NCBI GenBank assembly: GCA_963739455.1
Contig: CAVUAK010000001.1
Span: 1,504,001 to 1,568,000, forward strand
DNA from: an uncultured Gemmatimonadales bacterium
GTDB taxonomy: Bacteria; Gemmatimonadota; Gemmatimonadetes; Gemmatimonadales; GWC2-71-9
Length of the DNA: 64,000 nucleotides
Reading direction: 5' to 3'
Both the position numbers and the translations under genes were made by a program. The first letter of the stretch is position 1. Every line of letters starts with the position of its first letter. Under the pieces are notes generated by a model. It was given only the letters and a program-made list of their open reading frames with translations, did no database searches and had not been told where the DNA came from. Shown one piece after another: positions 1 to 64,000 of the stretch.

Positions 1-1101
1 TCATAGCACCACCATGGCGTCACCGTAGGAGTAGAAGCGATACCGCTCAGCCACCGCATGCCGATACGCATCCATCGTCCGCTCATGGCCGGCAAATGCC
101 GACACCAGCATCAGCAGCGTGGAGCGGGGCAGGTGAAAGTTCGTGATGAGATGATCCACGACCCGGAACCGGTAGCCCGGGGTGACGAACAGCGCCGTCT
201 CGGAGATGCCCTCGCGCAGTGCCCCGCGCTCATCCGCCGCACTCTCGAGCGCGCGCACCACCGTCGTCCCCACTGCCCACACCCTCCCACCCGCCGCGCG
301 CGTCTCCGCAACCGCCCGCACCAGTGACGCCGGTACCTCATACCGCTCGGCGTGCATCACGTGCGCACTCAGGTCGTCCGACTCTACCGGCTTGAATGTT
401 CCCGGCCCCACCTCGAGGTCGAGATCGGCGATCTGCACTCCGCCCTCCGCGAGACGATCCAGCAGCGCACCGGTAAAGTGCAGCCCCGCCGTCGGCGCCG
501 CGACCGATCCCTCGCGGCGCGCGTACACCGTCTGGTAGCGCTCCTCGTCCACGTCGCCCGGCGCATGCGTGATGTACGGCGGCAGCGGCAGCTGTCCATA
601 CCGCTTGATCGCCTCCTCCGCAGTGGCGCCCACGAACCGCACGACGCGATTGCCGTCCTCCAGCACCTCCAGCGTCTCCACGAATACGTCGGCCGCGAGC
701 GTAATACGCTTCCCCGGCCGCATGGCGCTTCCCGGGCGCCCCATCGCGATCCAGGTGTCGCCGGTGCCCGGATGAATGAGCAGCACTTCGGCCTCGCCAC
801 CCGATGGGCGGGTGCCGAGCAGTCGCGCGTGACGCACACGTGTCGAGTTGAGGACCAGCAGATCCCCGGGAGGGATCAAGTTGAGAAGATCCGAAAACCG
901 GCCATCCTGCAGCGATGCGTCTACCGTCGTCCCCGCCCATCCCGCCCTTCCCGCCCTTCCCGCCCTTCCCGCCCTCCCCGCCCTCCCCGCCATCACAAGC
1001 AGTCGACTCTCACCCCTCACCCCAACCGGCTCCTGCGCAATCAGCTCAGCCGGCAGTTCGTAGTCGAAGTCGGACAGCACCAGCGCACGATCAGCCACCA
1101 A
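1..1101 (-). CDS. queA: S-adenosylmethionine:tRNA ribosyltransferase-isomerase
   Basis: [65 protein letters not shown] and [10 protein letters not shown] motifs; follows ruvB; carries an in-frame GRA repeat insertion. Confidence 0.97.
931..993. repeat. 9-bp tandem repeat (YCCCGCCCT-like) x7 inside queA
   Basis: ccccgccca/tcccgccct x4/ccccgccct/ccccgccat read directly; encodes [20 protein letters not shown]. Confidence 0.95.
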
Positions 1102-2086
1102 AGATCGTCGTCTGCTGCGGAGGAGGCGTGAGACCGAACCGCTTGTACGCCAGCGCCGTGGCGCAGCGCCCGCGCTGCGTGCGCTCCAGGAAGCCCTGCT
1201 GGATCAGGTATGGCTCGTAGACATCCTGCAGCGTATCGGGATCCTCGCCCACCGCGACGGCGACGGTGCCCAGCCCTACCGGACCACCGCCGAACTTCTC
1301 GATGATCGTGGTGAGGATCCGCGCGTCCATGTCGTCGAGCCCGAACTCGTCCACGTTGAGCCGGCTCAGCGCTTCATTGGCGACGGGTCCCGTGATCTTC
1401 CCCGCCGCCTTCACCTGCGCGAAGTCGCGCACGCGCCTCAGGAGACGGTTCGCGATTCTCGGCGTCCCTCGGCTCCGTCGCGCGAGCTCGCTGGCGCCCT
1501 CCTCGTCCACCGGCACGTTGAGGATGCTCGCCGATCGCGTGATGATCCGCTGCAGCTCCTCCGCCGAGTAGAACCCGAGCCGCTCGACGATGCCGAACCG
1601 CGCCCGCATCGGTGGTGTCAGCAGGCCGAACCGCGTCGTTGCCCCGATCAGCGTGAACCGCTCCAGCGTCATCGGGATCGTCTGCGCATTCGGCCCGTCG
1701 CTGATCCGCACGTCCACCCGGAAGTCTTCCATCGCCGGGTAGAGAAATTCCTCCAGCACCGGCTTGAGCCGGTGAATCTCGTCGATGAACAGCATGTCGC
1801 CCGGGGCCAGCCCCGTCAGCAGCCCCACCAGGTCGCCCGGCTTCTCCAGCACCGGCCCCGAGCTCACGCGCAGCTGCACTCCCATCTCGCGCGCCATCAG
1901 CATCGCGAGCGTGGTCTTGCCCAGCCCGGGCGGCCCGAAGAACAGCGTATGGTCGAGGGTATCGCCCCGCTGCTTCGCCGCGTCGATCGCGATCTGCAGG
2001 GAGGACTTGACCTGCTCCTGGCCTACGAACTCGTCCAGCCGCGAGGGCCGGAGCGCCGCATCGGCCGCCGGTTCATCCGGCAGCAC
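1091..2086 (-). CDS. ruvB: Holliday junction branch migration ATPase RuvB (true start may be about 2123 across an indel)
   Basis: [12 protein letters not shown], Walker [40 protein letters not shown]. Confidence 0.97.
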
Positions 2087-2294
2087 ATCGGGAGTCGTAA
2101 CCTGAAGGTCGCGGGGAGGTCACCGCTGGCCGCGCCTCCCATCGGACCGGCGTCTCGCCCGGCTGGAGCTCATGCTTCGCACCGCACGTGACGCACCGGT
2201 CTCGTACCCGCGTCGTGTCGGCCGCCACCAGTTTCCGGTTGGTCGACCCGCAACGCGTGCAGAGCCATTCGGCGGTCACTGCGGCTACCGGCAT
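2073..2294 (-). CDS. small zinc-ribbon-like protein (CxxC...CxxC); 3' end uncertain
   Basis: [10 protein letters not shown]...RCVTCGAKH; co-oriented between ruvA and ruvB; GGGAG upstream of the ATG. Confidence 0.65.
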
Positions 2295-2333
2295 GAATCA
2301 AGTCTCCCTGTTCCCTGTTTCCGCTCCTCGAAC

Positions 2334-2923
2334 CTACCGCACCGCCAGCAGCTTGAGCGCTCCCCGGATCAGCGATGCCGCGTCATCCGGTCCGCTCGCC
2401 AGCGCCGACTGCACCGCCTTGTCCGCCTGCGCCGATGCATACCCCAGCGCCACCAGAGCGCGCACCGCTTCCTCTGCCGGCCCGAGCGTCGCCACTGGAG
2501 ACGGCGACACCGCGATGTCGTCCAGCTTGTCCTGCAGCTCCAGCACCAGCCGCTCCGCCTTCTTCTTGCCGATGCCCGGCACGCTGCTCAGCGCCGCGAG
2601 GTCCTTCCCCTTGATCGATCGCACCGTCCGGTCGCCGCCGAGCGCCGAGATGAGCGCCAGCGCCAGCCGTGGGCCGAAGCCGCTCGCACCGAGCAGCTTC
2701 TGGAACACCTCGCGCTCCGTCGGTCGGTCGAACCCGTACAGCGACCACCCATCCTCGCGCACCACCAGCTCGGTGTGGAGACTGATCCTCGTGCCGTTCT
2801 GCGGAAGGCGCTCCAGCACGCCCAGCGGCACGCGCACTTCGTATCCAACCCCGCCATCGGTCGCGAGAACAATCGTCTCGCCGCTTCTCGCCACGCAGAA
2901 CCCCCGTCACACTGCGCGATCAT
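2334..2923 (-). CDS. ruvA: Holliday junction DNA-binding protein RuvA (apparent frameshifts near the 5' end)
   Basis: GGVGYEV, HTELVVREDG..LYGF, GFGPRLAL, VPGIGKKKAERLVLEL, ALVALGY; ATG at 2923 overlaps the ruvC stop (ATGA); MIAQ/VTGVL/VARSG lie in three frames. Confidence 0.93.
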
Positions 2924-3480
2924 CCGTTGCCCGCCTTCCCCGCCATTCCCGCCCTCCCCGCCTTCCCCGCCTTCCCCGTCGCCAGCGCTAGCGCCCTGTT
3001 GTTGCGCGTACCGCGCAGCAACAGGTGCGTCAGCGCAATGGCAACTCCATCCGCCGCATCCGCCGGGCTCGGCGCCGTCTTCAGCCGCAGCAGCTGCGTC
3101 ACCATGTACGCCACCTGCGGCTTGAGCGCGCTCCCCGTGCCCACCACCGTCTTCTTCACCAGTCGCGGCGCATACTCCGCGATCGTCACCTGCGCCGTCT
3201 CTGCCGCCAGCAGGATCACCCCGCGCGCATGACTCAGCACCGCCATCGTGTGCACGTTCTTCGAGTAGAACGCCGTCTCGACCGCGACGATGTCCGGCTG
3301 GTGACGCGCAATCAACTCGGCGATGCCATCGTGGATGAGGCGGAGACGGGCGGGAAGGGACTCGTCCGACCGCGTGCGCAGGATCCCGCACTCGACCAGG
3401 CGATACGGCTCACGGGGCGAGGCATCCACCACCCCGTAGCCCAGCGTCGCCGTGCCCGGGTCGACGCCGAGGACGCGCAA
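2920..3480 (-). CDS. ruvC: crossover junction endodeoxyribonuclease RuvC
   Basis: VLGVDPG...GYGV, VAVE, VKKTVVGTGSA.K, DAADGVAIA; repeat-encoded C-terminal tail. Confidence 0.96.
   Translation of the reverse strand: MRVLGVDPGTATLGYGVVDASPREPYRLVECGILRTRSDESLPARLRLIHDGIAELIARHQPDIVAVETAFYSKNVHTMAVLSHARGVILLAAETAQVTIAEYAPRLVKKTVVGTGSALKPQVAYMVTQLLRLKTAPSPADAADGVAIALTHLLLRGTRNNRALALATGKAGKAGRAGMAGKAGNG
2929..2982. repeat. 9-bp tandem repeat (CCCCGCCTT-like) x6 at the ruvC 3' end
   Basis: gcccgcctt/ccccgccat/tcccgccct/ccccgcctt/ccccgcctt/ccccgtcgc; encodes GKAGKAGRAGMAGKAG. Confidence 0.9.
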
Positions 3481-3490
3481 GCCGGGGATC

Positions 3491-4241
3491 TCAGGCCTCG
3501 GCGGCCGCGAGCTGCGACGCGTCGATGTCGAAGTTGGAAAAGACCTTGGAGACGTCGTCCAGCTCCTCCAGGACCTCCATCAGCTTCAGCAACCGCTCGG
3601 CGTCGGCACCTTCCACCTTCACCGTGTTCTTGGGCACCTGCGCCAGTTCCGCCGATTCGCTCCCGAACCCGCGTCGCCTTGAGCGCATCGATCAGCGCAT
3701 GCACCGTGAACGGCGACGTGGAGACGACATACTGGTCGCCCTCGCGCGCAAAATCCTCGGCGCCGGCGTCGAGCGCTGCTTCGAGTGCCTTGTCCTCGTC
3801 GAATTTCGTCGCGTCGATGTAGATCAGCCCCTTGTGATCGAACATCCACGCCACCGATCCGCTCGCACCCAGGTTCCCATGGTTGCGGCTGAACGCATGA
3901 CGCACCTCGGCGACAGTCCGATTCGGGTTGTCGGTGGTGGCTTCGATCAGGATGGCAGCACCGCCGGGGCCGTAGCCCTCGTACGTCAACTCCAGGTACT
4001 GCGCCCCCTCGAGCTCGCCGGTGCCCTTCTTGATGGCGCGCTCGATGTTTTCCTTCGGCATGTTGACCGCGCGCGCGCCGTCCATGGCCAGGCGCAGCCG
4101 CGGGTTACCGTCGGGGTCGCCGCCGCCCGCTCGCGCCGCCACGGTGATTTCGCGGATGATCTTGGTCCAGACCGACGCGCGACGCGAGTCGGTGACCGCC
4201 TTCTTCCGCTTGATCTGCTTCCATTTACTGTGGCCAGCCAT
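3491..4241 (-). CDS. yebC: YebC/PmpR family protein (frameshift near 3670-3690)
   Basis: MAGHSKWKQIKRKK, NPRLRLA, YEGYGPGG, TDNPNRT; the C-terminus LEELDDVSKVFSNF is in ORF 3491..3688. Confidence 0.93.
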
Positions 4242-4321
4242 CGCCACGGACTCCTTGCTCGATTGGAACTGCTGGAATCACGGAAACATAAGCCGGGCCA
4301 CATGTTGCAGCAACGCGAACG

Positions 4322-4350
4322 TTGACCCCGGGCGCCCCTTTGGCTACTCT
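4322..4350 (+). promoter_or_regulatory. sigma70-type promoter for the 4360 lipoprotein gene
   Basis: TTGACC-N17-TACTCT, 9 nt before the ATG. Confidence 0.6.
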
Positions 4351-4359
4351 CCTCGCCCT

Positions 4360-4863
4360 ATGCGACTCCCCAATTTGCTGCTCCCGCTCGGCGCCATCCT
4401 GGCACTTGCCGCTTGCCAGAAAGAGAAGCCGATCGAGGTCCCCAGTGCGCTCGATGTCTTCCCGGCCATCATCATGCCGCCGAATGCCTCGTTTGTCTCC
4501 AAGGCGGGCAGCAAGGAGGCGCTGGCCGTCGTGGTGCGCACCACCCTGCAGCCCGAGGCCGCGGCCAACTTCTACCGCGCCGCGCTGCACCCGCCCGAAT
4601 GGCGCCTCGTCAGCGACTCGAAGGACAACCAGGGCCGCACCATCCTTTACGCCGAGCGCGGCGGACGACCCCTCTGGGTCCGGGTGTACCCCGACTCCGA
4701 GTTCAACGCCACCTTTGTCGAGATGACCGGCGCCGTCGCCAAGCTCCACCCCGATTCCACCAAGGCGCCCACCGATAGCGAAGCCATTGCGGCAGGAGAG
4801 CTTCCGCAGCCGGCGGCCACCTTCAAGCCCATCGCCCCGCCCAGGATGGTGCAGCCGAGATAG
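4360..4863 (+). CDS. hypothetical lipoprotein
   Basis: MRLPNLLLPLGAILALAAC signal peptide II/lipobox; C-rich third codon positions. Confidence 0.75.
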   Translation: MRLPNLLLPLGAILALAACQKEKPIEVPSALDVFPAIIMPPNASFVSKAGSKEALAVVVRTTLQPEAAANFYRAALHPPEWRLVSDSKDNQGRTILYAERGGRPLWVRVYPDSEFNATFVEMTGAVAKLHPDSTKAPTDSEAIAAGELPQPAATFKPIAPPRMVQPR

Positions 4864-4978
4864 TCGACAGTCGTGAGTCGACAGTCGTCAGGGAGTCGTC
4901 AGCCCTGAGTTGCTGGTCATGCGGGCCCCTGCCGACTGCGGGCTGACTGCCCACTGCCGACCGCCGACTGTCGACTGG
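4862..4978. repeat. inverted heptamer array element (AGTCGWC)n...(GACTGYC)n
   Basis: agtcgac agtcgtg agtcgac agtcgtc ... then gactgcg/gactgcc/cactgcc/gaccgcc/gactgtc; lies between convergent genes. Confidence 0.8.
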
Positions 4979-5321
4979 CTCTCGCAATCACCTCCCCCGC
5001 CTCCACCCCCAGCGTCTCCCGCACCGGCGCGGTCAGTTGCTGGAGCGCCATCGCCGCCGGGCGCGTCCCCGGGTCTCGCAGTAGCGCCAGCGTCCCCGCC
5101 AGCGCTCGCCGGAGCGGGGGAGACAGGCTCAGCCGCGCCAGCCGCCGTTCCAGTGCCTCGATCCGTCGCCTCTGTGCCCGCTCTGGAAGCGGTGGATCCA
5201 GCCCCTGATCCAGCGCCACCCGCGCCGTCAGCCAGACGGCAAACAGCCCCTCCCGCCGCGGTCCCCGCGCCGACAAGGCCAGTAGCTCCAGCAGTGGATC
5301 GGCGTCATTTGAAGTGAGCAT
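4917..5321 (-). CDS. hypothetical helical protein
   Basis: 134-aa ORF downstream of the GT9 gene; C-terminus SRQSAVGSGQS derives from the heptamer repeat. Confidence 0.6.
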   Translation of the reverse strand: MLTSNDADPLLELLALSARGPRREGLFAVWLTARVALDQGLDPPLPERAQRRRIEALERRLARLSLSPPLRRALAGTLALLRDPGTRPAAMALQQLTAPVRETLGVEAGEVIARASRQSAVGSGQSARSRQGPA

Positions 5322-5323
5322 GG

Positions 5324-5441
5324 CAGTCGTCAGTCGTCAGTCGTCAGCAAGTCGGCAGTCCTCGGCCGTAACACAATCGTCGCCAAGCGCTGGAAGCAGC
5401 TCAAGACTGACCACTCTCTGACGACTGACGACTGACGACTG
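5324..5441. repeat. inverted heptamer array element
   Basis: cagtcgt x3 cagcaagtcggcagtc ... gactgac cactctc tgacgac tgacgac tgacgac tg. Confidence 0.85.
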
Positions 5442-6423
5442 CGTTCACCACCGTCTCCACCAAAATCTCTCTCAGACATCGATGATGCCCGAGAGGGCAG
5501 GCCGCCCCGCCCTGCGCACTGCACGGTCGGCACCCGAGCGCCACCTCCAGTACCGTGGCCGGCGACCGATACGGGAAGAACCCGAACTGCCGCACCGTCG
5601 GCCCGAACAGCGCCACCACCCGCGTTCCCACCGCCGTCGCCAGGTGCATCAGCCCCGTGTCTCCGCTCACCACCACGTGGGACGCGCGAAGTACCGCCGC
5701 CGTCTCCTGCAGGCCCAGCGCACCTGCCGTCGACGCCGCATGCGCCCCGCCCGCCGCCGCGATCAGTGCGCCCTCTTCCCGGAAATCCCCGCCCGTCAGC
5801 ACCGCGACGTCGTAGCCCTGTGCAACCAGTGACGAGCTCAGCCTCTCCCAGTATTCCGTCGGCCATCGCTTGGTAAAGTGTGCCGCGCCCGGCGCGAGCG
5901 CCGCAATCGGTCGGCTGCCGAGCCCCTGCTTCCCGAACCAGGCCACACCACTCGCCGCTGCGGCCGTCCCGATCCCCACCTCCGCCGGCCCGCCGTCAGG
6001 TGTCACGTCCAGGTCCCGCGCCGCCTCGAAGAACCGCTCCGCCTCCGGCACCGAGTCGCCGTACACGTCCCGCTTGGTGTGTACCAGCATCCACCTCGCC
6101 CCTCGCCGCTTGCTGTACCCCCGCCAGTTGCCCGGAACCATCACCCTCAGGAGACGGGTGCGCGTGACGCCATGCAGGTCCAGCAGGTGGGTGAACTCCC
6201 GCGCCCGGAGCCGCGCCGCCAGCTCCCCCAGCGACTCGCTCTTCGGATCGAACGTCATGACGTCGACACCGGCCGGATGATCCGCCACCAGCGGCGCAAA
6301 CGCCGGCCGTGTCAGGTAGACGATCTCCGCCTCCGGGTGCCGGGCCCTGAGTGCCCGCACCAGCGGCGTCGTGAGGATGACGTCGCCCATGGAGCTGAGC
6401 CGGACCAGGAGAATGCGTGTCAT
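5401..6423 (-). CDS. glycosyltransferase family 9 (ADP-heptose:LPS heptosyltransferase, WaaF-like)
   Basis: MTRILLVRLSSMGDVILTTP, APGAAHFTKRWP, SGDTGLMHLATAVGT..VALFGPT, CRPCS...C..GHHRC. Confidence 0.92.
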   Translation of the reverse strand: MTRILLVRLSSMGDVILTTPLVRALRARHPEAEIVYLTRPAFAPLVADHPAGVDVMTFDPKSESLGELAARLRAREFTHLLDLHGVTRTRLLRVMVPGNWRGYSKRRGARWMLVHTKRDVYGDSVPEAERFFEAARDLDVTPDGGPAEVGIGTAAAASGVAWFGKQGLGSRPIAALAPGAAHFTKRWPTEYWERLSSSLVAQGYDVAVLTGGDFREEGALIAAAGGAHAASTAGALGLQETAAVLRASHVVVSGDTGLMHLATAVGTRVVALFGPTVRQFGFFPYRSPATVLEVALGCRPCSAQGGAACPLGHHRCLREILVETVVNAVVSRQSSESGQS

Positions 6424-6451
6424 GGAAGGCCGGAACTTACCTTGCGGACTC

Positions 6452-6557
6452 CGCTGTCGCAGTTCCTCCTTACGCCGTCGCAGTTCCTCCTTACGCCGTC
6501 GCAGTTCCTCCTCACGCCGTCGCAGTTCCTCCTCACGCCGTCGCAGTTCCTCCGTCA
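6452..6557. repeat. 21-bp tandem repeat x5 (CGCCGTCGCAGTTCCTCCTYA)
   Basis: five near-identical head-to-tail units in the divergent intergenic region, with no spacers. Confidence 0.95.
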
Positions 6558-6576
6558 CGCCGTTAGCTTTACCCCC

Positions 6577-8142
6577 ATGCCACGCCCGCGCTCGATCCTC
6601 TGGGTCGACGACGAAATCGAGTCCCTCACCTCGCACGTCATGTTCCTCGAGGAGCAGGGCTTTGTCGTCGACACCAGCGCCCATGGTGACGACGCCCTCG
6701 TCATGCTCCAGCGCCAGCCCTACGGCGTCGTGCTCCTCGACGAACAGATGCCCGGCCGGCGCGGTCTCGAGCTCTTCCGCGCCATCCGCAGCATGGACCA
6801 GTCCATGCCCGTCGTCATGGTGACGAAGAGCGAGGAACCCGAGACCTTCAAGGACGCGCTCGGCGCCGAGATCTCCGACTATCTCGTCAAGCCGGTCAAC
6901 CCGCGCCAGATCCTCACCGTCATCACTCGGCTGCTCGAGGGCGACCGCATCAAGCAGCAGCGGCTCTCCCGCGACTTCGCCTCCCGTTTCCGCGAGCTCG
7001 AGGCGCGCCGCGGCGCCGCACTCGGCTGGCGCGAGTGGATCGAGCTCGTCGTCGAGCTGGCTGAATGGGAAGTGCGCCTCGGTCAGGCCGAGGAGCCCGG
7101 CCTGCAGGACGCCCTCCGTACCCTGCAGGAAAGCCTCCGCGCCGATTTCGCGAAGTTTCTGCAGCGCAACTACGCCAACTGGCTCCGCGATGGCCGCAGT
7201 GATCGCCCGCCGCTCTCGGTGGACATCGGCGCCGAGTTCCTGCGGCCCGCGCTCCAGTCTCACGGCAAGGCACTGCTGGTAGTGGTGGACTGTCTCCGGC
7301 TCGACCAGTGGGCCATGATCCGCCCCCTGATCGGTGAGCTCTTCGATATCGAGACGTCGCACTACTTCTCCATCCTCCCCACGGCTACACCCTACGCGCG
7401 GAACGCCATCTTCTCCGGGCTTTTCCCGTCCGAGATCAAGCAGCGCTATCCCAAGTGGTGGGCCGACCAGGACGAGAACAGCCTCAACGCCCACGAGGGA
7501 CAGCTGCTCGTCGAGCAGTTGAAGGACATCTGCGGTACACCGGTGCCGGTGCGTTACGAGAAGGTCTTCAGCGCCCAGGATGGCGAGGCGCTCCTGCGCC
7601 GGCTGCCGGCGCACCTGCAGCAGCCTGGCGTCACGGCTCTGGTCTTCAACTTCATCGACCAGCTCACCCACGGCCGCTCGGAGAACTCGACCCTCTTCGA
7701 GGTGGCGCGTGACGCCCGCGCCATGCGCGCACTCACTCGCACCTGGTTCGAGCGCTCGCCCCTGCTCGATGCCCTGCGCGAGGCGGAGCGTCGTGGCGTC
7801 CCGGTGCTGCTCACCACCGACCACGGCTCCATTCACTGTCACACGCCTGCAACCGTCTTCGCCCGTCGTGATGCGACCAGCAACCTTCGCTACAAGTTCG
7901 GCGACGACCTGCGGGCCCAGGAGGATGACGCCGCCATCGTGGTGGAGGACCTCCTGAGCTTCGGCCTGCCGCCTCGCGCTCCTGGTACCCGGCTCCTGCT
8001 CGCCACCGGCGATCGGTTCTTCGTGTATCCCACCAAGCTGCGCGAGTACCAGGCCCGGTATCGCGGTGCCTTCCTGCACGGTGGTGTGGCACCCGAGGAA
8101 GTCGTCCTCCCGATCGCCCTGCTCCTGCCGAGGCGCGGCTAG
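6577..8142 (+). CDS. PorX-like response regulator (receiver + PglZ/alkaline phosphatase-superfamily domain)
   Basis: ILWVDDEI, LLDEQMPG, MVTKSEE, YLVKP receiver motifs; VVDCLRLDQW, SILPTATPYARNAIFSG, TTDHG, FLHGG PglZ motifs. Confidence 0.9.
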   Translation: MPRPRSILWVDDEIESLTSHVMFLEEQGFVVDTSAHGDDALVMLQRQPYGVVLLDEQMPGRRGLELFRAIRSMDQSMPVVMVTKSEEPETFKDALGAEISDYLVKPVNPRQILTVITRLLEGDRIKQQRLSRDFASRFRELEARRGAALGWREWIELVVELAEWEVRLGQAEEPGLQDALRTLQESLRADFAKFLQRNYANWLRDGRSDRPPLSVDIGAEFLRPALQSHGKALLVVVDCLRLDQWAMIRPLIGELFDIETSHYFSILPTATPYARNAIFSGLFPSEIKQRYPKWWADQDENSLNAHEGQLLVEQLKDICGTPVPVRYEKVFSAQDGEALLRRLPAHLQQPGVTALVFNFIDQLTHGRSENSTLFEVARDARAMRALTRTWFERSPLLDALREAERRGVPVLLTTDHGSIHCHTPATVFARRDATSNLRYKFGDDLRAQEDDAAIVVEDLLSFGLPPRAPGTRLLLATGDRFFVYPTKLREYQARYRGAFLHGGVAPEEVVLPIALLLPRRG

Positions 8143-8144
8143 CG

Positions 8145-9998
8145 GTGCGCGACGAAACCAGCCGGTTGATGGCGCTCGCCCGCCCGTACCGCGGGCTGAT
8201 GATCGGGGCCCTTCTCTGTTCGTTTACCGCCTCGGCGCTCGACGGCATCACCATCGTGCTCCTGGTGCCGCTGCTCAAGCACCTCTTCGGCACCACCGGC
8301 GCCATGCGCGAAGGGGCGACACCGCTCGAGCGCTGGCTCACCGATACCTTCGCGCCGCTTCTGGCCAATACCACGCCCGGCCAGGCGGTGGCACGCATGG
8401 CGGTGGTGCTGGGCATCGGGCTGCTGCTCAAGAACCTCGCCGACTACGCCGCGTCACAGTTCAACGTCCGCATGCAGGAGGGCCTTGTCGCCACTCTGCG
8501 CCGGAAGCTCTACGACCATCTCCTGCGGCTCGACCTCGGCTTTTTCCATCGCACCCGCACCGGTCTCCTCGTCACCGCCGTCATCAACGAGACCGACCAG
8601 GCCAAGAACATCGTCACCGCGTCCATGGTGACGCTGATCCGCAATGTCTTCCTGCTGGCGACGACGCTCTTCATCCTCGCGAGCATTTCCTTTCGGCTGA
8701 CCCTGTTGAGCCTCGTCGTGGTGCCGCCGCTGGTGCTGGTGCTGCGCACCATCACACGGCGCATCCGCCGGCACTCCCGCGCCCGCGCCGATGAGCGGGG
8801 CGAGCTCGCGGCACTCGCCACGGAACGCCTCGCCGGCATCCGGCTCGTGCGTACCTCCGATGCCGCTCCCGAAGAGCAAGCGCTCTTCTCCGATGCCGTC
8901 GAGCGCTACCGCAAGCGCGTGGTTCGCACCAACCGCTTTTCCGCCCTCACCGCGCCCATCACCGAGACGGTCGCCGCCATTCTCGTCATGCTCGTCGTGT
9001 ATGCCGGCACCAATCCCCGCATCCTGGGCCTCTCGGCGCCGCTGGCTCCCGAGGTCATCATCGTCTTCCTCCTCTCGACGCTGCGGCTCACCTCGCCCAT
9101 CAAGGCCATTTCCCAGTTCCCGGCCAACTGGGCGCAAGGCATGGCCAGCGTGGAGAAGGTGTTCTCGCTCCTCGATGAGCCGGTGCTGGAGCCGGACGGC
9201 GGGCCCACGCGTCAGGCGACGTTCACGAAGGACCTCGTCTACGACAACGTGAGCTTCGAGTACGACACCGGCACGCGGGTGCTGCACGACATCTCTTTCC
9301 GCGTCACCCCGGGCCGCATGGTCGCCCTCGTGGGACCGTCCGGGGCAGGGAAGAGCACCCTGGTCGATCTCCTGCCGCGCCTCCGCGAGCCCACGGTGGG
9401 TCGCGTCCTGCTCGACGGCGTGCCGCTCACCGATGTGAGCCGTGCCTCGCTGCGCCGGCTGCTCGGTGTGGTGAGCCAGGACACCGTGCTCTTTCACGAG
9501 AGCATTCACGCCAACATTGCCTACGGCGTGCCCGGTGCCACTCGCGCCGACGTCGAGCGCGCCGCCGAGGCGGCCAACGCGCACGAGTTCGTGGCGCGGC
9601 TGCCGCAGGGCTACGACACCATCATGGGAGAGCGCGGCATGCGCATCTCCGGCGGACAGCGCCAGCGCATCGCCATCGCGCGCGCCCTGCTGCGCAACGC
9701 CCCGATCCTCATCCTCGATGAGGCCACCAGCGCCCTCGACACCCAGTCCGAGCGCCTGGTGCAGGAGGCGATCGAGCGCCTCATGGCCAACCGGACCGTG
9801 CTCGTCATTGCCCACCGGCTGGCGACAGTGCGTCAGGCTGATGAGATTCTCGTCCTCGACGAGGGCCGCATCATCCAGCGGGGCAGCCATGCCGAGCTGC
9901 TCGCCGCCGGCGGTCTCTATCGTCGCCTGTACGAACTCCAGTTCCGTGATGATGTGGAGCCTGCCATGCCGGTTGCCTCAGGGGAGATGCACGCATGA
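8145..9998 (+). CDS. MsbA-like ABC exporter (permease + ATPase)
   Basis: N-terminal TM helices; GPSGAGKS, ISGGQRQRIAIARA, ILDEATSALD, IAHRL. Confidence 0.93.
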   Translation: MRDETSRLMALARPYRGLMIGALLCSFTASALDGITIVLLVPLLKHLFGTTGAMREGATPLERWLTDTFAPLLANTTPGQAVARMAVVLGIGLLLKNLADYAASQFNVRMQEGLVATLRRKLYDHLLRLDLGFFHRTRTGLLVTAVINETDQAKNIVTASMVTLIRNVFLLATTLFILASISFRLTLLSLVVVPPLVLVLRTITRRIRRHSRARADERGELAALATERLAGIRLVRTSDAAPEEQALFSDAVERYRKRVVRTNRFSALTAPITETVAAILVMLVVYAGTNPRILGLSAPLAPEVIIVFLLSTLRLTSPIKAISQFPANWAQGMASVEKVFSLLDEPVLEPDGGPTRQATFTKDLVYDNVSFEYDTGTRVLHDISFRVTPGRMVALVGPSGAGKSTLVDLLPRLREPTVGRVLLDGVPLTDVSRASLRRLLGVVSQDTVLFHESIHANIAYGVPGATRADVERAAEAANAHEFVARLPQGYDTIMGERGMRISGGQRQRIAIARALLRNAPILILDEATSALDTQSERLVQEAIERLMANRTVLVIAHRLATVRQADEILVLDEGRIIQRGSHAELLAAGGLYRRLYELQFRDDVEPAMPVASGEMHA

Positions 9999-10972
9999 AC
10001 GGTCCGTACGCCGGCACGCGCGTGCTGCTCGTCGATGTCGAGAACGATCCCACCGGCCACGCCGGGCTCCGGAAGCGGGCCCTCGAGCGGCTCGGCTGCG
10101 TCGTGGCGACCTGCGACCTCAAGGAGCGGAAGGGCCTCATTGCCCGCTGGCGTGGCGGCAACGTGCAGGACCGCCTCGGCAAGGCGGTGCTGCAGCACCA
10201 GGCGCAGCTGGTGCTTGTCATCGAGAGCGCTGAGCTCACGGCGGGCATGGTCACCAGCCTCAAGCGTGACGCCGACGCCGTCTGGGCCGCCTGGTTCATC
10301 GGCGAGACCCAGTCGATTCCGCTCATGGAGGCATTGAGCGCCGCCTACGATGTGCTCTTCGTGCCTGGCAGCGACCTCGTCCAGCAGCTTCGCGGCCCTT
10401 CCCGTCCGCCCACCATCCATCTCCCGCCGGGATGCGACCCGTCGGTGCATCGCCCCATGCGCGCGCGCGACCAGTTCCGCGCCAACGTGGTCTTCGTCGG
10501 CGCCGCCACGCCCCGCCGCGAGCAGCTGCTGGGAGAGTTGACCGGTTTCGGCCTGGCCATCTGGGGAGCTGGATGGCGCCGCACGCCGCTCAAGGACTAC
10601 TGCCGCGGCGAGTCACTCGAGCTGGACGACTACGTGCGCGCTTATGCCGGCGCGTCGGTGGCGATCAACATCCACCGCGAGGGATCCGGCAACGGCGGCA
10701 CCGCGACGGGGTGCAACCAGCGCCTCTTCGAGCTCGCGGCCATCGGTGTCCCCCAGGTCGTCGATAACCGCGTCGACCTGCCGCTCGCGTTCGACACCGG
10801 CAAGGAGTTGCTGACCTTTGAGACGGGATCGGAACTGCGCCAGCTCGTCCAGGACCTCTTGAACGATCCCACCACTGCGGAGCGCCTCGCCCAGGCCGGG
10901 CGGCGGAGGGCGCTCGCCGAGCACACGTATATGCACCGGTTGGGGGCGATACTGGGGGCGACGAAGAGATAG
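9995..10972 (+). CDS. CgeB/Glyco_trans_1_2 family glycosyltransferase
   Basis: CDPSVH, VVFVG, NQRLFELAAIG, RALAEHTYMHR. Confidence 0.85.
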   Translation: MNGPYAGTRVLLVDVENDPTGHAGLRKRALERLGCVVATCDLKERKGLIARWRGGNVQDRLGKAVLQHQAQLVLVIESAELTAGMVTSLKRDADAVWAAWFIGETQSIPLMEALSAAYDVLFVPGSDLVQQLRGPSRPPTIHLPPGCDPSVHRPMRARDQFRANVVFVGAATPRREQLLGELTGFGLAIWGAGWRRTPLKDYCRGESLELDDYVRAYAGASVAINIHREGSGNGGTATGCNQRLFELAAIGVPQVVDNRVDLPLAFDTGKELLTFETGSELRQLVQDLLNDPTTAERLAQAGRRRALAEHTYMHRLGAILGATKR

Positions 10973-11057
10973 AGTCGTCAGTCGACAGTCATCAGTCGAC
11001 AGTAAGTGGTCAGCTGCCGACTCACTGACGACTGCCGACTGTCGACTGAGAACTGCC
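10973..11057. repeat. inverted heptamer array element
   Basis: agtcgtc agtcgac agtcatc agtcgac ... actgacg actgccg actgtcg actgaga actgcc; between convergent GT genes. Confidence 0.88.
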
Positions 11058-11936
11058 ATATTCCCGCAAATAGTTCTCCGCCATCACCCGATGCGTAAAG
11101 AATCGCTCCACTCGCGCTCGACACGCCTCCCCCTCGATCCCCTCCACGAGCTCCCTGCCCGCGCCCAGTTCCTCCACGCTATCCCCCAGCACCCCCACAT
11201 CCGCCGACACGATCTCCGGCAGCGATCCCCGATGCGTCCCCAGCACCGGCGTTCCGCTCGCAAGAGCCTCGATCAGCGTCAACCCGAACGGTTCATCCCA
11301 TAGTGCCGGCATCCACAGGCACCGCGCCCCGGCGAGCAGCTCCACCTTTTCCATTCCCCCCACCCGTCCCGCGAACGAAATGCCGTGCCTGAGGCTCGGC
11401 CTCCACCCACCCGCCAGCACCAGCCGCCGCTTCGCCAGGCGAGCCCCCGCAATCGCCCACTTGTACCCCTTCACCGAATGCAGACGTCCCAGGAACAGGT
11501 CGTAGTCGCCCTTCTGCGACTGGAACCGGTATTCCGACAGGTCCAGCCCGTTGTAGACGAACCGCGTGCTCCCGAACCGCTGCGCATGATTGGCGCTGAG
11601 GTAGATCGTGTTCGCCGGCAGTACCGTCCCCGGTGGATAGTTGCCATGGAGCGTCCACACCAGCGGCACCGGAAGCGTGTCGGGCATCTGCCGGTGCGCA
11701 TGCACGATCTCCGCACCCGCCGGCAGGAGTCGCGAAATGTCCAGGTCCGGGCGCTGCAGCTCCGCATGCGGCAACGTCACCACCGTCGCTTCAGGTAGCG
11801 TCGAACCCTCCGGCGCGATCAGGGTCACCCGGTGCCCCATCTCCACCAGCGCCCGGGTCAGCCACACCACCACCCGCTCCGTGCCGCCGTACTTGGAGAC
11901 GGGTACCCGCTCATTCACCAGCTGGACGATGTGCAT
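11022..11936 (-). CDS. glycosyltransferase family 4
   Basis: YGGTERVV, WDEPFGLTLIEALASGTPV. Confidence 0.9.
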   Translation of the reverse strand: MHIVQLVNERVPVSKYGGTERVVVWLTRALVEMGHRVTLIAPEGSTLPEATVVTLPHAELQRPDLDISRLLPAGAEIVHAHRQMPDTLPVPLVWTLHGNYPPGTVLPANTIYLSANHAQRFGSTRFVYNGLDLSEYRFQSQKGDYDLFLGRLHSVKGYKWAIAGARLAKRRLVLAGGWRPSLRHGISFAGRVGGMEKVELLAGARCLWMPALWDEPFGLTLIEALASGTPVLGTHRGSLPEIVSADVGVLGDSVEELGAGRELVEGIEGEACRARVERFFTHRVMAENYLREYGSSQSTVGSRQ

Positions 11937-11956
11937 GCGACGAGTATAAGCGAGAC

Positions 11957-12046
11957 CAGTCGTCAGTCATCAGTCGGCAGTCGTCAGTAAGTCATCAGCT
12001 GTCAGCTGCCCTCTCTCTGCCGACTGCCGACTGTCGACTGCCGACT
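11957..12046. repeat. inverted heptamer array element
   Basis: cagtcgt cagtcat cagtcgg cagtcgt cagt ... ctgccga ctgccga ctgtcga ctgccga ct; between divergent GT genes. Confidence 0.88.
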
Positions 12047-12066
12047 CTATCGTGTTATTCTCGTTC

Positions 12067-12918
12067 ATGTCCCCCATCTCCGGCCTTACATTCGTCTCCA
12101 ACGCCATCAAGCTCGACTTTCCCGTCGTCCCAGCCATTCACTCCATTCTCCCCCTCTGCGACGAGCTCGTCGTCAACGTCGGCCCCTCCGACGACGCCAC
12201 CCTCGACCTCATTCACGGCATCGACGATCCCCGCATTCGCGTCATTCACGGCGAATGGGACCGGGGCGCCGGCAGCCGCATGCTTTCCATTGAGACCCAG
12301 CGTGCCCTCGACGCCGCGCGCGGTGACTGGGCCGTCTATATCCAGGCCGACGAGGTCCTGCACGAGGACGGTATCCCCATCCTCCGGAACGCCATCGCCG
12401 AAGCCGGCGACGACCCCCGCATCGAGGGTTTGCTTCTCGACTACCGCCACTTCTACGGTTCCTTTGACTGGATCGCCACCAATCGCACCTGGTATCGCGA
12501 CGAGGTCCGCGTCGTCCGCCTCGGCGCTGGCGTCCACAGCTTCCGCGATGCCCAGGGTTTCCGTGTCGGACCCGACGATCGCCGCATCCGTGCTCGCCGC
12601 ACCCGCGCGGTCATGCACCACTACGGCTGGGCCCGCCCCAATTGGGCGCTCGACCAGAAACGCGCCACCGACGCCACCATCTACGAGGGCAGGGTCGCGC
12701 CCACCGCGCCGGTGAAGCTCGAGTGGATCGCCGGCCTCTCTCGTTTCAAGGGAACCCATCCCGCCGTCGCCCGCGAATGGATCGCCGCCCGCACCGGACC
12801 ACCCGTTGAGTTCGGCCCCGTGCGGCTCCGTGGCCAGCTTCGCCTCATCGCATCCGGCGTGCTCGAGCAGTTCACCGGATGGCGGCCATTCCCTTACCGC
12901 AACTACGTCGAAGTGTGA
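12067..12918 (+). CDS. glycosyltransferase family 2
   Basis: ISGLTFVSNAIKLDFP, SDDAT, YIQADE, HHYGWAR. Confidence 0.85.
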   Translation: MSPISGLTFVSNAIKLDFPVVPAIHSILPLCDELVVNVGPSDDATLDLIHGIDDPRIRVIHGEWDRGAGSRMLSIETQRALDAARGDWAVYIQADEVLHEDGIPILRNAIAEAGDDPRIEGLLLDYRHFYGSFDWIATNRTWYRDEVRVVRLGAGVHSFRDAQGFRVGPDDRRIRARRTRAVMHHYGWARPNWALDQKRATDATIYEGRVAPTAPVKLEWIAGLSRFKGTHPAVAREWIAARTGPPVEFGPVRLRGQLRLIASGVLEQFTGWRPFPYRNYVEV

Positions 12919-13868
12919 GCCGCCCACTCCAGGGACTCCGCGTCCTGCTCGTGGCCTCCTTCAATCGCAGGTACCACCAGATCGGCTTCGACCTGGCGCG
13001 TGCCCTGCGCAACCTCGGCTGCGTCGTGGCGCGCCAGGAGGATGGCCGTCGCTGGATCTACTCCCTCTGGAATGTTCCGCTGGAGACGAGACTCGAGCGC
13101 GCCCTCCGTCGTCATGCGCCAGACATCGTCCTTGTGTACAAGGGTGAGCGCCTCGATCCCGCAGCCATCGCGAGGTTGAGGACACATTCGGCGGCGCGGT
13201 GGGCCAACTGGTTTCCCGACGATCCCCATCTCCTCGAGCTGAGCCTCAGGCTGGCGCCGGCCTACGACGCCTTCTTCACCCACGACAGCTACAGTGCTGC
13301 GCTGCATCGTGAGCGCGCCTACCCGACGCACTACCTGCCGTTCGGCGTCGATCCCGATCGCCTCCACCCCGTCGCTGTGCCACCTCAGCAGCGCTCCGCC
13401 CTCGCCTTCGTCGGAACCCGCGACGTCCCTCGCGCCCACCTGCTCGATTCCATCGCGGACCTCGATCTCTCAGCCTGGGGTCCCGGCTGGCCCCGCGGTC
13501 CCCTCTACGGGAACGAGTTCATCCGCGCGCTCGGCGGCGCCGACATCGGCCTCAACGTGCACCAGCAGGTGCCCCCGCTCGGTGATCCCGCTCGCTACGG
13601 TCACGGTGCCAACCTCCGCGTCTTCGAGCTCGCATCACTCGGCACACCACAGCTCTGCGACGCGAAGGCCGATATCAGCCCCCTCCTTGAGCCCGATCGC
13701 GAGATCGCACTCTACCGCGACGTCGCCGAGTTGCGTGCGCAGGTGGAACGCATGAGAAGGGATCCTGCCTGGAGGGCATCGCTCGGAGCCGCTGCTCGAC
13801 AGCGCGTGCTCGCCGAGCACACCTGGGAGCATCGCCTCCGCAATCTCATCGCGATCGCGCTGCCGTGA
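12915..13868 (+). CDS. CgeB/Glyco_trans_1_2 family glycosyltransferase
   Basis: WFPDDP, NLRVFELASLG, RVLAEHTWEHR; GTG overlaps the upstream stop. Confidence 0.85.
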   Translation: MSRPLQGLRVLLVASFNRRYHQIGFDLARALRNLGCVVARQEDGRRWIYSLWNVPLETRLERALRRHAPDIVLVYKGERLDPAAIARLRTHSAARWANWFPDDPHLLELSLRLAPAYDAFFTHDSYSAALHRERAYPTHYLPFGVDPDRLHPVAVPPQQRSALAFVGTRDVPRAHLLDSIADLDLSAWGPGWPRGPLYGNEFIRALGGADIGLNVHQQVPPLGDPARYGHGANLRVFELASLGTPQLCDAKADISPLLEPDREIALYRDVAELRAQVERMRRDPAWRASLGAAARQRVLAEHTWEHRLRNLIAIALP

Positions 13869-13875
13869 GCTCGCC

Positions 13876-14860
13876 GTGCTGACCGTGAAGATTTCCACCG
13901 CCGCGCGCGACTGGCCCTGGCTCCGCCAGACGCCCGGTGGCACCGGCGTCTGGGGCAATTGCCGCTTTGTCGTCGACGAGCCAGTCGAGTCCTGCGACCT
14001 CTGGGTGGTCTACGACGGACTGCTCGAGTCGGAGACGACGACGTGTCCCCCGGGAGCGACCCTGCTCATCACGGCGGAGCCTCCCGGCGTGAAGCTCTAC
14101 CGCCCCGGTTTCGTGGAACAGTTCGGATGCCGTGCGCACCACTCATCGGCAGCTTGTGCATCCGCACGTCACGCTCGGCCAGCCCGCACTGCCCTGGCAC
14201 GTCGGACGCCGCCAGCAGGGTCATCGCAACATCGAGTTCACCTGGAACTACGACGAGCTGAAGGGATTCAGTACCGGCCCGAAGGAGCGCCTCATCTCGG
14301 TGATCAGTTCGGACAAGACGCAGACCGCGGGGCACCGTCGCCGCCTGGAACTGGTGCGTCACCTCAAGGCGCATTTCGGCGATCGGCTCGATGTGTTCGG
14401 GCGGGGCATTCGCGAGGTGGAAGACAAGTGGGACGCGATCGCGCCCTATCGCTATCACATCGCACTCGAGAACGGCGTCTATCCGCACTACTGGACGGAA
14501 AAGCTCTCCGATGCCTTCCTGGCCGGCGCCTTCCCCCTCTACCTCGGCTGTCCCAACGTGGGAGAGTACTTTCCCGCCGGCAGCTTCGCCCCGCTCGATG
14601 CGAACGACGCCGCGCGCGCCATCACCACTATCGAACAGGCCATCGCCGATCAGCGTTACGAGCGCTCCCTCGGCGACGTCGCGGAGGCCCGTCGACTCGT
14701 GCTCGATCGCTACAATCTCTTTCCGCTCCTCGCTGATATGCTCGCCGCCTCACCACCGGTCGGCGAACGAGTACGAACCACGCTCAGGCCCGAGACCGAT
14801 TTCCCTCGAAGGGGGAAGCTCCGGCGGATACTACAGCGCTGGCGCGAAGGTCGCGGCTGA
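13876..14860 (+). CDS. glycosyltransferase family 10 (alpha-1,3-fucosyltransferase-like); frameshift near 14130
   Basis: ITAEPP; then SVISSDK, GHRRR, YRYHIALEN...YWTEKLSDAFLAG..PLYLGCPN. Confidence 0.82.
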
Positions 14861-15562
14861 TCGCTCGATCAGGAACATCCCGCAGGCATAGTTCTGGTCT
14901 CGCACGTCCGCTGGTGCCGCCTCCGGCCGGAACCGCCCCGCGTCATCCACCGCTGCGAACTCGCGCAGCGTCAGCCCCTCTTCCGCGATCCACTCCACGA
15001 TGGTCACCGGGTCATGTACCCGGTGCGCGTTGAACACCACGCTCGGCCTGCCCACCGGCAGGCCGAAGTAGAACCGGCCATCCGGAGCCAGCACCCGGGA
15101 CAGCTCGGCAAACGCCTTTCGCGTGCCGAGCGGATCGATCGGGTCTCCGTAGCGACCCAGGCCGACGTGTTCCGCGACGTGGAGACAGGACAGGGAAGAC
15201 ACGCTGTGGTCGGGGAAGGGAAGGCTCAGCACCGTTCCCGCCCGGGACTCGAGGTTCTCGACCTCTCCCAGGAACGGTCGCACGTCGATGAACACCACAG
15301 GGGCGACACTCGCAAGACAGGTAACCCACCCGATCTGTCCCGCCACGTCGACGTGCTGCGACGGGTGTGCGCGCGTGATGTGCCGGAAGGCCCAGGCGCC
15401 GAGGTAGACGTAGTGCGCGTCGAACCCGTGGGAGGCAGTGCGTTCCTCCAGCATCGGCTTGAGGGTCACAAGGCGCCACGGCTCGGCGCCGGGTGCCCGC
15501 ATGTATGACCGGAGGTCTTGCAGGTATCTTGGCAGGCTCAGGAGCCGGGTGAGCGGCTTCAT
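14831..15562 (-). CDS. DUF268-like SAM-dependent methyltransferase-fold protein
   Basis: FDAHYVY..AWA, SLSCLHVAEHVGLGRYGDPIDP, FNAHRV. Confidence 0.8.
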   Translation of the reverse strand: MKPLTRLLSLPRYLQDLRSYMRAPGAEPWRLVTLKPMLEERTASHGFDAHYVYLGAWAFRHITRAHPSQHVDVAGQIGWVTCLASVAPVVFIDVRPFLGEVENLESRAGTVLSLPFPDHSVSSLSCLHVAEHVGLGRYGDPIDPLGTRKAFAELSRVLAPDGRFYFGLPVGRPSVVFNAHRVHDPVTIVEWIAEEGLTLREFAAVDDAGRFRPEAAPADVRDQNYACGMFLIERSAATFAPAL

Positions 15563-15588
15563 GCGCGTCCTCTCAGGGCAGGAGACCC

Positions 15589-16473
15589 ATGCTGGTTGCC
15601 AACCTGGTCGGCGGTCTCGGAAACCAGATGTTCCAGTACGCCTCGGCCTGGGCACTGGCGAGCGAGCACAGCATGGAGCTCAAGCTCGACATTTCCGATT
15701 TTCACCGCTTTCCTCCGCGTCGGTACCTGCTCGATCACTTCAATGTTGACGCTGTCATGGCTCGGCCCGATGAGCTCAAGATGTTCGACAAGGACTCGAA
15801 CCGTTTCCGCGCCTCGACCCGGAAGTTCGTGGCTCGGCTCCGCGGCATCAACCGCGTCACCGGCCGCACCATCTTCGAGCGCGGTTTCCCCTGGCAGAGA
15901 ATCCCGCTTGACCGTGCCGTCGACACCATGCTCATCGGGTACTGGCAGTCCGAGCGCTATTTCTTGCCCATGGAGCGCCAGGTCCGCCATGTCTTCACGC
16001 TTCGGGCGCCACCGGATGAGCGCACTCAGCGCATGCTCGAGGACATCGACCGCCACCGCGCCATCAGCCTTCACGTGCGCCGCGGGGACTACGCCTCCAA
16101 TCCCGTGGTCCAGGCGAAGCACGGCCTCCTGGGCCTGGATTACTACGCCGCCGCCGTGGCACATATTCTGGCACTGGAGCCGAACGCGAAGTTCTATGTC
16201 TTCTCCGACGACATGGAGTGGGTCCGCGCCAATCTCCCCATCGCCGCGCCGGTCGAGCATGTCGACCTGAACGGTCCCGACGAGCCGCATGAAGATTTGC
16301 GCCTCATGAGCCGCTGCCGCCATCACATCATTGCCAATAGCAGCCTCAGCTGGTGGGGTGCCTGGCTCAACCCCGATCCTGCGAAGGTCGTCATCGCCCC
16401 GCGGCAATGGTTCACTCCCGAATCCCGCCGCGACGCCCGCGACATCGTTCCCCCCACCTGGCTGCGCATCTAG
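15589..16473 (+). CDS. glycosyltransferase family 11 (alpha-1,2-fucosyltransferase-like)
   Basis: GGLGNQMFQYA, GYWQSE.YF, SLHVRRGDY, FSDD, IIANSSLSWWGAWLN. Confidence 0.93.
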   Translation: MLVANLVGGLGNQMFQYASAWALASEHSMELKLDISDFHRFPPRRYLLDHFNVDAVMARPDELKMFDKDSNRFRASTRKFVARLRGINRVTGRTIFERGFPWQRIPLDRAVDTMLIGYWQSERYFLPMERQVRHVFTLRAPPDERTQRMLEDIDRHRAISLHVRRGDYASNPVVQAKHGLLGLDYYAAAVAHILALEPNAKFYVFSDDMEWVRANLPIAAPVEHVDLNGPDEPHEDLRLMSRCRHHIIANSSLSWWGAWLNPDPAKVVIAPRQWFTPESRRDARDIVPPTWLRI

Positions 16474-16481
16474 TATCGTCG

Positions 16482-16568
16482 CCCTCACCCCTCACCCCTC
16501 ACCCCTCACCCCTCACCCCTCACCCCTCACCCCTCACCCCTCACCCTTAACTCTTAACCCCTAACCCT
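16482..16568. repeat. heptamer microsatellite (CCCTCAC)n, about 9 perfect units plus degenerate CCTTAA/CCCTAA units
   Basis: read directly; intergenic. Confidence 0.95.
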
Positions 16569-16606
16569 GTACCGTTCGCTGTCCCCGGCCGGAGATCCCA
16601 AAGAAA

Positions 16607-17797
16607 ATGCGCCCCCAGCTCCTGCTCACTTCAGAGTTCCCCCCGATGTCCGGTGGCATAGCCCGCTGGATGGGCGAACTCGCGCGCCGCTATCCCCAGG
16701 GCAGCATGGTCGTGAGCACAGGCCAGGTTCCCGACAGCGACGAGGTGGATGAGCGCCTCCCCAATCGCGTCGATCGCCTCGCCATGCCGGTCAAGCGCCT
16801 CAAGACCCTCCCGGGCATTCTCCACTGGTCACGCCACGCCTCCGTCCTCGCCCGCACCCTCGACGCCGAATTCATCTGGTGCGGAACCCTCAAGCCCTCG
16901 GCATATCCCGCCAAGTGGGTCCGCGAGCGTGTCGGTACGCCGTTCGGCGTCATCGCCCATGGCAGTGATTTCCTGACACTCCGGCACGAGACCCATCGCT
17001 CCGCCATCAAGCGCCGTGTCGCGCAGGGACTGCTCGAGGCCGCGTCGGTCATCGTGGCGAACAGCAACTGGACCCGCGATCTCTGCCTCTCTGTGCTCGG
17101 CGAGCTCGGCGTTACCCTGTCGGAAGATCGTGTCCGCGTTGTACCGCTTGGCACTGATCCCGAGTTCTTCCGCGCTGGCATCGACACGAAGGGGGTGCAG
17201 CAGAAGTACGGACTCGAGGCGGGACGCTGGCTCCTCACTGTCGCCCCGCTCGCGCCTAGCAAGGGTGTCGATACCGTGTTGCGTGCCCTTGCCGCCGCCA
17301 ACGGCGAGTTCGGAGATCTTCGCTATGCCGTGGTTGGTGCCGGTGCCGAGTTGGCGCCGCTCAAGGCATTGGCAAAGAAGCTCGGCGTCACTCAGCGTGT
17401 GAAGTTCCTCACTGAGGTTCCCGACGCTGACCTTCCCGCGCTCTACAACCTTGCCACCGCGTACGTGGGGCTCTCGCGTCAGACCGGCCTCGACGTCGAG
17501 GGCTTCGGTATCTCGTTCGCCGAAGCGGCGGCGTGTGGGCTGCCGGTCATCGCGGCGCGGAGCGGTGGCATTCCAGATGTCGTGGCTGATGGTGAGACGG
17601 GACTTCTCGTCAACGCAGAGAAGCCCGACGAGATCGTGAAGGCGCTTGGGAGGTTGCTGAAGGATTCCAAGCTGGCGTCGAAGTTGGGCAAGGAGGGCAG
17701 GGCGAGGGTCGAGCGTTTCCAGAACTGGGATCGTGTCACGCGCGACTTGCGCGCGATCGCCCAGGAGTTCGCCGGCGACGTAGCGAGATCGGGCTGA
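16607..17797 (+). CDS. glycosyltransferase family 4 (PimB-like)
   Basis: EFPPMSGGI, KGVD, VEGFGISFAEAAACGLPVIA.RSGGIPD. Confidence 0.9.
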   Translation: MRPQLLLTSEFPPMSGGIARWMGELARRYPQGSMVVSTGQVPDSDEVDERLPNRVDRLAMPVKRLKTLPGILHWSRHASVLARTLDAEFIWCGTLKPSAYPAKWVRERVGTPFGVIAHGSDFLTLRHETHRSAIKRRVAQGLLEAASVIVANSNWTRDLCLSVLGELGVTLSEDRVRVVPLGTDPEFFRAGIDTKGVQQKYGLEAGRWLLTVAPLAPSKGVDTVLRALAAANGEFGDLRYAVVGAGAELAPLKALAKKLGVTQRVKFLTEVPDADLPALYNLATAYVGLSRQTGLDVEGFGISFAEAAACGLPVIAARSGGIPDVVADGETGLLVNAEKPDEIVKALGRLLKDSKLASKLGKEGRARVERFQNWDRVTRDLRAIAQEFAGDVARSG

Positions 17798-17822
17798 GAG
17801 GGGCGCCCCGCCCGACTGGCCC

Positions 17823-18884
17823 CTACCCTCCGTGCTCCACATGAATCGCATGCGTCGGACAATGACTCACATAAGTCCCGTCAACCGGTGACCACTGGTG
17901 AACTGGCGCGATCACATGCGCCCGCCCATCCGACCCCATCCTGAACACCTCTGGCGCCCACAGCGCGCACGCCCCGCACCCCACGCACTTCGACGCCTCG
18001 ACGGCGATCTTCACCGGCCGACGCGGGTGGATCCCTGGCCCCAGCTTCTCCAGCGATCCCCCCACCAGGTCCAGCGCTGCCGACATCGACCGGTATCCTT
18101 CGTCGATCAGTTCCGCCGTCTTGTCGAACGCGAACATCGAGATGTGCCCGACCCGTGGCTGCACCAGCATCAGCGGCGGTGACTGCCAGTACTTCAGTCC
18201 CTCGGCGCTTTGCGCCTGCATCACCATTTCCAGCCCCCGGATGTACGTCGCCGCGAACCCCTGCGACTCCGTGTCGCTCCGCTCCAGGTCGAACGGCCCC
18301 AGCGGGTTCAGGTTCACCGCGATGATCGGTCCCTTGCCCGCGCTCGCCGCGATGCGGAGCGGCAGGTTCTCCACTACGGCGCCGTCCACGTAGTAGCGCC
18401 CCTTGATCAGCCGCGGCGGCAGGATTCCCGGCAGTGCGCACGACGCGAAGACGGCGTCGGCCACCCGCACATCTTCCAGTCCCGGCAGCCCCCAGAGCAC
18501 CTGGGCACCCGAGTTCAGGTCCACCGTGTTCACCAGCAGTTGCCGCGGCAGCTCCCGGAACGTCAGGTCCGCCACCAGTCCGTTGAGCAGTAACTCCAGT
18601 GGCTCGCGCCGGTATATCGCGGGGGCCTGCATGCGCCGGAGCGCCATGTCCGCATGCGCCACCGCAAACACGTGGCGCCGCTTCACCTCCATCGCCCGGA
18701 TCCGCATCTCGGCGCCCGACATCCCGGTCGCCCACGTCGCGGCCACCATCGCGCCCATGCTCGAGCCCACCACCAGGCTCGGCACCAGGCCACGCTCCTC
18801 GAGGGCCAGCAGCACCCCAACGTGCGACAGCCCCTTGAGGCCACCGCCGCTCAGGACGAGCTTGAACTCTGGTGAGATGTTCAT
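17823..18884 (-). CDS. patatin-like phospholipase with C-terminal ferredoxin domain
   Basis: LSGGGLKG, GSSMG nucleophile, YVDGA; C-terminal CVGCGAC...APEVF...CPTHAI. Confidence 0.88.
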   Translation of the reverse strand: MNISPEFKLVLSGGGLKGLSHVGVLLALEERGLVPSLVVGSSMGAMVAATWATGMSGAEMRIRAMEVKRRHVFAVAHADMALRRMQAPAIYRREPLELLLNGLVADLTFRELPRQLLVNTVDLNSGAQVLWGLPGLEDVRVADAVFASCALPGILPPRLIKGRYYVDGAVVENLPLRIAASAGKGPIIAVNLNPLGPFDLERSDTESQGFAATYIRGLEMVMQAQSAEGLKYWQSPPLMLVQPRVGHISMFAFDKTAELIDEGYRSMSAALDLVGGSLEKLGPGIHPRRPVKIAVEASKCVGCGACALWAPEVFRMGSDGRAHVIAPVHQWSPVDGTYVSHCPTHAIHVEHGG

Positions 18885-19010
18885 GGTGACATTGACGCGG
18901 CGAGAAATGGGCCGGACTTTACATCGGAGGTGTGCTGCAGTGACGCCGTCATATCTAAGAATAGCGGGTTCAATGACTTATTCGACGACGCATCCCACCC
19001 GGTCGGTTGC

Positions 19011-20850
19011 CTGAGCAAACCGACCTGCATTCTGGGCATCTCCGCCTTCTACCACGACAGTGCCGCCGCGCTCCTCAGCGACGGCGAGATCGTGGCGGCG
19101 GCCTCGGAGGAGCGGTTCACCCGGAAGAAGGGCGATCCGGACTTTCCGGCGCAGGCCGTTGCGTTCTGCCTTCGCGAGGCCGGCATCAGCATCGACCGAT
19201 CTCGACTACGTCGGTTTCTACGACAAGCCGCTGCTCAAGTTCGAGCGGATCCTCGAGACCTACCTCGGCGTCGCCCCACGGGGCTTCGGGTCCTTCCTGA
19301 AGGCCGGGTCCGCTCTGGATCAAGGAAAAGCTCTATCAGGACACGACGCTCCGCGACTCGCTCGGCGGGTACGAGGGACCGCTTGCTCTACGCCGAGCAT
19401 CACGAGTCGCACGCCGCGAGCGCGTTCTTCCCGTCGCCGTTCGAGGAAGCCGCCATCCTGACGATGGACGGCGTCGGCGAATGGGCAACCGCTTCGATCG
19501 GCGTCGGCCGCGGCAACGACCTCACGCTGCTCAAGGAGATTCGCTGGCCCGACTCGCTCGGCCTGCTCTACTCGGCGTTCACGTACTACACCGGCTTCAA
19601 GGTCAACTCGGGTGAGTACAAGGTCATGGGCCTCGCGCCCTACGGCGAGCCGAAGTACGTCGACCTGATCTACAAGGACCTGATCGACCTGAAGGAGGAC
19701 GGCTCGTTCAGGCTCAACCAGAAGTACTTCAACTACCTCGCCGGCCTCACGATGACGAACGAGGCCTTCCACGAGCTGTTCGGCGGTCCGCCGCGCGAGC
19801 CCGAGTCGAAGCTGACGCAGAAGGAGATGGACCTGGCCCGCTCGGTCCAGGTGGTGTGCGAGGAGGTCATGCTCCGCATGGCGCGCACCGCCCACAAGGA
19901 GACGGGCCTCGACAATCTCTGCCTCGCCGGCGGCGTGGCGCTCAACTGCGTCGGCAACGGCCGCATCCTCCGCGAGGGACCGTTCAAGCAGCTCTGGATC
20001 CAGCCCGCCGCCGGCGATGCCGGTGGCGCACTCGGCGTGGCACAGCTGATCTGGCATCGGCAGCTCAAGCAGCCGCGCACCGTCGCGCCCGGCAAGGACT
20101 CCATGAAGGGCGCCTATCTCGGCCCGTCCTTCTCCGACGACGAGATCGAGGCGTTCCTCGACTCGATCGGCGCGCGGTACGAGCGCCTCGAGCGCCCGTC
20201 GACTGCACGGAGCGCGTGGCCCAGCTGCTGGCGGACGAGAAGATCGTCGGCTGGTTCAACGGCCGGATGGAGTTCGGTCCCGCGGGCGCTCGGCAGTCGC
20301 AGCATCTCGGCGATCCGCGCAGCCCGCGGATGCAGGCCGACATGAACATCAAGATCAAGTTCCGCGAGGGCTTCCGGCCCTTCGCGCCGAGCGTGCTGCG
20401 CGAGCGGGTGAGCGACTACTTCGAGATGGACTGCGACTCGCCCTACATGCTGCTCGTGGCGCCGGTGCAAGAAGGAGCGCCAGATTCCGCCATGACCGCG
20501 GAGCAGCAGGACTTGTGGGGCATCGACAGCTCAACGTCCCGCGGTCCGACATTCCGGCCATCACGCACATCGACTACTCGGCCCGCGTGCAGACGGTCTC
20601 GCGGGACACGAACCCGAACTACTACGACCTCATCCGCGAGTTCGAGCGCCTGACCGGCTGCGCGGTGGTGGTGAATACGTCCTTCAACGTGCGCGGCGAG
20701 CCGATCGTCTGTACGCCGGCCGACGCGTATGCCTGCTTCATGCGCACCCACATCGACTACCTCGTTCTTGGGTCCTTCCTGCTCGAGAAGACAGAGCAGC
20801 CGGAGTGGAAGGAGACCGAAGATTGGCGACAGGAATTCCAGCTCGACTGA
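19011..20850 (+). CDS. NodU/CmcH family O-carbamoyltransferase (several apparent frameshifts; start uncertain)
   Basis: ILGISAFYHDSAA, EERFTR.K, HHESHAASAF, DGVGE, GEYKVMGLAPYG, AGGVALNC, KFREGFRPFAPS, NTSFNVRGEPIV spread over several frames. Confidence 0.9.
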
Positions 20851-21231
20851 GCCCTGGCGAGGGCCGCAAGTTCGGCCTGACCGTCGGCGGGGCATTCCTC
20901 GTGCTGGCATCGCTTCTCTGGTGGCGGGAGCAAGGGCGGCTGCGCCCGTGCTGGGCGCGCTGGGCGCACTGCTGGTCCTTGCGGGCGCTGGCTGTCCCGA
21001 CGCGCCTCGGCCCGGTCCAGCGCGCGTGGATGGGTCTCGCTCACGCCATCTCGCAAGGTGACGACGCCGATCTTCATGGGCGTCGTGTACTTCGTCGTGC
21101 TCACGCCGGTCGGCCTGCTCCGGCGGGCATTCGGCCACAATGCAATCGTCCGCAACGCCGCGAACGGTAGCTATTGGGTCGACCGGCGCGCCGAAGCCGC
21201 GCAGAAGACCGGCATGGAACGTCAATTCTGA
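20823..21231 (+). CDS. SxtJ family membrane protein (frameshifted)
   Basis: RKFGLTVGG, WMGLAHAI, and in a shifted frame TPIFMGVVYFVVLTPVG...SYW...MERQF*. Confidence 0.75.
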
Positions 21232-21245
21232 CACGGAGGGTGTCG

Positions 21246-21407
21246 ATGGCATCCCATCGTGGCTTGATGAGTGAACTCTGGGCCTTCATGAAGGTGCGGA
21301 AGAAGTGGTGGCTTCTTCCCGTCATCGTCGTCATGCTGGCGGTCGGCGCGCTGCTCGTCTTCGCGCAGGGGTCGGCGCTCGCGCCGTTCATCTACACCAT
21401 CTTCTAG
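21246..21407 (+). CDS. DUF5989/SxtK-like small membrane protein
   Basis: ELWAFMKVRKKWWLLP...GSALAPFIYTIF; GGAGG RBS. Confidence 0.88.
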   Translation: MASHRGLMSELWAFMKVRKKWWLLPVIVVMLAVGALLVFAQGSALAPFIYTIF

Positions 21408-22519
21408 TGCCTGCCCGCCCTGGCGTCCGGTTCATTGCACTGGTCGCACTGGTCGTCGTCCCGCTCATTGTTGTCGGTCTCATTGGCGAGGGTGTTGTCC
21501 GTTGGCGCGAACGCCATCGGGCCACCCCTCCCGGCACCATGCCTACCCTCTACTATCAGCACGATCGCCTGCGTCCCGCGCTGATCCGCGATCGCGACTA
21601 CTTCGGCTGGGTCCACACCGACTCGCTTGGGCTGCGCGGTCGCCCGGTTGCCGTGACGAAGACGCCCGGGCGACTTCGCATCCTGGCCGATGGCGGCTCG
21701 ACAACCTTTGACGCCACCGTCACCGCTGACGACAGCACCTGGCCCGCGCAGCTTGAGCGACTTCTCGCGGCTCGTCGTGGTCCCGGTTCGGTGGAGGTGC
21801 TGAACGCAGGTGTTCCCGGCTACGCTGTCGTCGACAACGTGATTCGCCTGCAGACCGAACTGGGTCGCCTCGAGCCGGACATCGTCATCCTGCTCCAGGG
21901 CCACAATGATCTCTACTACGCACTGGTTGGTGTTCCGCCAGGTGACGCCGGCAGGCCTGGTGCAGTGGCGCCCCTGACGCCCTGGGCCAGCTGGCTCGCG
22001 CGTCACTCCCTCTTGTACGGCAAGCTCGAGGGCGCGCGCCGCTCGCTCGCGGCCCGATGGAGCACCGGAAGCTACGTTTCGCCCGGGCGCGACCCCGCAC
22101 GCGCTGATTCAGCGCTGGCGGCGGGCGCAGCCCGCTTTCACCGCGATCTCACATCGTATGTGCTGATTGCCAGGCAGGGCGGGGCACGCGTCGTCCTGGT
22201 CCAGCCGGTGCAGGTCTCGGGAGCCCTGCCAGCACCACGCGATTCAGTTGAGCGCGCGGCCTGGGAGAACGCCTTCGCTGGTGTCCCGGCCGATGTCGTC
22301 TTTCGCGGCTATGGAGAGTTTGTGACGGTCATGCGGAACGTCGCTGCGGAGCAGGGTGTGACATTTCTTCCGACTGAAGCTTGGGGCATTGAGGGTCCGG
22401 CCCTTTACGACACCGGCGATCCCATTCACCTCAATGATGCCGGTGCGCGGCTCCTCGCCGAGCGAATGGCATCTGCCCTCGACTCTTCAGCTGTGCTCGT
22501 GGACTCCCTTGTGCCCTAG
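21407..22519 (+). CDS. SGNH/GDSL hydrolase family protein
   Basis: N-terminal TM, GGSTT, LNAGVPGY, GHND, DPIH. Confidence 0.85.
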   Translation: MPARPGVRFIALVALVVVPLIVVGLIGEGVVRWRERHRATPPGTMPTLYYQHDRLRPALIRDRDYFGWVHTDSLGLRGRPVAVTKTPGRLRILADGGSTTFDATVTADDSTWPAQLERLLAARRGPGSVEVLNAGVPGYAVVDNVIRLQTELGRLEPDIVILLQGHNDLYYALVGVPPGDAGRPGAVAPLTPWASWLARHSLLYGKLEGARRSLAARWSTGSYVSPGRDPARADSALAAGAARFHRDLTSYVLIARQGGARVVLVQPVQVSGALPAPRDSVERAAWENAFAGVPADVVFRGYGEFVTVMRNVAAEQGVTFLPTEAWGIEGPALYDTGDPIHLNDAGARLLAERMASALDSSAVLVDSLVP

Positions 22520-22524
22520 GCTGA

Positions 22525-24051
22525 TCAAGAGCCGGCCCCGTGTCGCGCGTACCATGTCCCCAGGTCATCGACAGACTGCACGGAGTACTCCCGATCCAGC
22601 AGGCTGCGCAGGCCTGGTGAGTGATGGGTGAGCATCGAGTCATAGACGGGCTCGGCGAAGACAAAGACTGGGCGTGCCGCCACCAGCTCTGCCTCGAGGC
22701 GCTGCCACACTACCGGTGGCTGAAGCTCCCAGGCCCAGCCATGGACGCTACTCGCGGATGGTCGCCGTGAAAGCGTGTGAATCAACGGATCGCCAAAAAC
22801 GTAGATTGGACCTTGCGGACTCCCGGTGTCACGCAGGAAGGCAGTGGATTGCCATATCCTTTCATACTCCGGACTCACGGCTCGCTGGAATGCATGGTCC
22901 TCCCCCGATGCGAGGCCAGAGTAGAGCACCATGCGCTTTGCCTTGCCCGCCCAGGACAAGCCCGCCGGGAGAGTCGCGAGGGCAAGTACAACCAGGGCGA
23001 CGCGAATCTTCTCGGCTGCCCCCGGGCCGACGTTCAGCATGCCGATTAGCCCCTGTACTCCTCTGACCGCGAGGATCCCAAGGGGGGTCGTCAGCAGGAG
23101 GAAATCAAACTGCCATCCGGCGAATGGTTCGAGAACAACGCTCATTGCACCCGTCACCAGCCAGACCAGGGCCAGGACGAAGATTCGCTCCTCCACGAGC
23201 CCGCGCCATCCCGCTCGCGCAAAGGACGATAGCAGCAGGACAGGCGCGAACGTCCCGACGAACCATGTCAGCGAGGACACGATTCGGTCTACGGGATGGG
23301 CACCACGCACCTGCAGCGCGAGGGGGACCCATGTCGTGATTGTCCAGATGAAGGGCTGGAGGGCGTCGTGTCGTTCCAGCCACCAGGCGGAGAGGAGCGT
23401 TACGGTGAGTCCGCTGACCGCGGCGGGCACCAGTCGGTCTCTCCAAAGGTGGCCGGCCGTGGTGCCACGCGCCTTCCGGTCGATCACCCAGCTCGCAATG
23501 AAGAGCGCGACGACCACTGGAGCCACCGCGAACTTGAACAGGACCGCGACCGCACCTGCGGCGCCAGCCAGGACCGATCGCCAGCGTGCCGGCGGCGCCG
23601 TGAGCAGCGCCAGGACGCAGAACAGTGGTGCGGAAAGCAGGATGGCGGGTTGCGTGAGGTGCCACTCGGTCGACAATGCGTAGTAGCTGCCGATGGTAAG
23701 GAGCGGCACGGCCATCGCAAGCCACTCGAAGGCCAGGTATCGGCGCAAGATGACTACTTGAAGTGCGGCGAACACCAGCATGTAGAGGAGTTCAAACGTG
23801 TGCAGGCCAACTTCCGTGAAGCCGAAGAGAGTTCCCGCACCCCAGTGAAAGAGGTAGATGCCGGGCTGCTTCAGGTCCCAGATGTCCCGGTACAGCGCGC
23901 CGCCCTCCGACATTGCCTTCGCACCGAGCTGGTAAAGTGCGGCGTCTCCATGGAGTGGCATGGGTAGATTGACCCATCCCGCAAGTCCAATCGCGGCGAC
24001 AACCGCCAGGATTTCCACTCCGAGTCTGGGCTCAATCCGTGCAAATGACAT
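22525..24051 (-). CDS. polytopic membrane glycosyltransferase (GT-C, ArnT/PMT-like)
   Basis: D..LY, LYRDIWDLKQPGIY, many TM segments. Confidence 0.65.
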   Translation of the reverse strand: MSFARIEPRLGVEILAVVAAIGLAGWVNLPMPLHGDAALYQLGAKAMSEGGALYRDIWDLKQPGIYLFHWGAGTLFGFTEVGLHTFELLYMLVFAALQVVILRRYLAFEWLAMAVPLLTIGSYYALSTEWHLTQPAILLSAPLFCVLALLTAPPARWRSVLAGAAGAVAVLFKFAVAPVVVALFIASWVIDRKARGTTAGHLWRDRLVPAAVSGLTVTLLSAWWLERHDALQPFIWTITTWVPLALQVRGAHPVDRIVSSLTWFVGTFAPVLLLSSFARAGWRGLVEERIFVLALVWLVTGAMSVVLEPFAGWQFDFLLLTTPLGILAVRGVQGLIGMLNVGPGAAEKIRVALVVLALATLPAGLSWAGKAKRMVLYSGLASGEDHAFQRAVSPEYERIWQSTAFLRDTGSPQGPIYVFGDPLIHTLSRRPSASSVHGWAWELQPPVVWQRLEAELVAARPVFVFAEPVYDSMLTHHSPGLRSLLDREYSVQSVDDLGTWYARHGAGS

Positions 24052-24129
24052 TCACGGCCACGGAGCAAGCTTGGGGCCGCATCGGGTCCACCGTCGGCCC
24101 CGGCCCGGACCGGCAATTACGTTTCATCC

Positions 24130-24972
24130 GTGACCACTCCCTTCGCCCAACGGCTCCGTCGCGACCCACTGTTCCAGCTTGGCCTCGTCTTGGTGGCCTT
24201 GGTCGTTGCATCTGCGCTACTGGCACCGTGGGTCGCCCCCGACAGCCCCATCCTGGGCGACCTGCAGAAGGCCTACCTCCTCCCGCCCAGCCGTCACCAC
24301 TTGCTCGGCACTGACACGCAGGGCCGCGACATCCTCAGTCGCGTCATCTACGGTGCCCGCATCTCGCTCGGCGTTGGCCTCATCGCACAGTCAGTCGCGA
24401 CCACACTGGGCGTCACCCTCGGCCTCATCGCCGGCTACTACGGCCGCTGGATCGACGCCCTCGTCATGCGCCTCGCCGACATCACCCTCGCATTCCCGAC
24501 CCTGCTGCTCCTCATCGCAGTCGCAGCTGCCGTGCGACCATCGCTACCCGTCGTCTTCGTGGTCATCGGTATCGTCGGCTGGGCCGCCATGGCGCGGCTG
24601 GTGCGAAGCCAGGTCCTCGTTCTCCGGACTGCGGATTACGTCCTCGCCTCCCGCGCACTCGGTGCGCGCGATAGCCATATTCTCTGGCGCCACCTGCTCC
24701 CCAACATCCGGGGCCCCGTTATCGTCGCCGCCACGCTCGGCATCGCCGGCGCCATCATGGCCGAGGCCGCCCTCTCGTTTGTCGGGCTGGGAGCACAGCC
24801 CCCGACGCCCAGCTGGGGCGCCATGGTCGCCGACGGCCGGGACCTGCTCCGGGTTGCACCGTGGGTCTCCGTGGCTCCCGGCATCGCGATCGGACTGGCC
24901 GTGATGGGCTTCAACCTGGTGGGAGATGCGCTGCGAGAGCTATACGACCCGAAGCTGCGGATCAGGAGCTAG
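24130..24972 (+). CDS. peptide/nickel ABC transporter permease (DppC/OppC-like)
   Basis: HLLGTDTQGRDILSR..YGARISL, EAA-like loop YVLASRALGA, EAALSFVGLG..PPTPSWG. Confidence 0.93.
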   Translation: MTTPFAQRLRRDPLFQLGLVLVALVVASALLAPWVAPDSPILGDLQKAYLLPPSRHHLLGTDTQGRDILSRVIYGARISLGVGLIAQSVATTLGVTLGLIAGYYGRWIDALVMRLADITLAFPTLLLLIAVAAAVRPSLPVVFVVIGIVGWAAMARLVRSQVLVLRTADYVLASRALGARDSHILWRHLLPNIRGPVIVAATLGIAGAIMAEAALSFVGLGAQPPTPSWGAMVADGRDLLRVAPWVSVAPGIAIGLAVMGFNLVGDALRELYDPKLRIRS

Positions 24973-25151
24973 GGTAATGCCGACGTAGCGTCCGAAACAC
25001 GGTTGGCCTCGCGCAGGCGCGAACGCGAGGGGCTGGGCAGGGTGGGGTGGAAGGGCGTCGAGAGCGCCGAAGCGAGGTCAGCCGTGCGAGGACGCCGGCG
25101 ACGAGTACTGCCAGGCGTGCCCCGCCCAAAGGGGCGCCAAGGAGACACCAC

Positions 25152-26294
25152 GTGTTTGATCCAACAGAGCTTCGCAAGTCCGATTTTCCCTGGACCTCCG
25201 ACACCGCCTACCTCGACAGCGCCAGCATCGGTCCCGTGCCTGCGCGCGCCCGCGCCGAGCTCGACGCCTTCAATGCCATGCGCTCGACGCCGCACCTCAT
25301 TCCCAAGGACGTCCAGTTCGGTGCCCTGACTCGCGCCCGGTCCCTGGCCGCCCGATTGCTCAACGTCAGCCACGGCGAGATCGCACTCGCCACCAACACC
25401 AGCTTCGGCCTCAACATCGCCGCCCGCGCTCTTCCCCTCGGCCAGGGTGACATTGTCCTGGTCAGCGATCGCGAGTTTCCCGCGAACATGTATCCCTGGA
25501 TGCAGCTCGCTGATCGCGGCGTACAGCTGGAGATCGTTCCCGTCACTGCCGAAGGCTGGCCCGACGAAGCGCGCCTTCTCGAGCGCCTCGCCGACCCCCG
25601 CGTCAGGTGCCTTACGGTATCGCTGGTCCAGTTCAGCAACGGCTACAAGGTCGATCTCGCCGCGCTCTCGAAGGCCACCCGCGCCACCGATACCTGGCTC
25701 GTCGTCGATGCCATCCAGGGCCTGGGCCAGTTTCCCGTTGATCTTCAGCAGACCCCGGTTGATATCCTCGCCACCGGGGCCCAGAAGTGGCTCTTGTCGC
25801 CGTGGGGCAGTGGATTCTTCTACGTGCGGAAGGAAATCCTGCAGCAGCTCACCCCACCATTCGCCGGTTGGCTCGCCTTTCAGGGTACCGACGACTTCTC
25901 GAAACTCACTGACTACAACCCGGAATGGCACGACGACTCGCGCCGCTTCGAGTTGATCACGCTTCCGTTCCAGGACTTCGCGGCGATGAACGTCTCCGTC
26001 GAGATGATCCTCGACATTGGCGTCGCCGAGATTGCAGCACATTTGCAGCGGGTCCAGGAGCCCCTCCGCGCGCTCGCGGCCCGCCGGGATATCCCCATCA
26101 CCTCACCCTCCGGTGCGCACGGCTCCGCCATCATCTGCCTGAAGGCTCCTGATGCCGCCAGGGTCCACGGTGTGCTGCGCAGCAAGCAGGTCATTTGCAG
26201 CCTGCGCGAAGGATCACTCAGGTTCAGCCCGCACTTGTTCAACAGCGTCGAGGACGTCGCCCGAGCTGCCGAGGTGCTTGAGGCTAGCTTGTAG
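25152..26294 (+). CDS. class V PLP aminotransferase (cysteine desulfurase-like)
   Basis: YLDSASIGP, VVDAIQGLG, GAQKWLLSPWG, LRFSPHLFN; GGAG RBS at 25141. Confidence 0.88.
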   Translation: MFDPTELRKSDFPWTSDTAYLDSASIGPVPARARAELDAFNAMRSTPHLIPKDVQFGALTRARSLAARLLNVSHGEIALATNTSFGLNIAARALPLGQGDIVLVSDREFPANMYPWMQLADRGVQLEIVPVTAEGWPDEARLLERLADPRVRCLTVSLVQFSNGYKVDLAALSKATRATDTWLVVDAIQGLGQFPVDLQQTPVDILATGAQKWLLSPWGSGFFYVRKEILQQLTPPFAGWLAFQGTDDFSKLTDYNPEWHDDSRRFELITLPFQDFAAMNVSVEMILDIGVAEIAAHLQRVQEPLRALAARRDIPITSPSGAHGSAIICLKAPDAARVHGVLRSKQVICSLREGSLRFSPHLFNSVEDVARAAEVLEASL

Positions 26295-26321
26295 AAAAAG
26301 GGCGGCCACCGGGCCGCCCTT
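26294..26321 (-). terminator. intrinsic terminator (tyrS direction, possibly bidirectional)
   Basis: aagggcggcc-accg-ggccgccctt hairpin with an A-run on its left (U-tract on the minus strand). Confidence 0.75.
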
Positions 26322-26324
26322 ACA

Positions 26325-26362
26325 TCACGTCCTCACGTCCTCACGTCCTCACGCCCTCACGT
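26325..26362. repeat. 8-bp tandem repeat (CCTCACGT)n, about 5 units, overlapping the tyrS stop
   Basis: tcacgt cctcacgt cctcacgt cctcacgc cctcacgt. Confidence 0.85.
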
Positions 26363-27620
26363 CACTACCAGCATCGCGTAGTTCTTCTTTCCCTTCTGCA
26401 GCACGATGTACCTGCCCGGCCAGCAAGTCCTCCTCCTTCAGCACCCGCCCCGCCTCCACTACCTCGCCGTTCACCGAGAACCCCTTCTGCTCCACGCCCC
26501 GCTTCGCATCCGCCTTCGAGCTTGCCAGCCCCGCCGTCACCAGTGCATCGACCAGCGACACACCGTCCGAGAGCCCGGCGATCGACAGCGACGCAACCGG
26601 CACCTCTCCTTCCAGCACCTCCAGCACTTCCGGCGACGCCGCCACCAGCGGCTGCCCGCCGAACAGGATCGCACTCGCTGCAATCACCCGTTCCGCAGTA
26701 TCGGCGCCGTGAACTCGAGTCGTCACTTCCAGCGCCAGTCGCCGCTGCGCTGCGCGCTTGCCCGGATCGCGAGCCTGCTCCGCCAGCAACGCCTCGATCT
26801 CATCCAGCTCCATGAACGTGAACAGCTTGAGCCATCCCGCCACATCCCGGTCATCCGTGTTCAGCCAGAACTGGTAGAACTTGTACGCGCTGGTCTTCTT
26901 CGGGTCGAGCCACACATTTCCGTCTTCGCTCTTCCCGAACTTGTTTCCCGCCGCCGTCGTCAGTAGCGGAAACACCAGTCCGTGCGCCGCCTTCTGTGTG
27001 CGCCGCCCGATCAGCTCGATCCCCGCCGTGATGTTCCCCCACTGGTCGCTGCCACCCATCTGCAGCTCCACATCCATCGTCTCGTGCATGTGCCAGAAGT
27101 CGTACGCCTGCACCAGCATGTACGTGAACTCGGTGAACGAGATCCCCGAATCCATCCGGCTCTTCACCGAGTCCTTCTGCAGCATGTAGTTGACGGTGAA
27201 GTGCTTCCCGGTGTCCCGCAGGAACTCCAGCAGGTTGAGCCCGCGCAGCCATTCGGCGTTGTCCATCAGCCTCGCCGCATGGTTGCCCGAGAAATCCAGG
27301 AATTTTTCCAGCTGGCCCCTGATTGCCGCCGAGTTGGCGTCCACCTGTTCCTGCGACAGCATCGGCCGCTCATTGCGCTTGCCGCTTGGGTCCCCGACCA
27401 TTCCCGTGCCGCCACCGACAAGGGCTACGGGCCGGCCGCCGGTGCGCTGCAACCACGCGAGACCCATCACCGGCACGAGGTTGCCGACGTGCAGGGAGTC
27501 GGCCGTCGGGTCGAACCCCACATACGCTCTGATTGGGCCGGTCGCGAGTCGTTCCGCGAGTCCCGGAGTAGCATCGTGCAGGAATCCGCGGGTGCGCGCC
27601 ACGGCGAGAATGTCGGTCAT
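26357..27620 (-). CDS. tyrS: tyrosine--tRNA ligase (frameshift near 26415)
   Basis: [32 protein letters not shown]4-like C-terminus ending [18 protein letters not shown] in a shifted frame. Confidence 0.96.
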
Positions 27621-27680
27621 GGGGGGCAACATTAGCCCGTCGGCGGGTGGTGGAGCAAGGCGAACGGAACCATGCAAGTC

Positions 27681-29306
27681 ATGACACAACAGGATGACAG
27701 GGCACGCAGCATCCCCGTACTGATTGCGGCCCTCATCTGCACCCTGGTGGTCGTGCTTGCCACGGTGCCAGAGAACACCGGCGACGCGGTCGACTACGCT
27801 CGCGACGCGGCCCGATCGCCGTCGGTCAGCACCCTCGCACTCTATGAGCCAGGGCACCTCCTTTGGCGCCCCACCGGCGTCCTGCTCCGCGAGGCGATTG
27901 GTACGCCCGCCTCGAGCGACCCCGCCTTCAGTCGCAACGCGCAGCGCCGGTTCTCTCGAGTTTCCGTCGTTGCGTCGGTCGTCGTGTCGGCGACCATCGG
28001 CCTGCTGGTGCTGGGCAGCGTCGGCTCCCTGGCCGCCGCCATCGCCGCGACGGCAATGACCGCGTTCGGCGCAAGCATGATCAACTTCGGTCAGGCGGGC
28101 ACGCCATACGTTCCGGGCCTGGCACTGGTCTGCCTGGCGCTGCTCCTGGGGACCGGCGGAGGGCAGCGCCCCTCGCTAGCTCGCGCGATAGTCACCGGCT
28201 GCCTGCTCGCGGCCGGCGTGTTCTTGTGGCTCCCCTTTGTGCTGGTGGTCCCCGCTGTGCTGGTCGCTACCCTGGTTTCGCCCGGCGACACCCGGTACCG
28301 GGTCCGCGTCACAATCGCGGCGACCCTGGCGTGCGGACTGATCGGCGTCTCGGTCTACCTCGGCATCGCGTCGATGCGGCGGAGTGCGGTCGCCCCTGGC
28401 GTTCATGCAATGGATCGGCGCCAGCGCGCACGGTATCGCCCGGCCCGGACTTTCCCGGGTGATCATCGGACTGCCGCGGAGCTTTGTGCACATGGGCGAC
28501 GATGGTCGTGAGGTGCGCCGCTACCTCCTCGCCGACCCGTTCAACCCGGTGATCGCGAGCCCAGCTTGCCACACTGCACCTCTGGCCCAAGCTCCTGCTC
28601 TTCTACCTTGTGCTCGCTGTGGTCGCCTGGTTCGCCGTGGGTCGGCCTCGGGTCGCACAGCTGCTGCTGGCCTTGCGGTGTGGCAGCGGTTCCCGTCATC
28701 TGGCTTGGAGCGGCATGGAGCGGGGGAGAGGAGGAGCGCTATCTCGCCCTCTATCCCTTCATCATTCCCCTTGTCAGTCTGGGCCGCATGGACCGCGGCC
28801 GCCGAGCGCCGTCGCTTCGTCCCCGCTGCCGTGGGCGCCTTCGCGCTGCTCTGGCTTTCAAACATTATTGCATTCAACCCGTGGGTGACCCGGGCGCGAT
28901 CCGCCGCGATGGAGGCCCGGCTCGGCTGCGTGGCGCCAGTCCTCGATGACCGTTCGCTCATCGTCGTGCCCCGGCCAGTCGGACCCACTCGTCACCTTCA
29001 CCCGCGACCGCCTGGACGAGCGCCCTCGCAGCGCAGGGGCCAGCGTCACCTACCTGCTGCCGCCCATCACCATCCCCGGGCTGCACGTGGAACGCCACCC
29101 TCGATTCCCTCGTGACCAGGACCCTGCGGTCCGGTGGCAGGGTCTGGATTCCCGCATATGCGCTGGACAGCATCCCTCCTCGTTCATCAGGCTGGGTCGA
29201 GGGAGGGCAGGCCGTGAAGTGGAGCCAGATGCGACAGGCCTTCAGCACGCTCACGGTGACCAGGGGGTGCACTGACACGTCGCTGCTCGAGGTGGTGGCT
29301 CGGTAG
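27681..29306 (+). CDS. hypothetical polytopic membrane protein (multiple frameshifts; possibly GT-C-like)
   Basis: hydrophobic segments continue across ORFs 27672, 28384, 28566 and 29112; N-terminal DAVDY and PGHLLW motifs. Confidence 0.55.
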
Positions 29307-29329
29307 CTGGCCCCTTAGTCTTCTCCTCA

Positions 29330-31586
29330 ATGTCCGACTCTGCCACCACCCGTACGCCCCGCTGGCGCTCGCCGGGCGTCATCCGTGCCGTTGTCCTCGG
29401 AATCCTCGGTGTCGCCACCCTTGGGTTCGCCATCATCCTGGCCGCCTGGCTCACCGTCTGTCGCGGCAGCGCCTGTCCCTCGCTCGACGCCCTCGGCGAG
29501 TACGATCCCGCCCAGGCCTCGAAGGTGTACGCCGCCGATGGCCGGCTCATCACCGACCTCGGCCTCGAGCGCCGCACCGTGGTGCCCCTCAACGAGATCT
29601 CGCCCGCGGTCATCCAGGCCTTTCTCGCCACGGAAGACAAGCGCTTCTACGAGCATCATGGCATCGACTGGATTCGCGTCATGGGCGCGGCCAAGGGCGC
29701 CGTGCTGGGCGGCCGTGTCACCGGCGCGTCCACCATCACCATGCAGCTCGCCGGCAACCTCTTCCCCGAGGACATCAACCGGCGCGACCGCAACCTCGGC
29801 CGCAAGCTCCGTGAGATGCGCGTGGCGCTCGACATCGAGAAGCGCTACAGCAAGGACAAGATCCTCGAGCTCTACCTGAACCAGATCGACCTCGGCAACC
29901 GCGCATACGGTGTCGAGGTCGCGAGCCAGCGCTACTTCGGCAAGAGCGCCCGCGAGCTCAACATCGCCGAGGCCGCGACACTGGCCGCGATCCCCAAGGC
30001 GCCGACCACCTACAACCCGCGCCGCAGCCCCGCGCGCAGCGTGCAGCGCCGCAACCTCGTCATCGGCCTGATGCGCGACGAGGGCCTCATCAACGACCTC
30101 GAGACCGAGCGCTGGCGGGCCTTCCCGCTGCTGCTCTCGTCGCAGGAGCGATTTCAGCGGCGTCGCCGAGTACTTCGTCGAGTACGTGCGCCAGCAGATG
30201 CAGGCGCGCTTCGGCGAGGACCTCTATCGCAAGGGCCTTCGCATCTACACCACCCTCGATCTCGACATGCAGCTCGCCGCCGAGCGCGCGCTCGAGGGAC
30301 AGCTGAGTGCCATCGAGGCCGGCGGCACCCGCTACGGCAAGTTCCCTCATCGCACCTACGCCCAGTATCTCGAGCGTCGCGACGACAACGCCGACCTGCC
30401 CACCGTATCGCCTTACCTGCAGGGCCTGGTGCTCACTCTCGAGGCCAAGACCGGCTACATCCGCGCATGGGTAGGTGGTCGCGATTTCGACGACAGCAAG
30501 TTCAATCGCGTGAACCAGTCGCGCCGCCAGCCCGGTTCCATCTTCAAGCCCTTCGTCTACACCGCGGCACTCGAGGCGGGGCATCCGCTCTCCGAGATCA
30601 TCGTTGACGACTCGCTCTCGATGGACTTCCCCGGTCAGGAGACGTGGACGCCCCAGAACTACGACCTCAAGTTCGAGGGGCGCATGACGCTTCGTCGCGC
30701 GCTCTACCAAAGCCGCAACATCCCGGCGATCAAGCTCGGCATGCAGGTGGGCCTCGAGAACGTCATCGACGAGGCCCGCCGGTTCGGCGTCACCACCGAC
30801 GTGGCGCCGGTGCCGTCCATCAGCATCGGTGCCGCTGACGTGGTGCCGCTCGAGATCATTGCCGCGTACACCGCCTTCGCCAACGACGGCCAGCGCGCCG
30901 AGCCGCAGGCCATCCTCCGGGTCGAGGACCGCGACGGCAACATCCTCTGGCAGCCCGCGTCGCGCCGCATCCAGGTGCTCGAGCCCTCGGTTGCGTGGCT
31001 CATCACCGATGTGTTGCGCGACGTCGTCCGTCGCGGCACTGCCGCGGGCACCGTTGGTTCGCAGATCAACTTCGCCGCTGCGGGCAAGACCGGCACCACC
31101 AACGACGGCTTCGATGTCTGGTATGTCGGCTTCACACCCGAGCTCGTCACTGGTGTTTGGATCGGCTTCGACCAGCCAAAGAAGATCATGAACAACGCGC
31201 AGGGCGGCCGTCTCGCCGCCCCGGCGTGGACCACGATGATGAAGGAGGTCTACGACCGGCGCCCCACGAACTTCCAGTGGAATCGTCCGGAGGATCTTCA
31301 GGTCGCGGAGATCGACAGCACCACCGGCTACCTCGCCACACCCTTCTGTCCCCGGCCCCTGCGGTACGTGGAGTCGTTCGCGCCTGGCACCGTCCCCGCG
31401 ACGTACTGCCCCGTGCATTCCCAGATGCTCGGCGTCCCTGGCATGACCCCAAGTCCGGGTGGAGCAGCCAACGGAGCGCCCGCCATCCCCGCCGTCCCCG
31501 CCCTCCCCGCCCCCACCGGCGGCGGGACCGCCGCCGGTGCTATGGGCGGCCAGGGCCCACCCACCGCGACACCGCCGCCGCGCTGA
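29330..31586 (+). CDS. mrcA: class A penicillin-binding protein 1A (frameshift near 30145)
   Basis: ATEDKRFYEHHG, GASTITMQL, RKLRE, YLN; transpeptidase RQPGSIFKP, SRN, GKTGTT. Confidence 0.9.
31478..31513. repeat. 9-bp tandem repeat (CCCCGCCNT) x4 in the PBP1A tail
   Basis: gcccgccat/ccccgccgt/ccccgccct/ccccgcccc; encodes PAIPAVPALPAP. Confidence 0.75.
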
Positions 31587-32830
31587 TGCAGCCGCGGCGC
31601 ATCGCGGCAGACTGGGTCTTTCCGGGGATAGCGCCGCCGTTCCGTGACGGCGCTGTCCTCTTCGATGACCTGGGCCGCGTCGCCGCCATAGGTCCCGATG
31701 TGGGGGGCGAAGTCCCCACACCGCCGGGTGTCATCACCGAATACTTCCCCGACGCCGCACTGCTGCCCGGCCTGGTCAACGCCCACACTCATCTCGAGCT
31801 CACCGGTCTCGATCCGATCGTCGACGAGCCCGATTTCCCCTCCTGGATCCGCCGGCTCAGGGCGCTCAAGGCGGAGCATACCCCCGAGCAGTTCCTCGAG
31901 GCGGCGAGACAGGGCATTCGTGAATGCTGGGCCGCTGGCGTCACGACGATTGCCGATACCGGCGATACCGGCGCGGTAGCACGGGCGCTCGCCGAGCTCG
32001 GCGGTCGTGGGGTCGCCTATCAGGAAGTTTTCGGGCCGCATCCCGCACAGGTGGACGAGAGCATGGCGGGCCTCAGGGCTGCGGTCGCGGCGCTGCGGCC
32101 CCTGGAGTCTCCTGGTCGGCTGCGGATCGGTGTCTCGCCCCACGCGCCCTATACGGTGAGCGGTGATCTCTACCGCGAGGTGGGGAAGTGGGCCCGCGCG
32201 GAGGGTCTGCCGCTCGCTGTGCACCTCGCCGAGTCTGCGGAGGAGTCGAGCCTGCTGCGCGACGGTACCGGTGGCTTCGCCGAGGCCTGGGCGAAGCGGG
32301 ATATACCGATACCTGAACCGATCGGCGTGAGCCCAGTGGCCTTTGTCGATCATCACATGGGACTGGTCGATACCCTCTGCATCCACGCCGTACGTGTTGA
32401 CGCATCCGATATCGATCTCCTCTTTCGCCGGGGAGCATCGGTGGCGCATTGTCCGCTCTCGAACCGCGCGCATCGTCATGGCGAAGCTCCGCTCGCCGCG
32501 ATGCTGGAGGCAAAGATCCATGTCGGCGTCGGAACCGACTCGGTGCTGAGCGTCGGGCGGCTGGATCTCCTCGCCGAGGCGCGCGCGGCGCGGGCGCTGG
32601 CCGGGCTCAGTGCCTTCGACACCATCGGTCTGGTCACCTGGTACGCCGCCGGTGCCATAGGCTTCTGGGACAGGCTTGGAATGCTGGTGGCGGGTGGTGA
32701 GGCGGATATCGCAGTGATGAGCATGCCGCACGATACCTCCGAGCCCGAGGAGGAGCTGCTATCGGGCAGGGGCGCTGTGCTCGCTACGTTTGTGGGGGGC
32801 AGGGAAGTTTACCGGAGGGGAAACGGATGA
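31586..32830 (+). CDS. amidohydrolase family deaminase (MTA/SAH or aminodeoxyfutalosine deaminase-like)
   Basis: PGLVNAHTHLEL, SPHAPYTVS, HLAES, HCPLSN, GTDS. Confidence 0.85.
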   Translation: MQPRRIAADWVFPGIAPPFRDGAVLFDDLGRVAAIGPDVGGEVPTPPGVITEYFPDAALLPGLVNAHTHLELTGLDPIVDEPDFPSWIRRLRALKAEHTPEQFLEAARQGIRECWAAGVTTIADTGDTGAVARALAELGGRGVAYQEVFGPHPAQVDESMAGLRAAVAALRPLESPGRLRIGVSPHAPYTVSGDLYREVGKWARAEGLPLAVHLAESAEESSLLRDGTGGFAEAWAKRDIPIPEPIGVSPVAFVDHHMGLVDTLCIHAVRVDASDIDLLFRRGASVAHCPLSNRAHRHGEAPLAAMLEAKIHVGVGTDSVLSVGRLDLLAEARAARALAGLSAFDTIGLVTWYAAGAIGFWDRLGMLVAGGEADIAVMSMPHDTSEPEEELLSGRGAVLATFVGGREVYRRGNG

Positions 32831-33270
32831 AGCTCCAGCGACACGCGGCGATTCTGCGACTGGTTCGGGGTCAGCGCATTGCCAGCCAGGACGAACTCAG
32901 GCAGGCGCTCAAGGCTGCGGACTTCTCCGTCACTCAGGCGACGCTTTCACGCGACGTACGTGAACTGGGCCTGGCCAAGCTCACCGATGCCCAGGGCTCG
33001 TGGTACGCCCAACCAGGCGAGAGCGGGGTCCGTCCCGATTTTCAGGCGGTGCTTGGTGCGCTGCTCACTGGCGTTGACGGTGTGGGGCCGCTGCTCGTGC
33101 TGCGTACCGCAAACGGCTCGGCGGGTGCGGTGGCGGTCGCCATCGACCAGGCATCATGGGGGGAAATTATTGGTACCGTGGCTGGAGAGGACACCCTGCT
33201 GGTCATTACCCGCAGCGAGAAGGCGCGCGAGCGCGTAGCCGGGCGTCTGCGGGGGATCATCGGCCGCTAG
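32827..33270 (+). CDS. argR: arginine repressor
   Basis: SQDEL, VTQATLSRDVRELG, GTVAGEDT. Confidence 0.93.
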   Translation: MKLQRHAAILRLVRGQRIASQDELRQALKAADFSVTQATLSRDVRELGLAKLTDAQGSWYAQPGESGVRPDFQAVLGALLTGVDGVGPLLVLRTANGSAGAVAVAIDQASWGEIIGTVAGEDTLLVITRSEKARERVAGRLRGIIGR

Positions 33271-33285
33271 GGCCCTCGGCGCCCG

Positions 33286-34386
33286 TCAGCCGGTCTCGAG
33301 CGCCGCAACCACCCTTTCTGCTGCTTTCCCATCCCAGCCGGGAATTGCTCCACGGTCATGGTCTCCGCGTCCGCTCTTCATCGCGTCGTCGAACGCCTGG
33401 AAGATGCCATGCGGAGTCAGGGGCCAGGGGGCCAGTCGGTTGGTACCCTGTGTAATTGTCACCGGGCGTTCAGTCTGCTCCCGCAACGTCACGCACGGCA
33501 CACCGAGGCTTGTCGTTTCCTCCTGGAGCCCGCCTGAGTCCGTGAGTACCACGGCGCTCTGCGCTGTCAACGAAAGCATGTCGCGATAACCAAGAGGCTC
33601 GGTGACCCGAAGGGTATTGAGCAGGTGGTCGATCCCGAACTGCTCCGCATTGCGTCGCGTGCGGGGGTGCAGCGGCAGCACAACGGGCATGCGCGACGCG
33701 ACCAGCGCCATACCCTGTAGCACCGGGGTAAGCGTCGCTGGATCATCCACGTTGGAAGGTCGGTGAAGGGTGCAGACGGCGTACCCCGCCGCCTCGAGCC
33801 CCATTTGTCCCGGTACGTTCGCAGCGAGCGCGGCGGGCAACTGCTGTCGCAGTGTGTCGATCATCACGTTGCCGACGAACACGATGCGCTGCGGCGGTAT
33901 CCCTTCGCCAACCAGGTTGTCGAATGCATCGTGAGACGGGAGGAGCAGGAGGTCCGAGATGCGATCGGTGACCAGCCGGTTGATCTCCTCCGGCATTGAC
34001 CAGTCGCCGCTCCGAAGCCCGGCCTCGACGTGCGCCAGCCTCGATCCGAGTTTGGGGCGAAGCTTGGCCGTGACCAGCCCGCACGCCATGGTCGAATTCA
34101 CGTCACCAACCACGACCACCCAGTCGGGCTGACAGCTTTCGAGAACCGGTTCGAAAGCGAGCATCACCTTGGCCGTCTGGTCCGCATGCGTTCCGGAGCC
34201 GACTCCGAGGTGAAAATCCGGCTCGGGTATCTGGAGGTCGCGAAAGAAAGCGTCGGACATCTGCGCATCGTAGTGCTGGCCGGTGTGTACTAAGACACCA
34301 GTGTGCCCAGCCGCGGAGAGCGCACGGAGGATGGGTGCCACTTTCATGAAGTTGGGGCGTGCCCCAGCTACGACGAGCACCTTCAC
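33286..34386 (-). CDS. wecB: UDP-N-acetylglucosamine 2-epimerase (non-hydrolysing)
   Basis: GARPNFMK, HTGQHYD, HVEAGLRS, MPEEINR, TDSGGLQEE, TERP; GGAGG RBS before GTG. Confidence 0.92.
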   Translation of the reverse strand: MKVLVVAGARPNFMKVAPILRALSAAGHTGVLVHTGQHYDAQMSDAFFRDLQIPEPDFHLGVGSGTHADQTAKVMLAFEPVLESCQPDWVVVVGDVNSTMACGLVTAKLRPKLGSRLAHVEAGLRSGDWSMPEEINRLVTDRISDLLLLPSHDAFDNLVGEGIPPQRIVFVGNVMIDTLRQQLPAALAANVPGQMGLEAAGYAVCTLHRPSNVDDPATLTPVLQGMALVASRMPVVLPLHPRTRRNAEQFGIDHLLNTLRVTEPLGYRDMLSLTAQSAVVLTDSGGLQEETTSLGVPCVTLREQTERPVTITQGTNRLAPWPLTPHGIFQAFDDAMKSGRGDHDRGAIPGWDGKAAERVVAALETG

Positions 34387-34501
34387 GAAAACTCCTCCCT
34401 TGCTTGCGTGGCCGGCACCGTTTCGCCTCGACTGTTCCGCTCCCATGGCGGCAAGCCCGCGGGCAGATGCATGTTATGTGCTCCTTGGAAGGGTCCGCCG
34501 G

Positions 34502-35875
34502 ATGTCCAAGCCTTCACTGCGCGTTGCAGTCGTCGCATACCATTTTCCTCCTAGTCCCTCGGTCGGCGCACAGCGACCGGGGCGCTGGGTCGCGGAACTG
34601 CGGTCGCGCGGACATGAGGTCGAGGTCGTCACCGCTGGTCCCCCGGGCGCCACAGCTGATGGGAGCCGTCCTGGGGCGGAACCATGGATTCATGACGTGC
34701 CCGTGCGCTGGGACCCCAGGCGTATGTGGGCGAAGCTCAAGCGGACGTTGCGCGGGAAGCAGGCAGTCGCTTCCCGGCCGGTGCCATCCGCTGGGTATGG
34801 CAATGATGCTGCGCCGAGGAAGATGCCCTTCCTCAGGCGCCAGGTGGATGCCTGGTTCTGGCTTCCAGACGACCGTCAGGGATTCATCGTGCCGGCCGCG
34901 CGCAAGGTGATCGCATTGCATCGGGCAAGTCCCTTCGATGCGATCTACGCCTCTGGCCCCCCCTTCTCGGCACACGTCGCGGGGTTCATCGCCTCGAGCG
35001 TAACCGGTGTACCCCTCTGGGTTGAATACCGCGATCCGTGGCTGGAAGGCAAGGAGCAGCACACCGAATCGTGCAGCGCCCCCGCCACACAGGTTGAACG
35101 CATGCTGGAGAAACGGATCCTCGCACGCGCTCACGGCGCGGTAGTCGCGACGCCCGCCATTGCCACGATGCTGTACCCCAAGATCACGGCTACGCAGCAT
35201 ACCAAGGTCACCGTTACCTACAACGGCATTCCCTCGCTGTGCCCTCTCGAGGCTCAGCCGCGCATACGGCCGCAATCCAGGCTGACCTTCCTGTATGCCG
35301 GAACCCTGTACCTTGGGCGCGATCCGCGCGCACTCCTGGGTGGCTTGGCCTCGTTGCGTCGTGCGGGCCGCATCGACGCAGAATCCGTTCGCCTGCTCCT
35401 CGTGGGGCACTGCCGGCACTTTCGCGGTGCCTCGGTTCGGGCAATGGCCGACGAACTGAACCTGGAGGGCATCGTCGACTTGCAAGATCCGGTGAGTGTC
35501 GCGGCCGCCGGCGAACTCATGTACGGCGCCGACGTGCTCGTCCTGCTGGCCCAGGACCAGCCCGCTCAGATACCTCAGAAGCTGTTCGACTACCTCGGAA
35601 CTCGAAAGCCCATCCTCGCCTTCGCAGACCAGGGCGGTGAGGTCGATCGACTGCTGAAGGAGGTGGGCGGGCACGTTGTGGTTACCGGCGGCGCGAGCAA
35701 TGACGAAGTGGCAGAAGCCATCGCCAAGGTCGTCGACCTGGCGGCGCAAGGGGTGCAGCGAGGGTCCCCTGAAGTTCTTGAAGGGCTCACGTCGGAGCGT
35801 CAGCTGGGAGCCCTAGCGAACCACTTCATCAATGCGATGGACTCGGCGAAGAAGGCTACGAATGGGTCTGTCTGA
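34502..35875 (+). CDS. glycosyltransferase family 4
   Basis: AYHFPP..SVGAQR, SGPPFSAH, EYRDPW, IPQKLFDYL. Confidence 0.85.
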   Translation: MSKPSLRVAVVAYHFPPSPSVGAQRPGRWVAELRSRGHEVEVVTAGPPGATADGSRPGAEPWIHDVPVRWDPRRMWAKLKRTLRGKQAVASRPVPSAGYGNDAAPRKMPFLRRQVDAWFWLPDDRQGFIVPAARKVIALHRASPFDAIYASGPPFSAHVAGFIASSVTGVPLWVEYRDPWLEGKEQHTESCSAPATQVERMLEKRILARAHGAVVATPAIATMLYPKITATQHTKVTVTYNGIPSLCPLEAQPRIRPQSRLTFLYAGTLYLGRDPRALLGGLASLRRAGRIDAESVRLLLVGHCRHFRGASVRAMADELNLEGIVDLQDPVSVAAAGELMYGADVLVLLAQDQPAQIPQKLFDYLGTRKPILAFADQGGEVDRLLKEVGGHVVVTGGASNDEVAEAIAKVVDLAAQGVQRGSPEVLEGLTSERQLGALANHFINAMDSAKKATNGSV

Positions 35876-36596
35876 AATTACGGAGCAGGAGGCCCTCCGT
35901 ATTGATAGCCTGGAGGCCATGCTGCCGGCTGGAATTGCCGATCTGCTGGAAATTGGCAGCCGAGACGGTCGTGTTACCCGGATGCTCGTGAAGCACAGCA
36001 AGTCCATAACTGCGCTCGACCTCGAGCTCCCGAACCTCACGCTCCCGAGCGTGACATGCGTACAGGGGAACGTTACCGCACTCCAGTTTGCCGATCGGTC
36101 CTTCGATTGTGTCGTATGCACTGAGGTCCTGGAGCATGTCGTGGAGCTCGATCGAGCATGTTCAGAACTGGCCAGGGTCACGAGAAAGTGGCTCCTGGTT
36201 GGAGTGCCATTTGACCAGGACCTGCGGCTCGGCCGGATGACCTGCGCTGGGTGCGGTCGCGTAAATCCACCCTTTGGACACGTCAATCGGTTCAGTGAGG
36301 GGCGCCTCGAAGCCTGCTTCCCATCACTGAAGTTGGTGCAGGTCGCGAGGCTCGGCAGCACCAGTGGAGGAACAAACGGCATATCCGCCTGGCTTCTCGA
36401 TCGGAGCAGGAATCCCTGGGGAACCTACGGCCAGCAGGAACCCTGCATGCACTGTGGCGCCACGCTGACGCCGCCGAAGGCACGGTCGTTGCCTGAGCGT
36501 GTCATGTCGAAAGTCGCGGTGAGCATTAACAAGGTTCAGAAGCGGCTGGCGCACCCCAGGGCAATCTGGATTCATTGCCTGTTCTCCAGGGTGTGA
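35862..36596 (+). CDS. class I SAM-dependent methyltransferase with C-terminal CxxC pairs
   Basis: LLEIGSRDG, FDCVVCTEVLEHV; CAGC and CMHC. Confidence 0.8.
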   Translation: MGLSEITEQEALRIDSLEAMLPAGIADLLEIGSRDGRVTRMLVKHSKSITALDLELPNLTLPSVTCVQGNVTALQFADRSFDCVVCTEVLEHVVELDRACSELARVTRKWLLVGVPFDQDLRLGRMTCAGCGRVNPPFGHVNRFSEGRLEACFPSLKLVQVARLGSTSGGTNGISAWLLDRSRNPWGTYGQQEPCMHCGATLTPPKARSLPERVMSKVAVSINKVQKRLAHPRAIWIHCLFSRV

Positions 36597-36628
36597 GTGC
36601 TCGACTGTCGCCGACCCCTCGCGCGAGG

Positions 36629-37361
36629 TCACTCGTCCACAGGAAACTCAACCACGGCAAACGGCTTCGTGCTGCCAGTCATCTGGTGCGTCACGCGATG
36701 CTCCGCGGTCCATCGCATCAGCAGTTCCTGTTCCCCATCCCGTGCCGCATCGTCCAGCAGGATTACGCAGTCAGCCGCCAGTGAAGGCCGCAGCTCCGGC
36801 AGCAGCCCGTAGCGACCGCCCATGGTGGCCCCCGGCGGCCCGTCGCACAGCACGAGCGAGAAGTCTGAGGGGAAAGTGCCCGGCGCGTCGTACCAGGCGT
36901 ACCCATTGTGCACGATCAGCGGCGCCGAGATCACCCTGACCCGGCGCAACTGCAGGTAGTCGACCACCGCCACCACGCGTGCGTGCCACGCCTCATCGTG
37001 CTCGAGGCTGTACACGTCGTAACCCTGCCGCTCCGCGGCAACGCCGAGCAGCAGGGTCGAGAGGCCCGAGCCACATTCAAGCACGGGACCGCGCGTGTGC
37101 CAGGCCCGGTGCCAGAGTTCGGTGATCAACTCCTCACGCAGTGAGCAGTCGCTTCCCCAGCCGTACAGCAGGCTGTTGACCGCCTGGTCGCTTAGCGGCA
37201 CGTACTCGTCGTGCCTCCGGATATGCCGTATGGTCCGGCGCAGCACCACCTGCCGGTGCATTGCCCGCAGGCGGTGCCGTGTCTCCGCCGGTATCAACTG
37301 CCGAAGCTGGTCCAGGATGGTCGGGGTCCTCCCTCTCTTGCCGATACCCCAGCGGCCTCAT
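36629..37361 (-). CDS. class I SAM-dependent methyltransferase (start probably 37361 across a G-run indel; ORF track gives 37297)
   Basis: VLECGSGLST, SLEHD, DGPP, LDDA.R. Confidence 0.75.
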
Positions 37362-37447
37362 TAGCATCCATGAGTGCTGTGTTGGCATGTAACGTTTTTG
37401 ACACAAACACCTTAGCGCGTGAAGTCGCTCCCATCAGGGAGGTGTAC

Positions 37448-37996
37448 GTGCGCTGTCTCGCCCTCAATGCGTCGTTCGAACCGCTGACCATGGTACCCAT
37501 GCGTCGGGCGCTTCGGCTCGTCATCGAGGGCAAGGCGGAGATCGTTGAAGCGGATGGACTCGACCTTGTTCGAAGTGCCAGGCTGGCGTTGCCCAAACCT
37601 GTCATCATCCGCCTCGTCAAGTTCATCCACGTTCCCCGCCGCTTCCGCCGCCAAGTCACGAATACTTTCCTTTTCGCTCGCGACAGTTACCGCTGCCAAT
37701 ATTGCCATCGCGGTCACATCGAGCTGAAGCCGCGAGAGTGCCTCACGCGCGACCACCTGATCCCGATTTCCCGTGGTGGTGGGAACGAGTGGACTAACGT
37801 GGTTACGGCGTGCAGTTCGTGTAATACCCGGAAGGGCAACCACCTTCCGCATGAAATCGGCATGTTCCCGCTGACGCAGCCGCATGAACCTCACTTCGTG
37901 CATCTGTCATGGGCAGTGCGTCGCCTGACGCCGATTCAGGCCAAGTACATCCGGCTCTTCTACGGTGAAGAGGCCTTGAGGGCGCTGGGCGGGTAA
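37448..37996 (+). CDS. HNH endonuclease (McrA-like)
   Basis: LALNASFEPL, RDSYRCQYC, TRDHLIPISRGG..WTNVVTACSSCNTRKG; GGGAGG RBS. Confidence 0.92.
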   Translation: MRCLALNASFEPLTMVPMRRALRLVIEGKAEIVEADGLDLVRSARLALPKPVIIRLVKFIHVPRRFRRQVTNTFLFARDSYRCQYCHRGHIELKPRECLTRDHLIPISRGGGNEWTNVVTACSSCNTRKGNHLPHEIGMFPLTQPHEPHFVHLSWAVRRLTPIQAKYIRLFYGEEALRALGG

Positions 37997-38027
37997 GTCT
38001 GTCGGGATTGCGGATAAGAGGCATTCT

Positions 38028-38052
38028 GGCCGCGCCATGCGCGGCCTTTTTT
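38028..38052 (+). terminator. intrinsic terminator after the HNH gene
   Basis: ggccgcgc-cat-gcgcggcc followed by tttttt. Confidence 0.85.
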
Positions 38053-38352
38053 GTGTCCAGCTCACAGGCGCCCAGTGACCCGAACCGTAGGTCGATCATG
38101 GACGTTCCGTGCGAAAGCCATCTGAACTGTCGATTTTTCAATAGTGCGTAGTGTGATACCGCTCACAAAAATGTGTATAAATTGTTGAAATCAAAGCTGT
38201 TACACGAGTTTCAGTAGCGCGATATAACCCGTGCGTTTTATTGTCGCCCGTCGCGCAAGATTTCACGCGACCGACATTACGCGCCCGGGTTTCTCTGTTC
38301 TGCAGGTTGGTCGGGCCCTCCGTTTACGAAGTCCCAGAGGAAGCAAACTCCT

Positions 38353-41300
38353 GTGTCGACACTTCGAATTTGCCGCTTTAACGCGGCTGCGATTCTCATT
38401 ATGGGTGCCCTCGCCGGCGCCTGCTCCGATACGCCTAGCAGCCCAAGCGGTGACGGCCTCAACCCACCACCAGCGGCTTCGCAGTTCGACATGCTCAATC
38501 TGAGTCCCATGGCCGCCTCCTCGGAGGCAGGAGCTCCGATGGCGCTCCTGATTGCGCCGACAACCTTTTGGGGTGCGGGCATTGGTTCCACGGTGACATG
38601 GAGCGTTCAGTCTGTTGATGGCGCATCCTCCGCCACGCTGCGCGAGGCACAGGACACCGGCACGGTCATGGTTGCGACAACTCCCGGGATGTACCTGCTC
38701 AAGGCGTCGAGCGAAGGTCTCGAGGGCTACAGCTTGATTGAGGTCGTCGAACGCGCGGCGGGCGCCGCGCTCCCAGCGGCGGTTGACAACGATGTGGCGG
38801 CGGCGAAGCTGACTACCCTGCGCATTCAGCCGCGTACTGCTAGCGTTGCTCCGGGCGGCACGATTCAGTTCATGACCAGCTACTCATGGAGTGAACCGTC
38901 CGGCCTGCCGACACTGACCTGGTCGGCATCGGGAGGCACCGCAACAGGAACCTGGGTGCCGGCGGGTGACTGGTATGCTCCTGGTGGGCGCTATGTGGCG
39001 CCATCGACCCCAGGGACCTACCGGGTCGTCGTCAGCTATGGATACGTTGCCGATACGGCGTTGGTCACCGTGGGTGCGGCCTCCGTGAGCTCCGCGGCCT
39101 CGGGGAGCAGCGCGCGACGCTTGATCTCCATTTCGACGACGCCGAGTGCGGTAACGCTGGCGCCTAACGCCACTGTGCTCATTCGTGCGGACTACAAATG
39201 GAATGTCTCGGCCGGGCCCCCGACCCTGAGCTGGACCGCAAGTGGCGGCACAGTGTCGCGCACTTGGGTCCCTGCGAATGGCTGGTATGCGCCGGCTGGC
39301 TTTTACACTGCCCCGGCGCAGCCCGGTAGCTACAGAGTGATCGCGAGCTACTCCAACATCGCGGACACCACCATCGTCACCGTCACTGGCACGCCAGTGC
39401 CAGCCCCGCCGCCGCCGGCTCCTAAGCCGACGCTCACTTTCTCGGCGGTGGTGCTGACCCCGGCGTCCGTGTCGCTGGCGCGTGGCGCGACGCAGCAGTT
39501 CAGTGCCATCGGGCGGATGAGCGACGGGAGCACCTCGAGCGTGGCGGTGACCTGGTCGGCTACAGGGGGGACGGTGTCGGGGACGGGCCTCTATACGGCG
39601 GGGGCGACCGCGGGGACGTACCGGGTGATCGCGGTGCGGCAGGGCGATACGAAGGCGGATACGTCGGCGGTGACGATCACGGTGGCGGCGACGCCGACGT
39701 TGAGCGCGGTGGAAGTGACGCCGGGGAGCGCGTCGGTGGGGACGGGCGGCACACAGCAGTTCAGCGCGCTCGGGCGGATGAGCGACAACAGCACCAGCGC
39801 GGTGACGGTGACGTGGAGTGCGACGGGGGGCACGATCAGCACCGGGGGCCTGTATACCGCGGGCAGCACCGCCGGCGCGTACCGGGTCATCGCGGTGCAG
39901 CAGGGGGGCACGCGGGCGGACACGGCCGCGGTGACGGTGACCGCGCCGGTGACGGGCGGGTTCACGGTGACGATGCCGGAGGGGCCGCGCGTGGTGTTGA
40001 ACACGGCGTATACGGCGCCGACGGGGAGCTCGATCGCTGTGGCGGCGGGGGGCAACCTGCAGGCAGCGTTGAACGGGGCGAGCTGTGGCGATGAGGTGGT
40101 ACTGGCGGCGGGGGCGACGTTCACGGGCAACTTCGTGTTGCCGGCGAAGGGGTGTGGCGCGAGCAACCGGATCCACGTGCGCTCGGCGGGGACGTTGCCG
40201 GCGGAGGGGCAGCGGATGACGCCGGCGCAGGCGGGGAGCCTGGCGAAGCTGGTGTCAGCGAACAGCACCCCGGCGCTCCAGACCGCCTCGGCGGCGAGTG
40301 GGTATCGCGTGATGGGGGTGGAGATCACGGTGAGCGCGGGGGCGGGGACGAACTACGGCATCGTCGCGCTGGGGAACGGCGAGACGACGTTGAGTCAGGT
40401 ACCGACGGATCTGATCCTGGATCGGGTCTACATCCACGGGAACCCGTCGCAGAACGTGCGGCGCGGCGTCGCGCTGAACAGCCGGTCCACCGCAATCATC
40501 GATAGTTATATCAGCGAGATCCATGAGTCGGGGGCCGACAACCAGGCGATCTGCGGCTGGACGGGCCCGGGCCCCTTCAAGATCGAGAACAACTATCTGG
40601 CCGCCGCGGGCCAGAACATCATGTTCGGCGGGTCGGACCCGTCGATCGCGAACCTCTCGCCCTCGGACATCGAGATCCGGCACAATCACCTGTTCAAGCC
40701 GTTGGCGTGGCAGTCGCAGGGCTGGATCGTCAAGAATATCGTGGAGTTCAAGCACGCACAGCGGGTGGTGGTCGAGGGGAACGTGCTGGAGAACCACTGG
40801 GTGGGCGCGCAGGCCGGCTTCGCGGTGGTGATGTTCTCGGTCAACCAGGGCCAGACGGCACCGTGGACGGTGGTGCAGGATATCCTGTGGCGGAACAACG
40901 TGCTGAAGAACATCCCCGCGGGCTTCAACCTCGCGGAGACGAACAGTCACGACAACCAGATCGGACAGTCGGCGCGGCGCATCGCGCTGGTGAACAACCT
41001 GCTCGAGCGTGTGGGCGAGAGCGCGGTCGGGGGCGTGGGCCGCATGGTGCAGGTGCTGGGCGACATCAACGGGGTGGCGGATGTGACGGTCGAGCACAAC
41101 ACGATGGTGTTCTCGACGGCGGGGGGCGCCACGCGCAACTCGTTCCTCATGTTCAGCGGGCCCAAGGCGCCGCGCCTGACCTTCCGCAATAACATCGCGG
41201 AGATGGGCAGCTACGGCATCATCCGCGTGGATGACGTGGGCGGCAGCGGGACGGCGGGCCTCAACAACTCCGCGACGCCGTGGCAAGTCCTGGGCAACGT

Positions 41301-41508
41301 GTTCGCCGGGAGCACGAGTGGGAACGCGTACCCCAGCGGGAATCCCGTGGCGGCGAGCACCAGTGTGGTCGGCTTCAGCAACGCCAGTGGCAGCGACTAC
41401 AGCCTGAGCGCCAGTTCCAGCTATCGCGGGCAGGCCACCGATGGCACCGACCCCGGCTACAATCGCGCCGCCCTCCTCACCGCCACCCAAGGGGTCGTCC
41501 TCCCCTGA
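38353..41508 (+). CDS. large lipoprotein: 4 clear (+1 degenerate) Ig-like repeats + C-terminal right-handed beta-helix domain
   Basis: LAGAC lipobox; repeats with W.A.GG...G.YTA..T.GTYRV..ADT; Asn/Ile-rich beta-helix-type repeats (IENN, IRHN, VEGN, WRNN, VEHN, FRNN). Confidence 0.85.
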   Translation: MSTLRICRFNAAAILIMGALAGACSDTPSSPSGDGLNPPPAASQFDMLNLSPMAASSEAGAPMALLIAPTTFWGAGIGSTVTWSVQSVDGASSATLREAQDTGTVMVATTPGMYLLKASSEGLEGYSLIEVVERAAGAALPAAVDNDVAAAKLTTLRIQPRTASVAPGGTIQFMTSYSWSEPSGLPTLTWSASGGTATGTWVPAGDWYAPGGRYVAPSTPGTYRVVVSYGYVADTALVTVGAASVSSAASGSSARRLISISTTPSAVTLAPNATVLIRADYKWNVSAGPPTLSWTASGGTVSRTWVPANGWYAPAGFYTAPAQPGSYRVIASYSNIADTTIVTVTGTPVPAPPPPAPKPTLTFSAVVLTPASVSLARGATQQFSAIGRMSDGSTSSVAVTWSATGGTVSGTGLYTAGATAGTYRVIAVRQGDTKADTSAVTITVAATPTLSAVEVTPGSASVGTGGTQQFSALGRMSDNSTSAVTVTWSATGGTISTGGLYTAGSTAGAYRVIAVQQGGTRADTAAVTVTAPVTGGFTVTMPEGPRVVLNTAYTAPTGSSIAVAAGGNLQAALNGASCGDEVVLAAGATFTGNFVLPAKGCGASNRIHVRSAGTLPAEGQRMTPAQAGSLAKLVSANSTPALQTASAASGYRVMGVEITVSAGAGTNYGIVALGNGETTLSQVPTDLILDRVYIHGNPSQNVRRGVALNSRSTAIIDSYISEIHESGADNQAICGWTGPGPFKIENNYLAAAGQNIMFGGSDPSIANLSPSDIEIRHNHLFKPLAWQSQGWIVKNIVEFKHAQRVVVEGNVLENHWVGAQAGFAVVMFSVNQGQTAPWTVVQDILWRNNVLKNIPAGFNLAETNSHDNQIGQSARRIALVNNLLERVGESAVGGVGRMVQVLGDINGVADVTVEHNTMVFSTAGGATRNSFLMFSGPKAPRLTFRNNIAEMGSYGIIRVDDVGGSGTAGLNNSATPWQVLGNVFAGSTSGNAYPSGNPVAASTSVVGFSNASGSDYSLSASSSYRGQATDGTDPGYNRAALLTATQGVVLP

Positions 41509-41567
41509 ACTCCCCGAACGGCGAACGCATGATCCCGGACCCCGCCACCCACATGGGTGCCGGGGTC
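39484..41567 (+). repeat. long direct repeat, copy 1 (2084 bp shared with 44012..46095; 39915..41508 also shared with 46627..48220)
   Basis: constant offsets of 4528 and 6712 bp; main and shadow ORF translations are identical across copies. Confidence 0.95.
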
Positions 41568-42007
41568 CGTAGGCTTCTGGACAGGTGGCCAATTGAACTT
41601 CCATGAGGAACCAAGCGGCAGTGTCACTTCACTGTAGCAAAGAAATGACACTAAAAGCATCCGTGAATTTGGGGAGTTGGCAGCCAGTCAAGATGCTACC
41701 GTGCAATAACTTTCGCAAAAATTGTGTGAGCTCCATCACAATGTTTGGCGTCAAGAACTTAAACATTGCAAGCGACCCTGCAGTGCCTGTAGGTTTTCCC
41801 CGTTCGTAACGCCCAAAAACTGTTTTTCAGGCACGCTGCCTCAGAGCAAGGCCGTCGAAAGGCGGCTACGCAGAGCCACGGAGCTAAGGTGCTCAGTCGA
41901 GCACTAAGCCAGCCGAGCCGCCGGCGAGCCGATCTCATCGATTGAGGTCGTGCTGTCCGGCGGCTCGATCGTATTGACTGGTCAATCTGCGATCCCGTCG
42001 GGGTGCC

Positions 42008-45000
42008 TTGATGGTGACCACTAGCTTCGAGTCACGGCTGATTGCCCGGATCCAACGGGCGTGCGTTGCTGCGATCCTCGCGGCCTCAGTGTCATGCACC
42101 CTCCAGGAGCCGGTCGTAACTGACCCCCTTGATCCGCCGGACGCCACGGCTGATACACTCGCCATTTCGCCCCAGAATGCCTCGGTTGCCACAGGAGACT
42201 CCATCACCTTTGCAGCTCCTGGTGAGACTGTGGTTGGCACGCCCGTTTCTGGGCCAGTCGAATGGACAGTCTCAGGTGGCACCGGTGCCTCGGTTACGAG
42301 CGCCGGAACCTTCCGCGCTTCAGCGGGTGGCGACTATGTGGTGCAGGCGGCCCGCGCCGGCCACTCGGGTCGGTCACGAGTGCACGTTTCCGGCTCCTCA
42401 TCGGCGCTCTCCTCAGTCAGGATCGCGCCCAACGTTCTCACTCTGCAACCAGGCGCCGCCTTCACTCTTGCGGTGTCGGGCTTGCTGCCGGACGGGACGG
42501 TGGTCCCGGTCAGCGGCAATTGGACGGCGACGGGAGGAACGATCACTTCGGGTGGGCGCTATACCGCAGGGAGTGCTCTGGGCACGTTCCGCGTCGTTGT
42601 TACGCAGCAGGGCGGCACGCTCGCTGATACCTCTGCCATTACGATTTCGAGTGCTGCGCCCACACTCACCGCGATCGAGCTTTCCCCACCCACCGTCAGT
42701 CTGTTACCGAGTGCATCACAGCAATTCAGCGCGATTGCACGGATGAGTGATGGCAGCACCGGAACCGCATCAATAGCCTGGAGTGCAACGGGAGGTACCA
42801 TCAGCTCCTCGGGGCTCTATCAGGCTGGGGCGACGACCGGCACGTTCCGCGTTGTTGCAGCGCAGCAGGGTGGCACCAAGGCCGACACCGCCGTCGTCAC
42901 CATTACTGCCCCGCCGCCCACACTTCAGGCCATCGAGGTGAGTCCGGGCAGCGTGAGCCTCGCGCCGAGCGCGTCGCAACAGTTCTCTGCTGTCGGACGC
43001 ATGAGCAACGGAACGTCATCGAGCGTGACGGTCTCGTGGTCGGCCACGGGTGGCACAATCACTTCGACGGGCGCGTACGTCGCCGGTTCAATCGCCGGAA
43101 CGTTCCGAGTGATCGCGGCACAGCAAGGTGGCGCGAAGGCCGATACTGCAAACGTGACCATTACCGCCGTGACGCCTCCCCCAACGGTCACACTGCAGGC
43201 CGTCGTGGTCTCGCCGGTGAACGCGAGCCTGGAGACGGGCGACACGCAGCAATTCTCGGCGGCTGGCCGGATGAGTGACGGCAGTACTTCGAGTCTTGCG
43301 GTGGCTTGGTCTGCTACGGGCGGCAGCATCTCGAGCGCCGGGCTGTACACGGCGGGCAGCACGGCGGGCAACTATTCGGTAGTTGCGAGACAGCAAGGCG
43401 GCACGTTGGCAGATACGTCGCTGGTGACGGTTACGGTGCCGGCGCCTACGCTGCAGGCGATTGTCATCTCACCGGCATCTATCGCACTGACGACCGGCGC
43501 TTCACAGCAGTTTTCGGCGACGGGGCGGATGAGCGATGGAAGCACGGGGAGCGTGTCGGTCACCTATTCGGCCACCGGCGGCTCCGTGAATGCAGCCGGT
43601 CTCTTTACCGCTGGTACGGTTGCGGGCTCATACCGGGTTATTGCCGTGCAGCAGGGCGGGTCGAAGGCCGATACGGCGGCGGTGACGATTGCTGTACCGG
43701 CGCCGACCCTGAGCGCGATCGAGATCTCACCGGGTTCCGTGAGTCTGGTCACGGGTGGATCCCAGCAGTTCTCTGCCGTCGGCCGGATGAGCGATGGGAG
43801 TACGGCGAGCATCCCGATCTCGTGGAACGCCACCGGTGGCACCGTCAGCTCGAGCGGGGCCTATGTGGCTGGTAATACTACCGGGACGTTCCGCGTCATT
43901 GCCGGGCAGCAGGGCGGCACGAGGGCGGATACATCTGCCGTTACCATCACCGCTCCTGCGCCGACATTCACCGCAGTTGAGGTGACTCCAGCAACTGCTA
44001 CCGTCGCGGCAGGCGCGACGCAGCAGTTCAGTGCCATCGGGCGGATGAGCGACGGGAGCACCTCGAGCGTGGCGGTGACCTGGTCGGCTACAGGGGGGAC
44101 GGTGTCGGGGACGGGCCTCTATACGGCGGGGGCGACCGCGGGGACGTACCGGGTGATCGCGGTGCGGCAGGGCGATACGAAGGCGGATACGTCGGCGGTG
44201 ACGATCACGGTGGCGGCGACGCCGACGTTGAGCGCGGTGGAAGTGACGCCGGGGAGCGCGTCGGTGGGGACGGGCGGCACACAGCAGTTCAGCGCGCTCG
44301 GGCGGATGAGCGACAACAGCACCAGCGCGGTGACGGTGACGTGGAGTGCGACGGGGGGCACGATCAGCACCGGGGGCCTGTATACCGCGGGCAGCACCGC
44401 CGGCGCGTACCGGGTCATCGCGGTGCAGCAGGGGGGCACGCGGGCGGACACGGCCGCGGTGACGGTGACCGCGCCGGTGACGGGCGGGTTCACGGTGACG
44501 ATGCCGGAGGGGCCGCGCGTGGTGTTGAACACGGCGTATACGGCGCCGACGGGGAGCTCGATCGCTGTGGCGGCGGGGGGCAACCTGCAGGCAGCGTTGA
44601 ACGGGGCGAGCTGTGGCGATGAGGTGGTACTGGCGGCGGGGGCGACGTTCACGGGCAACTTCGTGTTGCCGGCGAAGGGGTGTGGCGCGAGCAACCGGAT
44701 CCACGTGCGCTCGGCGGGGACGTTGCCGGCGGAGGGGCAGCGGATGACGCCGGCGCAGGCGGGGAGCCTGGCGAAGCTGGTGTCAGCGAACAGCACCCCG
44801 GCGCTCCAGACCGCCTCGGCGGCGAGTGGGTATCGCGTGATGGGGGTGGAGATCACGGTGAGCGCGGGGGCGGGGACGAACTACGGCATCGTCGCGCTGG
44901 GGAACGGCGAGACGACGTTGAGTCAGGTACCGACGGATCTGATCCTGGATCGGGTCTACATCCACGGGAACCCGTCGCAGAACGTGCGGCGCGGCGTCGC

Positions 45001-46036
45001 GCTGAACAGCCGGTCCACCGCAATCATCGATAGTTATATCAGCGAGATCCATGAGTCGGGGGCCGACAACCAGGCGATCTGCGGCTGGACGGGCCCGGGC
45101 CCCTTCAAGATCGAGAACAACTATCTGGCCGCCGCGGGCCAGAACATCATGTTCGGCGGGTCGGACCCGTCGATCGCGAACCTCTCGCCCTCGGACATCG
45201 AGATCCGGCACAATCACCTGTTCAAGCCGTTGGCGTGGCAGTCGCAGGGCTGGATCGTCAAGAATATCGTGGAGTTCAAGCACGCACAGCGGGTGGTGGT
45301 CGAGGGGAACGTGCTGGAGAACCACTGGGTGGGCGCGCAGGCCGGCTTCGCGGTGGTGATGTTCTCGGTCAACCAGGGCCAGACGGCACCGTGGACGGTG
45401 GTGCAGGATATCCTGTGGCGGAACAACGTGCTGAAGAACATCCCCGCGGGCTTCAACCTCGCGGAGACGAACAGTCACGACAACCAGATCGGACAGTCGG
45501 CGCGGCGCATCGCGCTGGTGAACAACCTGCTCGAGCGTGTGGGCGAGAGCGCGGTCGGGGGCGTGGGCCGCATGGTGCAGGTGCTGGGCGACATCAACGG
45601 GGTGGCGGATGTGACGGTCGAGCACAACACGATGGTGTTCTCGACGGCGGGGGGCGCCACGCGCAACTCGTTCCTCATGTTCAGCGGGCCCAAGGCGCCG
45701 CGCCTGACCTTCCGCAATAACATCGCGGAGATGGGCAGCTACGGCATCATCCGCGTGGATGACGTGGGCGGCAGCGGGACGGCGGGCCTCAACAACTCCG
45801 CGACGCCGTGGCAAGTCCTGGGCAACGTGTTCGCCGGGAGCACGAGTGGGAACGCGTACCCCAGCGGGAATCCCGTGGCGGCGAGCACCAGTGTGGTCGG
45901 CTTCAGCAACGCCAGTGGCAGCGACTACAGCCTGAGCGCCAGTTCCAGCTATCGCGGGCAGGCCACCGATGGCACCGACCCCGGCTACAATCGCGCCGCC
46001 CTCCTCACCGCCACCCAAGGGGTCGTCCTCCCCTGA
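42008..46036 (+). CDS. large lipoprotein: 9 Ig-like repeats + the same C-terminal beta-helix domain
   Basis: signal ending AILAASVSC; nine roughly 86-aa repeats (L.A.E.SP...QQFSA.GRMSDG); C-terminus identical to 38353..41508. Confidence 0.87.
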   Translation: MMVTTSFESRLIARIQRACVAAILAASVSCTLQEPVVTDPLDPPDATADTLAISPQNASVATGDSITFAAPGETVVGTPVSGPVEWTVSGGTGASVTSAGTFRASAGGDYVVQAARAGHSGRSRVHVSGSSSALSSVRIAPNVLTLQPGAAFTLAVSGLLPDGTVVPVSGNWTATGGTITSGGRYTAGSALGTFRVVVTQQGGTLADTSAITISSAAPTLTAIELSPPTVSLLPSASQQFSAIARMSDGSTGTASIAWSATGGTISSSGLYQAGATTGTFRVVAAQQGGTKADTAVVTITAPPPTLQAIEVSPGSVSLAPSASQQFSAVGRMSNGTSSSVTVSWSATGGTITSTGAYVAGSIAGTFRVIAAQQGGAKADTANVTITAVTPPPTVTLQAVVVSPVNASLETGDTQQFSAAGRMSDGSTSSLAVAWSATGGSISSAGLYTAGSTAGNYSVVARQQGGTLADTSLVTVTVPAPTLQAIVISPASIALTTGASQQFSATGRMSDGSTGSVSVTYSATGGSVNAAGLFTAGTVAGSYRVIAVQQGGSKADTAAVTIAVPAPTLSAIEISPGSVSLVTGGSQQFSAVGRMSDGSTASIPISWNATGGTVSSSGAYVAGNTTGTFRVIAGQQGGTRADTSAVTITAPAPTFTAVEVTPATATVAAGATQQFSAIGRMSDGSTSSVAVTWSATGGTVSGTGLYTAGATAGTYRVIAVRQGDTKADTSAVTITVAATPTLSAVEVTPGSASVGTGGTQQFSALGRMSDNSTSAVTVTWSATGGTISTGGLYTAGSTAGAYRVIAVQQGGTRADTAAVTVTAPVTGGFTVTMPEGPRVVLNTAYTAPTGSSIAVAAGGNLQAALNGASCGDEVVLAAGATFTGNFVLPAKGCGASNRIHVRSAGTLPAEGQRMTPAQAGSLAKLVSANSTPALQTASAASGYRVMGVEITVSAGAGTNYGIVALGNGETTLSQVPTDLILDRVYIHGNPSQNVRRGVALNSRSTAIIDSYISEIHESGADNQAICGWTGPGPFKIENNYLAAAGQNIMFGGSDPSIANLSPSDIEIRHNHLFKPLAWQSQGWIVKNIVEFKHAQRVVVEGNVLENHWVGAQAGFAVVMFSVNQGQTAPWTVVQDILWRNNVLKNIPAGFNLAETNSHDNQIGQSARRIALVNNLLERVGESAVGGVGRMVQVLGDINGVADVTVEHNTMVFSTAGGATRNSFLMFSGPKAPRLTFRNNIAEMGSYGIIRVDDVGGSGTAGLNNSATPWQVLGNVFAGSTSGNAYPSGNPVAASTSVVGFSNASGSDYSLSASSSYRGQATDGTDPGYNRAALLTATQGVVLP

Positions 46037-46095
46037 ACTCCCCGAACGGCGAACGCATGATCCCGGACCCCGCCACCCACATGGGTGCCGGGGTC
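44012..46095 (+). repeat. long direct repeat, copy 2
   Basis: matches 39484..41567, including the stop codon and downstream hairpin. Confidence 0.95.
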
Positions 46096-46103
46096 GTTTT
46101 GTT
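46066..46103 (+). terminator. intrinsic terminator after the second lipoprotein gene
   Basis: gaccccg-ccaccc-acat-gggtgc-cggggtc followed by gttttgtt; the same hairpin without a T-tract is at 41538..41567. Confidence 0.65.
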
Positions 46104-46300
46104 CCTGCTCCACGATACGCTCCTATCACGGCGATTGTGGCCCCCCGAGCCCCATGACGGTACAGTGAATGCAACGTTGGAATGGGTTGGCCGTTGCTGC
46201 TCTAGCCCTCTCAGGCCTAATGCCGTGGCGCAGGCGGAATACAAGGGGCAACGGCGGCCAATGGCTATCTTGAACTGGATCTCCTCGGGGCGGAGGTGTT

Positions 46301-48220
46301 ATGAGTGCAGGAATCTTCACTAAGGTTGGGCGACCGGTGTGCATCCTGGCAGCCGTGGCCCTCATTGCCTGCGCGCAATCCGATGCACTATCGGATGGCC
46401 TCAGCCCACTTGTCTCCAGTGTTGAGATCACCCCTGCCTCAGTCAGCCTTGCCGTGAGCGGCGTTCAGCAGTTCAGCGTGCGCGCGACTTATGTCGATGG
46501 CTCGACGGGCGTCGAAACCGTCACCTGGTCCGCAACCGGCGGCACTATGTCGCAGTCAGGGTCTTACACGGCAGGCTCTGTCCCGGGATCATACTCCGCG
46601 ATTGCAGTGCATGCCGTGAGCGGGAAGGCGGACACGGCCGCGGTGACGGTGACCGCGCCGGTGACGGGCGGGTTCACGGTGACGATGCCGGAGGGGCCGC
46701 GCGTGGTGTTGAACACGGCGTATACGGCGCCGACGGGGAGCTCGATCGCTGTGGCGGCGGGGGGCAACCTGCAGGCAGCGTTGAACGGGGCGAGCTGTGG
46801 CGATGAGGTGGTACTGGCGGCGGGGGCGACGTTCACGGGCAACTTCGTGTTGCCGGCGAAGGGGTGTGGCGCGAGCAACCGGATCCACGTGCGCTCGGCG
46901 GGGACGTTGCCGGCGGAGGGGCAGCGGATGACGCCGGCGCAGGCGGGGAGCCTGGCGAAGCTGGTGTCAGCGAACAGCACCCCGGCGCTCCAGACCGCCT
47001 CGGCGGCGAGTGGGTATCGCGTGATGGGGGTGGAGATCACGGTGAGCGCGGGGGCGGGGACGAACTACGGCATCGTCGCGCTGGGGAACGGCGAGACGAC
47101 GTTGAGTCAGGTACCGACGGATCTGATCCTGGATCGGGTCTACATCCACGGGAACCCGTCGCAGAACGTGCGGCGCGGCGTCGCGCTGAACAGCCGGTCC
47201 ACCGCAATCATCGATAGTTATATCAGCGAGATCCATGAGTCGGGGGCCGACAACCAGGCGATCTGCGGCTGGACGGGCCCGGGCCCCTTCAAGATCGAGA
47301 ACAACTATCTGGCCGCCGCGGGCCAGAACATCATGTTCGGCGGGTCGGACCCGTCGATCGCGAACCTCTCGCCCTCGGACATCGAGATCCGGCACAATCA
47401 CCTGTTCAAGCCGTTGGCGTGGCAGTCGCAGGGCTGGATCGTCAAGAATATCGTGGAGTTCAAGCACGCACAGCGGGTGGTGGTCGAGGGGAACGTGCTG
47501 GAGAACCACTGGGTGGGCGCGCAGGCCGGCTTCGCGGTGGTGATGTTCTCGGTCAACCAGGGCCAGACGGCACCGTGGACGGTGGTGCAGGATATCCTGT
47601 GGCGGAACAACGTGCTGAAGAACATCCCCGCGGGCTTCAACCTCGCGGAGACGAACAGTCACGACAACCAGATCGGACAGTCGGCGCGGCGCATCGCGCT
47701 GGTGAACAACCTGCTCGAGCGTGTGGGCGAGAGCGCGGTCGGGGGCGTGGGCCGCATGGTGCAGGTGCTGGGCGACATCAACGGGGTGGCGGATGTGACG
47801 GTCGAGCACAACACGATGGTGTTCTCGACGGCGGGGGGCGCCACGCGCAACTCGTTCCTCATGTTCAGCGGGCCCAAGGCGCCGCGCCTGACCTTCCGCA
47901 ATAACATCGCGGAGATGGGCAGCTACGGCATCATCCGCGTGGATGACGTGGGCGGCAGCGGGACGGCGGGCCTCAACAACTCCGCGACGCCGTGGCAAGT
48001 CCTGGGCAACGTGTTCGCCGGGAGCACGAGTGGGAACGCGTACCCCAGCGGGAATCCCGTGGCGGCGAGCACCAGTGTGGTCGGCTTCAGCAACGCCAGT
48101 GGCAGCGACTACAGCCTGAGCGCCAGTTCCAGCTATCGCGGGCAGGCCACCGATGGCACCGACCCCGGCTACAATCGCGCCGCCCTCCTCACCGCCACCC
48201 AAGGGGTCGTCCTCCCCTGA
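46301..48220 (+). CDS. lipoprotein: 1 Ig-like repeat + the same C-terminal beta-helix domain
   Basis: GGAGG RBS; ALIAC lipobox; identical to the other two from ADTAAVTVTAP to the stop. Confidence 0.87.
   Translation: MSAGIFTKVGRPVCILAAVALIACAQSDALSDGLSPLVSSVEITPASVSLAVSGVQQFSVRATYVDGSTGVETVTWSATGGTMSQSGSYTAGSVPGSYSAIAVHAVSGKADTAAVTVTAPVTGGFTVTMPEGPRVVLNTAYTAPTGSSIAVAAGGNLQAALNGASCGDEVVLAAGATFTGNFVLPAKGCGASNRIHVRSAGTLPAEGQRMTPAQAGSLAKLVSANSTPALQTASAASGYRVMGVEITVSAGAGTNYGIVALGNGETTLSQVPTDLILDRVYIHGNPSQNVRRGVALNSRSTAIIDSYISEIHESGADNQAICGWTGPGPFKIENNYLAAAGQNIMFGGSDPSIANLSPSDIEIRHNHLFKPLAWQSQGWIVKNIVEFKHAQRVVVEGNVLENHWVGAQAGFAVVMFSVNQGQTAPWTVVQDILWRNNVLKNIPAGFNLAETNSHDNQIGQSARRIALVNNLLERVGESAVGGVGRMVQVLGDINGVADVTVEHNTMVFSTAGGATRNSFLMFSGPKAPRLTFRNNIAEMGSYGIIRVDDVGGSGTAGLNNSATPWQVLGNVFAGSTSGNAYPSGNPVAASTSVVGFSNASGSDYSLSASSSYRGQATDGTDPGYNRAALLTATQGVVLP
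46627..48220 (+). repeat. long direct repeat, copy 3 (1594 bp)
   Basis: matches 39915..41508 and 44443..46036; ends exactly at TGA. Confidence 0.95.
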
Positions 48221-48245
48221 GCCCGCGGCGCCCGAGTGGCAATGC

Positions 48246-49583
48246 CTAGGTCGCCCCGCGTGCGAGATGCTGCCGTGCCGTCGCCGATTGCTGCTGGACC
48301 ACATCAGCGAGTACCAGCAGCAGCGCTAGATGAATGTAGAGATATGTGAGGAAAGCGAACGTCCCCCAGATCCCGGCAACAAGATATCCGAAGAGGCTGA
48401 ATTCCAGGAGCTGTAACCGCCGCCATTCCGGACTTCTCGATACGTTGCTCGCCTTCCTGCGCACACTGCGCGCTCTCAGAATGATCACCAGGACAATCGA
48501 GCCGAAGAGGATCAGGCCCGGGAAGCCCGTCTCGGCGAGGACCTCGAGGTACGTGTCATGCACATCGCGCGCGCCCAAGTGGGGACTGTACTCCTTGTTG
48601 GCCTTCTCGTAACGCCCGAGCCCGACTCCTAGCACCGGGTGATCACCGATGACCTGGAAGCTTGTCTGCCAAATTTCCCAGCGCTGGGTCGCCGAGCCTT
48701 CCGGGTCAACCTCTGCCAGGTTCTCGGTGTTCGTCGCATTCTTAAGTCCGGCCAGACGTTGCCACACACCGCTCGGCGCTACGAAGATTGCGACGAAAGC
48801 GACGGCGGCGGTAGCGAAAAGCAGCCGTCCCCGGTTCCGCTTCTCGCCTGAGATAACGAGCAAGACGAAGAGCGTGAGCCCGATAAAGACTGCGCGGGAC
48901 TGCGTCATGAGGATGACAATCGGAAATACCACCACCGCGGCGAGCGCGCCAAGCCGCACAAGCTTCGGGACGTCGCGGCGCACGTAGCTTGCCGCGACGG
49001 CGAGTGGGAGCAATGTCATTGCTGCCATATCATTAGCGTTGCCGAATGCGCCGCGCCAGGCGGGGCGGCCAAAGTCGGCATTGTGATAGATGGCGTAATT
49101 GAAGATCGTGCCTCTGGCAGGGTAGAGTGCAAAGAGCACAATCAGCATCAGCAGGAAGAGGTTTAGGACTCGTGGATCACGGAGGGCGTTGTAAGCCACG
49201 AGAAAGATGATGCCGACCTTGGCGAGATCCTCCACCGGGGCCATCGTTCCCGGCATTGTGCTGATCGAGTCGCCGATTGCCGCCCAGAAAATGAAGAGTG
49301 CAAGCAACCAGAAGGCGAGCGGCCACTTGAGGGCCTTTCCGCTGGTTACCAGTCCAACGACGGCGACGGCCATCGCGATGTACGCGATCGGGGCGATGAA
49401 CGTCGTGATGGCTATGAAGTACGCAAAGAAGCCGATGCGGTCCAGCGACCAGCGGACCTGCTTGAGCTGTAAAAAGCTCCGAAGTGATTGGTGCCGGGCA
49501 CTTGGCTCAACTCCTGTGACCGGGGGCGGTAACGGGGCGACCGCTGTACTGGGATAGCCGGAATAGCCCCTTTCGCGCTTCAT
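48246..49583 (-). CDS. O-antigen ligase/Wzy-family polymerase
   Basis: multiple TMs; FGNAND, TQSRA, R.EIW, HPVLGVGLG, HDTYLEVLAETGFPG. Confidence 0.87.
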   Translation of the reverse strand: MKRERGYSGYPSTAVAPLPPPVTGVEPSARHQSLRSFLQLKQVRWSLDRIGFFAYFIAITTFIAPIAYIAMAVAVVGLVTSGKALKWPLAFWLLALFIFWAAIGDSISTMPGTMAPVEDLAKVGIIFLVAYNALRDPRVLNLFLLMLIVLFALYPARGTIFNYAIYHNADFGRPAWRGAFGNANDMAAMTLLPLAVAASYVRRDVPKLVRLGALAAVVVFPIVILMTQSRAVFIGLTLFVLLVISGEKRNRGRLLFATAAVAFVAIFVAPSGVWQRLAGLKNATNTENLAEVDPEGSATQRWEIWQTSFQVIGDHPVLGVGLGRYEKANKEYSPHLGARDVHDTYLEVLAETGFPGLILFGSIVLVIILRARSVRRKASNVSRSPEWRRLQLLEFSLFGYLVAGIWGTFAFLTYLYIHLALLLVLADVVQQQSATARQHLARGAT

Positions 49584-50425
49584 GCGACGAGCGCCTCAAT
49601 TTCGGAGCCATCACCAATGCGCTTCATGACATGCAGTGCGCGGCCGTGCTTGGTGAACGCCGTTCCGTGATTGATTCCGTCACTTCCGGTGCGCGCGACA
49701 ACCAGGACGCCATTGTTCCCCAGCCAGTCGCGTACGTTCGCAATTCCAGCCCGTAGCGTCGGTTCGTCGAAATACGAGCGATTCAGCAGGTTCGCCACCC
49801 GGATGACCCCGAAGCGGCCTTGCCACTCGGGTCGCGGAATGAAGATGTCGTGGGCAATCACGCTCACATTGGGATTGCCCGTCAATTGCCCACTGATCAG
49901 GGACACGACTCGTTGACGCCCGAAGGCCCGGCTGACAGTGCTCATGGCGCTCCCGGCGGCGAACGCCGCGTGCGATACCAAGTTCCGCAGCGACCCGTTC
50001 CAACTGGTCGGCCGGACGAGCAGCCTGCGACTCGTGCGGAGCAGCATTGCCCGTCCCCCCTCATCCGATAGCAACTCCACGCCGCCGATGCTGGTGAGTA
50101 CGCCGTTGAGCGTGCGATCGCACCCCACCACGCGCAGGGTCCGCACGATCGGCCTGAGGGCATCGACCAGCTCGGCGGTCGATATGCCACTCGAAATACC
50201 TACATCCAGCAGGTCGAAATCCGTGCGCCCATCCAGCATTGAGAGGATCAGTCGGTTCACGTCGTCCAGCCGGCGCGACGAAGTCATCTTCGTCGTGCCA
50301 TCACTCTGGTGCATGTGGGAAAGGAGGAACTCCCTGGCAAGCTCGTTCTCGGGATCGCTGACCCCGCTTTCGAGAATCTGCGCTAAGGAGCGATCAGTTC
50401 CCACGGCATCCTTCAGCGATGACAT
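49580..50425 (-). CDS. putative SAM-dependent methyltransferase-fold protein
   Basis: LLDVGISSG, IRVANLLNRSYF; co-oriented in the operon. Confidence 0.6.
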   Translation of the reverse strand: MSSLKDAVGTDRSLAQILESGVSDPENELAREFLLSHMHQSDGTTKMTSSRRLDDVNRLILSMLDGRTDFDLLDVGISSGISTAELVDALRPIVRTLRVVGCDRTLNGVLTSIGGVELLSDEGGRAMLLRTSRRLLVRPTSWNGSLRNLVSHAAFAAGSAMSTVSRAFGRQRVVSLISGQLTGNPNVSVIAHDIFIPRPEWQGRFGVIRVANLLNRSYFDEPTLRAGIANVRDWLGNNGVLVVARTGSDGINHGTAFTKHGRALHVMKRIGDGSEIEALVA

Positions 50426-50436
50426 GCCAAGCCCTT

Positions 50437-51759
50437 CTACCAGCAAATGCCCGTGTAGCGCGCGGCCCCCCAGGCGTCGCGCGAGGTCGCGCGGGCGAGG
50501 TCCAAGACCGTCTGGTGCTCCGTGAGCAGGGGGCCGAGGTTGCGGAATTCCCTTGAACTGTTGCCGATCACGATCACCTCGGACCGACTGGTGACCGCTT
50601 CGACCACCGGCTGCATGAGCGACCAGATGTGCGGAATCTCCTTCTCGATATACTCACGATTAGTTCCGATGAGCCTTGCCTGTGACACTTCGGCGTCGTA
50701 AATCGCGAGTTCGTAGCCCTTGCCCACGAGGCGCTCGATGAGCGCGACCATTGGTGACTCCCGAAGATCATCAGTTCCTTCCTTGAAGGCCATGCCCAGG
50801 ATGCCGATCCGCCGGTGGCCGAGTGCCGCGATCATCTCGAAGGCCCGGTCGATCTGCCGGGCGTTGCTCTCGAGTACCGATTGCAACACCGGGGTGGAGA
50901 TGTCGAGTTCCCGGGCGCGATAGGTGATCGCGCGGAGGTCCTTCGGGAGGCACGACCCGCCGAAGGCAAAGCCCGGCTTCAGGTAGGCCGCGGAAATGTT
51001 CAGTTTGCGGTCCTCGGAGAAGAGCCGCATCACTTCGTGGCTGTCGACGCCGACTGCCTTACAGATGTTCCCGATCTCGTTGGCGAATCCAACCTTCAGC
51101 CCGTGATAGCAGTTGGAGGCATACTTTACCATTTCCGCGACCGCGACGGGAACCACGTGAATCGGGGCGCCAACCGCGGCATAGAGTGCGGCCACCGCGT
51201 CACCCGCCGCCCGGTCGTCTGTGCCGACGATTGTAAAGGGCGGATCATAAAAATCCTTGATCGACGTTCCCTCGCGAAGGAACTCAGGGTTCATGCAGAC
51301 GTTGATGTTGTTGCCGGGGGCCCGGCCCAGGCCGCGTGAGATAGCTGGCCGCACGACACCCGCGATGGTTCCCGGGAGAACAGTGCTCCTGATCACCACC
51401 GTGTGGCGGCGGTCACCGACATCGCGCAGCGCTTCGCCGATCTGTTCACAGACGCGCTCGACATACTTGAGGTCGAGGCTCCCGTTCGGGCGGCTTGGTG
51501 TGCCGACGCAAATCAGCGATAGGGTAGATGCCTGAACCGCCTCGGCGGGACTGGTTGTGGCCCGCAGGCGCCCGCCGGCGCGCGCCGCGCCGATCAGTTC
51601 GGAAATACCGGTCTCGACGATCGTCGCCTCGCCCCGGTTGACCAGGTCCACCTTGAACGGACTGACGTCGACGCCGATGACATCGTGCCCGTCCTTCGCA
51701 AAGCAGGCGGCTGATACACATCCGACGTATCCCATTCCGAAAATGCTGATCGCTGTCAC
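50437..51759 (-). CDS. nucleotide-sugar 6-dehydrogenase, GDP-mannose dehydrogenase (AlgD)-like
   Basis: ISIFGMGYVG, CVGTPS..NGSLDL.YV..VC, RSTVLPGT, NPEFLREG, PGFAFGGSCLPKD, FKEGTDDLRESP. Confidence 0.9.
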   Translation of the reverse strand: MTAISIFGMGYVGCVSAACFAKDGHDVIGVDVSPFKVDLVNRGEATIVETGISELIGAARAGGRLRATTSPAEAVQASTLSLICVGTPSRPNGSLDLKYVERVCEQIGEALRDVGDRRHTVVIRSTVLPGTIAGVVRPAISRGLGRAPGNNINVCMNPEFLREGTSIKDFYDPPFTIVGTDDRAAGDAVAALYAAVGAPIHVVPVAVAEMVKYASNCYHGLKVGFANEIGNICKAVGVDSHEVMRLFSEDRKLNISAAYLKPGFAFGGSCLPKDLRAITYRARELDISTPVLQSVLESNARQIDRAFEMIAALGHRRIGILGMAFKEGTDDLRESPMVALIERLVGKGYELAIYDAEVSQARLIGTNREYIEKEIPHIWSLMQPVVEAVTSRSEVIVIGNSSREFRNLGPLLTEHQTVLDLARATSRDAWGAARYTGICW

Positions 51760-52997
51760 GGGGCGCTCGAGATCGAGGTGGTGGAACGACGGCGGTCGAT
51801 TGTTGCCTCACACGCCGTCGCGAACGCGGAGGAGATGCTTGTCCAAGAGAAATGCTGCCGGACGTACGCCGTCGCGTGGGCGGCAAGTTCATTCGCCGTG
51901 ACACGGTTTCGGAGAAGCGAGATGCATGCCGCCGCCTGTTCTTCCGGGCTGTCGGCGCGCAGGAAATGCCGCCCGTCCTCCACCGGTAGGCCCTCGGCGC
52001 CGATGGCTGTGGATACCACGGGGCAGCCCATGGCCATGGCTTCAAAGATCTTGAGTCTGGTGCCGCCGCCAACACGCAGTGGCACCGCCATCAACGCCGC
52101 GGAGGCTAAATACGGTCGTACGTCGGGCACCGAGCCGGTTACCTCAACTCCCGGATGGCGGTCGGCAAGGCGTTGCACCCTCGTCCCGGGCCTTCGCCCG
52201 ACGATCTGGAAGCGCGCACCCGGGACTTCGGACTGGATCAACGGGAGGACGTCCTCGGCGAAATGCTCCACCGCGTCCTCATTGGGCATCCAGTCCATCG
52301 ACCCCACGAAGACAATGGCGTTTGCCTGTCTATCGGTACCCGGCTCCGGCCGGAAGTAGTCAGTATCGACGCCAGTGGCGACAGTTGACACGCTTGCCGT
52401 GCCGTACTGCTTCGTGAAGTACTCAGCATCCACGTCCGAGACCGCGACGACATGATCGAAGCGGCGGCAAGTTTCACCCTCGAAGCGGGCCATGCGCCGC
52501 CACTGCTGCTCAAAAAATGCTCCCCGCAGCCGGCTTCCCGGCACCTCCGCATGCCGGCGCCATATTTCCGCCTCGACATTGTGCTGAAAGAGGACGGACG
52601 GTACACCCACTGGGTGCGCCACATTTACTGCGGGAGCGAGGAAGTCGCATACGAGGACGTCCACGCCACTGGCCGCCGTCATGCGCGCGACCGCTTCGGA
52701 AAAGCCCCGCACCTTGTAGCGCTTGAGGGCGTACGGCAATGGCGAGGCCAAGCTCCTCGCGACGTCGACCGCAAATGCTGCGGTGCCTCGCGCCGGAGGG
52801 TGGAATGGCACGCGTACTACTTGCGTAGCATACTCGGAGCTCCGAGCCAAGGCATCCGGCGCGGCTGACCCATCGTCCAGGCAGACGTAGGTCACCTCGT
52901 GCGAACGAGCCAGTCCACGCAGCATTTCGTAGGTGCGGATGCGACCACCCTTGTCGACCGGATGCAGGAGCTCCGTCTTGAGCCACAGGATGCGCAT
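51756..52997 (-). CDS. glycosyltransferase family 4
   Basis: HPVDKGGRIRT, FVGSMDWMPN, GGGTRLKIFEAMAMG. Confidence 0.88.
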   Translation of the reverse strand: MRILWLKTELLHPVDKGGRIRTYEMLRGLARSHEVTYVCLDDGSAAPDALARSSEYATQVVRVPFHPPARGTAAFAVDVARSLASPLPYALKRYKVRGFSEAVARMTAASGVDVLVCDFLAPAVNVAHPVGVPSVLFQHNVEAEIWRRHAEVPGSRLRGAFFEQQWRRMARFEGETCRRFDHVVAVSDVDAEYFTKQYGTASVSTVATGVDTDYFRPEPGTDRQANAIVFVGSMDWMPNEDAVEHFAEDVLPLIQSEVPGARFQIVGRRPGTRVQRLADRHPGVEVTGSVPDVRPYLASAALMAVPLRVGGGTRLKIFEAMAMGCPVVSTAIGAEGLPVEDGRHFLRADSPEEQAAACISLLRNRVTANELAAHATAYVRQHFSWTSISSAFATACEATIDRRRSTTSISSAP

Positions 52998-52998
52998 C

Positions 52999-54945
52999 CT
53001 ATGCGGCCCGGGTCGTGGCGAAGGTCGCAGGGGTGCCGGCTATGTCCTCGTGCGACTCGCCGTCCAGGAAGATGCGCTGCCAGATCTCCAGGTTTGCGAG
53101 CAACCACAGGCGCTCTCCATGGTTCACGCCCCCGGAATGCTCCGCGAGAAGGGCGCGGACACTTTCGGGCCGGAAAAAGCCCCGCGCGAGCGCCCGGTCG
53201 GAGCCCACGAATTCTTCCACCCAGTCCTGATAGGGCCCACGGAACCAGCTCGCGACAGGCACCGGGAAGCCCATCTTTTTCCGGTGCAGGATGCTGTGCG
53301 GCAGGATCCCCCGCATCGCCTTCCGCAGAACAACCTTCGTCGTCGCCCCATGGATCTTGAGACGGTCTGGTAGACGCGTGGCAAACTCCACGAGGGGGTG
53401 ATCGAGGAACGGTACCCGGCTCTCGATGGAGGCGGCCATGCTCATCTGGTCCTGCTTCATCAGGAGCTCATGCAGGTAGGTGCTCGAGTCCGCATACAGC
53501 AACTGTGTGAGGAGTCCCGATCCGGCGCGGCGGGCGAGCGCCTCACGCACGGTGGCATACGGATCTACATCACCCAGCACCTCCAGCATTCCACCCGACA
53601 ACAGCCATCGCTGCCGCGCTTGCCCGAACACCGCAAAATTATCGAGGTAAAGCGCGTCGAGATCGGGCCCCAGGGCCAGGAAGGTTCGTCCCAGGCGCCT
53701 ACCCACTGGACCCTTTCGACCGGAAACCAGTCGCTGCACGGCCTCGCGGAGTGACGCGGGAGTGCCGCGCGCCCAGAGGGCCCCAAGTTCCACGTTCGCG
53801 CGTGTCACGCGGTACTTGTTGTATCCCCCCAGCGTCTCGTCACTTCCCTCGCCCGTGAGCACCACCTTTACGTGCTCGGCCGCGAGCTCAGAGACAAAAT
53901 TCAGCGCAACGCTAGACGGATGCGCGATTGGTTCGTCCTCGTGCCACAGCAGGCGCGGGACTTGGCGGAAGAACGCATCGGGCGAGACCAGCACCTCATG
54001 ATGACGAGTGCGGAACCGTGTGGCGATGAGCCTGGCGAAGGCGAGCTCGTTGGCTTCCCGCTCCTGGAAGGCGACGGAGAACGTGCGCACCGGTTCGTCC
54101 ACCATCCCACTCATCAGCGCCGTGATCGCGGCAGAGTCGATGCCCCCCGAGAGGAATGCGCCCAGCGGCGCGTCAGCCATGAGTCGCAGCCGGACGGCCT
54201 CCGTCAGTCGCGACCGGTACTCCTCCACGAGTTCGTGATCGTGATCGGGGGATGGCGCCGCCTGATGGGAAGGCAGGTCCCAGTAGCGCCGCAACTGGAG
54301 CGCGCCGTCCCGCCATACCAGCAGGTGCGCCGGCGGTAGCCGTCGTACGCCTTCGAACATCGTCTCCTCGCCCATCGTGGCTCGATTCGCGAGAAAGTCC
54401 GGGACCGCTTTCCGATTTAGCCTTGCCGTCACGAGGCCTGATGCAAGCAGGCCCTTGATCTCCGAGGAGAAGGCAAGCGATCCGTCGGCAAGGTGCGCGT
54501 AGTACAATGGCTTGACGCCGAACCGGTCGCGGGCCAGGAACAACTGACGGTCACGCCTGTCCCAGATGGCGATGGCGAACATTCCGCGAAGCAGCGAGAT
54601 GGCTGCCTGGCCGCGCAGCTCGAAGAGCCGCAGCACCGTTTCGGTATCGCACCGCGTGCGATACACCGTACCGTCGCGCTCGAGGTCCCGCTGGAGCGTC
54701 GGGTGGTTGAACACCTCCCCGTTGTATACGATGACATAGCGACCATCGTCGCTGGTCATCGGCTGGGCGCCATGCGCCACGTCAACGATGCTCAGGCGCC
54801 GATGCCCCAGACCGACCCCCTCCTCCAGGAACGACCCTTCCCCATCGGGACCGCGATGCCGCATGACGTCGCGCATCACCTCTACGTCTCGCTGGCGTAT
54901 ACTGGGGCTGCCCGCCGGCCGAACGATTCCGCAGATGCCGCACAT
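52999..54945 (-). CDS. asnB: asparagine synthase (glutamine-hydrolysing)-like amidotransferase, polysaccharide-associated
   Basis: MCGICG, HRGPD, GHRRLSIVD, NGE, ARDRFGVKPLYY, FLSGGIDS, GEGSDE, ESRVPFLD. Confidence 0.9.
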   Translation of the reverse strand: MCGICGIVRPAGSPSIRQRDVEVMRDVMRHRGPDGEGSFLEEGVGLGHRRLSIVDVAHGAQPMTSDDGRYVIVYNGEVFNHPTLQRDLERDGTVYRTRCDTETVLRLFELRGQAAISLLRGMFAIAIWDRRDRQLFLARDRFGVKPLYYAHLADGSLAFSSEIKGLLASGLVTARLNRKAVPDFLANRATMGEETMFEGVRRLPPAHLLVWRDGALQLRRYWDLPSHQAAPSPDHDHELVEEYRSRLTEAVRLRLMADAPLGAFLSGGIDSAAITALMSGMVDEPVRTFSVAFQEREANELAFARLIATRFRTRHHEVLVSPDAFFRQVPRLLWHEDEPIAHPSSVALNFVSELAAEHVKVVLTGEGSDETLGGYNKYRVTRANVELGALWARGTPASLREAVQRLVSGRKGPVGRRLGRTFLALGPDLDALYLDNFAVFGQARQRWLLSGGMLEVLGDVDPYATVREALARRAGSGLLTQLLYADSSTYLHELLMKQDQMSMAASIESRVPFLDHPLVEFATRLPDRLKIHGATTKVVLRKAMRGILPHSILHRKKMGFPVPVASWFRGPYQDWVEEFVGSDRALARGFFRPESVRALLAEHSGGVNHGERLWLLANLEIWQRIFLDGESHEDIAGTPATFATTRAA

Positions 54946-57113
54946 CAGGATTGACCTCGCGCCGACGCTGGCTCACGTGTAGCCGCCCGTCTGCGCCCGC
55001 TCGACAGGAGCACCGGGTCACCGAGGACGCCGTCATGCACCGGCATCCACACCACCCGTGTCTCAGCCAGTGTCGTTTTAGGAGTCTGCCAGCCAGTCTC
55101 AGGCCCAAGATCGAGACGGCCGCTGACACTGCCCATGCGGATATCCCAGGCTACGGAGGAATCGGCAGTGTCCGCGCGGACGGCGTAGGACGGCGTGTTC
55201 GCTGCACCGAGTACAGCTAGCAGGTATCCGGTCGGCCGTTCGGGCGGACGGAGGCAGATGACGGATGTATCCTCGAATCGGCCATAAGCAGGGGAGATTT
55301 TCGTGGCAAGCACGGATAGGTCGGTGTCCGAGGTGACGGTGAAATGACGTGAGGCGTCGTTCAGCTGGACGCTGCGAGGTCCCGTGAGTGTCGCGACGAG
55401 GTCGCTTGCCAGATGCAGCCGGGCTTCGACCTGCACCGCCGAGTCGGCGCTCCACTGATCGATGACAACCCAAATGTTCTCGAGCCGCACGAAGCGACGG
55501 CGAAGCCGTACTTGGTCCGCGCCTCGAGCGTAGCCATCGTGCTCGACCTCGAGGAAATCGAAGCTGGCATCGGAATGCCATTGCACGACATGTGTCGCAG
55601 GTGTCGCGGTCCAGCGGAATGGCCCTGCAGTTGCCCCGCAGGACCGCCCTTCGACGAGCAGCACATTGTGTGCGAAAGCGGCGCGGAGCTCTTCCCGCTC
55701 GGGGCCAACGTAGCGTCCGGTGCCCGAGTCGACCACCACAATACGGTCTTCAAGCGCAAGCTCAAACGTGGTTGGGTCGGCATGAGCGTGCGCGCCAGTC
55801 AGCGCGCCATGCGGGCCCGCGTCGACCAGCATCCAGGATCCTCCCTCACCGGCGAGACGGTAGATGCCGCCTTCGGCGAAGGCTCGTGAGGGCAGGGCCG
55901 GCGCCACGGCGTACTCGCGCAGCTGTGTGAATGCACCGAGGCCAGCGACCCAGGCGACGGATGCCGGAACTGGTTGGCCCTCGCGCGGAACCTTGGCCCA
56001 GCCAAGGTCCAGGGTGGCGAGACAGATGGTGCCGCGGTGATCGGCTGGATCGGCGAGATCGACTCCGCACAATCGCCCTCCATCGTCGTCACCGATACGG
56101 GCTACGTCACCACCAGGCCTGAGGTCGTTCAGCAATGCGAGAGCGGCCGCTTCAGACCTGTTGCGGAACGCCGCCGGTATCTCCAGCCCCGCCTGCGACG
56201 CCAGCCGTAGTCCGTGAAGCAGGAAGTCCACCGTGTATCCCTGATACCACATGGTCTGCTCGAAGTAGGTGCCGTCGTCGCGCAACTGCCGCCCGGCTTC
56301 CCGAGTGAGCAGGGCGAACCCCTTCCGTGACCACCGATGCGCTTCCGGCAGGGAGGGCAGCGTGGCCCCCAGATAAAGCAGCCCGAGGGCCTCACCGGTG
56401 AGGTGGGTGTTCGGACTGAAGTAGGTGGACAGGTGGCGCTCGATATGACGACCGTGTGCACGGAGGGACCCCGCAATGACGCTCCGCTCGGCGGACGTTG
56501 GCCGCGCGACGTCGCGCAGGAGGTGGAGTGTCCAAATCCAGGCAATCGTCCGCAGGGCGAGTTCAAGACTGCTCGCCCAATTGACGCCTTGACCCTCGGG
56601 GTTGGCCCTGATCCAGTCTAGGATCGCTGTGACCGCGCCCTCGGCGTACTGCGGCTCGGCGGTAAGGCACGACGCCTGACCAAGCGTCACCATCCATTGG
56701 TGCCGATTCAGCTCCCAGGTGACCTTGTGGTCACCCATCTTCTCGAAGTCGAGAAAGGGCACTCGACTCCAGTGGACGCTGGGCCCGCGACGGCCTGAAA
56801 TCGCGTCCCGTTGCCAGTCGATTGGCATCCCGACCGGGACGTCATGGTAGCCGAGCAGGTTGAAGTGACCCCCCAGGATTCGGTCCGCGCGCTGGATGAT
56901 CTCAACGACGTGCTTCGGATCGACTTCGCGGAGAGCCGTGACGTCGGAGTGCGTGAGCGATCCAAAGGGCATGACTGGTTCATGTGCGTCGATCGCAAAC
57001 GCCCGATTCGCGCGTGCCCCAAGCGCACGCTCCAGGGCTATCCACCCCGCTTGGTGAATGCGATCCAAGAGCTCGGCCGGGCTCCGTTCGAGGAACCGCA
57101 GCGACGCCAGCAT
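54945..57113 (-). CDS. heparinase II/III family protein (polysaccharide lyase-like)
   Basis: DHKVTWELNRHQ, NWASSLE, SPNTHL.GEA, IGDDDGG, HAHAD, VDSGT..Y, AHN, HDGY. Confidence 0.88.
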   Translation of the reverse strand: MLASLRFLERSPAELLDRIHQAGWIALERALGARANRAFAIDAHEPVMPFGSLTHSDVTALREVDPKHVVEIIQRADRILGGHFNLLGYHDVPVGMPIDWQRDAISGRRGPSVHWSRVPFLDFEKMGDHKVTWELNRHQWMVTLGQASCLTAEPQYAEGAVTAILDWIRANPEGQGVNWASSLELALRTIAWIWTLHLLRDVARPTSAERSVIAGSLRAHGRHIERHLSTYFSPNTHLTGEALGLLYLGATLPSLPEAHRWSRKGFALLTREAGRQLRDDGTYFEQTMWYQGYTVDFLLHGLRLASQAGLEIPAAFRNRSEAAALALLNDLRPGGDVARIGDDDGGRLCGVDLADPADHRGTICLATLDLGWAKVPREGQPVPASVAWVAGLGAFTQLREYAVAPALPSRAFAEGGIYRLAGEGGSWMLVDAGPHGALTGAHAHADPTTFELALEDRIVVVDSGTGRYVGPEREELRAAFAHNVLLVEGRSCGATAGPFRWTATPATHVVQWHSDASFDFLEVEHDGYARGADQVRLRRRFVRLENIWVVIDQWSADSAVQVEARLHLASDLVATLTGPRSVQLNDASRHFTVTSDTDLSVLATKISPAYGRFEDTSVICLRPPERPTGYLLAVLGAANTPSYAVRADTADSSVAWDIRMGSVSGRLDLGPETGWQTPKTTLAETRVVWMPVHDGVLGDPVLLSSGRRRAATREPASARGQS

Positions 57114-57115
57114 CG

Positions 57116-58255
57116 TTACGCCTCCACCTCGCGCCCAAGACTTTCATAGCAGGCCACCCATCGGGCCGTCGCTGCGCGTGCAGTGAAGTGCTCCAGAACC
57201 TCAGCCCGCGCGTTGTCGCTGAGCTGGAGTGCCAGCTCCGGGCAATCGAGCAGTCGGCATGCTGAGTCGGCCAGCCCACTCGCATCACCGACCGTGACGA
57301 GGAGCCCAGTGTGACCTTCGTGGACCAATGAGGGGATGCCGCCCGCGTCCGTCGACACGACTGGTAGCCCTGCGGCGAATGCCTCAAGGATCGACAGGGG
57401 GACATTATCAATCGCCGACCCGTTCAGGAAGATTTCGGACTCGCCATAGAGGCCGTCCATGTCCTCGGGACGCACCGGACCGGTGAAGCGGACGTGCCTC
57501 AAGCCGAGAGCAGTGGCTTGGTGGCGCAACTGCTCACTGAGCGAGCCATGTCCGGCGACGATCATTTGTGCGTCCGGATGGCGCGTCTGAATCAGCGCAA
57601 AGGCGGATATCACATCTGCTACGCGATACAGGGACTCATGGTTACGGTTGACGATGAAGCGCGGCTGCACAGCGGCGCGACGCCGATAAGTGACGTGCTC
57701 AATCTCGACGAAGTTGGGCGCCACTTCCGCGCGGAAACCGAAACGTGCGAATACATCAACCAGGTATCCGGACGGAACAACGATGCAATCGGCCCATCGC
57801 AGCGCGCGACGCATCAGCCACTCCCATCGGGTGAGGTGATCCTCCGCCTCGCCGCTGTGATAGTTGAGGAGAACCCGCTTCCCATGGCGCCGCGCGGCCA
57901 GCATCGCTGGCAGGGGTGCCAGTACGAATGACCAGTAGCTCGCCGAATAGGCGTGGATCACATCGTACAGGGGCACCGACTCCCGAAGGGACCAGGCATA
58001 TGCCAAGCTACGGGCCGCAGTCCGGAGGTACTTGATCCTGCCCAGCGGGGCGAGCCAGCCAGTGAGGTCTGGATCGACTGGCAGAAAGCCGGCAGAGATG
58101 GCGCCCGAAGCCTCCAAGGCCCGTCGGAGCCGCTCGAGCTGCACCGCTTGGCCGCCGAGGTAGCGCAACGACGGCCCGACCAGCAGCACCCGGAGCGGCC
58201 GGTGATCGGCGCGACCGGTCAACCCTAGTGCCCCATCTAACTGCTTGTCAAGCAT
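57116..58255 (-). CDS. glycosyltransferase family 4
   Basis: GGQAVQ, NYHSGEA, DNVPLSILEAFAAGLPVVST.AGGIP. Confidence 0.88.
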   Translation of the reverse strand: MLDKQLDGALGLTGRADHRPLRVLLVGPSLRYLGGQAVQLERLRRALEASGAISAGFLPVDPDLTGWLAPLGRIKYLRTAARSLAYAWSLRESVPLYDVIHAYSASYWSFVLAPLPAMLAARRHGKRVLLNYHSGEAEDHLTRWEWLMRRALRWADCIVVPSGYLVDVFARFGFRAEVAPNFVEIEHVTYRRRAAVQPRFIVNRNHESLYRVADVISAFALIQTRHPDAQMIVAGHGSLSEQLRHQATALGLRHVRFTGPVRPEDMDGLYGESEIFLNGSAIDNVPLSILEAFAAGLPVVSTDAGGIPSLVHEGHTGLLVTVGDASGLADSACRLLDCPELALQLSDNARAEVLEHFTARAATARWVACYESLGREVEA

Positions 58256-58323
58256 GGTGTTGCGCACGGTGCCCTGAGAGTGGCGAAGCTGTCGTAGGGG
58301 AGCAGGAAGTGTGCCCTCCATTA

Positions 58324-59376
58324 TCAGTCCGGGGTCGCAGAGAAGCTCCACCGCGGACGCCTCGCCAGGTGCGCGAGCCCATTTACCCATGCCCGGAATG
58401 CGCCCTCGGACTGTCGCATCGTGTCAATGAAGCGCGGGAGGAGCAACTGGGGATCGCCAGGCGTGCCCAAGCCGGGCACGCAGGTTGTGGCCGTCTCAAT
58501 CCCCTCGGCTTCGAGCCAGGGAAGGAACTCCGGGCGGTGCACTCCGCTGGGATAGCAGAAATGTCTCGCGGTTGCTCCCACGTTCTGCGTGAGCCAGTTG
58601 CGGTTGTCACGAATCTCACGGCGGAAGAGCTGTTCGTCCCTGGGCGTCCGGTGACGGTGTGTGTGCAGTTCCATCGCGTGCCCGGCGGCCACAACATCTC
58701 GCATCTCAGGTCCTGTCATCAGGTGAAAAAGGCGGTCGCGTAGCAGCTCGTCGTAGTCTAGCGAGAGTCGCCCGGCCAGCTGCGCGTTCAGCGAATCCTT
58801 CTCTTCCGCCGTAAGCGCTGACCGCTCCGCGTGCGACCGAAGGGTTGCCAGTACCACGGCCCGCCCGGCCTCGGACCGAAGGCTGGCCGCGGCCTCGAGG
58901 CCCACCTCGCGCCATGACGGAAGCGTCTGGCCTCGGCCCCGCCACAGGAGGTACGAGGTAGAGGGACCGAAAACCGGTCTCTGGTAACTGGCGTAGTAGG
59001 TGCTCGCGTAGTTGGTCGCCGGATAGTTCCGCTCCGCGAGAAGTGGTAGCGCCCTTGAATGAAAATCGAAGTTCCCATCGTCAAACGTGATCACGACGGC
59101 ACGCGGTGGAAGGGTTCCTGCCCGGAGCGCCGCCGCACCCTCGTCCAGCGACATGACATTCGCGTGCTCTTCCGCCAGGATCGTCAGGCGCCGCCGCAAG
59201 AACGTCGGCGAGATGTAGAGCTCTGGCGACCACTCATGCTCGTCGCGTTGCGAGACGCCATGGTAGCAGAGCACCAGCAGGCGCTGCGTTCGCCATGAAC
59301 TCCGGCCGATTGCCCGCGTCAGGCCCACAGCTTCGCCGATGGCAAAGGCGCCAGCCTTGATCCCGCCCATCGTCAC
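58324..59376 (-). CDS. polysaccharide deacetylase (NodB/CE4)
   Basis: LCYHG, ITFDDG, HTHRH, FCYPSG, LPR. Confidence 0.9.
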   Translation of the reverse strand: MTMGGIKAGAFAIGEAVGLTRAIGRSSWRTQRLLVLCYHGVSQRDEHEWSPELYISPTFLRRRLTILAEEHANVMSLDEGAAALRAGTLPPRAVVITFDDGNFDFHSRALPLLAERNYPATNYASTYYASYQRPVFGPSTSYLLWRGRGQTLPSWREVGLEAAASLRSEAGRAVVLATLRSHAERSALTAEEKDSLNAQLAGRLSLDYDELLRDRLFHLMTGPEMRDVVAAGHAMELHTHRHRTPRDEQLFRREIRDNRNWLTQNVGATARHFCYPSGVHRPEFLPWLEAEGIETATTCVPGLGTPGDPQLLLPRFIDTMRQSEGAFRAWVNGLAHLARRPRWSFSATPD

Positions 59377-60524
59377 GTCGATCGTTCCATCGTCGCGCCG
59401 GTCAGCCTGGCGTACACTTCGGTAAGCGTGCCGATCGTCGCCTCGGCACGATAGCGCGCGAAGGCGACCGACCGACCGGTGGATCCAAGCTTCGCTCGCA
59501 GCATCTCGTCTCCAGCCAGCTCTCCCAGCTTTCGCGCGAGTTCGGCGGCATTCCCGGAGGCGACGAGCATGCCGGTCTCGTTGTCCGTCACGGCGTCTGC
59601 GACCCCGCCTACATCAGTGGCGATTGTCGGGCGACCGGCGGCCATGGCCTCGACAAGCGTATTGGGAAATCCTTCGCTCTCCGAGGTGAGGGCGGATATC
59701 TCCAGGAACTGGTGCGGGTTTGGCTGCTGTGGCAGCTGTCCCGTGAAGTGCACGCGGTCGCTGATCCCAAGCGCCGTGGAGCGGGCCTTCAACAGTGCAT
59801 GCTGACTCCCCTCACCCACGAGAACAAGGTGCAGACGCGGATCCCCCACGGCAGCTACCGCGTCCACTAGGCGCTCAAGTCGCTTGACCGGCTCGAGCCG
59901 GGCGACAGCACCCACCGCCACGGCATTGTCGGGAACGCCCCAGGACCGTCGGACACTCAATCGCTCCTGTTCGGTGACGCTGTCGAACGCGTGATCGTCC
60001 ACGAAGTTCTCCACGACCGCGATGCGCGCGTGCGCAACCTTGTCTTCGCGCTGGAGCAGGCCTGCGACCGCGGCACTGTTCGCGATCACACGGTGCGCGA
60101 AGCGATACGCTTGCCGGTTGATGTGTATGAGGCTGGGACGGGGAGCATGATGCCACCAGCGGCGGCTCGCGATGACACCTGGAACTCCGGCAACGCGTGC
60201 AATTGGGACCGCGAACACGTTCGAGTAGATATCGTGAGCGTGAAGAATCTGGACCCGCTCTCGTACCAGGTGACGTGCAAGGCCAAGCGCACGCACGCCG
60301 GTCGATGGTTGCATGAAGCCCGTAAGCCGGAAGCGAATGACCGGAATTTCCAGTCGTTCGTATCGTGCCAGCAGCGGACCATCCGGTCCAAGTACGAGCA
60401 ATTGGACCTCTGCGCCGGTACGTTGGATTCTCTCGGCCGTTCGCACGGCGTTCAGCTCCGTGCCACCCGGGCTCAGGCTGTCGACGCAGTACGCAATTCG
60501 GAGCGGCCGTCCCGAGTCATCCAT
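59373..60524 (-). CDS. glycosyltransferase family 4
   Basis: GGTE, VARLEPVK, SEGFPNTLVEAMAAG. Confidence 0.88.
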   Translation of the reverse strand: MDDSGRPLRIAYCVDSLSPGGTELNAVRTAERIQRTGAEVQLLVLGPDGPLLARYERLEIPVIRFRLTGFMQPSTGVRALGLARHLVRERVQILHAHDIYSNVFAVPIARVAGVPGVIASRRWWHHAPRPSLIHINRQAYRFAHRVIANSAAVAGLLQREDKVAHARIAVVENFVDDHAFDSVTEQERLSVRRSWGVPDNAVAVGAVARLEPVKRLERLVDAVAAVGDPRLHLVLVGEGSQHALLKARSTALGISDRVHFTGQLPQQPNPHQFLEISALTSESEGFPNTLVEAMAAGRPTIATDVGGVADAVTDNETGMLVASGNAAELARKLGELAGDEMLRAKLGSTGRSVAFARYRAEATIGTLTEVYARLTGATMERST

Positions 60525-60642
60525 CGCGCGCCTACCCGACCTTCCAGTGAAGTTAGCTCGCAAAGTCGATCCGATATATTGGCAAGATCGGGACCGTTTG
60601 TGAAAGCTTTGCGGCAGTGATAGAAGCCACGGAAGTTGTTGA

Positions 60643-60658
60643 CGGCACAAGGCTTGCG
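60643..60658 (+). promoter_or_regulatory. putative sigma54 (-24/-12) promoter
   Basis: CGGCACA-AGGC-TTGCG: GG-N10-GC with GGCAC and TTGC, about 100 bp upstream of the GT4 at 60757. Confidence 0.5.
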
Positions 60659-60756
60659 CCCACAGTCACAAATCGAACCTGAAGGTGTGTTGCGGCGTCC
60701 TCTCGCGTGGTTGGGGCCGCAACGTAACCCATGATGGGGCCGCGGAGAGTGCGTCG

Positions 60757-62088
60757 ATGAACATCCTGCTCCTCACTGAAGTCTACCCTCCGGAGCCGGT
60801 GGTAGGATCATTTCGCGCTCAAAAGGTGGCCCTCGCGCTCGCACATGCCGGTCATCGGGTCTGGGTCGTTACCAACCATGCGGGAACGGGCGATGCGCTG
60901 CCGGAGCAGGAGGGCGTCACCCTGATCAAGGCCCCCCCCCGGCGCAGCCCGATTCAGGTAGCCGCGGCACTCCGCAGTCGTTTTCGAGCATTTCGCGGTC
61001 AGGTGCGTGGACGCTCGGAGAATACTGCGACTGGTCAAATGGCCAGTCTTGGTTCTGATCAGCAGTCCGCCCGGAAGCGGAGGGGACTCGTCGCTGAGCT
61101 GTTGAGTGTACCAGACGAGGCGCAGGGGCTCATTCCGTCACAGCTCGACGCGGTCACGTCACTGGATCGCACCGATTTCGATCTGGTGTATTCAACAAGT
61201 CCAAGCCATAGCGTTCAGATCGCGGCCCTGCTCGTGGCGCGGCGGCGTCGGCTGCCTTGGATCGCGGAGTTTCGGGATCCCTGGACTGACAACCCGGAGC
61301 TTCGCCTTGCGAGCCGGAGCGGTGTGGCGCAGGGGATCAATCGTTGGCTCGAGCGCTTGGTCTTTCGCAGGGCGTCGGCCATCGTCGCCGTGACCCGCGA
61401 TGCAGGCGACCTGTTCCGGCGGAAGCTCGATGGAGGCGATGTCAATAAGGTGCTGGTGGCGCTCAATGGCATTTCCCGTGTCGCGTCGTCCCGTCCGCCG
61501 CGAGAAGAGTCCGCGCCGTTGCGGCTCGTGTATGCCGGGTCGATTTATCCGCCGCGCACCGCCGTGCCGTTCATCGAGTCCCTGGCGCGAGTGCGGGATG
61601 CAGGGTTCACCGCCCCACTCGAATTGACTTTTGTCGGCGATTGCCGGATGTACGAGGGCATCAATGTGGAGGCGTTGTGCCGGGACCTCGGCCTCGGCGA
61701 CGTCGTCCGATTCCGGGATTGGCTGCCCCAGCAGGCCGCGCAGGAGCTCGTTGGTAACGCCGACCTGCTTCTGCTGCCCGCTCAGCGATGGGTGCATCAA
61801 ATACCGAACAAGGCTTTTGACTATCTCGGTTCGCGCGTACCGGTTATCGCCCTTTGTGAACCGGACAGCGAACTCGCAAGGCTGCTCAAGGCTGTCGGAG
61901 GCCATACTGTCGTGGAGCACCTTACTGATCTGGATACCGCCCTGCTCCACTCCCTGAACCGTGCGGGTGGTTCACGGGAGACGGTTGGGGATGACGCACT
62001 GCTGGCCGAGTTGACTGTTGAACTACAGATGCGGCGAGTGGTGGGACTCGTCGAGCGCGTTGCAGGGCGTTCAGGTGTCGGCATGTGA
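60757..62088 (+). CDS. glycosyltransferase family 4
   Basis: TEVYPP...GSFR, STSP, AEFRDPW, IPNKAFDYL; similar to the 34502 gene. Confidence 0.85.
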   Translation: MNILLLTEVYPPEPVVGSFRAQKVALALAHAGHRVWVVTNHAGTGDALPEQEGVTLIKAPPRRSPIQVAAALRSRFRAFRGQVRGRSENTATGQMASLGSDQQSARKRRGLVAELLSVPDEAQGLIPSQLDAVTSLDRTDFDLVYSTSPSHSVQIAALLVARRRRLPWIAEFRDPWTDNPELRLASRSGVAQGINRWLERLVFRRASAIVAVTRDAGDLFRRKLDGGDVNKVLVALNGISRVASSRPPREESAPLRLVYAGSIYPPRTAVPFIESLARVRDAGFTAPLELTFVGDCRMYEGINVEALCRDLGLGDVVRFRDWLPQQAAQELVGNADLLLLPAQRWVHQIPNKAFDYLGSRVPVIALCEPDSELARLLKAVGGHTVVEHLTDLDTALLHSLNRAGGSRETVGDDALLAELTVELQMRRVVGLVERVAGRSGVGM

Positions 62089-62248
62089 GGACCCGGTCCC
62101 AGTATTTTGTGTTGCATGGCTGCAACAGGCCGCGTCACTTGTCGTCGGAGTTCCACCGGGGCGTGGATCTTGAATTGACCGTTCTTGGACACCGTATTCT
62201 TGGCCTCACAGGGGGGCCAGTGATTCGCTTACATCTCGGAAACCACTC

Positions 62249-63250
62249 GTGCCAAATACGGTGTCGACGGCGCAACTAGCAAAGCTTCCCGTCACGCGGC
62301 TATGGCTGTACGTCGGGCTTCTGGCGGTCGTGACGCTGGGCGCGGGGGCGTACGGATTGCGCCGTGACGGCATTTTCGCTTGCCAGGCCGCTGGCTACCA
62401 GTCGGGCAGGTATCTCTCGCTCTGCGATGCGGAGAGCTACGGGGACTACGATCATGGAGCCTTCTGGTTCGGGCTCGAGCCCGTCGCGAGTGCCCATGCC
62501 CAAGACGCCGAGGTGCTCTTTCTCGGGAATAGCCGCATGCAACTGGCGCTCTCAACCGATGTGACGGCTCGCTGGTTCGCCGGAGCGTCCGCCAGCTACT
62601 ACCTGCTCGGCTTCTCACACAGCGAAACCGTGAATTTCGTCGCGCCGTTGTTGCGCGCACTGCAGCCGCGTGCCAAGGTCTACGTGATCAACCTCGATCG
62701 CTTCTTCACCAAGGTGGTCACCGACCCTGCTCGCGTGGTCATGCGCGACGGTGCCGCGCCGGGGCGCTACAAGCAGAAGCGTGAGTGGCAGGTGCTGCAC
62801 CGCGCGACCTGCAGCCGGTTGCCTGCCATCTGCCGGGACGCGCCCGCCTTCTTTCGCTTTCCAGAGACCGGGGCGTGGATCGTCGCCGGCGGAGAGAAGC
62901 GCCCCAAGCCCACCTCCTACGCAGACGCGGTTGACGATGAGCTGCTCCAGGTCTATCTGGCAAACGGGGGGGATTTCATCTCGCATCTACCGGTACCTGA
63001 GGAATGTGTCCTCCTGACGATGGTGCCGACTGTTGGCACGCCGGTCGCAACCGGGGAGGCGTTTGCCGACTCCGTCGGGCGCCGCTTTGTCGCGCCGGTA
63101 CTCGACAGCCTCAACACCTTCGACCAGTCGCACCTCGACTCCGCCAGTGCCCAGCGCTGGTCCCAGGCCTTCTTCGACGCAGCAGGCCCGTTCATACAAA
63201 AGTGCCTCGCTGATGCGAGTGGGGTGCTGCCGACCCCGGATGCCCGCTGA
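62249..63250 (+). CDS. membrane-anchored SGNH-like protein (possible polysaccharide acyl-transfer component)
   Basis: N-terminal TM, FLGNSR and DQSHL (GxS...DxxH). Confidence 0.6.
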   Translation: MPNTVSTAQLAKLPVTRLWLYVGLLAVVTLGAGAYGLRRDGIFACQAAGYQSGRYLSLCDAESYGDYDHGAFWFGLEPVASAHAQDAEVLFLGNSRMQLALSTDVTARWFAGASASYYLLGFSHSETVNFVAPLLRALQPRAKVYVINLDRFFTKVVTDPARVVMRDGAAPGRYKQKREWQVLHRATCSRLPAICRDAPAFFRFPETGAWIVAGGEKRPKPTSYADAVDDELLQVYLANGGDFISHLPVPEECVLLTMVPTVGTPVATGEAFADSVGRRFVAPVLDSLNTFDQSHLDSASAQRWSQAFFDAAGPFIQKCLADASGVLPTPDAR

Positions 63251-64000
63251 TGCAGTGGCTGCCCCCATGTGCCGACGTGCGATCCGCATTGCACGAAGCA
63301 ATGGCCGCCCCGGAGGTCAAGCGTCTTGCCAAGCTCGCAGCATTGGCCGGCCACCGACTTAGCTACTTTGAGATTCTTCAACTCGACCGCGCAGTGTCGC
63401 GACTCGTTGCTGATCCGCCGACGGGCTGGGCGAGGGTTCGCTTGGCGATCATCGGATCGGCGACGCTCAATCATCTGGCGCCGGCCATCCGTGTCGCTGG
63501 ACTCCGGCGGCAGGTGCTCTTCGACACCTTTGTCGGCCACTATGGACAGTATCGGCAGGAGGTACTCGACCGCACGTCCGAGTTGCATCAGTTCGCGCCC
63601 GAGGTAGTGCTCCTGTCGCTTGGCGCGGGGCAGCTCGTCGGTAGCGTACCACTAGGAGCGACGTCGAGTGAGGCGGAATGTGCGCTGGGCACCGCGCTCG
63701 ACGAGTTGGGCCAGCTCTGGCGAAGCATCCAGCAATCACTGGGCGCCGATGTCATTCAACAGACATTCCTCGACGTGGCGGAGCCGGTGTTCGGCAGCTT
63801 CGAGGCGCGCGTGCCGGGGTCGGCGGCAAGCCTTACGGCACAATTGAATGCCCGGATCGCGGCGGCGTCGGCCACGGCGGGGGTACATCTCCTTGATATC
63901 GCTCGGCAGGTCCAGCGGGACGGACTGTCACGGTGGTACGACCTGTCCCGCTGGCTCCAGGCAAAGATGGAGATTGCGCCGTCTGCCACACCGATGTTTG
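63250..64000 (+). CDS. FkbH-like (HAD-IIIC) protein, N-terminal part, truncated by the window end
   Basis: not in the ORF track; manual translation from ATG 63250 (overlapping the upstream TGA): MQWLPP...RLAIIGSATLNHLAPAIRVAGLRR...YGQYRQEVLD...FGSFE...WLQAKMEIAP. Confidence 0.75.
   Translation, partial: MQWLPPCADVRSALHEAMAAPEVKRLAKLAALAGHRLSYFEILQLDRAVSRLVADPPTGWARVRLAIIGSATLNHLAPAIRVAGLRRQVLFDTFVGHYGQYRQEVLDRTSELHQFAPEVVLLSLGAGQLVGSVPLGATSSEAECALGTALDELGQLWRSIQQSLGADVIQQTFLDVAEPVFGSFEARVPGSAASLTAQLNARIAAASATAGVHLLDIARQVQRDGLSRWYDLSRWLQAKMEIAPSATPMF

Follow-up and report, generated by a model that had tools for sequence, protein, structure and literature searches.

The window, by which we mean the whole 64,000-nucleotide stretch of DNA that was analysed, carries three tandem, co-oriented genes, as the sequence-only reading had claimed, and each encodes a predicted lipoprotein in which a stalk of Ig-like repeats carries a head (Table 1). 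The products of genes 1 and 3 comprise 1051 and 639 aa, respectively, and the ORF of gene 2 (42008-46036) encodes 1342 aa, or 1341 aa when read from the ATG at 42011; the GTG start and the N-terminus of gene 1 are kept in orthologues. A profile built from seven gene-2 repeats detects 4, 9 and 1 Ig repeats in genes 1, 2 and 3, against an earlier estimate of about 5, 9 and 1; a fifth, divergent repeat in gene 1 (approximately aa 60-131) was read by eye, without a profile match. The signal peptides differ between the genes, and all three are hydrophobic signals that end in a Cys (LAGAC, ASVSC and LIAC), the pattern of bacterial lipoproteins; this Cys is invariant in 11 B/D-type stalks. Judged by pattern against the lipobox consensus, only the box of gene 3 is canonical, so that of the distinct lipoboxes described earlier two are non-canonical. 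Stalk length suggests that the proteins may be surface exposed.

Table 1. Features of the array and its flanks (window coordinates).
Feature	Position	Strand	Remarks
HNH-domain gene	37436..37996	+	96-99% identical in six closest same-genus copies
Conserved non-coding leader of stalk A	38124..38352	+	77-87% identical in 8/9 related loci searched
Gene 1, stalk type A	38353..41508	+	predicted lipoprotein; beta-helix head on 4 Ig repeats by profile (5 probable)
2,084-bp block, first copy	39484..41567	+	0 mismatches to 44012-46095; covers the greater part of two Ig repeats, the head, its stop codon and a 59-bp tail that holds a hairpin
GC-rich hairpin after gene 1, possible terminator	41536..41568	+	z only -1.4 and -1.9
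c-di-GMP-I (RF01051) riboswitch aptamer, leader of gene 2	41835..41925	+	52.5 bits against gathering threshold of 35; full-length
Gene 2, stalk type B	42011..46036	+	predicted lipoprotein; 9 Ig repeats (Big_2) and identical head
2,084-bp block, second copy	44012..46095	+	0 mismatches to 39484-41567
Gene 3, stalk type C	46301..48220	+	predicted lipoprotein; 1 Ig repeat and identical head
1,594-bp head block, third copy	46627..48220	+	identity stops at stop codon
Beta-helix head, 517 aa, same in all three genes	46667..48217	+	alignment of 99 sequences; structure model
Polysaccharide genes	48246..60650	-	Wzy_C, UDP-sugar dehydrogenase, GT4s, AsnB-like amidotransferase, heparinase II/III-like protein, deacetylase

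Alignment of the copies gave 0 mismatches over 2,084 bp between genes 1 and 2 and over 1,594 bp among all three genes (39915-41508, 44443-46036 and 46627-48220), although, being read from the assembled sequence, the identity of exactly 100% may be slightly polished. The 5' junctions lie within an Ig repeat both for the 2,084-bp block (codon 378 in gene 1, codon 669 in gene 2) and for the 1,594-bp block (codons 110 and 813), as had been described. These blocks are the sole 100%-identical repeats of at least 300 bp in the genome (3.6 Mb in 4 contigs, 84% complete), for which two other repeats are listed (425 bp at 98.8% and 1,207 bp at 95.0%), and no head copy beyond the three was found in it. 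The three-gene array with its shared head is real, and reflects known processes in combination.

The structure model of the head is a right-handed beta-helix (pLDDT 94.6), in line with the fold proposed from the sequence, and its structural matches include glycan enzymes. The top match is the A-module of AlgE4 (2pyg; Z 29.3, rmsd 2.2, 325 residues aligned), and the PL31 lyase 6KFN (Z 29.0; also the top Foldseek match, E 1.5e-7) and RbmB (Z 27.5) lie close by; the non-lytic proteins PfbA (an adhesin, Z 25.4), NosD and Vag8 are also among the neighbours. Identity to the PL31, PL6 and RbmB lyases is 13-20%, the sequence likeness to 6KFN extends over only ~55 N-terminal residues, and the head has no family match in Pfam or NCBIfam. 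The Azotobacter AlgE epimerases, invoked earlier as a precedent, hold for the fold only: the motif DPH[DE], which we take to represent the AlgE catalytic site, is absent from 99/99 aligned sequences of the head family, and the pattern Y..D.H is absent from the window head. Residues K260, N261, E264, K266, R270, D195 and Q197 are invariant in the 99 aligned sequences, and the invariant Lys, Glu, Arg, Asp and Gln are grouped on consecutive rungs; from invariance and position, they are candidate catalytic residues. The PL6, PL31 and RbmB lyases combine a catalytic Lys with a Tyr/Arg acid and cation ligands; K266 falls on a PL6 strand end by a sub-threshold profile segment only. The window head carries Gln at position 220 (Glu in 95/98 homologues), Ala at 216 (Glu in 92/98) and Phe at 294 (Lys in most array heads), and may thus be altered or inactive. 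The head is unclassified and lyase/epimerase-like in fold. It could be a lysine-base polysaccharide lyase, with K266 or K260 as the candidate base and, as substrate, a uronate-containing, amidated polymer made next door. We give even odds to a lysine-base lyase acting on the polymer of the neighbouring cluster; a head that only binds is a good deal less probable, and an epimerase or hydrolase is equally so.

The survey of related genomes revealed the same multi-gene array, with orthologous stalk genes at the same locus in same-genus genomes: the order tyrS, PBP, argR, HNH, array is the same in G001, G003, G006 and G007, and G008 contains stalk A and its leader. Within the arrays of same-genus genomes the heads are 99-100% identical (four copies at 99.2-100% over 1.2-1.5 kb in G003; 99.8% on contig C7 and 99.5-100% on C3/C2 of G006), but between arrays they adopt unrelated folds, namely the beta-helix of the window, a propeller with WD40 and PL22-like matches, and an (alpha/alpha)6 barrel that is GH105/GH88/epimerase-like (Z ~23). 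The hhalign probabilities between unrelated heads are 0.13% and 0.18%, and for each of the three head types the nearest folds belong mostly to sugar-acting enzymes. In G003 and G006, the unrelated head is carried by three or four genes in each array, and its identity stops at the stop codon or within a few codons or bases of it. In many relatives, the heads are only 50-80% identical. The haplotype contigs C3 and C7 of G006 match over 7,681 bp of flank (98.5%) and 2,653 bp of stalk B (94.9%) and have different heads; the polysaccharide genes of C2 and C7 are only ~30-50% alike. Head type does not track the stalk tree: the head labels require 4 changes on both stalk trees, against a minimum of 2, although these, like the beta-helix tree, are quick trees with several unsupported forks. 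The stalks keep their lengths though the heads change, with 9 Ig repeats in 4/4 intact copies of stalk B (same-genus genomes) and 5 in 3/3 copies of stalk D. Throughout the genus, each position in the array keeps its stalk length, in keeping with the idea of graded display. Single-protein locus searches (10 and 7 loci) added a stalk-A locus with a propeller head (L137); at another locus (L135), an unrelated stalk bears a head that looks by eye like a glycoside hydrolase. The swapping of the head as an array-wide cassette was overlooked in the sequence-only reading, and a literature search largely confined to freely accessible journals found neither such an array nor the replacement of heads throughout one.

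Gene 2 is preceded by a predicted cyclic-dinucleotide riboswitch of its own, which would set the genes apart in regulation and not only in length. The element, also overlooked earlier, is conserved, with 10 matches upstream of stalks B and D in related genomes. It resembles RF01051 by its full-length match above the gathering threshold and differs by an A at the nucleotide-20 position, present in 11/11 copies in our own alignment; PMC6140456 assigns an A at nucleotide 20 to cGAMP or bispecific riboswitches. No Ser-type Hypr GGDEF was found among 11 readable GGDEF motifs, nor a dedicated cGAMP synthase, in the 84%-complete genome. The conserved leader of stalk A has no Rfam match and, with covariation in 2/29 pairs only, is not called an RNA element. 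A copy of the GC-rich hairpin follows gene 2 and precedes a U-rich run; the terminator scan did not call the hairpin, and a sigma-70 scan found no promoter.

The HNH-domain gene forms the conserved upstream edge of the variable locus. It was considered as a recombining enzyme and rejected as unsupported, being a conserved core gene that is also present in G005 and G010, where no stalk repeat was detected in the stretches covered around it (in G005 only ~450 bp past HNH). No recombinase or reverse transcriptase was found among the 50 window ORFs or 18 downstream ORFs of G000 scanned. On the other side, the polysaccharide locus, a horizontally variable island with GC3 of 0.72-0.79, extends past the window end and includes a heparinase II/III-like gene (54945-57113, minus strand). 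This gene is found in 26/32 genomes with the head and 17/369 without it (genomes that are not independent samples), and often lies in the same locus as the head. The proposed link between a glycan-enzyme-like head and the neighbouring polysaccharide genes is supported by the fold and by this co-occurrence, but the matching is imperfect: the heparinase-like gene is absent from 6/32 head genomes, and in G003 and G008 it accompanies arrays with propeller heads, although G003 contains a single diverged beta-helix gene as well.

In 12 of 15 multi-copy genomes, the quick tree groups the beta-helix paralogues of the genome into a single clade; the exceptions are G174 and G331, in which orthologous pairing persists, and G032, whose copies do not cluster. 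Exact tracts of 563, 335 and 141 bp occur in heads that are only 79%, 70% and 69% identical as protein, and identical tracts in otherwise diverged paralogues were found in G041, G406, G245 and G206. Homogenised DNA has a fourfold-site GC content of 97-100%, against ~80% in unshared repeats, which points to long-running gene conversion. Ig repeats follow the same gradation, with fourfold-site GC of 98% (364/370), 92% (519/566) and 80% (1656/2076) for best copy identities of at least 95%, 80-95% and below 80%, respectively, and shared heads reach 0.97-1.00 against 0.77-0.82 for unshared heads of the same loci. Across the phylum, the head-minus-stalk difference (GC4) is +0.16 with exact tracts (16 genes), +0.04 without (26) and +0.03 for single copies (9); a 1,358-bp exact duplicate in G420, on a 5.9-kb contig and possibly an assembly effect, is inside these averages and is not counted as separate evidence. 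An inverted pair in G041 shares the 563-bp exact tract without a GC rise (-0.04 and -0.09). GC-biased gene conversion in bacteria is a debated idea, and codon selection can also yield such values, since the highest-GC genes of the window genome are conserved metabolic genes. Of the earlier proposal of homogenisation by recent duplication or conversion, recombination is upheld by the per-genome clades and exact tracts, but the strong GC shift of the shared DNA, which another 95%-identical duplicate in the genome lacks, is hard to reconcile with recent duplication alone.

Taken together, these data are best explained by predicted lipoproteins arrayed in tandem beside a variable polysaccharide locus, with stalks of set length and one head, probably glycan-active and kept identical by conversion, that is swapped array-wide in relatives; to this explanation we assign a probability of roughly 0.6. 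An assembly or polishing artefact, in which one gene was misassembled into three or divergent copies were flattened by consensus, would account for a copy identity of exactly 100% that is known from the assembly alone, and frameshift-rich assemblies do occur in several relatives. It is nevertheless very improbable: the unique, open 5' part of each gene has orthologues in other genomes, the G003 stalk-A protein is found on 2 contigs in the protein collection, a few SNPs remain between copies in relatives, and an assembler cannot push fourfold GC to 97% or grade it by repeat identity. The 200-contig assembly of G008 also breaks at the head end and just past the last Ig repeat, a pattern presumably expected from the collapse of a true repeat. 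Acquisition of the head and last repeats from a recent high-GC donor, followed by a single duplication with inheritance of the GC shift, would suit a horizontally variable island and the conversion without GC rise in G041. That the same shift occurs in four arrays, in three unrelated head families and in stalk Ig repeats graded by identity makes this distinctly unlikely, as do the phylum-wide differences between genes with and without exact tracts and the fourfold-site GC of 0.75-0.82 in more distant homologues of these heads within the genomes concerned.

Two further alternatives concern function. Uniform heads and stalk lengths could be an ordinary by-product, without special function, of neutral conversion among tandem same-strand repeats and of mobile polysaccharide islands; conversion among tandem paralogues is common, and the lack of a recombinase or reverse transcriptase among the 50 window ORFs scanned, the lack of an extra head copy in the 84%-complete genome, and the modest head identities in many relatives agree with this. 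Set against it are the repeat counts of stalks B and D, constant while the heads change, the riboswitch retained before both, the spread of an unrelated head to three or four genes in each array, and the end of identity near the stop codon in G003 and G006, as if coding identity were retained; we consider it unlikely. The heads could instead lack catalytic activity and serve as lectins or adhesins, tethering the polysaccharide of the cell itself or attaching to kin cells at several heights, for which the E220Q and E216A changes, the adhesin PfbA among the fold neighbours and a c-di-GMP-type riboswitch control that suits matrix adhesins can be cited. The clustering of invariant residues on consecutive rungs and the mostly sugar-acting enzymes nearest to the three head types speak against this possibility, which is doubtful but deserves some weight.

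In the preferred reading of a converted, array-wide head, recombination would start in the last Ig repeats, where all stalks are homologous; the head with its ~300-bp tail could be exchanged between haplotypes since stalk DNA flanks this cassette on both sides; repeated conversion, GC-biased and long-running, would keep the heads identical. The head would cleave or remodel the strain's own surface polysaccharide, and head swapping probably allows each strain to adapt the entire set to that polysaccharide. The stalks may hold the heads at different surface heights, the longest under cyclic-dinucleotide control, such that the matrix is trimmed or released, a role to which we give slightly less than an even chance. 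Slightly more tentative is the full picture of a Gemmatimonadales head-cassette array in which fixed stalks (~4-5, 9, 5 and 1 Ig repeats, the long ones riboswitched) carry one head that matches the polysaccharide type, conversion maintains the head and leaves a repeat-by-repeat, GC-biased footprint, and the heads constitute three new carbohydrate-active families. The array would reverse the usual logic of surface-protein variation, with copies uniform within a genome and the whole head swapped between strains, and would indicate three uncharacterised glycan-enzyme-like families, with the genes for a candidate substrate close by, in a phylum that has seen little work on its envelope. It would also offer an unusually well-controlled test of bacterial GC-biased conversion, with homologous repeats in one reading frame and differing conversion histories.

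Several known systems share elements of this arrangement. PMC8824271 describes AlgE1-7 as a multi-gene modular family of mannuronan C-5 epimerases, with the cell's own polysaccharide as substrate and catalytic residues Y149/D152/H154, and PMC6140867 describes R-modules and export by EexDEF. The window genes share the beta-helix fold of the A-module, but have a Big_2 Ig stalk and a signal Cys where AlgE has R-modules and no lipid anchor, and identical heads where those of AlgE are diversified. Catalytic-base lysines are reported for PsAly (Lys221) and RbmB (K227) in PMC6796002 and PMC12993940. The head resembles PL31 (PsAly, 6KFN), PL6 and Vibrio RbmB in fold (Z 26-29), and its invariant cleft lysines K260/K266 would be the candidate counterparts of that base; RbmB cleaves its own cell's amide-modified polymer, and a similar role is proposed for the window head, which differs from these enzymes in being arrayed on stalks in identical copies and in its low sequence identity to them. 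Concerted evolution of bacterial paralogues is known from the Helicobacter bab genes, Campylobacter flaA/flaB and tufA/tufB, and here too paralogues of one genome resemble each other more than those of other genomes and share identical tracts in patches; the difference is that homogenisation affects the distal functional head, for which other strains substitute unrelated folds. Variation at vlsE, pilE, shufflons and DGRs uses silent donors or a dedicated recombinase or reverse transcriptase, whereas the window genome, which is 84% complete, shows three head copies only and neither enzyme among the ORFs scanned. Phage tailspikes and polymorphic toxins likewise combine a conserved N-terminal carrier with an exchangeable C-terminal domain, and tailspike heads match the polysaccharide type. 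No toxin/immunity pairing was seen at the array, which, unlike those systems, is a chromosomal set of lipoproteins in which all copies of a genome share one head instead of diversifying.

Comparison of repeats confirmed the three open reading frames and both shared blocks described in the sequence-only reading: in the assembly sequence the copies align with no mismatches over 2,084 bp for genes 1 and 2 and over 1,594 bp for all three, and no 100%-identical repeats of at least 300 bp occur elsewhere in the genome (four contigs, 3.6 Mb, 84% complete). Its Ig-repeat counts of about 5, 9 and 1 held for genes 2 and 3, but a profile of the gene-2 repeats gives four in gene 1. Homologues and related records are labelled by source as Gemmatimonadales, Gemmatimonadaceae or Acidobacteria. 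Gene conversion, C-terminal domain swapping, lyases acting on a producer's own polymer and riboswitch control are each known; no description combining conversion, head swapping, an own-polymer lyase and a riboswitch turned up in listings from an open-access library. We judge the array to be real and the combination to be new; its function is one that we infer.

Features of the array, its surroundings and related loci (window positions unless a contig, C, of the window genome or a fetched locus, L, is named)
Feature	Position	Strand	Observation
Gene 1 (stalk A)	38353-41508	+
Gene 2 (stalk B)	42011-46036	+
Gene 3 (stalk C)	46301-48220	+
Stalk A leader	38124-38352		Non-coding; 77-87% conserved in eight related loci
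c-di-GMP-I riboswitch	41835-41925	+	Sole Rfam match in window; one of three RF01051 matches in genome
Other two RF01051 copies	C1:1108216; C1:589112		AGAGCA start as in window copy
HNH-domain gene	37436-37996		Edge of variable island; six close same-genus copies, 96-99% identical
Imperfect palindromes	10968-11055; 11957-12051		Inverted pair around glycosyltransferase gene (11022-11936)
Further imperfect palindrome	5323-5442
Duplicated lipoprotein-like gene	C1:5059-6264; C3:5878-7083		95% identical; near contig ends; GC control
Fourth Ig-stalk lipoprotein	L022:8187-11060 (C1:1583186-1586059)		Paralogue of stalks B/D; different 209-aa head; ~30 kb deeper in polysaccharide region; not homogenised, GC4 0.77
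394-codon ORF	L022:2421-3602		Head similar to the 209-aa head
ALIL pseudoknot match (genome G001)	L018:2315-2431		Lies after the head of stalk A and before the riboswitch of stalk B; suggests insertion sequence within array
Convergent beta-helix genes (genome G041)	L016:10391-17587		563-bp exact internal tract

Searching the genus with the stalk revealed that the array locus occurs there with other heads. In the related genome G003, stalks A, B, D and C carry one 400-aa propeller-type head (DNA 99.2-100% identical), and an additional gene carries one diverged beta-helix. In G006, four genes on contig C7 carry a propeller head that is related to the G003 one but just 33% identical to it; on contigs C3 and C2, stalks A, B and D bear a 475-aa head, and one further copy has diverged to 80%. 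Propeller heads also accompany stalk A in G008 and locus L137, frameshifted genes in G007 encode a distant relative of the 475-aa head, and stalk A in G001 is followed by a frameshifted beta-helix. Stalk B has nine Ig repeats in all four intact copies and stalk D five in three of three; three to four were detected in stalk A. At the sequence level the propeller head resembles WD40 and PL22 proteins (weak profile matches and a language-model match), and the 475-aa head is predicted to comprise a beta-sandwich and an (alpha/alpha)6 barrel (pLDDT 84.6), the model lying nearest to GH105, GH88 and sugar epimerases (Z about 23). Profile comparison detected no similarity of beta-helix to propeller or of propeller to barrel, and BLAST gave no match between beta-helix and barrel. 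Outside the array, a separate Ig-stalk lipoprotein is present in single copy across the genus (L023, L108, L111, L112, L115); its conserved 158-aa head matches no Pfam family.

On both quick stalk trees head type needs four changes, the minimum possible being two, and the closest relative of the window genome's stalk A is that of the propeller-headed G008. The HNH gene is present on both C3 and C7 of G006, and their heads differ despite a 7,681-bp flank at 98.5% identity and stalk B at 94.9%. We infer that these contigs are haplotypes of co-assembled strains and that C3 joins C2; as the small contigs C2 and C3 (L102, L104, L116, L117) duplicate the single-copy C7 locus, the G006 bin likely mixes two strains. 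Similarity between the polysaccharide genes of C2 and those of C7 is only about 30-50%, and a polyketide synthase lies between array genes on C2.

Within arrays, the identical stretch opens inside the final one or two Ig repeats and closes at or near the stop codon; the ~300 bp 3' of the stalk A head are largely unalignable between genomes, and homology between genomes returns at or shortly before the stalk B riboswitch. These boundaries give each head homologous stalk DNA on both sides, through which ordinary homologous recombination could exchange heads between haplotypes and, by the same process, copy a head between neighbouring genes. No dedicated recombinase was seen among the 50 window ORFs and 18 downstream ORFs scanned.

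Homogenisation had been ascribed to recent duplication or gene conversion; base composition fits GC-biased conversion having shaped the shared DNA, and argues both against one recent duplication and against an artefact. The shared block has a GC3 of 0.92-0.93, against 0.67-0.72 for the unique parts; within gene 2, 145/155 shared Ig codons have G or C at the third position, versus 322/451 unshared ones. Across the arrays of the window genome, G003 and G006, fourfold-site GC of Ig repeats is 98%, 92% and 80% from the highest to the lowest identity class; in shared heads it is 0.97-1.00, versus 0.77-0.82 in unshared heads of the same loci. Only 2 of the 2,047 ORFs called heuristically in the window genome reach 0.97, and the 95%-identical duplicate elsewhere in that genome has 0.75-0.77. 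Phylum-wide, heads with exact tracts exceed their stalks in GC by 0.16 and the remaining heads by 0.03 to 0.04; G041 is an exception. Codon selection may also be a source of the high GC.

Multi-gene arrays recur in related genomes: of the 31 whose loci were fetched, 19 have at least two copies. With three candidates scored per genome, these copy numbers are minimum values. N-termini of multi-copy genes are usually of unequal length, with a signal Cys. A quick tree of 41 heads groups each genome's paralogues into a single clade for 12 of the 15 multi-copy genomes; those of G174 and G331 (one genus) pair orthologously, and those of G032 do not cluster. In G041, G406 and G245, sliding windows picked out tracts of 99-100% identity within heads whose identity is elsewhere 50-80%; as the G041 pair is inverted, simple tandem duplication cannot account for its shared tract. 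Recombination between these convergent genes could also invert their 3' ends. A head-to-tail beta-helix pair on a 5.9-kb contig (L074, G420 C101) has 1,358 exact bases in common, possibly an assembly effect.

The head is predicted to be a right-handed beta-helix, as anticipated, in a confident model (pLDDT 94.6). A Pfam and NCBIfam scan matched no family, and its relatives (at least 1,242 among 7,991 scored candidates) are, where named, mostly hypothetical or Ig-like proteins. The nearest solved folds are effectively tied: the AlgE4 A-module (Z 29.3), PL31 alginate lyase (29.0) and RbmB (27.5), followed by many other beta-helices, non-enzymes among them. The suggested AlgE epimerase precedent thus stands for the fold, but the AlgE motif is absent. 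Residues D195, Q197, K260, N261, E264, K266 and R270 are invariant among aligned homologues. Our first choice is a putative lyase of the lysine-base type, because a lysine serves as the base in both PsAly (PMC6796002) and RbmB (PMC12993940); in the window head, Gln220, where 95/98 homologues have Glu, and Ala216, where 92/98 have Glu, count against this reading. One 1,061-aa protein (P0002) consists of two tandem head copies without an Ig stalk.

The array adjoins Wzy, UDP-sugar dehydrogenase, GT4, AsnB-like and heparinase-II/III-like genes, and lies where a polysaccharide region that extends much further begins. In one set of 401 genomes from the phylum, the head was detected in 32, the heparinase-like gene in 43 and both in 26, which makes 26/32 head-bearing genomes versus 17/369 others (25/31 without the unpublished G190); kin genomes are not independent, so these counts carry no P value. 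Among 74 selected ORFs in a neighbourhood scan, heparinase-like and dehydrogenase genes lie beside arrays in G041, G357, G331 and G174, joined in the last three by an amidotransferase gene.

Ten more c-di-GMP-I riboswitches precede B and D stalks, in 8 of the 10 related loci searched. All 11 aptamers have A at the position aligned to nucleotide 20, a mark of cGAMP-binding or bispecific aptamers (PMC6140456). Since none of the 11 readable GGDEF motifs in the genome has the Hypr serine (PMC6456294), c-di-GMP is still the likelier ligand, as judged from sequence. The stalk A leader, with no Rfam match and little covariation, is possibly a promoter or regulator site.
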